From: Macrostomum hystrix
Lineage: Eukaryota > Animalia > Platyhelminthes
Reading direction: 5' to 3'
Length of the DNA stretch: 64,000 nucleotides
Assembly: GCA_950097015.1 (NCBI GenBank)
Contig: CATNEN010000001.1
Location: 11,656,001-11,720,000, forward strand
The notes beneath the pieces are model-generated. The model saw only the letters and a list, made by a program, of their open reading frames with translations, did no database searches and was not told where the DNA came from. Below are positions 1-64,000 of this stretch, piece after piece. A program made the translations under genes and the position numbers. Positions within the stretch are counted from its first letter, which is position 1. The number at the start of each line of letters is the position of its first letter.

Positions 1-140
1 TCATTGACTTCAGAGAGAGGAATCCGAGAGATCGATCAGCCTTAATACTGAGAACGATAGTCGTTAGGAAGTATAGCCTTCAAGACAAGAGACTGCAACA
101 GACCGCTAGACTACAGTGACACGAGAGAGACGACAAAACT
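1..140. repeat. 140-bp direct repeat, identical to 2908-3047 (possibly the end of an LTR or other element terminus)
   Basis: tcattgacttcagagagagg...gacgacaaaact occurs at 1-140 and 2908-3047; the flanks diverge after aaaact. The 2908 copy is preceded by TATA-like tatataaa (~2789). Confidence 0.85.
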
Positions 141-720
141 GGAGTTAAGTCCCTAAGTTAGAATGTAGGGACGTGAATGTAAGGGCATAAGGAGACACGA
201 GAGCTGAGACACTGACACAATGTAAGACAGATGGGTCGTCTCGACCGGAAGTCCTATCATTGTGACACTCTCACTCAGGTGCAATCCTGAGGCTAGAACC
301 AGTTTCACGGAAAGAACTTTGGGAAAGCGCCTCGCTACCTGAAGCATCAGACCAGTGAACTAGGGGAAGCCAGGCCCGTCACTCAAATTGAATCTAAGCT
401 TAAAATAACGAAGAAATACAAAGACAAGGCTTCACCGAATTCCATGATGAGGCACACGTATTTATTATATGCCAATTCATTATTCATTCCGACACATTTA
501 TTCACTACGACACGTACCAGCACCAGCAAATCACAACTTACAAACAAACAAGGAAAGAAAAACACACAAAAATAATGGAAACATACATGCCATTATCAAT
601 GATTATACAACAGCAAACAAGAGAGCAGTTAAACAGAGCAAATTAACAGCACACCATGAATAGTCATAAGAACATAGAACATAAGAACATAGTCATAAGA
701 ACATAAGAACTTGACAACAG

Positions 721-963
721 TTAAGGGGCCATAGGAGCGGCCTGGCGCCGCCGGCAACAAAGCCACACCAGAAGCAGCCCGAACAAGGCCAGGGCAAGGC
801 CTCCGGCCCCGAGACCTCCGGAGAGACGACGTAGAAACGACAACCCGTTCTCTAAAGACTGGGTGCGGGTAGCTTCTAGGGCTAGGCGGGCCTCCAGGCG
901 AAGGACCCGAGCCTCTAGCTCGGACATCAGCTTGGCGAGTTGGGCCATTTCAAAGCGCGACAT
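721..963 (-). CDS. Putative small coiled-coil protein with C-terminal transmembrane segment (80 aa)
   Basis: Leu-rich heptad-like stretch (LMSELEARVLRLEARLALE), then hydrophobic GLALALFGLLLVWL and CCRRR. No family recognised. Confidence 0.35.
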   Translation of the reverse strand: MSRFEMAQLAKLMSELEARVLRLEARLALEATRTQSLENGLSFLRRLSGGLGAGGLALALFGLLLVWLCCRRRQAAPMAP

Positions 964-1089
964 GAAATCAAGTGGTCGATGGGGCAGACGAAAAGGCAGT
1001 TAAAAAGATGCGTCTGAGCAGATAAAAGGGGCCCAGGGGAAAAGTTTATATAACCCAGTCCAAGGCAAGATGGATGGCAAGTATTCCAC

Positions 1090-2770
1090 AATCACAGCCA
1101 CCCTATCCGCCGCGGAGAAAGGACCCCAATGTACATCCCGAGGGATGAAAAGTAGAGTCATCAGTGCCCCGGGCCAGATTCGAGACCTAAAGTGCAACAC
1201 CACACAGATAACATGCCCGAGTGGATTAGACCAACCATGGCCTCAGTAAACAAAAATAGGACACAGGCAACAAACACACCATAACCAAGAATCCAGCTTG
1301 TCACAAGTAAGAGAGACACAGCCATATCAGAACACATCATAACCACATGCCATAGTACTTTAACCAATGTGATTTTATAATACAAGCAATGCTCTTATCC
1401 TGCGAGGCCCAGAAATGTTATTGATTAATTGGGCTCTCAAAGCATATATATTCTCTCCAACGTGATTAACAATAAATATTATGTCGACTTCTTTGGAAGC
1501 TCCACAGGTTCATTGTCTGTCAAACTAAATTTCAATTAAATCTTAGACGTCAACAATAGCAGATATGCAGTAGCAACAAGTACACCAGAGAAAAATTAGG
1601 CGGAAGTTCAGGAAAACAAGCAGGAGGACGAAGTAAACATAGATGATAGTCACACGCTTCGGACACCTTTACAGCTAGTATCATGGCCGACAGCAGCTAC
1701 AACCGCCGCCCCGGAGACAAATTTGTCGACGTTGACATCCGGGGGCGGCCGGCTGTGAAGGCCGACGCGGTCACGCAAGTGACCGCGGAGGAGATAGACG
1801 GGGGAGTGTCGACCGCCACGTCGACAACGGACCTCCGGGAGACACATCTGGATCTGGAGGAGTTGTACCGTGTGAAACAGGCCAAGGGCACGTGGAAAGC
1901 ACAGGGCAACTTTCAGCCCGAACCAGAGCCCAAGAACCCGCCATGGCCGACACCGAGAGGCCTCCGGGAGTACTACAGAAAGAAATACCCGGAACCGCCA
2001 CTGGATGGAAAATTTTATTAATGACAATATATTTACTATCATTCCTTAGTTCTGTGTACACTTTCAGATTTCACCGTCTTATATGTTTTCAAATCTACTA
2101 GCAGTAGACCGATTAGCAACTGGAGTAAGAAAATAGGCTGCATCTCCCTTGACTAGTCAAGGATTTCATCAAAAGGGGGATGATATAAGACTTAGAAATC
2201 TGAAAAGAACTCGAGAGAAAACTTTCGCCTAGAGGTCAAGCAACTAAGAATAGATAGATTAGATAAATGCTCGCCCCGAGTTTTCACTTGCATTTCAGCG
2301 CAACACGGCCCGGTCCAACTCAACCTGGTATGGTCCGATATGACACGGCCCGGCCTAATCTGACCCGATCCTGCCCGACGTAGGTCCAACGTGACATGGA
2401 CCCGACCGGACTCACCCGACCTGGCACGGCCTGACGCGACCTGGCCCGGCCATGCCTACAACATCGGAGCCTGCCTGAGCCCTATCTGGAGATGAGACCT
2501 GGAAGAGGCCGGGACCGCCCAAGAAGACCTGGAGCGACGGAGGGACAGTGACAAACAAACACTAGATAAAGAGGATTCCATAGAAACGGGCAATCTTCTA
2601 ACTCAACTAACGCTTTTAGGCCTTTGACCCGCCCTCCATAGGACAGGGGTTGGCGTGCCTGCCAACCAAGTATTCGAATGTTTTGTGCTGATTTGGAATC
2701 GGGGCTGCGACCCCACTCGACCCATTATCACCAAGCGCTCTGATTGATAAAGTTTTATCACCCTCCCAAG
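1090..2770. repeat. Copy A of a locally triplicated, diverged unit (block X, small ORF, block Y, block Z)
   Basis: Block X (...gaggcccagaaatgttatt...caacaagtac...ttcaggaaaa) recurs at ~3105-3635 and ~6285-6515/8835-8975. Block Y (ttcagatttca...ccatagaaacggg) recurs at ~5690-6280. Block Z (ggggttg...caacc...gggctgcgaccc) recurs at ~4090-4230. Confidence 0.75.
1683..2021 (+). CDS. Orphan 112-aa protein, founder of a local three-member family
   Basis: N-terminus MADSSYNRRPGDKFVDVDIRGRPAVKADAVTQVTAEE is homologous to 9025-9141. C-terminus (W...G.FQPEP.P..P.WPT.R.LR.Y.RK.YPEPP.DG.F) is homologous to 4819-5046. Protein-level conservation supports coding. Confidence 0.7.
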   Translation: MADSSYNRRPGDKFVDVDIRGRPAVKADAVTQVTAEEIDGGVSTATSTTDLRETHLDLEELYRVKQAKGTWKAQGNFQPEPEPKNPPWPTPRGLREYYRKKYPEPPLDGKFY

Positions 2771-2907
2771 TGAGTGATTTTCAAACAATATATAAATCGA
2801 ATCGGAGCGCGGGAAAAAGGACCGCCGCTGATTTTAGTTAGAGATTCATCTCTACGTTCTATTAAGTTAGCAATTTAATATAAACTTACTGTGTTTGAGT
2901 TCTATCT

Positions 2908-3047
2908 TCATTGACTTCAGAGAGAGGAATCCGAGAGATCGATCAGCCTTAATACTGAGAACGATAGTCGTTAGGAAGTATAGCCTTCAAGACAAGAGAC
3001 TGCAACAGACCGCTAGACTACAGTGACACGAGAGAGACGACAAAACT
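2908..3047. repeat. Second copy of the 140-bp direct repeat
   Basis: Identical to 1-140. Confidence 0.85.
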
Positions 3048-4388
3048 TGAAGCGCTATAATAGCCAAGCCTCACAAGGCAAAGGGGGGCTGGAAAGTGAA
3101 ATTTACAGCCAGCCCTCCGCCGCGGGGAGTGGACCATAAAGTACATCGCGAGAGATGGAAAGTAAAGCCATCAGTGCCCCCGGGCCCTCTTCGAGATCTA
3201 AAAGTCCAAAGAAGTGACACCAGACCCCACAGAAGTCACATGCCCATATTAGATTAGTTTAACCACTGTCTCAGCAAAAATAGGACACTGGCGACATACA
3301 CACCATATTCAAGAATCAAGCTGGATACAAGAGACACAACCAAATCCGAACACATCATATTATAACCACAAGCCACATTGCTATAACCATTGCGATTCTA
3401 TAATTAAAATCATTTTATTATCCTGAGAGGCCCAGAAATGTTATTAATCAACTGGGACCTCAAGGAGCATATATTCTCATTAAAATTGATTATCAAGGAA
3501 TAATACTTATGCTTTGTTAAAAACCTCACTTCTGTTTAAATAAATTTCAATTGAACTTTAGAAGTCAACAATAGTAGATAGGTATCAGCAACAAGTACGA
3601 CAGAGAGAAATTAAGAGGACGTTCAGGAAAATAACCCGTACCTGGACGACATGTACGCCACACGGGATATACAAGGCGTGTGGGATATAAGAGTTAGAAA
3701 TAACATCGAAAATCGGGACTTAAAGAACATTAAAACCAGATGATATAGAATAAGAAAAGGACAATGGAAGTGGAAAAAACCGCAACTTATCAAATGCCAA
3801 AAGAGACGCTAAAAGAACTAACCCCCCAGCAAAGAACAATTGAGACCCACCCACAGGCAAACAGCACCGGCCAAAACGAGTCTGAGCGGCACGCGGCCGA
3901 GGGCGAGGCTACAAGAAGAAAACGTGCTGGAGAAAAGGGGAGAAGACAAAGGAGGCGCATGACAACCGAGCGTGGCGGGCAGACAGAAAAGAGACGATAA
4001 GAGAAATGAATCAATATGAAAGTTGAATAGAACTACCACCATCCCAACGCGATCTAACGCAACCAATATAATAATCAGACCCTACCCAAGAGAGGGGTTG
4101 TCTTGCATGGCAACCTACTAAACTAATAGAAATTGTATCAAATTCAAGGGCTGCGACCCAACATAACTCATATTAAATCAAGTGTACGGTAACTAACCAC
4201 AACATTACACACCCCACCCTCCTGGCGAGAGGTGGGAAGATTTTGTCAACTGGGACATGAAACGCGCCGCAGGAGCGCAACCCGCCCCGAACGATAGTTC
4301 GTCATTTTCAACAATTTATAAACCTAGTTTTTTTGATAGACTTATTTGCGTTGATTGCGAATATCAATATATAACTAAAAAAATTCTC

Positions 4389-4796
4389 GGCAAAGTCATA
4401 ATCATAACGGACGGCTGGCTGGCCTACAATGGGCTACAGAATCACGTGTCAGTGAACCACCGTCTGCACTTTGTCGACCCTAACGACCCCACCGTGCACA
4501 CCAACACCATTGAGGGATCGTGGGCACATGTCAAGGACAAATTCCGAAGGATGCATGGCACGAGTGATGCACTGTTCGAGACTCACCTGAATGAGTTCCT
4601 CTGGCGCCGCCTCTTCCCGGAGAAGACGTTCGGCAACTTCATGTACTGGGTTGCTCACTACTATTAATTGCTGACATGGGCCTACGTCCTTCTAACTACT
4701 CTCCTAACTCTACTCCAGTGTAACTGTAACTCTAATTAGCGTGATTTTAACTTTTTATCGTCAAAATAATTTAACGCAGCAAAGTAGGACTTTGCC
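4389..4796 (+). mobile_element. Non-autonomous mini-Merlin DNA transposon (408 bp)
   Basis: TIRs GGCAAAGTCATA ... TAGGACTTTGCC (11/12 match); perfect 8-bp TSD AAATTCTC at 4381-4388 and 4797-4804. 4401-4796 is identical to 11867-12262. GG...CC termini and 8-9 bp TSDs are Merlin hallmarks. Confidence 0.93.
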
Positions 4797-4818
4797 AAAT
4801 TCTCATTAGAGCGAGCCA

Positions 4819-5046
4819 TTGGAGATCGAAGCAGGCATAGTAATCTTTATAGGAGAAGTCCGTGATTTTAACCTAATACCGCTAGACCGAAAGATAAGAA
4901 CACGGAAGATAAAGATTACATGGGAAACGACGGGCGACTACCAGCCCGAGCCGACACCCCGATACCCGGAGTGGCCAACCATCAGAAGTCTCCGGCGGTA
5001 CTTTCGGAAGGAGTACCCAGAGCCGCCGGAGGATGGCCAGTTTTAA
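4819..5046 (+). pseudogene. C-terminal part of a paralogue of the 1683-2021 orphan protein
   Basis: WETTGDYQPEPTPRYPEWPTIRSLRRYFRKEYPEPPEDGQF aligns with WKAQGNFQPEPEPKNPPWPTPRGLREYYRKKYPEPPLDGKFY. No ATG start; lies just after the mini-Merlin. Confidence 0.7.
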
Positions 5047-5829
5047 AGCAAAAACACTATTGAATTAGTTAACAACTAATACATGATTTACATATGTATT
5101 ACTATAATTAATAAGAATATTATGTTATAATTTATCAGCAAGCAGTAATACTAAATAAAATTATTACCTATAACACAGGCTTCTGCAAAAAAAAGTTTTA
5201 GAAATGACAAAAAGTAGTTGTTAATTTATTCTGAATTTATTTTTATGGTATTTCTTTCTCTTCGAGTTTCTCTTTTAAACTAGTGATACTCAAAAAGCTA
5301 TCAGCTGTTGGTTTATTTAAATGCCAATTCTACTTTTCTGCAATGAGCTCATTGAATCTTTTATTATAATCTGAGTAATTATTAAATTTCAATTTCAATA
5401 CCTCTTTGGCCGCATTTGATCAGCAGGTATGGCAATGCTGTCCGCTGCATTTTTTCAGTAAGTTTAAGATAGCAATGATTCCAGTATACAGGATGGCGTA
5501 ATCCGAGTTGCCATTTCACAAGTTGCCATAATTGATTTTGCCCATTGTTTCTGTAGCCACCTCTTCATTGACCTAATGATGTACTTTGGCATTGCAGCAA
5601 ACATATTTTATAGGTTTTATGACTGGACTTTTTTAAATTAAATTTAAATTAATATATAAACAATTACCATTATTTAGTTTCTGCATCCACCTTCAGATTT
5701 CATCGTCTTATTTGTTCACAGACCTACTAGCAGTAGGCAGATTAGCAACTCGAGGAAGACAATAGGTTGCATCTCCCTTGACCAGTCAAGGATTGCTTCA
5801 AAAGGGGGATGATATAAGACTTAGAAATC

Positions 5830-5911
5830 CTGTGCCTAGGGGTGCCTGTGTCACTCATCGGCATGGACTGCAAAGCCATGTGCCGCTACATAGAGTTTGT
5901 GTCGCTACGGT
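5830..5911. mobile_element. 82-bp insertion flanked by a 17-bp target duplication
   Basis: TATAAGACTTAGAAATC at 5813-5829 and 5912-5928; the paralogous block at ~2184-2200 has a single copy (empty site). Confidence 0.75.
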
Positions 5912-6515
5912 TATAAGACTTAGAAATCTGAAAAGAACTTAAGAGAAAACTTTCGCCTAGAGGTCAAGCAACTAAGAATAGACAGATTAGATAAACACCC
6001 GCCCCGAGTTTTCACTTTCATTTCAGCGCAACACAGCACGGCTCAAACGGGACCTGGTACGGCCCGACACGACACGGCCCGGCCGAATCTGACCTGATCT
6101 TGAACGACGTCAGTCCAACGCGATCTGGACCTGCCTGGACTTACCCGACCGGGCACGGCCTGATGCAACCTGGCCCGGTCCTGCCTGCGATATCAGAGAG
6201 CGCCCAAGAAGATGATTGACGACGGCGACAACAAACATTAGACACCATAGAAACGGGAAATTTTCCTAACTTAACCAACGTGCCTCAGCAAACGAAAATA
6301 GGACACAAACAACAAACAAACCACCAAGAATTTAGCTTCCTACGAGTAAGCGAGACACAGCTAAATAAGAACACACTATATTATAACTACATGCCATATT
6401 GATATAGCCATTGCAATGCTACAATCATATTATCATCCTGCGAGACCCAGAAATGTTATTAATTAACTGGGTCCTCAAGGAGTATATTTTCTCATTAAAA
6501 TCGATTATTAAGAAA

Positions 6516-8834
6516 TGATGTGGAGTGTGCTGCGGGAATCGAGCGGGAATGTGAGCCAGCGGAATTTTTCCAATTTTTAGTAGCCAAATAATCGCGACCC
6601 ACATAGCAGCTGGCCGCAGAACACAATCATTAATCTTAGGGCCGGGCTTGGGGCGGAGGTGAATTAAGTAGCCGCCGATTCCCCTTGCCTCGGATCTGTC
6701 TAGTCTCCTGTAGAAGTGACTGATCGCGGCCATAGCAATACTGTATGGACTAGCTTAGGTCATAATTCCCCTCCAAACCGCGATCAGATTGTAGGGATCA
6801 CTCATGCGTCTAGAGTGAGCATTAATTCTTCATGTCCCCTTTTCTTTACTGTAACCCGAGCCGAAGCTCGATTATGACCTTTCCCCCTTTAGATACATGT
6901 AACGACACTATAGGCAGGTCGGCGCCTGCGCTTCCCATATCCCGGCGGGATCACAATCATTGGCCGACTGCCGGCAGACGCTCCTAGTGGGGCATCTGGC
7001 GATTCTCGCCGCCGCTTCGGTGGGCAATTGGGGTGGCATAATGCCGACCCGATTCCTCGCTGACAGGCTGGCGAGCATGTGGGTTGCTTTGATGAATGCG
7101 GGGTTGACGGAGCTGCAGGACTATTTAAGAAAGCGCGCTGCGCTGCCCCTGGAGCAACCTCCCTGTCAACCTTTTTCCCTGGCTTCCACAAGCCTTCCCT
7201 CCGAACCTTCCCTGGAGCAAACTTCCCCTGTCCGGTCCCGGAACCCGGTCCGTGGACTCTCCCCCTTCTAGCCTAGCATTTAGCCCCTGAGCCTAAAGCT
7301 TCAGAGCATAGCTACAGGTAAATACCTGTTAGATCCCGTAAACATAAGCCACCTCCTTGGGTGAGCTCCAATTGAGCATCGAGCTTCTTGCAGCCTGGCC
7401 CCTTGCCAGCTGTGTTTAGCAACTCCGTGCCTCGTCCCCCTTTATTTGCCCATCCCTGCGAGAGCGACGGCCTGCAGCAAAGTCAGCCAGCATCAGCTAA
7501 GTAACCCGCGCAGCGGACACTAATTGTTATCCCTAAGGGATTTATTATTAGCTAGTGGGGCAAACGGGGCAAGGGCGGTATTTTAGCCTAATAAACCATT
7601 TCTTAATTGACTGCCATTTTTAATAATTAGGCCAATTTTATAACAACTAAACCTTTCCTTATCATGCTATTCTCTTCTATTTATTTTATCGCTAGACAGC
7701 CCTCGATCATGAGTGGCTAACTCATTAGGGGGTGGGCTCTGGTGATGCCTAGCTGAAAGCTGCGGCAGGAGGACGACTGTGAGCGCGCATGAAAGTAATA
7801 AGGAGCTAGGGATTTGCGAGTAAAATGCGGAATGTAGCGTGTGCATTGCTGCTTAGGGGCGGGGAATTCCGTGGCCGGCTTTCCTCTCTCACTGGCGGAT
7901 TCCGGTGTACGCGTCAAACTCCTTTGTCAATTGAATTCTCCTTCTATTCCCCGCCCTCGCAACTACGGCCATGGGAGCGAGAGGCGTGACCTAATATTTA
8001 TCGCTTGCATAATCACTCAGTCAGTGTTCTGCTTAATCTCTCCTGCCTCTGACTTCCTCATCTCACTCAGATTCGGATTTGCTAGTTATTTAATGCGTAG
8101 GCTGTAATCTAATGTAAGGAATGTGTTTGATGTTCCAGGAGTAGGATTCTGGCTATGGGTTTCTCATTCGGGTTCGGAGTACCACCTTTCTAGACCACTG
8201 TAGCGCAGTTTCAGGAATCCCCTGTTGAGGCGTGTCTCGATTCATTCTGGGGTCTTCGCCCTAGTCTAAAACGGAAGTTACAGAATGCCCTATTTTTCGG
8301 CTTGTCTGAGATCTGTGTGACAAACTAGGAGCTGTGAACTCCGGGGACCCAAGTTCCCAAATGTCTGCGGTGGCAACGTAGGCGCATTGGGTGGTGGCGC
8401 TACCCTAGATCATTTTCCGCTTTGCCAATAGCCTTTCCGCATTTCTAAGACAAGAGCCTGGGCCGAATCGACCACTGCTACCACTGTTAGGAGTCAGTTA
8501 TGTACATGCTACTGATGACAGTAGGCTATCTAGCCCTGTCCTACCTGCTTGCGGGTAGTCCGATATCTCTTTAGACTTTAGCCGGTTTCGAGCACTGCTT
8601 GGGGTAGGCACGGCAGTCATGCCTGTGGCCTATGGGTTGAGTGGGACTGGCCAGCCTGAGGCCGAGAGGACCACTCCCTGCATCCACTGTCTCTCCCTTC
8701 ATCTCTCCCTTCATCCCCCTCCCCGCGATAAATCGCGAGGCTTTGCGGTACGACTTCTAACTCTATCGCCATTCCCACACTCCCTTTCTCTCTTGAGGAC
8801 AGGTCATCGGATTGCAAAACCCGCACCCACTTCA
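6516..8834. mobile_element. 2.3-kb solo-LTR-like insertion (Gypsy-type termini)
   Basis: Starts TGATGTGG, ends CCACTTCA (TG...CA with short inverted termini); 4-bp TSD GAAA (6512-6515, 8835-8838). It interrupts block X, which is contiguous at ~3490-3510. No long ORF inside. Confidence 0.8.
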
Positions 8835-9024
8835 GAAATAATATTTATACGTCACTATAAACTTCGCTTATGTTTAACTAAATTTCAATCGACTGTTAGA
8901 AGTCAATAATAAGCAGATAGACAACAGCAACAAGTACGCTGGAAAGAAATTAGGAGGATGCTTAAGAAAATAAGTAAAACGTATTGGAAACTCACATATT
9001 TTAGACACCTTTCCAGCACTTACC

Positions 9025-9141
9025 ATGGCCGACGAAGAATACAACCGCCGCCCCGGACAGAAATTCACGGATGTTGACATCCGGGGGCGGCCGGTAGTGA
9101 AGGCCGACGCGACCACACAGGTGACCGCGGAAGAGAAGTAA
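9025..9141 (+). pseudogene. Truncated N-terminal paralogue of the 1683-2021 orphan protein
   Basis: Reads MADEEYNRRPGQKFTDVDIRGRPVVKADATTQVTAEEK*, with the same upstream context (gacaccttt.cagc..t..catgg). Confidence 0.75.
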
Positions 9142-9253
9142 AGAATTCAGACGATTCGGGTGAACTATCCGGAAACCCTTTCCAAAAACAGTATATAAGG
9201 AAGTGCTGTTTTCGAATCTTCCGGAGCAGACCGAGGGAGACTAACCGCCCATC

Positions 9254-9556
9254 ATGGCGTTTTTCGCTAAAGAGGAAGTCTTAAGCGCACAGCAGTTTGT
9301 TTCACCCGAGACGCGGCCTACAATTCATGTCGAGCCAGCTTCTTCGCACAAGTTTACCTTTACCAACAACTGTCAGTTCCGCGCTCTCTTGGTCTCCGGT
9401 GGGCGACAAGCACGAGAAACTACCGATTCTAATCTTTGGACCTTTCGCCATATAGTGAAGGCAGCCGGCTTTCAACTCCGGGACAGGCCACCATCCGATA
9501 GCCGATGCAAAGCCGATGCAATAGCCGATGCCGATACTTCTCCCGAATCGCTTTAA
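9254..9556 (+). CDS. Hypothetical 100-aa protein with upstream TATA box
   Basis: TATATAAG at ~9192 and good start context (atcATGG). No recognisable domain. Confidence 0.4.
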   Translation: MAFFAKEEVLSAQQFVSPETRPTIHVEPASSHKFTFTNNCQFRALLVSGGRQARETTDSNLWTFRHIVKAAGFQLRDRPPSDSRCKADAIADADTSPESL

Positions 9557-9569
9557 ATTCCATGTCAAG

Positions 9570-9910
9570 CTGTCAGTTCAAAAGTCCTGACCTTTTGATT
9601 GAACATTGCGTACTGGGGCTTGCAAAACCCTGACATTTCGATCTGGGGCGATTTGGGGCCAGCTGTTTCACTTAAAAAGTTGTCAGTTTTATCTTCCTGA
9701 CCCTTTGATTGTTTTCTGTGGCATGCTTTACCTGGAATTTCGATCTGGAGCGATTTGGAGCCAATTTATCTTTACGAACAGTTGCTTTTTGGTTGTCAGT
9801 TTTATCTTCCTGACCCTTTGATTGGACATTGCTTTCTGTGGCATGCTTTACCTGGAATTTCGATCTGGAGCGATTTGGAGCCAATTTATCTTTACGAACA
9901 GTTGTTTTTT
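9570..9910. repeat. ~120-bp tandem duplication (two near-identical units plus one degenerate)
   Basis: gcatgctttacctggaatttcgatctggagcgatttggagcc at 9721 and 9841; degenerate unit at ~9570-9680. Confidence 0.85.
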
Positions 9911-10084
9911 GCACTCTTCAAATGATAGCCTTAAAGGCCAAGTTGTGGGCTTATCTTTCGTTTTCTTTTCGTTCTGGCTTTATAAGGAAGGATGATCACG
10001 AAAACGGGTGGTGGCAACTTCCAATACCGTCAAAATTCATTCAACCAGCTTAGGCAAATCAAACAATTGACCAGCTTCAATCAA

Positions 10085-10794
10085 ATGTCAGATAAAATAT
10101 TTGCAATTGATTGTGAAATGGTGAGCTGCTACAGGTCAAATCCCTGTGGACGTAGTCGGCATGTTCAACGTGCGGGGCATGTGGCCCTAGTTGGTGTGCC
10201 TTCCGGTCAATTGCTCTTTACGAGCTACTGCGTGCCAAACGAGCAAATCTATGAGTAAGTAAGATGTTTAACTGGTGTCTTGCCTTTTATTAAACCTTAT
10301 TCTCTACAGCTCGTTATTGACTCCTAACCTCTTTCAGCTGCCAGACTCGCTACTCCGGCATTACGCAAGCGGCGTTGAGCTCGGAGTTTGCGCTGCCAAT
10401 AGCGACTGTACAGTTGGCCATCAAGGAACGCGTTGGGAGTTCCCTACTTGTTGGCCATGCCATCCACAACGATCTGGATGCGCTGGACATGAGCCATGCT
10501 AACATCTTTGACTCCGCTTACGACCAGGAGTTGAGGAAAATGGCTGGACTGGATTCACATCCCCCAGACCAGCCGGTTGGCCTTACTCGCATGGCAAAAG
10601 GACTTCTAGAGACGCATAGCAGCTGGGATCATGGCCTGCCGGAGTTATTATATGCCCGGCTAGCGTCTCTAGCTCCTGCTTTCCAAGGATTTTTAATGAA
10701 GCGGGAGTTCCAGCACGGACCTCACAATCCAGAAGAGGATGCGAGAATAAGTGGGTATATGTACACGCTCGTGGAGGCTCTAAAAAGGACATGA
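10085..10794 (+). CDS. DEDDh 3'-5' exonuclease, REX4/ISG20/AEN-like (2 exons)
   Basis: Exons 10085-10254 and 10338-10794 (GTAAGT...CTAAC...TTTCAG, frame-preserving). Motifs AIDCEMV (ExoI), TRYSGIT, LVGHAIHNDLDAL (ExoII), HNPEEDA (ExoIII); all catalytic residues present. The start could be 9992. Confidence 0.88.
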
Positions 10795-11359
10795 AAACTT
10801 ATGATTATTTTTCTAAAGACTCTCTTCTTGCATTTATTCCAATGAAAGCAATCCGGTAATGGGTTTTGTTTTATCTGTATTTCAAACTTGCTACTAGAGA
10901 ACCTCTCATACATTTTATCAAGTTTGTTTTGCGCGGATATCGCCGTAGCTCTGTTTCGTTCCGCGCTGCTTTTCATGCTCTACGCAGTTTTCATTTGAAA
11001 ATTCTTAATCCCCTAAAGCGCTAATCTCTGACGTATCAGTTTTTAAACTTTTGGATTATTGCCTGCTTAAAACTGCTTGTTGCACGCTGTAATTTCAGTC
11101 TGCCTCGCGTTACTTGTTTATGCAGTGCCGAAATAAAAATCTCGTTCATGAAAAATCTTTGCTGTTGTTGGTCTGATTTAAGTTCCTCTCCGGCCGACGC
11201 GCTCGGGGAAGACGGGCAGGTTAGAACCAAAAAAATTGTCTGGCATCGAGGGAAAAAGGGAAAGAAAAACTGGAGGTCTGCGCTGCATGGAAGAGAGGAA
11301 ACTTGCGCAGCAGTTGCTATCGGGAGAGGGATGAAAATTTGCCCGAAATTTCGGCTATC

Positions 11360-12262
11360 TAAGTCCAATGCCCAGAAGCTCCGGCCATGCGACTGCAGCA
11401 CCGAGATGGAGCCCAGTTTGTCGATGGCTACGCCTGGTCATGCCCTACCTGCAGGACGCAGAGGGCCGTCACGAAAGGCAGTTTTTTTGAGGGCAGCCAC
11501 CTAACCCTGTGCGAACTAGTGGACTTCATCTACTGGTGGTCGTGCCGTACCCCGATCAACGACATCGGCCGCCAGTGTCGCATTTCCCGCCAGACCACCA
11601 CGGACTGGGCGAACTTTTGCCGTGACATATGCTGCCAGTACCTGCTCGACCATCCCATGCAGCTCGGTGGCCCTGGAAGCGAGGTGGAGGTGGATGAATC
11701 AAAGTTTTTCCATCGCAAGTACCATCAGGGTGCTTACCGCGAAGGCCATTGGGTGCTCGGGATGGTCGAGCGAGGCACCAACAAGGCCATGATGGTGCTT
11801 GTCCCAGACCGCTCTGCCGCAACACTGCTGCCAGTCATTCAGCAGTACGTCCTTCCAGGGACGCGCATCATAACGGACGGCTGGCTGGCCTACAATGGGC
11901 TACAGAATCACGTGTCAGTGAACCACCGTCTGCACTTTGTCGACCCTAACGACCCCACCGTGCACACCAACACCATTGAGGGATCGTGGGCACATGTCAA
12001 GGACAAATTCCGAAGGATGCATGGCACGAGTGATGCACTGTTCGAGACTCACCTGAATGAGTTCCTCTGGCGCCGCCTCTTCCCGGAGAAGACGTTCGGC
12101 AACTTCATGTACTGGGTTGCTCACTACTATTAATTGCTGACATGGGCCTACGTCCTTCTAACTACTCTCCTAACTCTACTCCAGTGTAACTGTAACTCTA
12201 ATTAGCGTGATTTTAACTTTTTATCGTCAAAATAATTTAACGCAGCAAAGTAGGACTTTGCC
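11360..12262 (+). mobile_element. Merlin element; right end defined, left end not found
   Basis: Right TIR ...TAGGACTTTGCC ends at 12262, followed by TATTTCTC. No matching left TIR/TSD seen upstream in the window. Start coordinate is nominal. Confidence 0.8.
11387..12133 (+). CDS. Merlin / IS1595 (ISXO2-like) DDE transposase
   Basis: CPTC Zn-ribbon half, GSFFE, LGGPGSEVEVDESKF, WVLGMVERGT, IITDGWLAY, VNH...FVDP...HTNTIEGSW, HLNEFLWRR. The N-terminus appears short or frameshifted. Confidence 0.93.
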   Translation: MRLQHRDGAQFVDGYAWSCPTCRTQRAVTKGSFFEGSHLTLCELVDFIYWWSCRTPINDIGRQCRISRQTTTDWANFCRDICCQYLLDHPMQLGGPGSEVEVDESKFFHRKYHQGAYREGHWVLGMVERGTNKAMMVLVPDRSAATLLPVIQQYVLPGTRIITDGWLAYNGLQNHVSVNHRLHFVDPNDPTVHTNTIEGSWAHVKDKFRRMHGTSDALFETHLNEFLWRRLFPEKTFGNFMYWVAHYY

Positions 12263-13304
12263 TATTTCTCCTATGAACCTACCATACATTTTTCGTATTT
12301 AAAAACACCCTCCGTATCCGATTTTTTTATACTACTAGCCTATCTCCAGCTATACGAACTATTTTAGCCAATAGCAATACAAACTGGCAAGGCCAAGATG
12401 GCAAAATGGCAAGTTTAAAAGAGACTTGTGGACACTTAAGTAACAAGAGCTATTTCTTATTGCGTCCTTTGCCTACTACTTGTAAGTAGAGAACTGTGGG
12501 TTTTTAACAGGTCAGTGTCAGCGTGAGTCTATTCTGAACATACTTTATTCGTTTGTTTGTTTTGCTTGTCAATTTCACAAAGATTATCGGAATATGCAAG
12601 TTGCACAAAGTTTGCAAGAGTTTAGCAAGCGCGGTGGCGCTACAGCTGCACCGAACGGATCCAGCGGCCGCCAAGGAAAGTGCCCAGCTGCAACCCAGTC
12701 TAAGTCCAGCAGTGCAGCCTTCGCTCTACCATAGATATATAAGAGGCTTATCAAGAATAGTATTCAGGAAATCCACACTTTAGACTGCGCAACTAACAAT
12801 TCATCACCGTATTACATAGAAAGACTAAGAGTTTTAACTTTTAAGTATTATTCTGGTTTTGGTCCAGTGCTAATGTCTCGAAGACACAAGCGTAGACTGG
12901 AATAAAAAAGCTTTGCCGCAATGTAGTTTACTGAGAACTCACCTTCCTTCTTATTGAAGTTAAGAAGCTTAAAATATAATTGTGGTGTGACGGGCGGTCT
13001 CTCGATTGCTAGCACAGAGACTGGGAGGGAAAGCGGGCCCGAAAACTGCCTCCGTGTCCCGCGTTTATACTGGCTCGGGATGGGGTTGGTATGGGTTGGT
13101 TTGGGTTGGGTTAGACGTGGGCAGGATGGGCAGGGCAGAGAGACAGGCCAGCAGAGCTAGAGAGGACAGAAAGGAATGGGTGGGCTTGCGCTTAAAAATG
13201 TAGCACGCACGGTTCACCCTGTGCCACGTGTCACACTCCGCTTGTTTTAGTCTGTCTGGGGTGGGGTGGTGGGGTGGGTGGCCGCCGGACAAACCCACCG
13301 GATT

Positions 13305-13450
13305 GTTTCCGGCGCAGCCACGGAGAGAGGGCTGGGGGGCTTGTCGTGCAATTAGGGCACTTAAAGGCAAAACTCCAAGGCAAATTGTAGACTGTAAAAA
13401 CTGCCTGACGATGAGAAAATTTCACTGACTCACGCACACGCACAGATAAA
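13305..13450 (+). mobile_element. SINE family B, internal fragment
   Basis: ggcgcagccacggagagagggctggggggcttgtcgtgcaatt...ctgcctgacgatgagaaa matches 44197-44540. Confidence 0.7.
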
Positions 13451-13884
13451 CTGTACACACAGGAGACAGGAGACAGGGGGGGTGTGTATTTGCATGACTA
13501 ACATGACTCGCGTACACAGCGAGGCGCCCGTGGATCGATACGGCCCAGGAACGGGAGGAAGAAGTCCGGCGGGTGTTCGCTGGGTTAGGAAACAGCTGCC
13601 CCTGTGTTAGCAATACCCCAGCGTTTCTCCCTCTCTTTCCATTCTGCCTCTGCTGTGCGTGCTGCTTGAATTTGGAAGCGAGGGGCAGAGCTTCACTGCC
13701 GCCCGTCATGTGACTCCACAGAGAAACGTGGAGCTTTTATCTCTCTGTTGCTGCGGCAGAAGGTAACAGGAAGACAAAACCTTCGTGTTATGTTGCCTTA
13801 CTCCATTTTTTTACTGCTTGCCTGAGATGCTTGACCATCTGAGACCTTCAAATGAAATTTAGCTCCTGGGTAATGAATGCTTTG

Positions 13885-14959
13885 TCAGAGCAGTCAAATG
13901 GTGTCAGTGCAGTCAGGTGGGTGTCAGTGCAGTCAGGTAGTTGTCAGTGCAGTCAGGTGGGTGTCAGTGCAGTCAGGTGGGTGTCAGTGCAGTCAGGTGG
14001 GTGTCAGTGCAGTCAGGTGGGTGTCAGTGCAGTCAGGCGGGTGTCAGTGCAGTCAGGTGGGTGTCAGTGCAGTCAGGTGGGTGTCAGTGCAGTCAGGTGG
14101 GGGCCATTGCAGTCAGGTAGGTGTCAGTGCAGTCAGGTAAGTGTCAGTGCAGTCAGGCGGGTGTCAGTGCAGTCATGTGGGTATCAGTGCAGTCACGTGG
14201 TTGTCAGTGCAGTCAGGTGGGTGTCAGAGCAGTCATGTGGGTGTCAGTGCAGTCAGGCGGGTGTCAGTGCAGTCATGTGGGTATCAGTGCAGTCACGTGG
14301 TTGTCAGTGCAGTCAGTGGGTGTCAGTGCAGTCAGGTAAGTGTCAGTGCAGTCAGGCGGGTGTCAGTGCAGTCATGTGGGTATCAGTGCAGTCACGTGGT
14401 TGTCAGTGCAGTCAGGTGGGTGTCAGAGCAGTCATGTGGGTGTCAGTGCAGTCAGGCGGGTGTCAGTGCAGTCTGGTGGGTGTCAGTGCAGTCAGGTGGG
14501 TGTCAGTGCAGTCAGGCGGGTGTCAGTGCAGTCAGGTTGGTGTCAGTGCAGTCAGGTGGGTGTCAGTGCAGTCAGCGGGTGTCAGTGCAGTCAGCGGGTG
14601 TCAGTGAAGTCAGGCGGGTGTCAGTGCAGTCAGCGGGTGTCAGTGCAGTCAGGTGGGTGTCAGTGCAGTCAGGTGGGTGTCAGTGCAGTCAGGTGGGTGT
14701 CAGTGCAGTCAGGCGGGTGTCAGTGCAGTCAGGTGTGTGTCAGTGCAGTCAGCGGGTGTCAGTGCAGTCAGGTGGGTGTCAGTGCAGTCAGATGGGTATC
14801 AGTGCAGTCACGTGGTTGTCAGTGCAGTCAGGTGGGTGTCAGTGCAGTCAGGTGGGTGTCAGTGCAGTCAGGTGGGTGTCAGTGCAGTCAGGTGGGTATC
14901 AGTGCAGTCAGGTGGTGTCAGTGCAGTCATGTGGGTGTCAGTGCAGTCAGGTGGGTGTC

Positions 14960-15005
<46 letters not shown>

Positions 15006-15506
15006 TCAGTGAGTGCAGTCAGGGGGGTATCAGTGCAGTCAGGTGGTGTCAGTGCAGTCAGGTGGTGTCAGTGCAGTCAGGTGGTGTCAGTGCAGTCAGG
15101 TGGGTGTCAGTGCAGTCAGGTAAGTGTCAGTGAATTAAGGTGGAGTATCAGTGCAGTCAGGCGGGTGTCAGTGCAGTCAGGTGGGGGCCATTGCAGTCAG
15201 GTGGGGCCAGTGCAGTCAGGTGGGTGTCAGTGCAGTCAGGCGGGTGTCAGTGCAGTCAGGTGTGTGTCAGTGCAGTCAGCGGGTGTCAGTGCAGTCAGGT
15301 GGGTGTCAGTGCAGTCAGATGGGTATCAGTGCAGTCACGTGGTTGTCAGTGCAGTCAGGTGGGTGTCAGTGCAGTCAGGTGGGTGTCAGTGCAGTCAGGT
15401 GGGTGTCAGTGCAGTCAGGTGGGTATCAGTGCAGTCAGGTGGTGTCAGTGCAGTCATGTGGGTGTCAGTGCAGTCAAGTTGGTGTCAGTACAGTCAGGTG
15501 GGTGTC

Positions 15507-15544
<38 letters not shown>

Positions 15545-15950
15545 TCAGTGAGTGCAGTCAGGGGGGTATCAGTGCAGTCAGGTGGTGTCAGTGCAGTCAG
15601 GTGGTGTCAGTGCAGTCAGGTGGTGTCAGTGCAGTCAGGTGGGTGTCAGTGCAGTCAGGTAAGTGTCAGTGAATTAAGGTGGAGTATCAGTGCAGTCAGG
15701 CGGGTGTCAGTGCAGTCAGGTGGGTGTCAGTGCAGTCAGGTGGGTGTCAGTGCAGTCAGGCGTGTGTCAGTGCAGTCAGGTGGGTGTCAGTGCAGTCAGG
15801 TGGGTGTCAGTGCAGTCAGGCGTGTGTCAGTGCAGTCAGGTGGGTTTCAGTGCAGTCAGGTGGGGGCCATTGCAGTCAGGTGGGGCCAGTGCAGTCAGGT
15901 GGGTGTCAGTGCAGTCAGGTGGGTGTCAGTGCAGTCATATGGATGTCAAT
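13885..15950. repeat. 20-bp minisatellite (GTGGGTGTCAGTGCAGTCAG)n with two (GATA)n interruptions
   Basis: ~100 units; GATA tracts at ~14961-15004 and ~15508-15544 mark a ~540-bp higher-order duplication. The ORFs here are repeat artefacts. Confidence 0.97.
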
Positions 15951-17030
15951 CATTTTGATGCCAGTGGTTGAACGTATGCTACCACCCATGACGGGCGTGC
16001 AGGGTTGCTCCTATGCTAATGCTTATAAAGTTTATGGAAATTGCAGGAGAAAGTATCGATTATTTCTCCAACTAGAGTCATTTATTGTATTTTAGGATAT
16101 CATTAGTGTTGCAGCCCCATTTTGTGCCTAATTTTTTGCATGTTCTACTTACAGTAGTTTGCACGGGCACTGATCTGGAAATAAATTATTTTAGAAGAAT
16201 TCGCAATTGCGTTAGTGAAATTGAAAGAAGTACAGGAATATTGAAGAGTGAATGGGACATGTAAGTAGGCAGAATCAAATGACAGACACAGGGTTTGAGG
16301 ACTCCCTACTATCTCCATACTCTTCTCTCGGGTACTCAACAGCTAAGTGCTCATTGGCCCAACATCGATAGGATTAATTAGACAGGTATAAACATTCCTG
16401 AACGTCTACCTGAACGTCTAAACAATGAATACAAGCAGTGGAAGCTTCTTAGCAACCTGTTATCTAACTTCTGTCAAGGAGTAAGGCGTTTTTCTTTGAG
16501 AGTCTCGCAAAACAGAAAGGTCACTGCGGAAAAAATCATTGGCCATTAGCTGCACACAATGCATGCAGTTCTACAATCAACAGCATGGCCATGCAGCAGC
16601 ACAAGCGATTCCCGCTGCTGTCAGTGCGCCCGTTGAAAGCGATCGAGATGTGCACGAATAAACTGAAGTGATCGAATTCTTCGCGAGGGCTTCCGCAAAA
16701 TGAATGAGGCTAAGTCATTTCAGTTCAGTTCAGTTAGTAAGTCACACCAGCTAACGCATGATAGTGTTTACAATATTTGCTTGTATTCTGTAGGCAATCA
16801 GCACTTCGGAGCAGTTTTTCTCGGTGTCTTTACTTATTTGCCTGAGCAGAGGCCCATTGGCTACATGCTAGATGCCTCGAATGATCTGCCCTTTGTCTAG
16901 CTGCTGAGGAGACAGACACGGGGGGGGAAGATTATACTTCGCAACCGCGGGAAGGCTTGGTGACTGGCCTAATTTATACTGGGACATTGTCGTCGATTTG
17001 ACCTATGCGGACTTTATTCCTAGAGTACAG

Positions 17031-17325
17031 GGGTTGTAGCCTAGTGGTTAGGGTGTCGGAGTTACGACTTAAAAGTCGGGGGTTCGATTCTCGACCCCAC
17101 TGGAACCATTTGTAGCCTTAGCCGGACCCTTACTCTGCATTGCTTTAGTTCACTCCGATGTTAAATTGGTACCAGCATCAGCTGGGGTAGAGGGTGCGCG
17201 TGTGGCGTCCCCCCAGTCCATGGACTGAACAGCTAGCTGTACGCAGCTTTCAGATGCGCCGCGCAATAGCTGCGACTGTGCTGTTGGCTGCACATCTGGC
17301 CCAATTGGGGCAGGTGGAATAAACG
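17031..17325 (+). mobile_element. SINE family A (tRNA-derived head, CORE-like central domain)
   Basis: A box tagcctagtggtta, B box ggttcgattc, body cagtccatggactg...catctggcccaattggggcagg. At least six copies in the window. Confidence 0.85.
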
Positions 17326-19417
17326 AAAACAAAAACAACAACAATAACATGTTATACAGTGATGATAGTGCACTAAATCATTATAAAACGACTTGAGAAA
17401 AAATGTTGCAAATCGATATCCCATATCAGATCAGAATCTCGCTTTTTTGAAGTATATTTTTGTCCAAATTCATTGAATAATATTTATAGCCTCGAATTTT
17501 TGGTGACGTCCAGTGCATGAAATACAGAGTATTTTTTGATGAAGCAGCTATAGTTGGAATGTTTTTAAAAATATCTAAGGAACGCATTTAATATTTTACA
17601 TTTATTCATTTTTCATATTTAAAATTTCACATTTTTAGCAAATAACCATAGCTCGTACTGTGATATGCAACTGTGTGGCACATAATGTACATAATGTACA
17701 TAATGTACTGTGATATACACAGAATAATCGTTTCTCCTGCATTCTCTAAATATATCACACCTATTTGTTATGACACAAGCAAGCGGCGAAAAAGGAGGCA
17801 AAATGAACTGCGCGGGGAAACTTGACAAAATGCAACGAACCAGAATTTCTCGATAAAAAGGCCCCAACACTACTTGTTACATTTGAACGGTATTTTTTTT
17901 ATTGAGCATACTTAAACAAAGGTCAGCTACAGCATAAGCTTAAATTAAATAAATGTAGCGAATTGGCCAAATGATAACAAAATAAAATAAAAATATGAAA
18001 AAGAGACAACTTTTCTGCATTGAAAGATAAACGCAAGAATGCCCGTCAAAAAGACTATAATTTAAAACTGACAGCCGATGATGAAACTCGCGTTAGACAA
18101 GGGAGGTGGTGGTACTCTAATGCAAAGATGCCATAGCCCCATAGGAATTTACTTTTACTTACTACTTTTTACTTACTTTTTGGCATCAGTGTCACGTACG
18201 CTTCGACTTCTTGGCAAAAATGACATCAGAGAATAAATTTAAATCGAAATAGTGATGCCGTTCTTCTTTGTAATATCATAATATGTTTTAGGCAAGCTTT
18301 GCCTTTCTAAGAATCTAATGAATATACTACTGTGTGCTGCAGTTGCTGCCGCTGCTGGCTTAGACATAAGACAACTGACATGATACATTTATTATGCTTA
18401 CCTTAGCCGAACTATGAGATTTATGTCTATGACGCTGCACACTTTTTAGCATATTTTTGTCCAATGTGTATATGCAGTCGACTAACAAAATATAATAATA
18501 TATTGAGATATGTTCATGTAATCCACCTAAACTGAGAATACTTTACTCTATAGTTTGTTTGATTTGTATTTACAAGATTTAAAGAACAATTTGTAGATAA
18601 ATTTGACTGTATTTGCATGCACTGTTAAAAATGGATCAACCTGTTTGGTTTTGACTTTTGTGATTCTATAAATATATTACACTAAGCATGTATACATAGT
18701 AGGCCTAAATACCTTGGAGTCTTGGCTTTTAGTAATAAAATATACTAAGAAACTAGACCTACTATAAAAATAATAGTTAGACTTATTAAAAATGCATATA
18801 TAAGCTATTTAAATTGGTGCACTCCATTATCTTATTTATAGTTTTTACAATCAATAATATTTTATTATATTAAGTGATACAATGCTCTGTTTATAATTTA
18901 TTTGGCAATCATTTGGCACAATTATTGGTTTTAACTGAAATCAGTTAAAAACCAACTAGGCCTAGCCATGCAAATGTCATCATGTAATAAGACATGTAGA
19001 GCATGTTGCTAGAGCCTAGAGGTAATAAAGCAAGACAAGCTAAATCAGCAAGATTAAAATAGTTATAATTCATTCATAGGCTTTAGCTATTGACTAGCTA
19101 CCTTTTGTGCACTTGCACAATCAATTTAATAGGCCTTGTCAGTGCAACTGTGACTGAGCATTGTATACATTATAAAAGTTATGTAAAATGGTTCTCAAGT
19201 ATTTAATACCTTTAGCAATGATTTTCAGCTAATAAAAATGTGTGTATAACAATTTGTGCCCATTTGACATGTCTTAGTGAAGAAGCAAACAACTTGCTTG
19301 AGCCAGATGGGAGTTAGTTGATTGCAAAAAAGCAATCAAACAAGATATTTGTACATTTGGAGGCTTTGCATATAGTTATATATATATAATTATATATATG
19401 TATAAATAATAATAATA

Positions 19418-19724
19418 ATTAATAATTGATTACACCTGCCCCAATCAGGTCAGATGTGTAGCAGACAGCACAGCCGCAGCTATTGTGCGGCACATCTGAA
19501 GGCTGCGTACGGCTGTTCAGTCGATGGACTGGGGGGATGCCACACCCACCTTCAATATTCCGAGCTAATGCTTGTACCCATTTAACAGCTGGGTGAACTG
19601 AAGCAATGCAGAGTTAAGTGTCTTGCTAAAGGACACAAATTGTTCCAGTGGAGATGGGAATTAAACCCCCGACCTTCAAGTCATGGACTTGTGAGTCCAA
19701 TGCCCTAACCACTAGGCTACAACC
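19418..19724 (-). mobile_element. SINE family A
   Basis: Reverse-complement full-length copy including tgtgtcctttagcaagacacttaactctgcattgcttcagttcacccagctgttaaatgggtac (CORE-like). Confidence 0.85.
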
Positions 19725-19736
19725 TCTCATCTCTAA

Positions 19737-19775
<39 letters not shown>

Positions 19776-20149
19776 GAGGTTGTAAATAAATAAATATAAA
19801 TTAGAGATTTAGTTTATATGATGCCTTGATGGTCAAAGCTATATTTGCTAGCTCCAATCTATTAACCCCATTGGATTAAATCTAAAAATGTGTGGCCAAC
19901 TTGATTGGACACCCTGCTAATACTTGAATATCATAAGAAATATGCATTTTATGTAGAAATATCTGTTAAATTTCCTGAAAAGCCTAGGAAGCTGGCTGTA
20001 TACACTCCCAATTGCTCCAATTGGGATCTTTCTGTTCAAAAAGTTCTACAATATAAGTTACTTAGTGGCTATACTAGACTTCTTACAAAAATAATATACA
20101 TTCCAATGCTGTCTTAAAACCCTATCTAGTCAAGCATGTCCACATCAAA

Positions 20150-20473
20150 GGCAAAATTGCCTATGTTAACAGCTCCAGAATCTAGGGCAGATGGTGCCCG
20201 AGATTTTAGACAGTGGGTCAGCCATTGAGTAAAATGCAGAAGGTTCTGGGTGGTTGACCATTTTTCCAATTGTGGACTATGAAGACAATTTAGATCCTAA
20301 GATCTAAAAGGCAATTTTTAGTTCTTACCTTGAGTCCAGTTGCAATAATGCAGTTGAGCACAATCTGCAGGTTTTCGAGCATGGCCTCGAAGGTCAGTGA
20401 GTGCACCATGATGCCGTCCATGTAGCCGATGTCAATTTGGGGCGTCTGTACTTGGGGAGTCTCATTGCTAGGA
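20150..20473 (-). pseudogene. Decayed Gypsy/Ty3 reverse transcriptase fragment
   Basis: Minus strand reads IGYMDGIMVHSLTFEAMLENLQIVLNCIIATGLKVRTKNC, resembling YxDDILV.S...H...L..VL..L...GLKL...KC; in-frame stops follow. Confidence 0.65.
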
Positions 20474-20742
20474 CTTAAAAATTGATCTAATGTTACTTAA
20501 TAATGCAAAAGACCATAAGTATGCACCTACATGTGGACGAAAGTGCCTGTGTACATGCACATTAAAACAATCTACATTCGGTCAACTAGTGCTTAATATG
20601 ATGCTTGATATTATCTTGCTTTATTTGCTCTCTGCAAATATAGATATCCATGTTACTATTATTTTGTCATTTTTGTCCATGACAAAGCACTAAATAAATA
20701 GTCACTATTTAAAACACTTTCAGTTGTTGCACCCAGTGCCAT

Positions 20743-23700
20743 ATGAAGCGCCGTCGGTTAACTCTTCTACCAGAACCAAAGGTGGAATTTTCAGGCAGTT
20801 CAACAACCAGACGGTCTTCTTTGCCTCCTACACCAAAGGTTGAATTGCAGCTGCAGCCACTGACTAGTAGTCAGCTGCAGCGGCAGTGGAGTCGGGTTGG
20901 CGATGGTTTTCAAATGGATAGCGATCACTTTAACATTGGATTCTCAACGGCTCTGCAACGACAGAAGAAGAAGCAGCCGCTTAGGCAGCAGAAAGGGCAA
21001 GAGAATCTTGTTCAATGGACTACACCGGATGCAATGCTAAATAAACAAAATGATTTGGAATCGCAAGTTGTTCAAAAACCTGATAATCAGAAGCGTTTAA
21101 AGGATTTGGAGGCGCGTTACGAACAGCTTAAGCGAATGCAGCGACAGATGGACCAACCGTCAGGAAAATCACCGGGGCCTGACTGTGCCCAGGCAAATCC
21201 GTACAATCAGCTAACTGAGCAACCCAATCAGCAGCACACAGTAAATAATCGGCAAGAGGATCAACTGAAGCAAACTGAACTCTACGAACAGAGATTACAG
21301 AACAGGCATGAAGATCAGCTACAAAGTCAGAACAGGCATGAAGATCAGCTACAAAGGCAGAACAGGCATGAAGATCGGCAGCAAAGGCAGAACAGTCATA
21401 AAGATCAGCTGCAAAGGCAGAACAGTCATGAAGATCAGCTACAAAGGCAGAACAGTCATGAAGATCGGCAGCAAAGGCAGAACAGTCATGAAGATCAGCT
21501 GCAAAGGCAGAACAGTCATGAAGATCGGCAGCAAAGGCAGAACAGTCATGAAGATCAGCTACAAAGGCAGAACAGTCATGAAGATCAGCTGCAAAGGCAG
21601 AGTGATAACGAAAAAAAGCGAAGTAGACATGATGGAGAGACCGAGCAGCACAGGCAGGTTAGGCAAGACGGAATTCCAAAACAACCACAGCCACGTCGTC
21701 GCCTTTCGTTGGTGCTGCCTCCAAAGCCAGTCGCCGTCGCCCAGTCTTCGTTTACGTCGTCTGCATCTTCATCGTCAAAGTCGACGTCGTCCTTGCGTCG
21801 CCAATCAAAGCCCAGCAGCGGCGACACAAAACGGCGTCGGAGTTGCACTTCGGCTGCAACTTTCCGCATCGCCATCGGTGAAGATTCCGACGCTCTCGCT
21901 CTTGCTGTCGATACCGATTCTTCATCTTCGCCGACGCGACAGTCTCCTCCAACGACGCCTCCGAAATTACAGACGGCTATCAACACTACGCCTGTAGCCG
22001 CCGCCAATTCTAGTCTCGCCCTCGCCATTGAGTCGACATCAACCGCTACTACAACTGCTGCAACTGGCGAGGACAACCCGGATCCTGCGGCAGAGGTAAA
22101 ACCGCCTACTAAACGTCGCCGTCTTTGCCTAGTCATCGATGAAGATGACGATGACGAAGATTCTGGAGCATTCGGCGATTACTCCGACTTTGGCGACCTG
22201 TCAGTGTTTGACTCCGGTGGTGGCGGTAAAAAAAGCCGCCGACGCCGGACAAACTTGACGAATAGTCTCGCGGATCGATCGACTACATTAGCCAGGCTGC
22301 GGATTAACTCCGCACATTTGTGGCGTCACGCGGTCGATTCAATTCCTGGTAACGAGCACAAGCTCGAGAAATTTGTTCGTCTTCGAATCTGTCAACGAGT
22401 TATCGATCACGGCATGCTGCGTATTCAGTGCCGCATTGTTGAAGATCCTCATCGTTTAATTGACTTGCCTGAAGGTATTACTGATGTCAACAGAGAATCT
22501 TTAGTCTGCCACGCGTTTCTAGCTGGCCGGTCTGGTGTACCGCTGTCTAGGGACCTGATTGGCAAGAGAAAGAAAAAGATTCCTCCTGTTATGGATCTGT
22601 TGGTTGCCAAGCCGTTTCGATTGGTTCCCGTTGAGTCTAGTGGCGAAATTCGCGCCGTCTGTTTGACGGAGATTCGGCGTATGCTGTGCGCCCCAATGTA
22701 TGATATCGCTGTTGAACCAGGCGCTACTTGCGGATGCGGCAACAAGAATGCACAATGTCCCGCAGCATTGGCCAAGCTATCTGACGACTGGCTATCCATC
22801 CAATGTTTTAAGGTGCGATTGTAGGCTTTGAGTATTGTCTCCGGTTATTTACGGCTTGTGTTGGTTGAGATTACGTGATGATTTTTAAGAGTTAAATCCA
22901 AACTCCTAACTGTAGAAAAACCTGGCTATTTCCCCCTGGGTTAAAGACCAGGTGGTCTTTCTACTGTTAAATGGAACTTTGGGGCATATATGTTTGTAGT
23001 TTACTGCCCAGTAATTCAATCTCTAGACTCCTTATCGAGAGGTCCCGAGTTCGAATCTCAACCTTAAGAAAACTATAGCGTACCCTATAATTCAATTTCT
23101 CGCACAACACACAGCAGAGCGTCACACAGCCGGATCAACAGCATCGCCAATTTGACAGCACCGACGTTGCCAAGCAACCGACGCCGATTCGCCTTCTAGT
23201 ACTGGCCCTGGGCAAGTACTCCTATTGGCCAGCCGACGGGCACGGCCTGACCAATCGGATACTGGCTCTGACGTCGTCAGCTGCTTTCATTTGGCTGAGA
23301 GTGCGCGCAGCCGATTATCGCGCCCTGCCAGTTGGCTACGTGCTGTCTGTGAATAGCAGACAAGAGCTTGTGCAGCTGAACTGCAATGATACAGATCCTG
23401 GCGTTATTTCTCAGTTCGATTTTTGCCGACTGATGCAGCGGGCCCTAGTAACAAAGTGTCAACTGCAGCTAGCACAGTTTCTGCAGCAGAACTGGCACAG
23501 TCTGCAATTGGAATCTTTGGACTGTCGATTTGGCCGACTATGCGTGTATTCTAGCAGAGCTCTGTTAAAGGTGCGTGATGTTCAGATGCCTTGCCATTTA
23601 GGAATTATAGTCGATTACCGATGCTTTTCTAATCCGAACCTTCAGTAGATTCACTGAAGCTTTTGCTAATCTGAGCCCTCAGTATCGGTATAAAGTCCCT

Positions 23701-26261
23701 GAAGCTTTGCTAATCTGAACCTTCAGTATAAAGTCCCTGAAGCTTTGTCAACCTGAACCTTCAGTATAAAGTCCCTGAAGCTTTGTCAATCTGAACCTTC
23801 AGTATAAAGTCCCTGAAGCTTTGCTAATCTGAACCTTTCGTATAAAGTCCCTGAAGCTTTGCCAATCTGAACCTTCAGTATAAAGTCCCTGAAGCTTTGT
23901 CAATCTGAACCTATCCTACCCGCACATTCGCAGCCCCCGCAGCCACCCGTGTACTCGGTCGGCTATTCCACGCCAGCGCCAAGTCGCTGCAGCCTTCACG
24001 GGCTGCTGCTGCGCATTCTTTACGACTGTCCGATGCGTCTGTACATCTACTGCTCTGCATCTAATCAGGTTCGATTATATAGAGGCTTGGTTGTTTCTTT
24101 TTTAATTGTGTAAAGTAGCAAATCTATGAATCTATCAAACATTTGATAGATAGATAGACTTCTCACCTCTCTTCCTCTATTTCCTCGTTCCCCTCTCTTT
24201 CTCCATTCCCTCCTTCCTCTCTACTCTCCTTCCTCTCTCCCCTTCTTCCTCTCTCCCCTCCTTCCTGGCTTCCCTCCTTTCTCACCTTCCTCTCTCACCT
24301 CCTTCACCCCTACCCTTCCTCTCCCCTTCTTCTCCCCTCCTTTATCTCTCCCCTCCTTCATCTCTCCCCTCCTTCATCTCTCCTTTCCTTCACCTCTCCC
24401 CTTCCTCTACCCTTCCTCTCTCCCCTCCTTCCTCTCTTCCCTCCTTCCTCTCTCCCCTCCTTCCTCTCTTCCCTCCTTCCTCTCTCCCCTCCTTCATCTC
24501 TTCCCTCCTTTATGTCTCCCTTCTTTCACCTCTACTTTCCTTCACCTCTCCCTTCCTTTACCTCTCCCCTCCCTCTGCCCTTCCTCTGCCCTTCCTCTCC
24601 CCTTCCTCTCTCCCCTCCTTCATCTCTCCTTTCCTTCACCTCTCCCCTTCCTCTCTCCCCTCCTTCCTCTCTCCCCTCCTTCCTCTCTCCCCTCCTTCCT
24701 CTCTCCCCTCCTTCCTCTCTCCCCTCCTTCCTCTCTCCCCTCCTTCCTCTCTCCCCTCCTTCCTCTCTCCCCTCCTTCCTCTCTCCCCTCCTTCCTCTCT
24801 CCCCTCCTTCCTCTCTCCCCTCCTTCCTCTCTCCCCTCCTTCCTCTCTCCCCTCCTTCCTCTCTCCCCTCCTTCCTCTCTTCCCTCCTTCCTCTCTCCCC
24901 TCCTTCATCTCTCCCTTCCTTCGCCTCTCCCCTTCCTCTTCCCTCCTTCCTCTCTCCCCTCCTTCCTCTCTTCCCTCCTTCCTCTCTCCCCTCCTTCATC
25001 TCTCCCTTCCTTCGCCTCTCCCCTTCCTCTCCCCTCCTTCCTCTCTCCCCTCCTTCATCTGTCCCTTCCTTCGCCTCTCCCCTTCCTCCCCTCCTTCCTC
25101 TCTATAATTCTTTGTATTATACACAGGTATAATACATTTATATAATAATACTGCTATTCATTATAAACTGTGAACTTCACTTCAACATTTTTGGGCACTC
25201 ACCAACTGCACTCACAATTTCTCTAGGTTGTTTGCACTCGGGCCACAGACAATTTCTATTTATCCTGCGACGCTAAAGAGGGCTGCATTGTTGACATCGC
25301 CGACTGCCTAGTGATCAAGGGTGCTCTCTATTGCGACAGATTCTCGTCTCTGAGCGTAATGCAGTTCGCTGATGCCGATCTGGCCGCTTTTGAGTGAGTT
25401 CAACGGCTCATGGACGGTTTTTTGGAGCTTAGAATTTAGTTGGTGATGGCGCCCCAAATGAATGTGGCCTCGCGGCGGAATCGAGCTCAAGGACCTTGGT
25501 GCGATAGGCAAACGCGTCAGACCGCTCTGCCACTCACCCCCTTTGTAATTTAGAAAGTCCCTGTGGGATTCAAAAAATATTATTAACATTTTTAGTGAGA
25601 TTTCTTAAGTCTTAAGGACATTTTGTAAGTACTGGAGACATTTCCAAAATAAAGTGAGAGTAGCTAAGTGAGATTTCTCATCATTGATCTCACCCAACGC
25701 CGCAGATACGTCCAGCCAAGCAGTGAGCAAGCCTGCAAGGTTGGTCAGCTACTGGAACTGCCGCCAACCAGTGTGACCATTGTGCACAAGGACGACGCCT
25801 ACGCTTGGCCAGTTTGTCCCATTTGTTTCGCCTGCCGCGTGGAGCTGGCTAATCCACCGGCAGCGGCTGCTGCTGCTGCTGATAACAAACGAGTCTGCGG
25901 CCGTTGCGGCAGCGCATGTCAGCAGCCGCTGATCACCAGACGCCTAGAAGTGACTGTACAATGCCAGGAGGCAGACAATCCCCTAGCCAGTCTGGAGTTC
26001 CGTCTGCTGCTGCATCCAGATACAGCAGCCGGCATACTGGAAGACTTGCAAACCAATTGCTCCGAAGATCTGATTGGCTACTGTCTAGACAGTCGCTTGG
26101 CATTCGTCAGTCGATGCCTAGGAGAGAAGCGATACCAGATGATCGAGGCCAGCTTCGACTATGCGGCCGCTGCCGCTGCGGCTGCTTCAGCTGCTATGGC
26201 TGCGGCTGCTGCTGCTGCTGCTGCGCCAACTGTATTGGCTGGTGGCACAGCTGTTAGTTGA
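20743..26261 (+). CDS. SPIDR: SPIDR (scaffold protein involved in DNA repair) homologue, 5 coding exons
   Basis: Exons 20743-22812, 23115/23118-23570, 23934-24068, 25227-25393, 25706-26261; all GT-AG and frame-consistent. LADRS..LARLRINSAHLWRH resembles the SPIDR DUF4502 region. C-terminal AYAWPVCxxC...CGRC...PLITRRLEVTVQC...EDLIG resembles the DUF4503 OB-fold/Zn region. Recognised from memory, not by search. Confidence 0.8.
21295..21600 (+). repeat. Coding 30-bp tandem repeat (RQNSHEDQLQ) x ~10 in SPIDR exon 1
   Basis: aacagtcatgaagatcagctacaaaggcag units, in frame. Confidence 0.95.
23630..23912. repeat. 38-bp intronic minisatellite (SPIDR intron 2)
   Basis: taaagtccctgaagctttgctaatctgaaccttcagta, ~7 units. 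Confidence 0.92.
24160..25102. repeat. Polypyrimidine (CT-rich) intronic repeat (SPIDR intron 3)
   Basis: ~940 bp of cttcctctctcccctc-type units, nearly devoid of purines. Confidence 0.95.
25450..25541 (-). mobile_element. SINE family B, 5' head fragment in SPIDR intron 4
   Basis: Reverse complement of gtggcagagcggtctgacgcgtttgcct...cgattccgccgcgaggccacattcatttgggg. Confidence 0.7.
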
Positions 26262-26736
26262 CTGTAGAATGACAAATGCTATTTTCCTCCCGATGAAACA
26301 CCACGGGACAAATGTTCCGCATATGTTTTTGGTTGCATTTCAGTTTATCTGTTCTTACACAAAAAATGCACAAATATTTACAAAGATAAAGCTTTTTTTC
26401 AGCAACAAGTTCATGTAAATGCACAAGTAAATACAAATAAAGTATGCTGGCGTGTAATTGTGTTTCATTTTTATTTGGGTGTTACAAGTATCAAACTGGA
26501 ATTCACGCTTTTATTTTCTTTTCCTTTTGTCGAAGATATACTAAGGATCTAAAAGTTGTCATAATATGCGTTGCTAAGCTAATAACGACCAAAAATGTTC
26601 GAGAATTCCTACGATCAGTAGACTACAACAACCTCGTGAGAATTTCTTGTTGGACTCAGAAATTAGAATGCAAAAATGTTGGCATTGCTACTGCCAGTAG
26701 GCTACTGAGGACCCAATTCTAATTGTTGCAGCCAGC

Positions 26737-29700
26737 ATGAGTCGAGAATGCGTGGAGCAGGAGTTCGAGATGCTGGACAGTTTCTACTCAGCTGAGCAGC
26801 TCCAGAAGGAGATGTCGGATGGCTGCCCAGTTGGAGGCACATTCAGGGCGCAGGTTCGAATCCCGGAGTCGGGGCTTCGGCTGCAGGTCGGAGAGAATCG
26901 GCACGAGCTGCGGTTCTTGCCTCGCCTGGTGCTGCAGTTTCAGCTGGGCGACGGCTACCCGGAGAGCGCGACGCCTCGCTTTCGCCTGTCCTGCAGCTGG
27001 CTCAGCGTCTCTCAGCTGGTTGCCATTGGCAACCGACTGCGCGAGCTGGCTGCGGAGAGAGCAGGCGAGCCGGTGCTTTGGTTCTGGTTCGAGTTTCTCG
27101 AGCGGGAGCTTTGGCACTTTCTGGAACTGGGCCCTGAACTCAGCTTCCACGGCTGGGCTGGCGAGCCTGGCGAATCAGTTCGCGAAGAGTCGGGCTTCTC
27201 GATTGAGCAGCTGATTCGCACAGCCAATCAGGTTGAGCAGGAGATAGTGGCCGTTGACACATTCGAAAGGCTGCTTGAATTTCGTCGCGCCTTTCACGAG
27301 TGTCCGGTGTGCGCCGCCTCCAAGCCCGGCAGCTCCTGCGTCAAGTTCCGGCCCTGCGGTCACGTGTTCTGCGACTCCTGCGTCGCATCGACATTCCGGG
27401 CCCTACTGGAAGCTGACAGACCTGACAGGTTCGGCTGCCTGCAGTGCTCTGGCGATGGACAGACGCATGTTGGTGGGTGCTGCAACGCCATGCCTGCTTG
27501 AATTACATGTTCCTGTTCCTGTTACCCTTTTCAGTTATTCCACTCAATTCACCTTTCCCTAATAATCTCACCTGTAACAGTTATCCCACACCTGACACAG
27601 TTATCCCACACCTGACAGTTATCCTACACCTGACGCAATTATCCCACACCTGTCACAGTTATCCTACATATGACACAGTTATCCCACACGTAACACAGTT
27701 ATCCCACTTCTGACACAGTTATCCCACATCTGACACAGTTATCCCACATCTGACAGTTATCCCACACGTGACACAGTTATCCCACTTCTGACACAGTTAT
27801 CACACATCTGACACAGTTATCCCACTTCTGACACAGTTATCATACGCCTGACACAGTTATCCCACACCTGACACAGTTATCCTCACATCTGACACAGTTG
27901 TCCCACATCTGACACAGTTATCCCACACCTGACACGGTTATCCCACATCTGACACAGTTATCCCACTTCTGACACAGTTATCCCACTTCTGACACAGTTA
28001 TCCCACTTCTGACACAGTTATCCCACTTCTGACACAGTTATCACACACCTGACACCTGACCCGCACAATTCACCTGTGCCTTATCCATGCATTCGCAGAC
28101 CAGGCCACAGTCCGCCGCCTTCTTTCTCCGGCTGAATTCTCCAGCTACGAGCGTCGCCTTCTTGAGCTGTCGCTCAAGCGCATGCCAGACGTTCAGCTCT
28201 GTCCGCGCTGCGATGTCAGCGTTGTCACTGAAGATCGTCGCAGAAGCCGTCTCGGTCGCTGCGCTCACTGCTATTATTCATTTTGTCTCGCCTGTCGACA
28301 ACAATATCACGGTGAGCAGTGCCGAGGTCCGACTGCCTTACTCAAAGCCGCAGCCGCCGCAGCCAATGCCTCCGAGCAAGCTCCTGCAGCTAGCGGCGGT
28401 CTGAAGGAGGCGCTGAACAATCTGACTGCCACCTATGAGATTAACGATGCAAATCTTGAGACTGTGGATTTCGACCAGGCCAAGGCGTGTCCCGGATGCT
28501 GGACCTACATAGAGGTGCGTAAAAAAATATTAGAAATTAGGATTTAATTTTAGAATCTAAGCGTTTTGATATAATAATCTTTGGGATCCGATATTAGAAT
28601 CTTGGGATTCGATATTAGAATCTGGGGATTCGATATTAGAATCTGGGGATTCGATATTAGAATCTTAGGATTAGATATTAGAATCTGGGGATTCGATATT
28701 AGAAACTTGGGATTCGATATTAGAATCTTGGGATTAGATATTAGAACCTTGGGATTCGATATTAGAATCTTGGGATTCGATATTAGAATCTTGGGATTCG
28801 ATATTAGAATCTTGGGATTCGATATTAGAATCTTGGGATTCGATATTAGAATCTTGGGATTCGATATTAGAATCTTGGGATTCGATATTAGAATCTTGGG
28901 ATTCGATATTAGAATCTTGGGATTCGATATTAGAATCTTTGGGATTCGATATTAGAATCTTGGGATTCGATATTAGAATCTTGGGATTCGATATTAGAAT
29001 CTTAGGATTAGATATTATAATCTTTGGGATTCGATATTAGAATCTTAGGATTAGATATTATAACCTTTGGGATTCGATATTAGAATCTTGATATTCGATA
29101 TTAGAATCTGGGGATTCGATATTAGAATCTGGGGATTTGATATTAGAATCTTGGGATTCGATATTAGAATCTTGGGATTCGATATTATAATCTTTGGGAT
29201 TCGATATTAGAATCTTGGGATTCGATATTTGAATCTTGGGATTCGATATTATAATCTTGGGATTCGATATTAGAATCTTGGGATTCGATATTAGAATCTT
29301 GGGATTCGATATTATAATCTTTGGGATTCGATATTAGAATCTTAGGATTCGATATTATAATCTTTGGGATTCGATATTAGAATCTTGGGATTCGATATTA
29401 GAATCTTGGGATTCGATATTAGAATCTTGGGATTCGATATTAGAATCTTAGGATTAGATATTATAATCTTTGGGATTCGATATTAGAATCTTAGGATTAG
29501 ATATTATAACCTTTGGGATTCGATATTAGAATCTTGGGATTCGATATTAGAATCTTGGGATTCGATATTAGAATCTTGGGATTCGATATTATAATCTTGG
29601 GATTTGATATTAGAATCTTGGGATTTGATATTAGAATCTTGGGATTCGATATTATAATCTTTGGGATTCGATATTATAATCTGGGGATTCGATATTAGAA

Positions 29701-32700
29701 TCTTCGGATTCGATATTAGAATCTTGGGATTCGATATTAGAATCTTGGGATTCGATATTAGAATCTTTGGGATTCGATATTAGAATCTTGGGATTCGATA
29801 TTAGAATCTTGGGATTCGATATTAGAATCTTAGGATTAGATATTATAGTCTTTGGGATTCGATATTAGAATCTTAGGATTAGATATTATAACCTTTGGGA
29901 TTCGATATTAGAATCTTGGGATTCGATATTAGAATCTTGGGATTCGATATTAGAATCTTCGGATTTGATATTAGAATCTTGGGATTCGATATTAGAATCT
30001 TGGGATTCGATATTATAATCTTTGGGATTCGATATTAGAATCTTGGGATTCGATATTTGAATCTTGGGATTCGATATTAGAATCTTCGGATTTGATATTA
30101 TAATCTTGGGATTCGATATTAGAATCTTGGGATTCGATATTATAATCTTTGGGATTCGATATTAGAATCTTGGGATTCGATATTTGAATCTTGGGATTCG
30201 ATATTATAATCTTGGGATTCGATATTAGAATCTTGGGATTCGATATTAGAATCTTGGGATTCGATATTAGAATCTTGGGATTCGATATTAGAATCTTGGG
30301 ATTCGATATTAGAATCTAGGGATTCGATATTATAATCTTTGGGATTCGATATTAGAATCTTGGGATTCAATATTAGAATCTAGGGATTAGATATTAGAAT
30401 CTGGGGATTCGATATTAGAATCTGGGGATTCGATATTAGAATCTGGGGATTCGATATTAGAATCTTGGGATTCGATATTATAATCTTGGGATTCGATATT
30501 AGAATCTAGGGATTCGATATTATAATCTTTGGGATTCGATATTAGAATCTTGGGATTCAATATTAGAATCTAGGGATTAGATATTAGAATCTGGGGATTC
30601 GATATTAGAATCTGGGGATTCGATATTAGAATCTGGGGATTCGATATTAGAATCTTGGGATTCGATATTAGAATCTTGGGATTCGATATTAGAATCTTGG
30701 GATTCGATACTAGAATCTTTGGGATTCGATATTAGAATCTTGGGATTCGATATTAGAATCTTGGGATTCGATATTAGAATCTTTGGGATTCGATATTAGA
30801 ATCTGGGGATTCGATATTAGAATCTGGGGATTCGATATTAGAATCTGGGGATTCGATATTAGAATCTTTGGGATTCGATATTAGAATCTGGGGATTCGAT
30901 ATTAGAATCTGGGGATTCGATATTAGAATCTTTGGGATTCGATATTAGAATCTTTGGGATTCGATATTAGAATCTGGGGATTCGATATTAGAATCTGGGG
31001 ATTCGATATTAGAATCTTGGGATTCGATATTAGAATCTGGGGATTCGATATTAGAATCTTTGGGATTCGATATTAGAATCTTTGGGATTCGATATTAGAA
31101 TCTGGGGATTCGATATTAGAATCTTTGGGATTCGATATTAGAATCTTGGGATTCGATATTAGAATCTTTGGGATTCGATATTAGAATCTGGGGATTCGAT
31201 ATTAGAATCTTGGGATTCGATATTAGAATCTTGGGATTCGATATTAGAATCTTGGGATTCGATATTATAATCTTTGGGATTCGATATTATAATCTGGGGA
31301 TTCGATATTAGAATCTTGGGATTCGATATTAGAATCTTGGGATTCGATATTAGAATCTTGGGATTCGATATTAGAATCTTTGGGATTCGATATTAGAATC
31401 TTGGGATTCGATATTAGAATCTTGGGATTCGATATTAGAATCTTAGGATTAGATATTATAGTCTTTGGGATTCGATATTAGAATCTTAGGATTAGATATT
31501 ATAACCTTTGGGATTCGATATTAGAATCTTGGGATTCGATATTAGAATCTTGGGATTCGATATTAGAATCTTCGGATTTGATATTAGAATCTTGGGATTC
31601 GATATTAGAATCTTGGGATTCGATATTATAATCTTTGGGATTCGATATTAGAATCTTGGGATTCGATATTTGAATCTTGGGATTCGATATTAGAATCTTC
31701 GGATTTGATATTATAATCTTGGGATTCGATATTAGAATCTTGGGATTCGATATTATAATCTTTGGGATTCGATATTAGAATCTTGGGATTCGATATTTGA
31801 ATCTTGGGATTCGATATTATAATCTTGGGATTCGATATTAGAATCTTGGGATTCGATATTAGAATCTTGGGATTCGATATTAGAATCTTGGGATTCGATA
31901 TTAGAATCTTGGGATTCGATATTAGAATCTAGGGATTCGATATTATAATCTTTGGGATTCGATATTAGAATCTTGGGATTCAATATTAGAATCTAGGGAT
32001 TAGATATTAGAATCTGGGGATTCGATATTAGAATCTGGGGATTCGATATTAGAATCTGGGGATTCGATATTAGAATCTTGGGATTCGATATTATAATCTT
32101 GGGATTCGATATTAGAATCTAGGGATTCGATATTATAATCTTTGGGATTCGATATTAGAATCTTGGGATTCAATATTAGAATCTAGGGATTAGATATTAG
32201 AATCTGGGGATTCGATATTAGAATCTGGGGATTCGATATTAGAATCTGGGGATTCGATATTAGAATCTTGGGATTCGATATTAGAATCTTGGGATTCGAT
32301 ATTAGAATCTTGGGATTCGATACTAGAATCTTTGGGATTCGATATTAGAATCTTGGGATTCGATATTAGAATCTTGGGATTCGATATTAGAATCTTTGGG
32401 ATTCGATATTAGAATCTGGGGATTCGATATTAGAATCTGGGGATTCGATATTAGAATCTGGGGATTCGATATTAGAATCTTTGGGATTCGATATTAGAAT
32501 CTGGGGATTCGATATTAGAATCTGGGGATTCGATATTAGAATCTTTGGGATTCGATATTAGAATCTTTGGGATTCGATATTAGAATCTGGGGATTCGATA
32601 TTAGAATCTGGGGATTCGATATTAGAATCTTGGGATTCGATATTAGAATCTGGGGATTCGATATTAGAATCTTTGGGATTCGATATTAGAATCTTTGGGA

Positions 32701-35700
32701 TTCGATATTAGAATCTGGGGATTCGATATTAGAATCTTTGGGATTCGATATTAGAATCTTGGGATTCGATATTAGAATCTTTGGGATTCGATATTAGAAT
32801 CTGGGGATTCGATATTAGAATCTTGGGATTCGATATTAGAATCTTGGGATTCGATATTAGAATCTTGGGATTCGATACTAGAATCTTGGGATTCGATATT
32901 AGAATCTTGGGATTCGATATTAGAACCTTTGGGATTCGATATTAGAATCTGGGGATTCGATATTAGAATCTTGGGATTCGATATTAGAATCTTGGGATTC
33001 GATATTAGAATCTTGGGATTCGATATTAGAATCTTGGGATTCGATACTAGAATCTTTGGGATTCGATATTAGAATCTTGGGATTCGATATTAGAATCTGG
33101 GGATTCGATATTAGAATCTGGGGATTCGATATTAGAATCTTAGGATTAGATATTAGAATCTGGGGATTCGATATTAGAATCTTGGGATTCGATATTAGAA
33201 TCTTGGGATTAGATATTAGAACCTTGGGATTCGATATTAGAATCTTGGGATTCGATATTAGAATCTTGGGATTCGATATTAGAGTCTTGGGATTCGATAT
33301 TAGAATCTTGGGATTCGATATTAGAATCTTGGGATTCGATATTAGAATCTTGGGATTCGATATTAGAATCTTCGGATTCGATATTAGAATCTTAGGATTA
33401 GATATTATAATCTTTGGGATTCGATATTAGAATCTTAGGATTAGATATTATAACCTTTGGGATTCGATATTAGAATCTTGGGATTCGATATTAGAATCTG
33501 GGGATTCGATATTAGAATCTTGGGATTTGATATTAGAATCTTGGGATTCGATATTAGAATCTTGGGATTCGATATTATAATCTTTGGGATTCGATATTAG
33601 AATCTTGGGATTCGATATTTGAATCTTGGGATTCGATTATTAGAATCTTGGGATTCGATATTATAATCTTTGGGATTCGATATTAGAATCTTAGGATTCG
33701 ATATTATAATCTTTGGGATTCGATATTAGAATCTTGGGATTCGATATTTGAATCTTGGGATTCGATATTAGAATCTTGGGATTCGATATTATAATCTTTG
33801 GGATTCGATATTTGAATCTTGGGATTCGATATTAGAATCTTGGGATTCGATATTAGAATCTTAGGATTAGATATTATAATCTTTGGGATTCGATATTAGA
33901 ATCTTAGGATTAGATATTATAACCTTTGGGATTCGATATTAGAATCTTGGGATTCGATATTAGAATCTTGGGATTCGATATTAGAATCTTGGGATTCGAT
34001 ATTAGAATCTTGGGATTCGATATTAGAATCTTGGGATTCGATATTAGAATCTTGGGATTCGATATTAGAATCTTCGGATTCGATATTAGAATCTTAGGAT
34101 TAGATATTATAATCTTTGGGATTCGATATTAGAATCTTAGGATTAGATATTATAACCTTTGGGATTCGATATTAGAATCTTGGGATTCGATATTAGAATC
34201 TGGGGATTCGATATTAGAATCTTGGGATTTGATATTAGAATCTTGGGATTCGATATTAGAATCTTGGGATTCGATATTATAATCTTTGGGATTCGATATT
34301 AGAATCTTGGGATTCGATATTTGAATCTTGGGATTCGATTATTAGAATCTTGGGATTCGATATTATAATCTTTGGGATTCGATATTAGAATCTTAGGATT
34401 CGATATTATAATCTTTGGGATTCGATATTAGAATCTTGGGATTCGATATTTGAATCTTGGGATTCGATATTAGAATCTTGGGATTCGATATTATAATCTT
34501 TGGGATTCGATATTTGAATCTTGGGATTCGATATTAGAATCTTGGGATTCGATATTAGAATCTTAGGATTAGATATTATAATCTTTGGGATTCGATATTA
34601 GAATCTTAGGATTAGATATTATAACCTTTGGGATTCGATATTAGAATCTTGGGATTCGATATTAGAATCTTGGGATTCGATATTAGAATCTTGGGATTCG
34701 ATATTAGAATCTTGGGATTCGATATTAGAATCTTAGGATTCGATATTAGAATCTTGGGATTCGATATTAGAATCTTGGGATTCGATATTAGAATCTTGGG
34801 ATTCGATATTAGAATCTTGGGATTCGATATTAGAATCTTGGGATTTGATATTAGAATCTTGGGATTCGATATTAGAATCTTGGGATTCGATATTAGAATC
34901 TTGGGATTTGATATTAGAATCTTGGGATTCGATACTAGAATCTTAGGATTCGATATTATAATCTTTGGGATTCGATATTAGAATCTTGGGATTCGATATT
35001 TGAATCTTGGGATTCGATATTAGAATCTTGGGATTCGATATTATAATCTTTGGGATTCGATATTATAATCTTTGGGATTCGATATTTGAATCTTGGGATT
35101 CGATATTAGAATCTTGGGATTCGATATTAGAATCTTAGGATTAGATATTATAATCTTTGGGATTCGATATTAGAATCTTAGGATTAGATATTATAACCTT
35201 TGGGATTCGATATTAGAATCTTGGGATTCGATATTATAATCTTTGGGATTCGATATTAGAATCTTGGGATTCGATATTAGAATCTTGGGATTCGATATTA
35301 GAATCTTGGGATTCGATATTAGAATCTTAGGATTAGATATTAGAAACTTGGGATTCGATATTAGAATCTTGGGATTCGATATTAGAATCTGGGGATTCGA
35401 TATTAGAATATTGGGATTCGATATTAGAATCTTGGGATTCGATATTATAATCTTTGGGATTCGATATTAGAATCTTGGGATTCGATATTAGAATCTTGGG
35501 ATTCGATATTAGAATCTTGGGATTCGATACTAGAATCGGAGTGTTTTGTTTTCCTGAAAAATAGATTAGTTAATTACTGTAAGTAGGCAATTAAAACGCT
35601 TTTGGCTACTGAATTTGTTGAACTAATTCCCTCTATCTTCGCAGAAAAACCAGGGCTGCAACCACATGCACTGTTGGGAGTGCAAGACTCATTTCTGCTG

Positions 35701-35845
35701 GCTTTGTATGTCAGTTTTGGACAGCCACGATCCTTACAGACATTTTTCTAAGAAAAACGACTGCACAGGAAGACTGTTCGATGGTGCATTCGTTGAAAAT
35801 AACGAACAAGTTGCAGACGTTTCTGATGGTGAAGACGACATTTAA
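26737..35845 (+). CDS. RNF14: RNF14/ARA54-like RWD-RBR E3 ubiquitin ligase, paralogue A (3 exons)
   Basis: Exons 26737-27472, 28099-28514, 35645-35845, frame-consistent. RWD (QEFEML...YPESATPRFRLSCSWL...GEPVLWFW.EFL), RING1 (CPVC...CGHVFCDSC...CLQC), IBR (CPRC...CAHC...FCLAC...H...C), RING2 (CPGC..[24 protein letters not shown]), DPYRHF...GRLF tail. Confidence 0.9.
27575..28058. repeat. 20-bp minisatellite in intron 1 of RNF14-A
   Basis: tgacacagttatcccacatc, ~24 units. Confidence 0.95.
28565..35537. repeat. 7-kb 21/22-bp minisatellite filling intron 2 of RNF14-A
   Basis: (ttgggattcgatattagaatc)n, over 300 units. Higher-order duplications at offsets 1613 (30140 vs 31753) and 702 (33926 vs 34628). 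Confidence 0.98.
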
Positions 35846-35924
35846 CATCGTAGCATGACTTCTACGATTATTCTTGCTGGCGAAGTTTACGACAATTTTT
35901 ATTCAGCTTACTTTTCAGCTGACT

Positions 35925-36930
35925 CATTTGATGTACAGTAGAGAGATGCGTGAGAGATTGTGGGGTCAGATGAATCATTTGATGTACATTGGAGTGAAAG
36001 GGTGAGAGATTGTGGGGTCAGATGAGTGATTTGATGTACATTGGAGTGAAACGGTGAGAGATTGTGGGGTCAGATGAATGATTTGATGTACATTGGAGTG
36101 AAAGGGTGAGAGATTGTGGGGTCAGATGAATGATTTGATGCACATTGGAGTGAAAGGGTGAGAGATTGTGGGGTCAGATGAATGATTTGATGTACATTGG
36201 AGTGAAAGGGTGAGAGATTGTGGGGTCAGATGAATGATTTGATGTACATTGGAGTGAAAGGGTGAGAGATTGTGGGGTCAGATGAGTGATTTGATGCACA
36301 TTGGAGTGAAAGGGTGAGAGATTGTGGGGTCAGATGAGTGATTTGATGTACATTGGAGTGAAAGGGTGAGAGATTGTGGGGTCAGATGAGTGATTTGATG
36401 CACATTGGAGTGAAAGGGTGAGAGATTGTGGGGTCAGATGAATGATTTGATGCACATTGGAGTGAAAGGGTGAGAGATTGTGGGGTCAGATGAATGATTT
36501 GATGCACATTGGAGTGAAAGGGTGAGAGATTGTGGGGTCAGATGAATGATTTGATGTACATTGGAGTGAAAGGGTGAGAGATTGTGGGGTCAGATGAATG
36601 ATTTGATGCACATTGGAGTGAAAAGGTGAGAGATTGTGGGGTCAGATGAATGATTTGATGCACATTGGAGTGAAAGGGTGAGAGATTGTGGGGTCAGATG
36701 AATGATTTGATGTACATTGGAGTGAAAGGGTGAGAGATTGTGGGGTCAGATGAATGATTTGATGTACATTGGAGTGAAAGGGTGAGAGATTGTGGGGTCA
36801 GATGAATGATTTGATGCACATTGGAGTGAAAGGGTGAGAGATTGTGGGGTCAGATGAATGATTTGATGCACATTGGAGTGAAAGGGTGAGAGATTGTGGG
36901 GTCAGATGAATGATTTGATGTACATTGGAG
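35925..36930. repeat. 52-bp minisatellite downstream of the RNF14-A stop
   Basis: gatgtacattggagtgaaagggtgagagattgtggggtcagatgaatgattt, ~19 units; AATAAA follows at 36998. Confidence 0.96.
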
Positions 36931-37282
36931 TTAGTGGTAAAGGTTTTCTAATGTCAGTCACTTATCATGTACATGATCGTGTTACTGCGAAGCCTTCAAT
37001 AAATTCGTACTGCCTTTCATCATAATGCATCATATTTTACCCTTGGTTTTTTATTTGGCAAAGTATTTTTGCAAAAAAAGGTTTTAAAGATGTGATTTTA
37101 AATTTTCTTTTTATTTTGCTAAATTTGATTAATATTTTCTTAACTTAATGTATTATATTCTGTTTCTAAACAAATATATGTTTAATAGTATCGGTTATTA
37201 ACACCAGATGATAATTTGATTTTAGCTTTTTAACTGCTAATAGACTGATTATTAACGGCGAAACTTCCAATCTGTAACAAGC

Positions 37283-37492
37283 AAATTGAATGCAAAAATG
37301 TTGGCATTCTACTGCCAGTAGGCTACTGAGGACCCGCAAGAATTCCCTGCTGGAGTCAGAAATTAGAATGCAAAAATGTTGGCATTCTACTGCCAGTAGG
37401 CTACTGAGGACCCGCAAGAATTCCCTGCTGGAGTCAGAAATTAGAATGCAAAAATGTTGGCATTGCTACTGCCAGTAGGCTACTGAGGACCC
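37283..37492. repeat. 78-bp tandem triplication upstream of the RNF14-B start
   Basis: atgcaaaaatgttggcatt at 37290, 37368 and 37446; a single copy precedes RNF14-A (~26668). Confidence 0.92.
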
Positions 37493-37514
37493 AATTCTAA
37501 TTGTTGCAGCCAGC

Positions 37515-40500
37515 ATGAGTCGAGAATGCGTGGAGCAGGAGTTCGAGATGCTGGACAGTTTCTACTCAGCTGAGCAGCTCCAGAAGGAGATGTCGGATGG
37601 CTGCCCAGTTGGAGGCACATTCAGGGCGCAGGTTCGAATCCCGGAGTCGGGGCTTCGGCTGCAGGTCGGAGAGAATCGGCACGAGCTGCGGTTCTTGCCT
37701 CGCCTGGTGCTGCAGTTTCAGCTGGGCGGCGGCTACCCGGAGAGCGCGACGCCTCGCTTTCGCCTGTCCTGCAGCTGGCTCAGCGTCTCTCAGCTGGTTG
37801 CCATTGGCAACCGACTGCGCGAGCTGGCTGCGGAGAGAGCAGGCGAGCCGGTGCTTTGGTTCTGGTTCGAGTTTCTCGAGCGGGAGCTTTGGCACTTCCT
37901 GGAACTGGGCCCTGAACTCAGCTTCCACGGCTGGGCTGGCGAGCCTGGCTTTCACACCTTTGACAACAACTTCTCGGTTGTTCAGTTGGAGATGTCGAAA
38001 TCGGACCTGGAACAGGAGATGCTGGCTGTCGATGCGGAGGAGAGACAGCTGCAGTTTCTTCGAAGCTTTCACGAGTGTCCGGTGTGCGTCGGCTTGAAGT
38101 CCGGCAGCTCCTGTGTCAAATTCCGGCCCTGCGGTCACGTGTTCTGCGACTCCTGCGTCGCTTCGGCGTTTCGAGCCCTGCTGGAAGCTGACAGACCTGA
38201 CAGGTTCGGCTGCCTGCAGTGCTCTGGCGATGGACAGACGCATGTTGGTGGGTGGTTTCATGCAGGCATCCCACTTGTGGTTTCCCGTGCCCTATTTCTC
38301 TTATCCCTTGACCCACTATTACCTGGTCCCTTGACCCACTATTGCCTGGTCCCTGGACCCACTATTCCCTGATTCCTTGACCCAGTAATTCTTGATCCCT
38401 TGACTCACTATTCCCTGATCCTTTGACCCAGTAATTCTTGATCCCTTGACTCACTATTTATTCCCTAGTCCCTTGACCTACTATTCCCTGATCGCTTGAC
38501 CTACCGCTATCTATCCCTTGATCTATCCGCTATCTATCCCTTGATCTACCCGCTATCTATCCATTGATCTACCCGCTATCTATCCCTTGATCTACCCGCT
38601 ATCTATCCCTTGATCTACCCGCTATCTATCCCTTGATCTACCCGCTATCTATCCCTTGATCTACCCGCTATCTATCCCTTGATCTACCCGCTATCTATCC
38701 CTTGATCTACCCGCTATCTATCCCTTGATCTACCCGCTATCTATCCCTTGATCTACCCGCTATCTATCCCTTGATCTACCCGCTATCTATCCCTTGATCT
38801 ACCCGCTATCTATCCCTTGATCTACCCGCTATCTATCCCTTGATCTACCCGCTATCTATCCCTTGATCTACCCGCTATCTATCCCTTGATCTACCCGCTA
38901 TCTATCCCTTGATCTACCCGCTATCTATCCCTTGACCTACCGCTATCTATCCCTTGATCTACCCGCTATCTATCCCTTGATCTACCCGCTATCTATCCCT
39001 TGATCTACCCGCTATCTATCCCTTGATCTACCCGCTATCTATCCCTTGATCTACCCGCTATCTATCCCTTGATCTACCCGCTATCTATCCCTTGATCTAC
39101 CCGCTATCTATCCCTTGATCTACCCGCTATCTATCCATTGATCTACCCGCTATCTATCCCTTGATCTACCCGCTATCTATCCCTTGATCTACCCGCTATC
39201 TATCCCTTGATCTACCCGCTATCTATCCCTTGATCTACCCGCTATCTATCAGATCCCGCCCTGGTGAAGCGGCTGCTATCTCCGGACGAGTTCGCCAAAT
39301 ACGAGCAGCGCTTGTTCGACGCCGCACTCAGCACAATGGGCAGCTTGGACACCTGCCCGCGTTGCCAAGCAACAGTCCTAGTTGACAGGTCTGATAGCAG
39401 AAATCTGGCCCACTGTCCCGCCTGCTATCACGCCTACTGCCAGCTGTGCAGGGCCACTTATCACGGCAAGGAGCCCTGCCAAATTAGGGGCTCCAGTCTG
39501 GAACAGGTTATGGAGGCCTACATGTCCGCCGAGGGCGATAAGCGCTACAGAATGGAACAGCGCTACGGTTTGTCCAGGCTGAGAGCTCTGGAGGACGAGT
39601 GCCGAACTCAAAAGTACATGCAGGAGCAGCACAGGTGTCCTGCGTGCAAAGCCTACGTTGAGGTGTGTAAATACCCTGGTTAACCTGGTGTAGATTTTCT
39701 CGGATACCGTTATCCTACTGTGAGATGCCATTATCCCACCGTGAAATTCCATTATCCTACTGTGAGATGCCATTATCCTACTGTGAGATGCCATTATCCT
39801 ACTGTTAGATGCCATTATCCTACTGTGAGATGGCATTATCCTACTGTTAGATTCCATTATCCTACTGTGAGATGCCATTATCCCACTGAGATGCTATTAT
39901 CCTACTGTTAAATGCCATTATCCTAATGTTAGATGCCATTATCCTACTGTTAGATGCCATTATCCTACTGTTAGATGCCATTATCCTACTGTTAGATGCC
40001 ATTATCCCACCGTGAGATGCCATATCCCACCGTGGGATTCCATTATCCTACTGTGAGATGCCATTATCCCACTGAGATGCTATTATCCTTCTGTTAAATG
40101 CCATTATCCTAATGTTAGATGCCATTATCCTACTGTTAAATGCCATTATCTTAATGTTAGATGCCATTATCCTACTGTTAGATGCCATTATCCTACTGTT
40201 AGATGCCATTATCCCACCGTGAGATGCCATATCCCACCGTGGGATACCATTATCCTACTGTGAGATCCCATTATCCCACTGTGAGATCCCATTATCCAAC
40301 TGTGAGATCCCATTATCCCACTGTGAGATCCCATTATCCTCTGTTAGATCCCAAAGATCATTGTTCTAACAAAAGCGCAGCAAGTTTTCTCTCTTCAACT
40401 TAATTGCCTTCAGAAGTCGGATGGCTGCAACAAGATGACCTGCTTCAGCTGCAAGGCCTACTTCTGTTGGCTTTGCTCATGTATATTGGACCCATTCGAT

Positions 40501-40608
40501 CCATATCGGCACTTTCGCATTTCCTCCGCAGCAGCGGCGGGGGCTGTTCCTAAAGGCTGCGCTGGAAGACTATTCGAAGGAATAGTGACTGAAAATGATG
40601 ATGACTGA
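37515..40608 (+). CDS. RNF14: RNF14/ARA54-like RWD-RBR E3 ubiquitin ligase, paralogue B (3 exons)
   Basis: Exons 37515-38247, 39253-39662, 40414-40608; same intron positions and phases as copy A. RING2 CPACKAYVEKSDGCNKMTCFSCKAYFCWLC; MEQRYG linker typical of RNF14. Confidence 0.92.
38305..39250. repeat. 23-bp minisatellite (with degenerate related units) in intron 1 of RNF14-B
   Basis: tatcccttgatctacccgctatc x ~32 from ~38500, running into the AG acceptor at 39251-39252; degenerate cccttgacccactatt units at 38305-38500. Confidence 0.96.
39708..40350. repeat. 21-bp minisatellite in intron 2 of RNF14-B
   Basis: ttatcctactgtgagatgcca, ~30 units. Confidence 0.95.
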
Positions 40609-40675
40609 TATTTTGGTGTGAGTTTTTAAATAGGCTTTTTATTTTTTAATGGCCATAAAAATCTCAGCGAAGCTT

Positions 40676-41512
40676 TCATTGAGTCATCTAGACCTAACCT
40701 GAACTCATTTGAGTCATCTAGACCTAACCTGAACTCATTTGAGTCATCTAGACCTAACCTGAACTCATTTAAGTCATCTAGACCTAACCTGAACTCATTT
40801 GAGTCATCTAGACCTCACCTGAACTCATTTGAGTCATCTAGACCTCACCTGAACTCATTTGAGTCATCTAGACCTCACCTGAACTCATTTGAGTCATCTA
40901 GACCTAACCTGAACTCATTTGAGTCATCTAGACCTCACCTGAACTCATTTGAGTCATCTAGACCTAACCTGAACTCATTTGAGTCATCTAGACCTCACCT
41001 GAACTCATTTGAGTCATCTTGACCTCACCTGAACTCATTTAAGTCATCGAGACCTCACCTGAACTCAATTGAGTCATCTTGACCTCACCTGAACTCAATT
41101 GAGTCATTCGAGACCTCACCTGAACTCATTTGAGTCATCTTGACCTCACCTGAACTCATTTAAGTCATCGAGACCTCACCTGAACTCAATTGAGTTTCGA
41201 GACCTCATCTGGACTCAATTGAGTCATCTTGACCTCACCTGAACTCAATTGAGTCATCTAGACCTCACCTGAACTCAATTGAGTCATCTAGACCTCACCT
41301 GAACTCAATTGAGTTTCGAGACCTCATCTGGACTCAATTGAGTCATTCGAGACCTCACCTGAACTCAATTGAGTCATTCGAGACCTTACCTGAACTCAAT
41401 TGAGTCATTCGAGACCTCATCTGGACTCAATTGAGTCATCTAGACCTCACCTGAACTCATTTGAGTCATTTAAACCTTATCTGGACTCAATTGAGTCATC
41501 TTGAGTTTATCT
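40676..41512. repeat. 30-bp minisatellite downstream of RNF14-B
   Basis: gagtcatctagacctcacctgaactcattt, ~27 units, with internal dyad actca(a/t)ttgagt. Confidence 0.96.
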
Positions 41513-42228
41513 GACCTGGAATTAAGTCTTCATAGCCGTTATTAGATTTAATTTATAACTTTAACCAGTTATCACGGAGTCATTAGTGCCATTAGGAAGT
41601 ACGTCAAGTTTTTAATACATTTCTGTTTTTGTTGAAATGCTCGTACCTGATTGGTTATGAGAATTAATTGTTCAATGGGTTGGTGCCAAACTTTGTGATG
41701 CAATCAGTCATGTTTTTTCATTTTCGTTTTGTTTCTATTTGTTGGTTTTGCTGAGTTTATATAGTTTATGACTCGTATGACTCGACTGTACGCAAATTGT
41801 ACGATATATGTGAATATACATTCTACCTAGATACACACTTAAATCGCGGAAAACTAACATACGCAGTTATTAAATAAAATAACATATATATATTATTATG
41901 AAGCTATGTTTGAGTATCCCATCAGAGCCTGAGTCGCATTGTTCTAATCTCATTAATCTTTTACGGTCCCATTGTGTGGAAGCGACCATCAAGGCAGACT
42001 GTTGTTGGGCAGTGGATTGTGAAATTGCCTTAACTTATTTGAGTAGGTCAGAATGACTTATATTTACTGAGCATTGTCATTCTGTGACTAATAGGGTACG
42101 CCTAAATAGGTTTCTATGGTAACCGCATGCAATCTGATTTATTAATAAGTAACGGAGGACTCTTACACACTTTATATAAAGTAGAAAGCTACCTGTATTA
42201 ATGAAGTGTTAATTGAGCACATTTCATC

Positions 42229-44891
42229 ATGGCAGAGAAGCACTATCATGCCAGGTGTTGGTCCCTGCCTCGTGGAGCACTGATTCCAGAAAATTGGTGA
42301 GTTAAATAATTTGACTAGACTCATAATTATAATAATAATAATTGCAGGAGGGCTGCGGGCAATGGCACACCATTTGGTGACACTAGACCCGCAGCCTGCG
42401 AGGAGGCAATTCTACACACGTTAAGCTGACTCCTGAGCACACGCGCACACAGGTGTGTACATCTGCCCTGACTTTCTCATCGTCAGGCAGTGTACACTCT
42501 CACAGTGCCTTGGAGGTTGGCCCTCATGGGCGTAAATTGCACGACTGAGCCACCAAGCCTTCTCTCCGCGGCTGCGAGTTCAGGAATCGAGCTCAAGGAC
42601 CTTGGTGCGAGAGGCAAACGCGTCAGACAACTCTGGCACCGATCCCCTTTGACTAGACTAGCAAAAATATTCTCATACAGCTTCATTATTTTTATGCGCG
42701 AATAATTTCGCCCAGGTCACCAGCCTCCACGATTCAGTGGGGCAACCAGCAGACATTGTTCCCGCTGTCTCCAAGGTCCCTGATGTTGCGGCGCGCACAG
42801 CCTAGCAGCCGGCTCGAGGAGCTAGCCAGGCCGAAGGACTTCTCAGCCTTTCAAAAGGCGCTGTGAGTTTCTCGGCAAAGACTGGGAGGCGGCTTTTTCA
42901 ACGGGAATTTCGTCTATGGCCCCCTGACAATTATTTGCGCTGGACTCGAACGGAGCAACGAAGCCTCTTCCTACACACGAAACTCAAGAACACGGGCCAA
43001 ATTTTTGTTGTGCATCTTCTGAAACAGAAATTAAGTGTTCTAGGCGAGGATGTTCTGTGGTTGAGCTTCGCCCAATATTAAGTCTTGATCAGCGGAATGG
43101 GAGAAATTCGCATCAGGGTGTCCATAGGCGGCTGGTGCCACTTGTTGAAGGTCAGAAGGCGAAACTGGTAATTAACCGATCTCGAAATCTGCAGCTACCG
43201 CGACCTTTACCTGTACTCCTGCGGCAGCCCGGAGCCCATCTGGCCGGTGTTATCGGCGGCGTTGAGCGCTCAATGTCCGCCTCGGGTGGCTGAGCTGAGC
43301 AAGCCGAGACCGAGACAGCGCTGCGATGTCAACAACCCGAAGGAGGAGAAGCGACGAAGTGTCGATCGTCGCCAGCTGCTAGAAGAGGTCAGCGATCGTC
43401 TGTTGGCGCTGAGCCGACCGAAGCCGCAGCCGCCTCCTCCGTCTTTGTCGGCAGATCGAAAAGCCAGTTCAGCAGTCCGGTTGTCGGTGTCAAGCGAGCG
43501 CCTGGCTCGACTAGCCACTGCGCCGTCGCGTAGGCAGCGACAGATGAGCTCCGGGCAGTTCAACAGTACATCCGATCAGCATAGCGACGACCTGATGAGG
43601 CAGCCGCGAGCAATGTCGAGTTGTGCGATGTCGCAACGGATGGAGCTGCTCAGCCTGCCTCGGCCACTGCCGGCTGGCTACGAGTTTCAGGCTAGCCGAT
43701 TCGAATATATTGGTGACCTTCTTATCGTCAATCGCCTTGACAGTCTACTTTCTACTCTCATTTTTTCCTCTTTTGTATCTCCCTAAACTATTCAACCAAT
43801 CACAATGATCATTCACACCACGCCTAAAATTTTCCGCTTTATCCATTGAAACAACTTCCAGAATCACAAAACATCGAGATATTCAACGATTCTTGTCGGG
43901 GGTATCTGGTGGCAAACACCGACAATATCAGCAAAACTTTTCCGCTCACAAGAGTTTATCTAGTAATCATGTCGGCTATCCTTTTTGGTTATATTATTAA
44001 TTTATGTTGCTGACGACGATGCTGAACGTCGGATGGCTTTGAAGTTAGTTTATCGTAAAGGGTTCGATCCAAATGGCGGACTATCACGAAAATCGGTCAT
44101 TCGGTTTGGGAGCTGTTGCGAAGTAGGCAGTGTCTATTTGAAATAGCCCCGTGGTCCCCCCAAGGGGTAGAAATAGCCTGGTCTTTGTACTGTTGAGGGG
44201 GGATCGGTGGCAGAGCGGTTAACGCGTTTGCCTCTCGCACCAAGGTCCCTAAGTTCGATTCCGCGGCGAGGCCACATTCATTTGGGGCGCAGCCGCGGAG
44301 AGAAGGCTTGGGGGCTTGTCGTGCAATTGACGCCCTCGAGTGCAAACCTCCAAGGCACTGTGAGAGTGTACACTGCCTGACGATGAGAAAGTCAGGGCCG
44401 ATGTACACACCTGTGTGTGCGTGTGCTCAGGGGTCAGCGAAATGGGCAGAATTGCCTCCTCGCTGGCTGCGGGTCTAGTGTCACCAAATGATGTGCCATT
44501 GCCCGCAGCCCTCCTGAAATTATTGCTATTATTATTTTTATTCTACAGTTGTGGACTGACCCTTTAGAGCGTCAGTTTGAGAAACTGAATTCAGGCTGCA
44601 ATCATTCAAATTCAGGCTGCAGATCCCAGACGCCAAGTTCCCCACACGGCTCTGTCCTGGATGGCCTCTGAGCGCATCGATCAGCTAGCCCAGCCTCGCC
44701 GCCGACCCGGCATGCACGAGCTGAACACTCGCATGGACGCCTTCTCCGTGTCGTCAGCCGCTTTAGTAGGCTCCGCTCCGACTGGACAGCGGCGAAAGAG
44801 TCGCGGACGACAGATGCGGGAATCTCCACCGGCACCCGAACCAGCTGATGAAGATGACACTGGCGCGGAGGAAGTCTGCCAGAGGGAATGA
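42229..44891 (+). CDS. THEG (testicular haploid expressed gene) repeat protein, 4 exons
   Basis: Exons 42229-42296, 42716-42862, 43195-43712, 44623-44891 join in frame. WGNQQTLFPLS, IWPVLSAAL and repeated R(L/I)xxLAxP(K/R) units (RLEELARPK, RVAELSKPR, RLLALSRPK, RMELLSLPR, RIDQLAQPR). Confidence 0.82.
42325..42648 (-). mobile_element. SINE family B in THEG intron 1
   Basis: Reverse complement of the 44197-44540 type, with (taa)n tail. Confidence 0.85.
44090..44194. repeat. Short dispersed repeat, probably a MITE terminus; inverted copy at ~51645-51727, related sequence at ~22908-22970
   Basis: tcggtcattcggtttgggagctgt...gaagtaggc...cttt.tactgtt is shared in inverted orientation with 51645-51727. 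Confidence 0.6.
44197..44540 (+). mobile_element. SINE family B, full length (THEG intron 3)
   Basis: tRNA-like head tggcagagcggttaacgcg...gttcgattcc; 3' stem-loop ggctgcggg...cccgcagcc; (att)n tail. Confidence 0.88.
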
Positions 44892-44897
44892 GGCCGA

Positions 44898-45145
44898 ATT
44901 GTAGCCTAGTGGTTAGAGAGACGAATTAATGACTTAAAGGTCGGGGGTTCGATTCCCCACTTCACTGGAATAACTTGCGGCCTTAAACAATACACTTAAC
45001 TCAGTTCACACAGCTGGCAAATGGATAATTGAGAGTGGGTGTGGCGTCCCACCCGGTCCATGGACTGAACAGCCGTACGCAGATAGCTGCGGCTGTGCTG
45101 TCGGCTGCCCATCTGGCCCAATTGGGACAGGTTTAATAAACTTTT
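44898..45145 (+). mobile_element. SINE family A immediately after the THEG stop
   Basis: tgtagcctagtggttag...ggttcgattcc...catctggcccaattgggacagg, ending in AATAAA at 45135. Confidence 0.8.
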
Positions 45146-45785
45146 ATTTTTTATTATTGAACTTCATCGATAGCAGGAATTTAGTCAGAAACTTTAGCTG
45201 TCTAAATACGCTTTACACACTTCCTCTCTGAATGAGCATATTGTCTATTGCAGAAGTTAAATTCCAGCGAAACAAAGTAGGAAATTTGTTTTAATACACG
45301 AATTTTTCTCCCAACTGATTGTTTTTTATACTGACAAATACTTTCATTCGAAATTTTACATTTTTGTTTAAATTCGCTGGATAAATTTGAATTTTGTTTT
45401 GTTTAAATTGACGATGTTTTTTACGAACTGAATTTACTGTTTCAAAACAAAGAACAGTTTCTTTTAAATTGTCAATATGCTTATTTGATACTTAAATCTG
45501 CGACTATAACGAATACCGCGTTTTTTCAAAATAATAGTACGAGCTATAAAAATATACCAGCAATTTTCAAAGCCAGAAAATAGCTTGCCAGTGCCTAGGC
45601 GAACAAAAAAACATGAGTTGAAGTAATTTGAGCGATCATGATAAGTTTAAATAAAACGTTTGTGAGTAGTAATTTCTCAATCATTCTCTAGTCCCAATTT
45701 CTAAATGTAGTGTTCTCGTCATATTACCGTATTTTCCCGATGATTTTCGAGGGCTATGACACTGTTAACATGGTTAATAAAATAT

Positions 45786-47027
45786 TTAACTTCGGAGAAT
45801 CAGTGCCGGAATTGGCTGTCCAACAGACAGTTTTGAGTTCGCCGAGTCAAGCATTTTTCTGAGGTGATCTCGCAGATGAAAGGTTGATTCTCGACAGAAT
45901 CGTTGATCAAAATCGCAGAGCACGTCTCTGAGGTCATAGAGCAGTCTGGCGCACAGCAGGTAGACTGTTCCAAGCTTGCCTCCTTTGAGCAGCTCAACGA
46001 ATTCCTTCTTCCGATTGCAATTGAAACTGCTCAGTGTTTTCAGCAGCTTTGCTCCGGGTTCTTCTGCAGCAGTTGACACAGACGGGTAGTCGCTAATCTG
46101 ATCCGATTGGAGCACAACCTTGCACAGCGGCTGGCCGTCACAGAATGGGCAGTCGCAGTCGTGCAGCAGAACCGTGGCCTCGTTTTGTCCGGCTAGAAAG
46201 CTCGACAATGTCCTGTTGGTCTTCTGGCCCTTGAAGCGGACAGTCTTTACTGACACCTTTCGAACGGTTTTGCCTCGCTTGTCTTTGATGGCAAAGTCGT
46301 ACTTTTGCTCTATGCTAACCACTGTATGATCAGTGTACTGCTCCCAGAGGCAGACGCAGACAAGAGCGTGAAGCTCTTCGATCAGGGAGCGAATGGCCTT
46401 TCTATCGTTTTTTTCGCTAATTGCGTACAGATCTGCTAGGCTTGGGATTTCCGCGCCTATGGACGGAGCCAAGTGGAAAGACTTGCTCGCCTCCGTTGTT
46501 AGCAGGTACATTATCGGAGCTAGACAGGAATCTTCTGAATAGAACGCTGGTATCTCTGCAAAGGCGTGCAGGTGTTTCCACAATGATCCAGATGCTTCTT
46601 GGCTATGGCTGTCTGGCGGGGCGAGCTTCCATAGCACCGGCTTGCCGCAGCTGTCTGACCTGATTTTTGTCACCTCGACGAGACTATTGAATATTTCGTA
46701 AAACTGCTCGTGAAGGCTGGCTAGGTCGGCATACAATGTGACGTCACCGTTCCGGGTGGATGATTTTTCGCAGCAAGTCAGCAGCACTAGGCGGGCCAGC
46801 TTCTGAACAAAGCCCGGCCTCTTCTTCAGCTCTTCAATGTTGTCGACGGCTTGCAGCTCCGCCAGCAATACTTCCTGGAGTTTGTGGACAAGCTCTCGAG
46901 ACTGCGTCACCGACCTTGGTCCCTCTGGTTTGTTTGGTGTCTTTGTTTCTTTCTGGAAGTCCTTCATTAATTTATCGAGCTCTTGGAGCGCGGTGCGGAT
47001 CTTGTGTGTGCTCACCGCTATGGACAT
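45786..47027 (-). CDS. Uncharacterised 413-aa protein (single ORF)
   Basis: Long non-repetitive ORF in GC-balanced sequence with AT-rich flanks; HxCxCxxC...C cluster. No family recognised. Confidence 0.8.
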   Translation of the reverse strand: MSIAVSTHKIRTALQELDKLMKDFQKETKTPNKPEGPRSVTQSRELVHKLQEVLLAELQAVDNIEELKKRPGFVQKLARLVLLTCCEKSSTRNGDVTLYADLASLHEQFYEIFNSLVEVTKIRSDSCGKPVLWKLAPPDSHSQEASGSLWKHLHAFAEIPAFYSEDSCLAPIMYLLTTEASKSFHLAPSIGAEIPSLADLYAISEKNDRKAIRSLIEELHALVCVCLWEQYTDHTVVSIEQKYDFAIKDKRGKTVRKVSVKTVRFKGQKTNRTLSSFLAGQNEATVLLHDCDCPFCDGQPLCKVVLQSDQISDYPSVSTAAEEPGAKLLKTLSSFNCNRKKEFVELLKGGKLGTVYLLCARLLYDLRDVLCDFDQRFCRESTFHLRDHLRKMLDSANSKLSVGQPIPALILRS

Positions 47028-47591
47028 TCTCGGGCTAGTCGGTTGTGAGAATTTTACCTGCTCATCCTAGCTCGGTTAGAGTTTTTACGGTCGTTTTCAG
47101 AGCCGAAAAAGCGAACAATTGACGCTTGAAAAGATGCGACAAAATTTTCCAACCCTAAATAGCAGTGTTGAGTCGCAAGTTCTCCTGCTTTTAGCAGAGT
47201 GCAAAGGTAGTTTATATTGCTCAAATTGAGCACACCTTTATTCATTCGCAAAGTAAGTCTACACAGAATTAGCATCAGCGAGATATTAAAGGAATCAAAA
47301 AAGCTAAGCAGAAAGCAGTATTTGCTAGCATCGTGAAGCCTAAATTTAGCTCGTAGTTATTCGAGAACGCTTGAGACCTTGTGACTAATGTTTTCGTCTC
47401 AATTTGGCGAGTATATTAGACTGCAGTCTTTTGAGTAGGCTAAAACTTTCTCGGTAGCTCTTTTGAGCAATCATCGCCTTCGAAGCAATTTAAAAATGGA
47501 GGTGAGCTCACTGTAATCCTTAGTGACGCAACACTTTGTTATGCCACGCAAATTTTATCGCTCATGTTGAGAATCCCACTGAAATACTCAA

Positions 47592-50500
47592 ATGCAGCGC
47601 TCCCTGGAGCTTCTCGTTGAAAACGCCTGCGACTACGAAGACATTGGTGAGCTTCAGGACGCACTTGAATACGACGGTGGCCAGACGGTCGCCAAAATGG
47701 AACTAACCGACTTTCTTAGAAGCTACTGGTTTGCATGGAAGGCTGAAAATATGCTCATTTGCAGCTTGCTGCTAAAGTAAGCACTGATAATAATATTAGT
47801 AATAATTGCAGGAGGGCTGCGGGCAATGGCACATCATTTGGTGACACTAGACCTGTACCCAGCGAGGAGGCAATTCTGCCCATTTCGCTGACTCCTGAGC
47901 ACACACGCACACAGATAGCGTACTCAGGCACACACTCACACAAGTACATCTGCCCTGACTTTCTCATCGTCAGACAGTGTACACTGTCACTGAGCCTTGG
48001 TGGTTGGCCCCTCAACGTCTGTGCCCCAATTAAATGTGGCCTCGCCGCGGAATCGAGCTCAGGGACCTCGATGCGAGAGGCAAACGCGATAACCTCTCTG
48101 CCGCTCACATCTCGCCTTGTTTATTTCTGATCACTAGTAGGCAGTATCAAACCATCTGAAAGTAATTGTGAATCAAAACCTACTTTCAGATACAAGTTTC
48201 AACTTTACGATGACGATATCAAGGTGGGTTGGCTTATAACTTTCTGCGATTTCATTGCTCATTACTTGAACTTTGGATTCTCAGTGTAGATCTTGCTTCG
48301 ATTCCCTATGAATATCTTGCTTCGATTCTCAGTGTATTTCTAGCTTCGATTCCCTGTGCATTTCTAGCTTCGATTCCCTGTGCATTTTTAGCTTCGATTC
48401 CCGTTGTATTTCTAGCTTCGATTCCCTGTGCATTTCTAGCTTCGATTCCCGTTGTATTTCTAGCTTCGATTCCCTGTGCATTTCTAGCTTCGATTCCCGA
48501 TGTATTTCTAGCTTCGATTCCCTGTGCATTTCTAGCTTCGATTCCCGTTGTATTTCTAGCTTCGATTCCCTGTGCATTTCTAGCTTCGATTCCCGTTGTA
48601 TTTCTAGCTTCGATTCCCTGTGCATTTCTAGCTTCGATTCCCTGTGCATTTCTAGCTTCGATTCTCTGTGCATTTCTAGCTTCGATTCCCTGTGCATTTC
48701 TAGCTTCGATTCCCGTTGTATTTCTAGCTTCGATTCCCTGTGCATTTCTAGCTTCGATTCCCGTTGTATTTCTAGCTTCGATTCCCTGTGCATTTCTAGC
48801 TTCGATTCCCGTTGTATTTCTAGCTTCGATTCCCGTTGCACTTATAGCTTCGATTCCCCGCGCATATCCAAATTTAATAGTGTTGTTGGTCCTGCTTTGA
48901 TAATTAGGCTCATGTCTAACGCATTGTTACAGTTAACAGATAATACTTTCCTTTGTCCACATCCAGTACGCAGTCGAGCTAGCCAATCTTGCAAGTCGGG
49001 GCGACACGGAAGGACTTGAGAAGGCTCTGGATGAGCAGTCGCGGTGCAGCGTTGTCGTTGGCCAATTAAAAGACTGGGAGGGCCGCACAGCTTTAATGTG
49101 GGCCGCGGTCGGCTGCTGGAAACCAACTGAGCGGCATCTTGACTGCGCCAAGCTTCTGCTGGGCCGCGGCTTCGCTACGGACGCCGCCGACTTTCAAGGC
49201 AACACGGCGCTGCATCTGGCCGCTGAGGCGGGCAACCTGCCAGTCATCCAGCTGCTGCTGACTGCCGGCGCCGATCCTTTGGCACAGAACCTGCTTGGCG
49301 ACACCCCGTTGGCCATCGCCGAAGAGCACGATAGACTGGAGGCGGTAGCGATGCTGCGAGCTGCTCTTGGCGGGTAGGTTGCTGACTGTTAGGCAGGTAG
49401 ATAGCTGACAGTTAGGCAGGTAGATAGCTGACAGTTAGGCAGGTAGATAGCTGACAGTTGGGCAGGTAGATAGCTGACAGTTGAGCAGGTAGATACCTGA
49501 CAGTTAGGCAGGTAGATAGCTGACAGTTGAGCAGGTAGATACCTGACAGTTAGGCAGTTAGATAGCTGACAGTTAGGCAGGTAGATAGCTGACAGTTAGG
49601 CAGTTAGATAGCTGACAGTTAGGCAGGTAGATAGCTGACAGTTAGGCAGGTAGATAGCTGACAGTTGGGCAGGTAGATAGCTGACAGTTGAGCAGGTAGA
49701 TACCTGACAGTTAGGCAGGTAGATAGCTGACAGTTGAGCAGGTAGATACCTGACAGTTAGGCAGTTAGATAGCTGACAGTTAGGCAGGTAGATAGCTGAC
49801 AGTTAGGCAGTTAGATAGCTGACAGTTAGGCAGGTAGATAGCTGACAGTTAGGCAGGTAGATAGCTGACAGTTGGGCAGGTAGATAGCTGACAGTTAGGC
49901 AGGTAGATAGCTGACAGTTAGGCAGGTAGATAGCTGACAGTTGAGCAGGTAGATAGCTGACAGTTGGGCAGGTAGATAGCTGACAGTTGGGCAGGTAGAT
50001 AGCTGACAGTTAGGCAGTTAGATAGCTGACAGTTGGGCAGGTAGATAGCTGACAGTTGAGCAGGTAGATAGCTGACAGTTAGGCAGGTAGATAGCTGACA
50101 GTTGGGCAGGTAGATAGCTGACAGTTGGGCAGGTAGATAGCTGACAGTTAGGCAGGTAGATAGCTGACAGTTAGGCAGGTAGATAGCTGACAGTTGAGCA
50201 GGTAGATAGCTGACAGTTGGGCAGGTAGATAGCTGACAGTTGGGCAGGTAGATAGCTGACAGTTAGGCAGTTAGATAGCTGACAGTTGAGCAGGTAGATA
50301 GCTGACAGTTGGGCAGGTAGATAGCTGACAGTTGGGCAGGTAGATAGCTGACAGTTAGGCAGTTAGATAGCTGACAGTTGGGCAGGTAGATAGCTGACAG
50401 TTGGGCAGGTAGATAGCTGACAGTTAGGCAGTTAGATAGCTGACAGTTAGGCAGGTAGATAGCTGACAGTTGAGCAGGTAGATAGCTGACAGTTAGGCAG

Positions 50501-52333
50501 GTAGATAGCTGACAGTTGGGCAGGTAGATAGCTGACAGTTGGGCAGGTAGATAGCTGACAGTTAGGCAGGTAGATAGCTGACAGTTAGGCAGGTAGATAG
50601 CTGACAGTTGAGCAGGTAGATAGCTGACAGTTGGGCAGGTAGATAGCTGACAGTTGGGCAGGTAGATAGCTGACAGTTAGGCAGTTAGATAGCTGACAGT
50701 TGGGCAGGTAGATAGCTGACAGTTGAGCAGGTAGATAGCTGACAGTTAGGCAGGTAGATAGCTGACAGTTGGGCAGGTAGATAGCTGACAGTTGGGCAGG
50801 TAGATAGCTGACAGTTAGGCAGGTAGATAGCTGACAGTTAGGCAGGTAGATAGCTGACAGTTGAGCAGGTAGATAGCTGACAGTTGGGCAGGTAGATAGC
50901 TGACAGTTGGGCAGGTAGATAGCTGACAGTTAGGCAGTTAGATAGCTGACAGTTGGGCAGGTAGATAGCTGACAGTTGAGCAGGTAGATAGCTGACAGTT
51001 AGGCAGGTAGATAGCTGACAGTTGGGCAGGTAGATAGCTGACAGTTAGGCAGGTAGATAGCTGACAGTTAGGCAGGTAGATAGCTGACAGTTGGGCAGGT
51101 AGATAGCTGACAGTTAGGCAGGTAGATAGCTGACAGTTAGGCAGGTAGATAGCTGACAGTTAGGCAGGTAGATAGCTGACAGTTGGGCAGGTAGATAGCT
51201 GACAGTTGGGCAGGTAGATAGCTGACAGTTGGGCAGGTAGATAGCTGACAGTTAGGCAGTTAGATAGCTGACAGTTAGGCAGGTAGATAGCTGACAGTTG
51301 AGCAGGTAGATAGCTGACAGTTAGGCAGGTAGATAGCTGACAGTTGGGCAGGTAGATAGCTGACAGTTAGGCAGGTAGATAGCTGACAGTTAGGCAGGTA
51401 GATAGCTGACAGTTAGGCAGGTAGATAGCTGACATTGCAGCTGGAACATTCCGAATTCACTTTCAGTGATGCAGCTGTCACCGCTGATTCGCAGTCTCGC
51501 AGCACAGATGAGGATCAAGATGATCCAGAATTTGTCACACCAAATCTGGACAGCGAGCTAGTGCAGTCCAGTCTTGAGTCCTGCTATCAGTATGAGGTGA
51601 CAATTGAGCCAGAAAAAATTAAGGTAAGATATTTATTGTTCCATTAACAGTAGAAAGGTATTCCCCCAAGGGAAAGACTACGGGACAGCCTACTTCACGA
51701 CAGCTCCCAAACCGAATGACCGACTTTAAGCAGAAGCAGAAAAATTTTGCCTACATTGGAGGCTTTTGTTGTCTTTCTACTGTTATTACACAAGCGATAA
51801 ATAAGAATGCCTAAACAATTCTATCTTTCCAGCGGATCACTCAGCTAGTTTCAGCTGTCACCCATGGTCAACTAGAATTTGTAAAACGTGTCGAAACGGA
51901 AGCCTTGGTAACACTGCGCCTCAGCAAGTACGTCACGGTGCTTCACCTGGCTGCTGACACCAGATCCAAAGCTGCGACCTATGCGGCTTGCATTGCCCAG
52001 CTGCTGGAGGCTGGCGCCGATACGAAGGCAAAGAACGCAGACGGTGACACGGCTGCACACATTGCGGCTAGGCGGGACAATGTCTCCATGCTTGGTGTGC
52101 TGCCATTTGAAGACAAGTTCCTGACGAACAATGCCGGACTGACACCGCTGATGGAGGCAGTTCAGTTGCAGAGATGGGCCAGCTTCAAGCACCTGCTGCA
52201 CCTGTTCAGGCAGGCCAGATACTGCCAGGAGAAGCAGCGGTATCTGGGCGTGAAGGACAAGTCGGGCATGACTGCGCTAGACCTAGCCAAGGAAACTGGA
52301 GACCCGGACATGATCGAGGTCTTGGAAACGTAA
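47592..52333 (+). CDS. Ankyrin-repeat protein, 5 exons
   Basis: Exons 47592-47776, 48190-48223, 48967-49373, 51467-51623, 51833-52333 join in frame. ANK motifs GRTALMWAA, GNTALHLAA, GDTPLAIA, TVLHLAA, GDTAAHIAA, GLTPLMEA, GMTALDLA; an acidic linker separates two ANK blocks. Confidence 0.82.
47788..48105 (-). mobile_element. SINE family B in ankyrin gene intron 1
   Basis: Reverse-complement copy with small internal indels. Confidence 0.82.
48283..48862. repeat. 24-bp minisatellite in ankyrin gene intron 2
   Basis: gcttcgattccc(tgtgc/gttgt)atttcta, ~24 units, two variants often alternating. Confidence 0.96.
49374..51440 (+). repeat. 23-bp minisatellite forming almost all of ankyrin gene intron 3
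   Basis: GTAGATAGCTGACAGTT(AG/GG/GA)GCAG x 89 from 49374 to 51420 (2047 = 89 x 23), plus a final 20-nt unit ending TTGCAG. Confidence 0.98.
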
Positions 52334-52339
52334 GCAGTT

Positions 52340-52465
52340 ATTGAGTACTTTCAGAAACTTGAGTACTTGAGTACTTGAGTACTTTCAGAAACTTGAGTAC
52401 TTGAGTACTTGAGTACTTTCAGAAACTTGAGTACCTGAGTACTTAAGTACTTGAGTACTTTCATG
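52340..52465. repeat. (GAGTACTT)-type repeat; second block at ~52843-52919 inside a SINE
   Basis: gagtactttcagaaacttgagtacttgagtactt units. Confidence 0.85.
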
Positions 52466-52598
52466 ATTTTTTTATGATAGCAAGGAAACTTGTTACATTT
52501 TTAGAGAGCTACGACTACAGGTTTCAAACAGCTTTCCCTGCGTCATCGGCCTAACAATGGAGGTTGGCTAATTTTTATTTCTTAACTTGCTAGCGGTT

Positions 52599-52952
52599 GG
52601 TTGTAGCCTTGTGGTTAGAGAGACGAACTAAAGACTTTAAGGTCGGGGGTTCGATTCCGGAATTTACTAGAATAATATGTGTCCTTTAACTAGACACTTA
52701 AATGGGTCTTAATGACACTTAAATGTTAAATGGGTACCAGCATCAGTCAAGGTAGTTAAGTGTGGGTGTGGCGTCTCCCCAGTCCATGGACTGAACAGCT
52801 GTACGCAACCTTCAGATGCGCCGCGCAATAGCTGCCCTATTGGTACTTTCAGAAACTTGAATACTTGAGTACTTGAGTATTTGAGTACTTGTCAAGTACT
52901 TGAGTACTTAAGTACTTTCATCTGGCCCTATTGGCGCGGGTGTAATCAATTA
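52599..52952 (+). mobile_element. SINE family A interrupted by a copy of the neighbouring GAGTACTT repeat
   Basis: ggttgtagccttgtggttag...ggttcgattcc...cagtccatggactg...catctggccctattgg. Confidence 0.78.
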
Positions 52953-53120
52953 ATGTTATTTTTTACGAGCGTGTTGTTATTAATTTTCAAAGACTTTCTC
53001 ATCGTGAGGCAGTGTACACTGTTACTGTGCCTTGGGACGTTGGGGGAAATGAGGATTCGAACTCACGGACCTTGGTGCGAGGTTTGGAGTCTTCCACTCA
53101 CTGCCGCGCTGTCCCTAAAA

Positions 53121-53630
53121 ATGGATTTTCAGCAAGAGAAGCTGCGGGACTCATTGATGACTCTGGTTGAGAGCGGCGACGCAGAAAAACGTCTACGGCA
53201 GCTGGTGAAGCGGGTCGACAGCGACCTACCCGACGCTTGGGGTCGAACCATCCTCATGCGGGCTTCTTGGAGCAGGCGATGCCACATTGCGACACTTCAG
53301 CAACTGGCGGATGTCTGCGATCCGACCTGCGCTGACAGTTTCGGATCTGGCTGCATCCACTGGGCAGCTCGCTACGACAACGAGGCGGCCGTGAAGCTTC
53401 TAGTTGATGCCGGAGCTTGGGTGGATGCTGTTGATCAGGCAGGTAGAACCGCCCTGATGTGCGCCGCCGAGAATGACCGACTGAGCGCTGCGGAGGCGCT
53501 GCTCAACGTTGGAGCCAACATGCGACTCAGAGACTCGGAAGGTCGATCAGCAGAACAATGGGCTTTGATGAAGCAGTACTCGGACATTGCGACTCGACTA
53601 AATCAACTGTGCTCAGCTAAACAGCAGTGA
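53121..53630 (+). CDS. Small ankyrin-repeat protein (169 aa from ATG 53121)
   Basis: GRTILMRAS, GSGCIHWAA, GRTALMCAA, GRSAEQWA. The upstream part of the 52881 ORF is SINE/repeat-derived. It could instead be a terminal exon (acceptor at 53132). Confidence 0.82.
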   Translation: MDFQQEKLRDSLMTLVESGDAEKRLRQLVKRVDSDLPDAWGRTILMRASWSRRCHIATLQQLADVCDPTCADSFGSGCIHWAARYDNEAAVKLLVDAGAWVDAVDQAGRTALMCAAENDRLSAAEALLNVGANMRLRDSEGRSAEQWALMKQYSDIATRLNQLCSAKQQ

Positions 53631-54042
53631 GCTTCTGCATGCTTTAGCTGCTTTTAATATTGGGATTTTCAAGCTGTGATGTTTTTGCCGATACTATTTT
53701 GAAACCCATTTTCAGAGGCCACGAAGCTTCTGTCTCGGCGCCAAAGTACACAATGTTCACCTCTTTGACGAACTGTACGGTCAATAGTTTCGAAACTATT
53801 GCCGACCCGAAAGCGGACGTCTTCAGAAGGTAATTGCTACTGAAGGATGTCTGCGTGGTGCAGGGATAGTTGAATAAAGTTAGACAAACAACTCCTTGTC
53901 TCACACCGTACAGATCGGACTATGTTCGTCAGTCCAGGATTCGTATGCGGCAGCGAATGAGGTGCACCAGAAATCAGCTTTCGGACGCTAAAGACGAGAG
54001 GTAACTGGTTCGATTCCTGATTTAAATAATCAACTAAGATTC

Positions 54043-54190
54043 GGGTGAGTGGCACAGCGGTCTAACGCGTTTGCCTCTCGCGCCAAGGCCCGTGAGCTCG
54101 ATTCCGCGGCGGGGCCACATTCATTTGGGGCGTTGTCGCGGAGAGAAGGCTTGGGGGCTTGTCGTGCAATTTATACGCCCTTGAGCCCTT
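54043..54190 (+). mobile_element. SINE family B, 5' half
   Basis: gtggcacagcggtctaacgcgtttgcctctcgc...cgattccgcggc...gggggcttgtcgtgcaattt. Confidence 0.78.
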
Positions 54191-54221
54191 GATTGCTGCG
54201 GTTCTACTGTTCGCTCTAGCA

Positions 54222-54998
54222 CAGGGGTCGGCAAACTTATTAGCTAGCGGGCCAAATAGAGAACCTAAAAGACGACAGCAGGCCGCATTGACTGTAAAAA
54301 TATGAGACAATGTAGAGATGAGAAACGGGAGAGATGAGACGGAAGAGATGAGACACGGGAGAGATGAGACACTGAAGAGATGAGACAGGGGTGAGATGAG
54401 ACAGGGGAGAGATGAGACAGGGGAGAGATGAGACAGGGGAGAGATGAGACAGGGGAGAGTTGAGACAGGGGAGAGATGAGACAGGGGAGAGATGAGACAG
54501 GGGAGAGATGAGACAGGGGAGAGTTGAGACAGGGGAGAGATGAGACAGGGGTGAGATGAGACAGGGAAGAGACGAGACAGGGGTGAGATGAGACAGGGGA
54601 GAGATGAGACAGGGGAGAGATGAGACACTGAAGAGATGAGACGGGAGAGATGAGACACGGGAGAGGTGAGACACGGGAGAGTTGAGACAGGGGAGAGATG
54701 AGACAGGGGAGAGATGAGACAGGGAAGAGACGAGACACTGAAGAGATGAGACACGAGAGAGATGAGACACGGGAGAGATGAGACAGGGGAGCGATGAGAC
54801 AGGGGAGAGATGAGACACAGGAGAGATGAGACAGGGGAGAGATGATACACGGTAGAGATGAGACACGGGAGAGAAAGGACACTTGGGGACAGGGGAGAGA
54901 TGAGACAGGATACTGTAGGTGTCGGAGTGGGCAACGGGCCGGATTTGGGAGCTTCGAGGGCCGCATCTGGCCCGCGGGCCGGAGTTTGCCGACCCCTG
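54222..54998. mobile_element. Non-autonomous hAT (Charlie-like) element carrying an internal 16-bp minisatellite
   Basis: 16-bp TIRs CAGGGGTCGGCAAACT / AGTTTGCCGACCCCTG; 8-bp TSD ctctagca / gtctagca (7/8); subterminal ggcccgcgggcc; internal (gagatgagacagggga)n at ~54300-54910. Confidence 0.9.
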
Positions 54999-55760
54999 GT
55001 CTAGCACATATGAAACCGATTAGGTGAGCTGAAGCAAATGGTAATTACGGGACGAAGTATTTCTTTAGGAGTCCAAAACTCGAAAAACAACTAATTCAAA
55101 TTAGTCCGAATAAAATAATAAAATTTCAGCGGAATCTATTTAGTGGGACTGCATCCGACTGAAGACGACATCGATGAGTGAGTCGACTGTGCTCAGCTGA
55201 TACTATTATATTAGTTTCAATTGGCTCTGATATGTATAGCTCAATGTGCTCATCGAAAATCAAATTGCAGAGACGTCGAGGAACCAAAAACAAGAGCTGA
55301 TAGCGAGTATTCTGATAAAGGTAGTCCATATTTTCTTCACTTCCACCCAGCGCTAACAGTAGAAAAACCACTGCAGTGTTTCAAGTACCAACATTTCTTT
55401 TCGAATATATTAATTAAACGCCATGAAAGTCCGAAACACAGACAAATACTTTCCGTTATATTTGATGAAACACATAACATCGCATTGTCAAGATACTAAA
55501 CGATTTATAGAACAGGCATTATTATCTGGCTCACACAATTTCACCGTCTGCTATTACCTGCCTACCTGACTGAACCAATATAGTATTATCATTGCGTTTA
55601 ATAGGGAGAAATGTTAGTTCATCGTGGGTATTTGAAATGCCCCCGTGGTTTTTCGGCTGTTAAAGTCATTCTTTTGCACTGATCTAACTTGCTTTAATAT
55701 TAAAATCTGGAAATCCATTTGACCCTCCGATGCCCAGGCTCCGAGTGCTCAAGCACGGAC

Positions 55761-57224
55761 ATGCTCAAAGAAATCCCTAAGTCACTGCGCGTCAAAGCCC
55801 AAGCAATCGTTGATGACGAGCTAGCAAATGCAGAAACGTTTTTAGCTAGCCTGCCAAACGCCAAGGACAGGGAGCTCTGCCGGCTGTTCTTCATCCACAT
55901 GGCCTCAGAGATGAGTCTGTGGAGCATTGTCGGGCAGCTGGGTCAGTTGATTCCTGACTCAACGAGGCGCATTCAGTGCTGGAAATCTGCAGTTAAACTG
56001 GCAGCCAGCCAGAATGACTACCTGGGCGCTAGTCAGTTGGCTGCGTTCATCATTAACGACCAAAGAGCATTGGACAACTGCCTGATGGCTGCGGCTAAGG
56101 CAGCTGCGAGGCACTGCCACTGGGAGGCAGCCAGTCAGCTGATCAATCTCATCAGCGATCAGACCAAACCTTATGAATTAGCATCGGCTGCTAGTCGAAC
56201 AGGTGTTGAAGAGGCAGAGAAAAAGTGCCGCGCCCAGATGAAAGTGGCAGCGATGGCTGCCATGAATGGGCGCCTGGATGTGTTCAATGAGTACTACTTA
56301 ATGCTGGACTCAGAGGAGCATAAGAGCGAGTGCGCAGTGAAAGCAGTGAAGTCTGCATCATCGGTGAGCAACTGGCGGGTTGTAAAATTTCTGGCTGCTT
56401 CAACTCCGCTGGACGCAGTCAGGGACGAGTGCCTCGCTGCAGCGGCCGTGGCTGCCGCGGACCAGTCTCACCTGGACGAGGCACTGCTGTTCGTGAGTCG
56501 GATGATTGACAAGGAGCAGCGCATGCTCTGCCGAATGAAAGTTTCCGCAGCGGCAGCTCGGAGCAACCACCTGACATTCGCGAAGCGCTGCATTGAACTG
56601 CTGGACAGCGAAAACAGAATGAACGAGTGCCGGGCGGTGTCGGCAGTGTCAGCTGCCACCTGCCGTCACTGGAAGGCGGTGGCAGAGATGGCTGACTCAA
56701 TCACAGATGAGCTAGTCAGAGATGAGTGCTACAGTAGCGTGGTGAAAGTTTCAGTGGGCCAGAAACAATGGCATGCTGTGTTGAAACTTATTGCTAAGAT
56801 CCGAGACGATAAAATTCAAAAGGAAAGTTTACTTCACGCAGTTGGGCAGGCGGCCTCCAATCGCCTGTGGTCTGGCCTTCAGTCCTTGATGAATGCCATC
56901 CAGGACCAATCGTTGAAGAGCCAGTGTAGAGCTAAGGCGCTACTGACAGCATTCGAGCTTGACTACTGGGATTTCGCCACCAAGCTGATGGATAGCGTTG
57001 TCAAGGACGCGGGAAAATCAAACGTCACTCTTCAACGTATCGATGGATTAAAACAGTTAATTAATGAAATCAGTGAGCCGAGATTGAGATCTGAGTTCTG
57101 TCAGAAGGCGCTGTGCTACGCAATGAGAAATGCTACCGAGTGCGAAATTGTAGCATACCTGTCCAATGCTATTGTCCTACAGGGCAGCGAAGAAGCTAGC
57201 ATTTTAGAAACCGTTTCCTTGTAG
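55761..57224 (+). CDS. Uncharacterised alpha-solenoid (TPR/HEAT-like) repeat protein, ~490 aa, single ORF
   Basis: ~35-aa helical repeats of the form W..A..L...I.D...R.EC...A...AA, recurring about 12 times. Start at ATG 55761, or spliced in via the AG at 55736. Confidence 0.82.
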   Translation: MLKEIPKSLRVKAQAIVDDELANAETFLASLPNAKDRELCRLFFIHMASEMSLWSIVGQLGQLIPDSTRRIQCWKSAVKLAASQNDYLGASQLAAFIINDQRALDNCLMAAAKAAARHCHWEAASQLINLISDQTKPYELASAASRTGVEEAEKKCRAQMKVAAMAAMNGRLDVFNEYYLMLDSEEHKSECAVKAVKSASSVSNWRVVKFLAASTPLDAVRDECLAAAAVAAADQSHLDEALLFVSRMIDKEQRMLCRMKVSAAAARSNHLTFAKRCIELLDSENRMNECRAVSAVSAATCRHWKAVAEMADSITDELVRDECYSSVVKVSVGQKQWHAVLKLIAKIRDDKIQKESLLHAVGQAASNRLWSGLQSLMNAIQDQSLKSQCRAKALLTAFELDYWDFATKLMDSVVKDAGKSNVTLQRIDGLKQLINEISEPRLRSEFCQKALCYAMRNATECEIVAYLSNAIVLQGSEEASILETVSL

Positions 57225-57499
57225 ACTGAAAATGTTGACTCAGACAGATGGACAATTTTCTGAGGAGCTGGATCTATATTTTATTCAACTTTACAGCCAT
57301 AATCCGAGTAGACTTGCCTTTGCTTTGCAAATATAAATTGGACTAAGCGTTTGTTGACGATGAAAACTTATTTTTTAAATAATGATCTGTGTTCGTAAGT
57401 ATGAGGCAAGTGATTTCGAGGCTTAATTATCCTTAGAGTTCGTTAATTTTTCTGTTACAAGCTGTGTTATAACGCAAATTTTTTTTTCAATCTTGTTGA

Positions 57500-57835
57500 G
57501 GGTCAGTGGCAGATTGGTCAAACGCGTTTGCCTCTCGCACCAAGGTCCCTAAGTTCGATTCCGCGGCGAGGCCACATTTATTTGGGGCGCAGCCGCGGAG
57601 AGAAGGCTTGGGGGCTTGTCGTGCAATTTACGCCATCGAGGGCCAACCTCCAAGGCACAGTGAGAGTGTACACTGCCTGACGATGAGAAAGTCAGGGCAG
57701 ATGTACACACCTGTGTGCGCGTGTGCTCAGGAGTCAGCTAAACGTGTGTAGAATTGCCTCCTCGCTGGCTGCGGGTCTAGTGTCACTGAATGATGTGCCA
57801 TTGCCCGCAGACCTCCTGAAATTATTTTTGTTAAT
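57500..57835 (+). mobile_element. SINE family B, full length
   Basis: Highly similar to 44197-44540. Confidence 0.88.
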
Positions 57836-58103
57836 TATCAACAATCTTGTTGAAAATGGATCTTTTAATTCGCGCTAAATTTATAAATCATTACTTCTAC
57901 TGTAGCGTGGAAGTTTTCATCGAAATGATTTTTATTTTATTGCGGGACCTCACATTCTTCTCTGGTATCCAAATCACCACGCAATAGTCTATGGAAAGTT
58001 TGGCGCGAATTCGAATTTATTAAAACACGGAAATAAAAGAGCAGTGCGCAGTTAAGGCTTTTCATGTACTCGTATATTTTTAGTCTTCAATCTCGACTCG
58101 CAT

Positions 58104-63178
<5,075 letters not shown>

Positions 63179-63909
63179 TGTGTTGCTGTCTGGTGTTTCC
63201 TAGCCTGTTCGAGTCGGAGCTTTTGTTGCACAATATATATATATAGTTGCTACGCAAGTCACAATTGATGCCAAAAGTTAGAGTTCTCATAGAACATAGC
63301 ACAACAATAGTCTCTGGTTAGCCTTATCAGCTATAAAACATTAGCGGCAACGTGACAGTTCTGACGAATGCGGTCTAACAGATTCTTTGTTATCAGCTGT
63401 CTTCTTCTTTTGTATTTTAGAGCCAGTGTTATTGCACGATCGCACTAAAGCGAGAAGAGATTCGCGGTCGAAACCAGATGTTCAATTTCTCAGGTGCCAA
63501 CAAAAAGTTCTTTTAGTAGCTGGCCCCGCCCATTGCTAATAAATATGTGTTGGACTTTTTATTTATTATGTAAGATTAAAAATAAGGAACAAAGAGTTTA
63601 TAGAACATCATTTTGATCTGCTTCTAAAAGCCTTGCACGCGTGGTCCAACCCGTCATGTTGCGTTTTAATTTTCTAGTTTTTCAACGGATCGATCGACTT
63701 AACGAGCATATATAAATTGCATAATTCGACAAACAATTTGACCGTCGCCACGCTGACAAAATAAAACTGAACGGTCTATATGCGAATGTGTAGGACTATC
63801 TTCAGAGCCTTTATATATATTATATGGCACCGGACACACATCAGTACGAGTACAAAGTAACTCTATAGAATAAGTTAGTAAACAATTCTTATAGCAGCAC
63901 TTGGATAAT

Positions 63910-64000
63910 GAGAGGGGTGAGAAGAGGGGAGAGGAGAGGGGAGAGAAGAGAAAGAGGAGAGGGGTGAGAAGAGAAAGAGGAGAGGGGAGAGAAGAGAAAG
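63910..64000. repeat. GA-rich simple repeat running off the window
   Basis: gagaggggtgagaagagaaagag units. Confidence 0.9.

What the first reader, a model, noticed from the sequence alone, without database searches (positions are those of the whole stretch)
49374..51466. Intron built from ~90 in-register mini-intron units (GT-branchpoint-AG): candidate recursive-splicing array
Seen: the array starts exactly at the inferred 5' splice site (GG|GTAGGTTGCTGACTGTTAGGCAG). It continues as 23-nt units GTAGATAGCTGACAGTTRRGCAG with no net indel (89 x 23 nt). Most junctions read CAG|GTAG (a minority CAG|TTAG), and most units carry a branchpoint-like GCTGAC. Removing a whole number of units usually leaves a new GT donor at the exon edge. 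Established: AG|GT ratchet points mediate recursive splicing in long animal introns. Inference: this intron could be removed stepwise, act as a splice-site decoy, or have arisen by tandem amplification of its first 23 nt. Caveats: single 23-nt units are below normal animal minimum intron size, and there is no polypyrimidine tract.
Basis: partly seen in the sequence, partly recalled or inferred. Interest (0 to 1): 0.82.

Follow-up and report, generated by a model that had tools for sequence, protein, structure and literature searches.

The report
Splice-donor minisatellite in flatworm intron
A 23-letter stretch at the start of one intron of a Macrostomum hystrix ankyrin-repeat gene has been copied about 90 times, which is an ordinary event in a genome where over a quarter of the DNA is such repeats, and the copies lack the signals needed for step-by-step splicing.

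Summary
There are 89 in-register 23-nt units plus a 14-nt partial unit, with no indels. They start at the 5' splice site of intron 3 of a five-exon ankyrin-repeat gene (predicted; no RNA or protein support was found). 78 units begin GTAG, 11 begin TTAG, and all end CAG.

The recursive-splicing reading is not supported. The inner AGs have fewer upstream pyrimidines than any of nine real acceptors in the window. The inner GTAGAT sites lack the +5 G found in all nine real donors sampled (eight in the window, one in a paralogue), and they pair with U1 3 kcal/mol less well than the first site. The GT itself is one of only four variable unit positions.

The genome is the published M. hystrix assembly. 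In a 240-kb sample, 28% is tandem repeat, with one minisatellite per 3 kb and a median unit of 24 nt. AGGT is not enriched in units. About 2% of arrays should span a donor by chance.

The unit is unique to this locus and grew by multi-unit block duplication. The best reading is a locally born "mirage"-type donor minisatellite, as in amphioxus Adh3 and globin genes and human F7 intron 7.

This scan has noted the same kind at least 13 times elsewhere in this genome. No RNA evidence for this gene could be reached.

The parts
47592..47776 (+). Exon 1 of the ankyrin-repeat gene (ATG ... CTAAA|GTAAGC, ends in phase 2)
   Evidence: ORF list; sequence and frames. Predicted only; no RNA evidence.
48190..48223 (+). 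Exon 2, 34 nt (tttcag|ATACAAG...ATCAAG|GTGGGT)
48291..48865 (+). Separate 24-nt x 24 minisatellite inside intron 2. It starts about 67 nt after the donor and ends about 101 nt before the acceptor.
   Evidence: TRF; flanks
48967..49373 (+). Exon 3, ankyrin repeats (Pfam Ank_2, E=3e-26). It ends ...CTTGGCGG in phase 2.
   Evidence: Paralogue L015 has its exon end at the same position and phase.
49374..49396 (+). First unit, GTAGGTTGCTGACTGTTAGGCAG. It carries the inferred authentic donor CGG|GTAGGT. It differs from the consensus at 3 positions, including +5 G, which is A in all the other units.
   Evidence: U1 duplex -11.1 kcal/mol, the strongest of 10 sites tested.
49369..51434 (+). The 23-nt minisatellite, consensus GTAGATAGCTGACAGTTAGGCAG, 89 full units plus a 14-nt partial unit. 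It has higher-order blocks: 18 units repeated exactly at a lag of 29 units, 14 at lag 11, and 11 at lag 9.
   Evidence: Unique in the 220-Mb genome.
51421..51434 (+). Terminal partial unit GTAGATAGCTGACA. On the boundary-duplication model this is the ancestral first 14 nt of the intron. Its CTGAC lies 33 nt before the acceptor and is a plausible real branch site.
   Evidence: The model and the branch-site role are inference.
51435..51466 (+). Unique intron tail TTGCAGCTGGAACATTCCGAATTCACTTTCAG, with the real acceptor (12/20 upstream pyrimidines)
51467..51623 (+). Exon 4, 157 nt (|TGATGCA...ATTAAG|GTAAGA), no Pfam hit, a single copy in the genome
51833..52333 (+). Exon 5, ankyrin repeats, ending at stop codon TAA 52331-52333. 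The predicted protein is about 427 aa.

Best explanation
This is a locally born minisatellite of the 'mirage' or splice-donor type.

Origin (inferred): a roughly 23-nt segment at the exon 3/intron 3 border of a Macrostomum hystrix ankyrin-repeat gene was duplicated in tandem. The segment was probably the last few exon bases plus the first 14 intron bases of a once short, about 46-nt intron. Slippage or unequal exchange of single units and multi-unit blocks then expanded it to about 90 copies. Because the seed contained the donor, every copy carries ...CAG|GTAG, so the array can be parsed as GT...AG units in register with the exon edge.

Splicing (inferred, not shown): splicing most likely uses the first, strongest donor (CGG|GTAGGT) and the single real acceptor at 51466. 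The whole array is then removed in one step as ordinary intron sequence. The inner copies would be silent pseudo-donors, as shown experimentally for the human F7 intron 7 minisatellite. The array itself probably has no function.
For: The array and its register are real.

The donor position is fixed by frame closure, by the phase match to exon 4, and by a paralogue with an intron at the same codon phase.

The unit occurs nowhere else in the 220-Mb genome at up to 2 mismatches: 88 of 88 hits lie in this array. The array was therefore born in place.

The layout fits a boundary-spanning duplication. TRF starts the array 5 nt inside the exon. The array ends with exactly the 14-nt 5' part of the unit, followed by 32 unique nt and the acceptor.

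The first unit is the most divergent, and it alone keeps +5 G. All 9 other real donors seen have +5 G. M. hystrix U1 has the canonical 5' end AUACUUACCUG. U1 duplex energies are -11.1 kcal/mol for the first site, -8.0 for inner GTAGAT and -1.3 for TTAGAT.

The inner AGs are poor acceptors: 7/20 upstream pyrimidines, against 9-16/20 for nine real acceptors.

Only four unit positions vary, and one of them is G1 of the GT (11 of 88 units have T). There is therefore no sign of selection on the inner donors.

Exact multi-unit blocks (18 units at lag 29, 14 at lag 11, 11 at lag 9) show ordinary minisatellite turnover.

Genome context: 27.9% of a 240-kb even sample is tandem repeat. It holds 77 minisatellites with a median unit of 24 nt, and 7 of the 77 have at least 85 copies. 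All six array-bearing introns examined in the window have short unique remainders, about 30-170 nt.

The published annotation gives 34,543 genes with about 5 introns each in 220 Mb. On those numbers, random seeding of 23-nt duplications would hit a donor about 1.8% of the time. I saw 1 donor-anchored and 1 acceptor-anchored array among 92.

Precedents are the amphioxus 'mirages' (PMC3087553) and human F7 IVS7, where the upstream donor wins over identical pseudo-sites (PMC1557585).
Against: There is no RNA evidence for this gene. Three exon-wise protein searches and one representative search gave nothing usable. Use of the first donor alone is therefore inferred, not shown.

Homology between the exon tail and the 3' part of the unit is weak: 5/9 matches, my binomial estimate p about 0.05. 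The seed may have been purely intronic.

The inner GTAGAT sites pair with U1 as well as some real donors do (-8.0 against -4.5 to -9.9), so some cryptic use cannot be excluded.

The samples of splice sites (9 donors, 9 acceptors) and of the genome (240 kb of one contig) are small.
Confidence: 0.85

Rival explanations
1. Recursive or stepwise splicing: the intron is removed in pieces, using the AG|GT junctions between units as ratchet points.
For: 77 inner junctions read CAG|GT, every unit has a branch-like CTGAC, and removing whole units regenerates a GT at the exon edge. Inner donors pair with U1 at -8.0 kcal/mol.
Against: The inner AGs lack a pyrimidine tract: 7/20 pyrimidines, and 3/10 in positions -4 to -13, below all nine real acceptors.

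Each unit holds five AGs, so ending in AG is not special.

CTGAC lies only 11 nt from the unit's end. A 23-nt unit is below usual animal intron sizes (general knowledge). Known ratchet points sit in introns of tens of kb (general knowledge), and this intron is 2.1 kb.

G1 varies freely, with 11 TTAG units. AGGT is not enriched in minisatellite units of this genome: 10/77 observed against 15-17 expected. Two other AGGT arrays in the window are antisense to the genes beside them; only the alpha-amylase one is intronic.
Confidence: 0.03
2. Functional pseudo-donor (decoy) array: the roughly 77 U1-binding sites tune the gene's output. They might slow or leak splicing into stop-containing, NMD-targeted transcripts, or load U1 along the intron.
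For: The inner sites are credible U1 binders. All three frames of the array are closed within 12 codons or fewer, so use of an inner donor would add n x 23 nt and a premature stop.
Against: There is no sign of constraint. The donor G is one of the four variable positions, and the array is turning over by block duplication. Arrays of this size and unit length are everywhere in this genome, and most have no AGGT. In the F7 model, identical pseudo-sites stay silent (PMC1557585).
Confidence: 0.07
3. Imported repeat: the array belongs to a dispersed satellite or transposon-borne family that landed or spread next to the donor, so its register with the splice site is a coincidence.
For: Units of independent arrays share short words such as GGTAGAT (6/92 arrays, 0.46 expected) and TGACAG (9/92). 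Arrays with related 15-25-nt units exist elsewhere on C1.
Against: The full unit at up to 2 mismatches is confined to this locus. A 17-nt core at up to 3 mismatches has no more genome hits than its reversed control: 1883 against 1520. The first unit, which is the donor itself, matches the consensus at 20/23 positions. The array ends in phase with a boundary duplication.
Confidence: 0.04
4. Assembly artefact: the copy number or the whole array was inflated by long-read assembly.
For: The assembly is based on PacBio reads assembled with canu. Long arrays are hard to size exactly.
Against: The array has structured, non-random variant patterns and higher-order blocks. It has clean unique flanks. 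The assembly was polished and has a high quality value. Comparable arrays occur every 3 kb.
Confidence: 0.01

Closest known systems
Amphioxus 'mirages': minisatellites that duplicate exon-intron boundaries (Adh3, Canestro et al. 2002, as cited in PMC3087553; globin genes BflGb6 and BflGb9, PMC3087553)
   Same: A tandem repeat is anchored on an exon-intron boundary, and the inner copies carry AG/GT signals. Normal splicing is reported as undisturbed. Units are homogenised within the array, with divergent edge units. Adh3 units are 10-72 bp.
   Different: Here the exon part of the unit is at most about 5-9 nt and only weakly recognisable. The copy number, about 90, is much higher than the 3-6 of the globin cases. 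The host is a flatworm. No RT-PCR or RNA evidence is available for this locus.
Human F7 intron 7 37-bp VNTR (Borensztajn et al. 2006, PMC1557585)
   Same: The first element of the minisatellite spans the exon-intron boundary, so the authentic donor is followed by a train of pseudo-donors. These are functional in principle but silent, because the most upstream site is selected.
   Different: F7 pseudo-sites are identical to the real donor. Here the inner sites differ at +5 (A for G) and at -2, and bind U1 3 kcal/mol less well. F7 has a handful of repeats, not about 90. The scanning rule has not been tested in flatworms.
Recursive splicing ratchet points of long Drosophila and vertebrate introns (general knowledge)
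   Same: Juxtaposed AG|GT, so that splicing to the AG would regenerate a 5' splice site.
   Different: Ratchet points have a strong pyrimidine tract and a consensus GTAAGT, are single conserved sites, and lie in introns of tens of kb. Here there is no pyrimidine tract, the donor is GTAGAT, the sites are 23 nt apart, and the intron is 2.1 kb.
Intron gain by tandem duplication of an AGGT-containing exon segment (Rogozin-type model; also discussed for mirages in PMC3087553)
   Same: A tandem duplication creates GT...AG-bounded segments.
   Different: The intron position is shared with a paralogue of 47% protein identity. The intron therefore predates the array. Nothing suggests that a new intron or exon was created.

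Membership tests
Splice-donor ('mirage'-type) minisatellite | Head-to-tail array with minisatellite-size units | tested here: met
   23 nt x 89.8 copies, 94% matches, no indels
Splice-donor ('mirage'-type) minisatellite | The first unit coincides with the authentic exon-intron boundary, so the donor is reiterated | tested here: met
   The array starts at 49369-49374 and the donor is at 49373|49374. The donor is fixed by frame, by phase and by the paralogue's intron position. 77 inner copies keep GT.
Splice-donor ('mirage'-type) minisatellite | The unit includes exon sequence, that is, the duplication truly spans the boundary | tested here: inconclusive
   The exon tail TCTTGGCGG matches the unit tail GTTRGGCAG at 5/9 positions (my binomial estimate p about 0.05). 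The array ends after exactly the 14-nt intron part of the unit, as that model predicts.
Splice-donor ('mirage'-type) minisatellite | Born locally, not a copy of a dispersed repeat | tested here: met
   88 of 88 genome hits at up to 2 mismatches lie in this array. The 17-mer core has no excess of hits over its reversed control.
Splice-donor ('mirage'-type) minisatellite | The authentic, most upstream donor is used and the inner copies are silent | not testable with these tools
   No transcript or protein of this gene was found. The first site has the best U1 pairing.
Recursive-splicing ratchet array | Juxtaposed 3' and 5' splice-site dinucleotides (AG|GT) | tested here: met
   77 inner junctions read CAG|GT and 11 read CAG|TT
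Recursive-splicing ratchet array | A functional 3' splice site (pyrimidine tract and branch site at a workable distance) before each AG | tested here: not met
   7/20 pyrimidines, and 3/10 in positions -4 to -13, lower than all nine real acceptors of the window (9-16/20). CTGAC lies 11 nt from the unit's end. There are five AGs per unit.
Recursive-splicing ratchet array | A strong regenerated 5' splice site | tested here: inconclusive
   GTAGAT has A at +5, whereas 9 of 9 real donors have G. Its U1 duplex of -8.0 is still within the real range of -4.5 to -11.1.
Recursive-splicing ratchet array | Splicing intermediates or lariats at the inner junctions | not testable with these tools
   No RNA data could be reached
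Intron created by tandem duplication of an AGGT segment | The intron is absent at this position in relatives or paralogues | tested here: not met
   Paralogue L015 has an intron at the same codon and phase (GG|GTAAGC)

The most novel reading that the evidence does not exclude
The roughly 77 inner pseudo-donors are not inert. They bind U1 along 2 kb of intron and measurably change the gene's output. This could happen through delayed or leaky splicing into NMD substrates, or through occasional two-step removal that uses an inner donor with the real acceptor. If so, copy-number variation of such arrays, of which this genome may hold on the order of a thousand, would be a widespread source of heritable variation in expression in Macrostomum.
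Probability: 0.05. Interest if true: 0.6.

Novelty: new member of a known kind. Interest (0 to 1): 0.15.

Why it matters
On its own this locus matters little. It is one more case of a known curiosity, a minisatellite seeded on a splice donor, in a genome that makes minisatellites on a very large scale.

Its value is as a marker of that wider picture. In M. hystrix about 28% of the sampled DNA is tandem repeat, and all six array-bearing introns examined here consist of a short original intron plus one locally born array. Arrays that reiterate donors or acceptors are therefore expected by the hundreds.

That makes the species a natural test bed for how the spliceosome chooses the first of many equivalent 5' splice sites. 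This question was studied so far with the human F7 minigene. It also makes the species useful for studying what drives minisatellite birth.

Tried and rejected
(1) RNA or protein evidence for the exon 3-exon 4 junction. The exon 3 peptide against 1.8 billion representatives returned only giant ankyrin proteins. Word searches with exon 3, exon 5 and exon 4 found nothing. The predicted 427-aa protein is longer than the size window that any single exon can reach.

(2) A larger genome sample. A smaller request gave 40 kb more, so the statistics rest on 240 kb plus the window.

(3) Homology between this intron and the paralogue's intron, to recover the ancestral intron. None was found (local alignment p = 0.33).

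(4) A dispersed family for the unit. Rejected.

It was done without regard to strand, because no annotation was at hand. There is no enrichment, and if anything a deficit. None of nine AGGT-containing arrays in the random sample abuts an open reading frame in the way this one does.

(6) Reading GTAAGC after exon 5 as a donor. Rejected: the frame ends there at a TAA stop, and the next ankyrin ORF (53121-53630) starts with its own ATG in a phase that does not fit.
Full report
WHAT IS THERE

TRF reports a 23-nt array of 89.8 copies at window 49369-51434, with 94% matches, no indels and score 3593. Parsed from 49374 there are 89 complete units.
- The consensus is GTAGATAGCTGACAGTTAGGCAG.
- 78 units start GT and 11 start TT. 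All end CAG.
- 85 carry GCTGAC and all 89 carry CTGAC.
- Leaving out the first unit, only four positions vary: 1 (G77/T11), 8 (G84/C4), 18 (A44/G44) and 19 (G74/A14).
- A 14-nt partial unit (GTAGATAGCTGACA, 51421-51434) follows. After it come 32 unique bases ending in the acceptor CACTTTCAG| at 51466.

The one correction is that the repeat ends at 51434.

THE HOST GENE AND THE SPLICE SITES

The array fills intron 3 of a five-exon gene on the + strand.
- Exon 1 is 47592-47776.
- Exon 2 is 48190-48223.
- Exon 3 is 48967-49373.
- Exon 4 is 51467-51623.
- Exon 5 is 51833-52333 and ends at a TAA stop.
- The predicted protein is about 427 aa. Exons 3 and 5 are ankyrin repeats (Pfam Ank_2, E = 3e-26 and 4e-11).

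The donor at 49373|49374 is supported in three ways. The frame closes at once (GG|G TAG). Exon 4 resumes in the matching phase (GG|T GAT). A paralogue 140 kb away (L015, 48% identity to exon 3) ends its exon at the same codon and phase (GCTGG|GTAAGC). The shared position also shows that the intron is older than the array.

I searched the exons separately and did not search a joined spliced model.

THE ORGANISM

The window's assembly has 220,453,370 bases in 42 contigs. That is exactly the published Macrostomum hystrix assembly (PMC10468722). It is not human.

GENOME CONTEXT

I sampled 24 evenly spaced 10-kb pieces of contig 1. Results of the sample:
- 27.9% of the sample is tandem repeat.
- It holds 77 minisatellites with units of at least 10 nt and at least 4 copies, or one per 3.1 kb.
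- The median unit is 24 nt (interquartile range 20-33) and the median copy number is 25.
- 7 of the 77 have at least 85 copies.

A 23-nt x 90 array is thus typical in unit length and only moderately large.

In the window I examined six introns that hold an array: Ank introns 2 and 3, the RBR-A intron, RBR-B introns 1 and 2, and one alpha-amylase intron. Each consists of a short unique remainder, about 30-170 nt, plus one array. Of the intronic arrays examined:
- one starts at the donor (this one);
- one ends exactly at an acceptor (38296-39250);
- the others start 12-67 nt after their donor.

IS THE REGISTER WITH THE SPLICE SITE SURPRISING?

Any unit containing AGGT can be written as GT...AG. 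The only real coincidence is that the array begins at the donor.

The annotation gives 34,543 genes with about 5 introns each in 220 Mb. On those numbers a randomly placed 23-nt duplication overlaps a donor about 1.8% of the time. At about 0.32 arrays per kb, that predicts on the order of a thousand such arrays.

For a short intron the chance is much higher. It is about one in three for a 46-nt intron and a 23-nt unit.

I saw 1 donor-anchored and 1 acceptor-anchored array among 92, which agrees with random seeding. The sample is small.

AGGT, on either strand, occurs in 10 of 77 units of the random sample. Mono- and dinucleotide shuffles give 15-17, so there is no enrichment.

None of nine AGGT arrays in that sample abuts an open frame.

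In the window, the CAG|GTAG array at 58723-60632 lies antisense in an alpha-amylase intron. The CAGGTGAGG array at 40679-41501 is antisense to, and downstream of the stop codon of, the RBR-B gene.

ORIGIN

The full unit, at up to 2 mismatches, occurs 88 times in the genome, and all 88 are in this array. A 17-nt core at up to 3 mismatches has no more hits than its reversed control. The array was therefore born where it lies.

Its layout fits a duplication of about 9 exon bases plus 14 intron bases.
- TRF starts the array 5 nt inside the exon.
- The 3' part of the unit (GTTRGGCAG) matches the exon tail (TCTTGGCGG) at 5/9 positions. This is weak (my estimate p about 0.05).
- The array stops after exactly the 14-nt 5' part of the unit and then runs into unique intron.

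That would make the ancestral intron about 46 nt. This is inference.

Exact multi-unit blocks show growth by ordinary slippage or unequal exchange. 18 units recur at a lag of 29 units, 14 at lag 11, and 11 at lag 9.

COULD IT BE SPLICED STEPWISE?

Donor side.
- M. hystrix U1 has the canonical 5' end AUACUUACCUG.
- Duplex energies with U1 are -11.1 kcal/mol for the first site (CGG|GTAGGT), -8.0 for inner CAG|GTAGAT and -1.3 for TTAGAT. Seven other real donors give -4.5 to -9.9.
- All nine real donors I could define have G at +5. The inner units have A.
- The inner sites are therefore credible but weaker pseudo-donors.

Acceptor side.
- Nine real acceptors have 9-16 pyrimidines in the 20 bases before CAG (median 14). 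The inner units have 7, and 3/10 in positions -4 to -13. That is below every real site.
- Each unit has five AGs, so there is no AG-free zone.
- CTGAC lies 11 nt from the unit's end.

Other points.
- The donor G is one of the four positions free to vary.
- All three frames of the array close within 12 codons. Any use of an inner donor would therefore give a truncated product.

Taken together, the sequence argues against recursive removal. It favours one-step removal from the first donor to the one real acceptor, with the last CTGAC, 33 nt upstream, as the likely branch site.

WHAT IS KNOWN

Minisatellites that reiterate exon-intron borders were named 'mirages' in amphioxus Adh3 and were also found in amphioxus globin genes, where splicing is normal (PMC3087553).

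In human F7 intron 7 the first 37-bp element spans the border. The identical downstream pseudo-donors are functional but silent, because the most upstream site is chosen (PMC1557585).

The present array is a new, large flatworm member of this kind.

Earlier notes of this scan list at least 13 similar cases elsewhere in the same genome. Several follow-ups report that the available RNA uses the first copy. Those are unchecked AI notes. They agree with my reading but are not evidence for this locus.

LIMITS

- No RNA or protein evidence for this gene could be obtained.
- The splice-site samples are small (9 and 9).
- The genome sample is 240 kb of one contig.
- The strand test lacks gene annotation outside the window.

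Noticed in passing
L016-L039 (24 x 10 kb of G000 contig 1) and the whole window: 27.9% of an even 240-kb sample (32.6% of the window) is tandem repeat, with about one minisatellite per 3 kb. This exceeds the 22.9% total RepeatMasker fraction published for M. hystrix, whose authors left the nature of the repeats open.
   Followed up: partly
units of 92 arrays in the window and L016-L039: Independent minisatellites share short words far above mononucleotide-shuffle expectation: TGGGATT in 9/92 arrays (0.38 expected), GTCTAAC(AG) in 6 (0.28), GGTAGAT in 6 (0.46) and TGACAG in 9 (1.05). This could reflect a common seed, a sequence preference of the expansion process, or low-complexity bias. It was not tested against stricter nulls.
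   Followed up: partly
window 38296-39250 (+ strand gene): Two adjoining 23-nt arrays fill intron 1 of an RWD/RING-IBR (RBR) gene and end exactly at its acceptor (ctatctatcag|ATCCC). The unit seems to span the acceptor, with CAG replaced by TTG in the inner copies. This is the 3' splice-site counterpart of the present finding.
   Followed up: partly
window 28527-35537: A 7-kb array of 21 nt x 330 starts 12 nt after the donor GAG|GTGCGT of the upstream RBR paralogue. The unique remainder of that intron is only about 119 nt.
   Followed up: partly
window 58723-60632: A 20-nt x 95 array whose units read CAG|GTAG on the + strand lies in an intron of an alpha-amylase gene encoded on the - strand. 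Its splice-like motif is therefore antisense to the host.
   Followed up: partly
window 26000-40600: Two tandem paralogous RBR E3-ligase-like genes lie on the + strand. A single-exon ankyrin paralogue (53121-53630) sits directly downstream of the ankyrin gene studied here. Further ankyrin paralogues lie in a 4.8-kb tandem triplet at G000:C1:22.16 Mb.
   Followed up: no
window 42483-42700, 44207-44410, 47800-48130, 53000-53100, 57506-57750 (both orientations): A dispersed repeat of about 0.2-0.3 kb recurs in introns and between genes. It shows up as recurring pseudo-peptides such as ...LPLAPRSLSSIP... and ...DFLIVRQCTL.... It is probably a SINE-like element. A tRNA-like hit lies at 62919-62991 (-).
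   Followed up: no
G000 contigs C15, C17 and C42 (L040-L042): U1 snRNA genes, identical at 151.7 bits, sit in tandem units of about 11.7 kb on three small contigs, with one more copy on C1.
   Followed up: no
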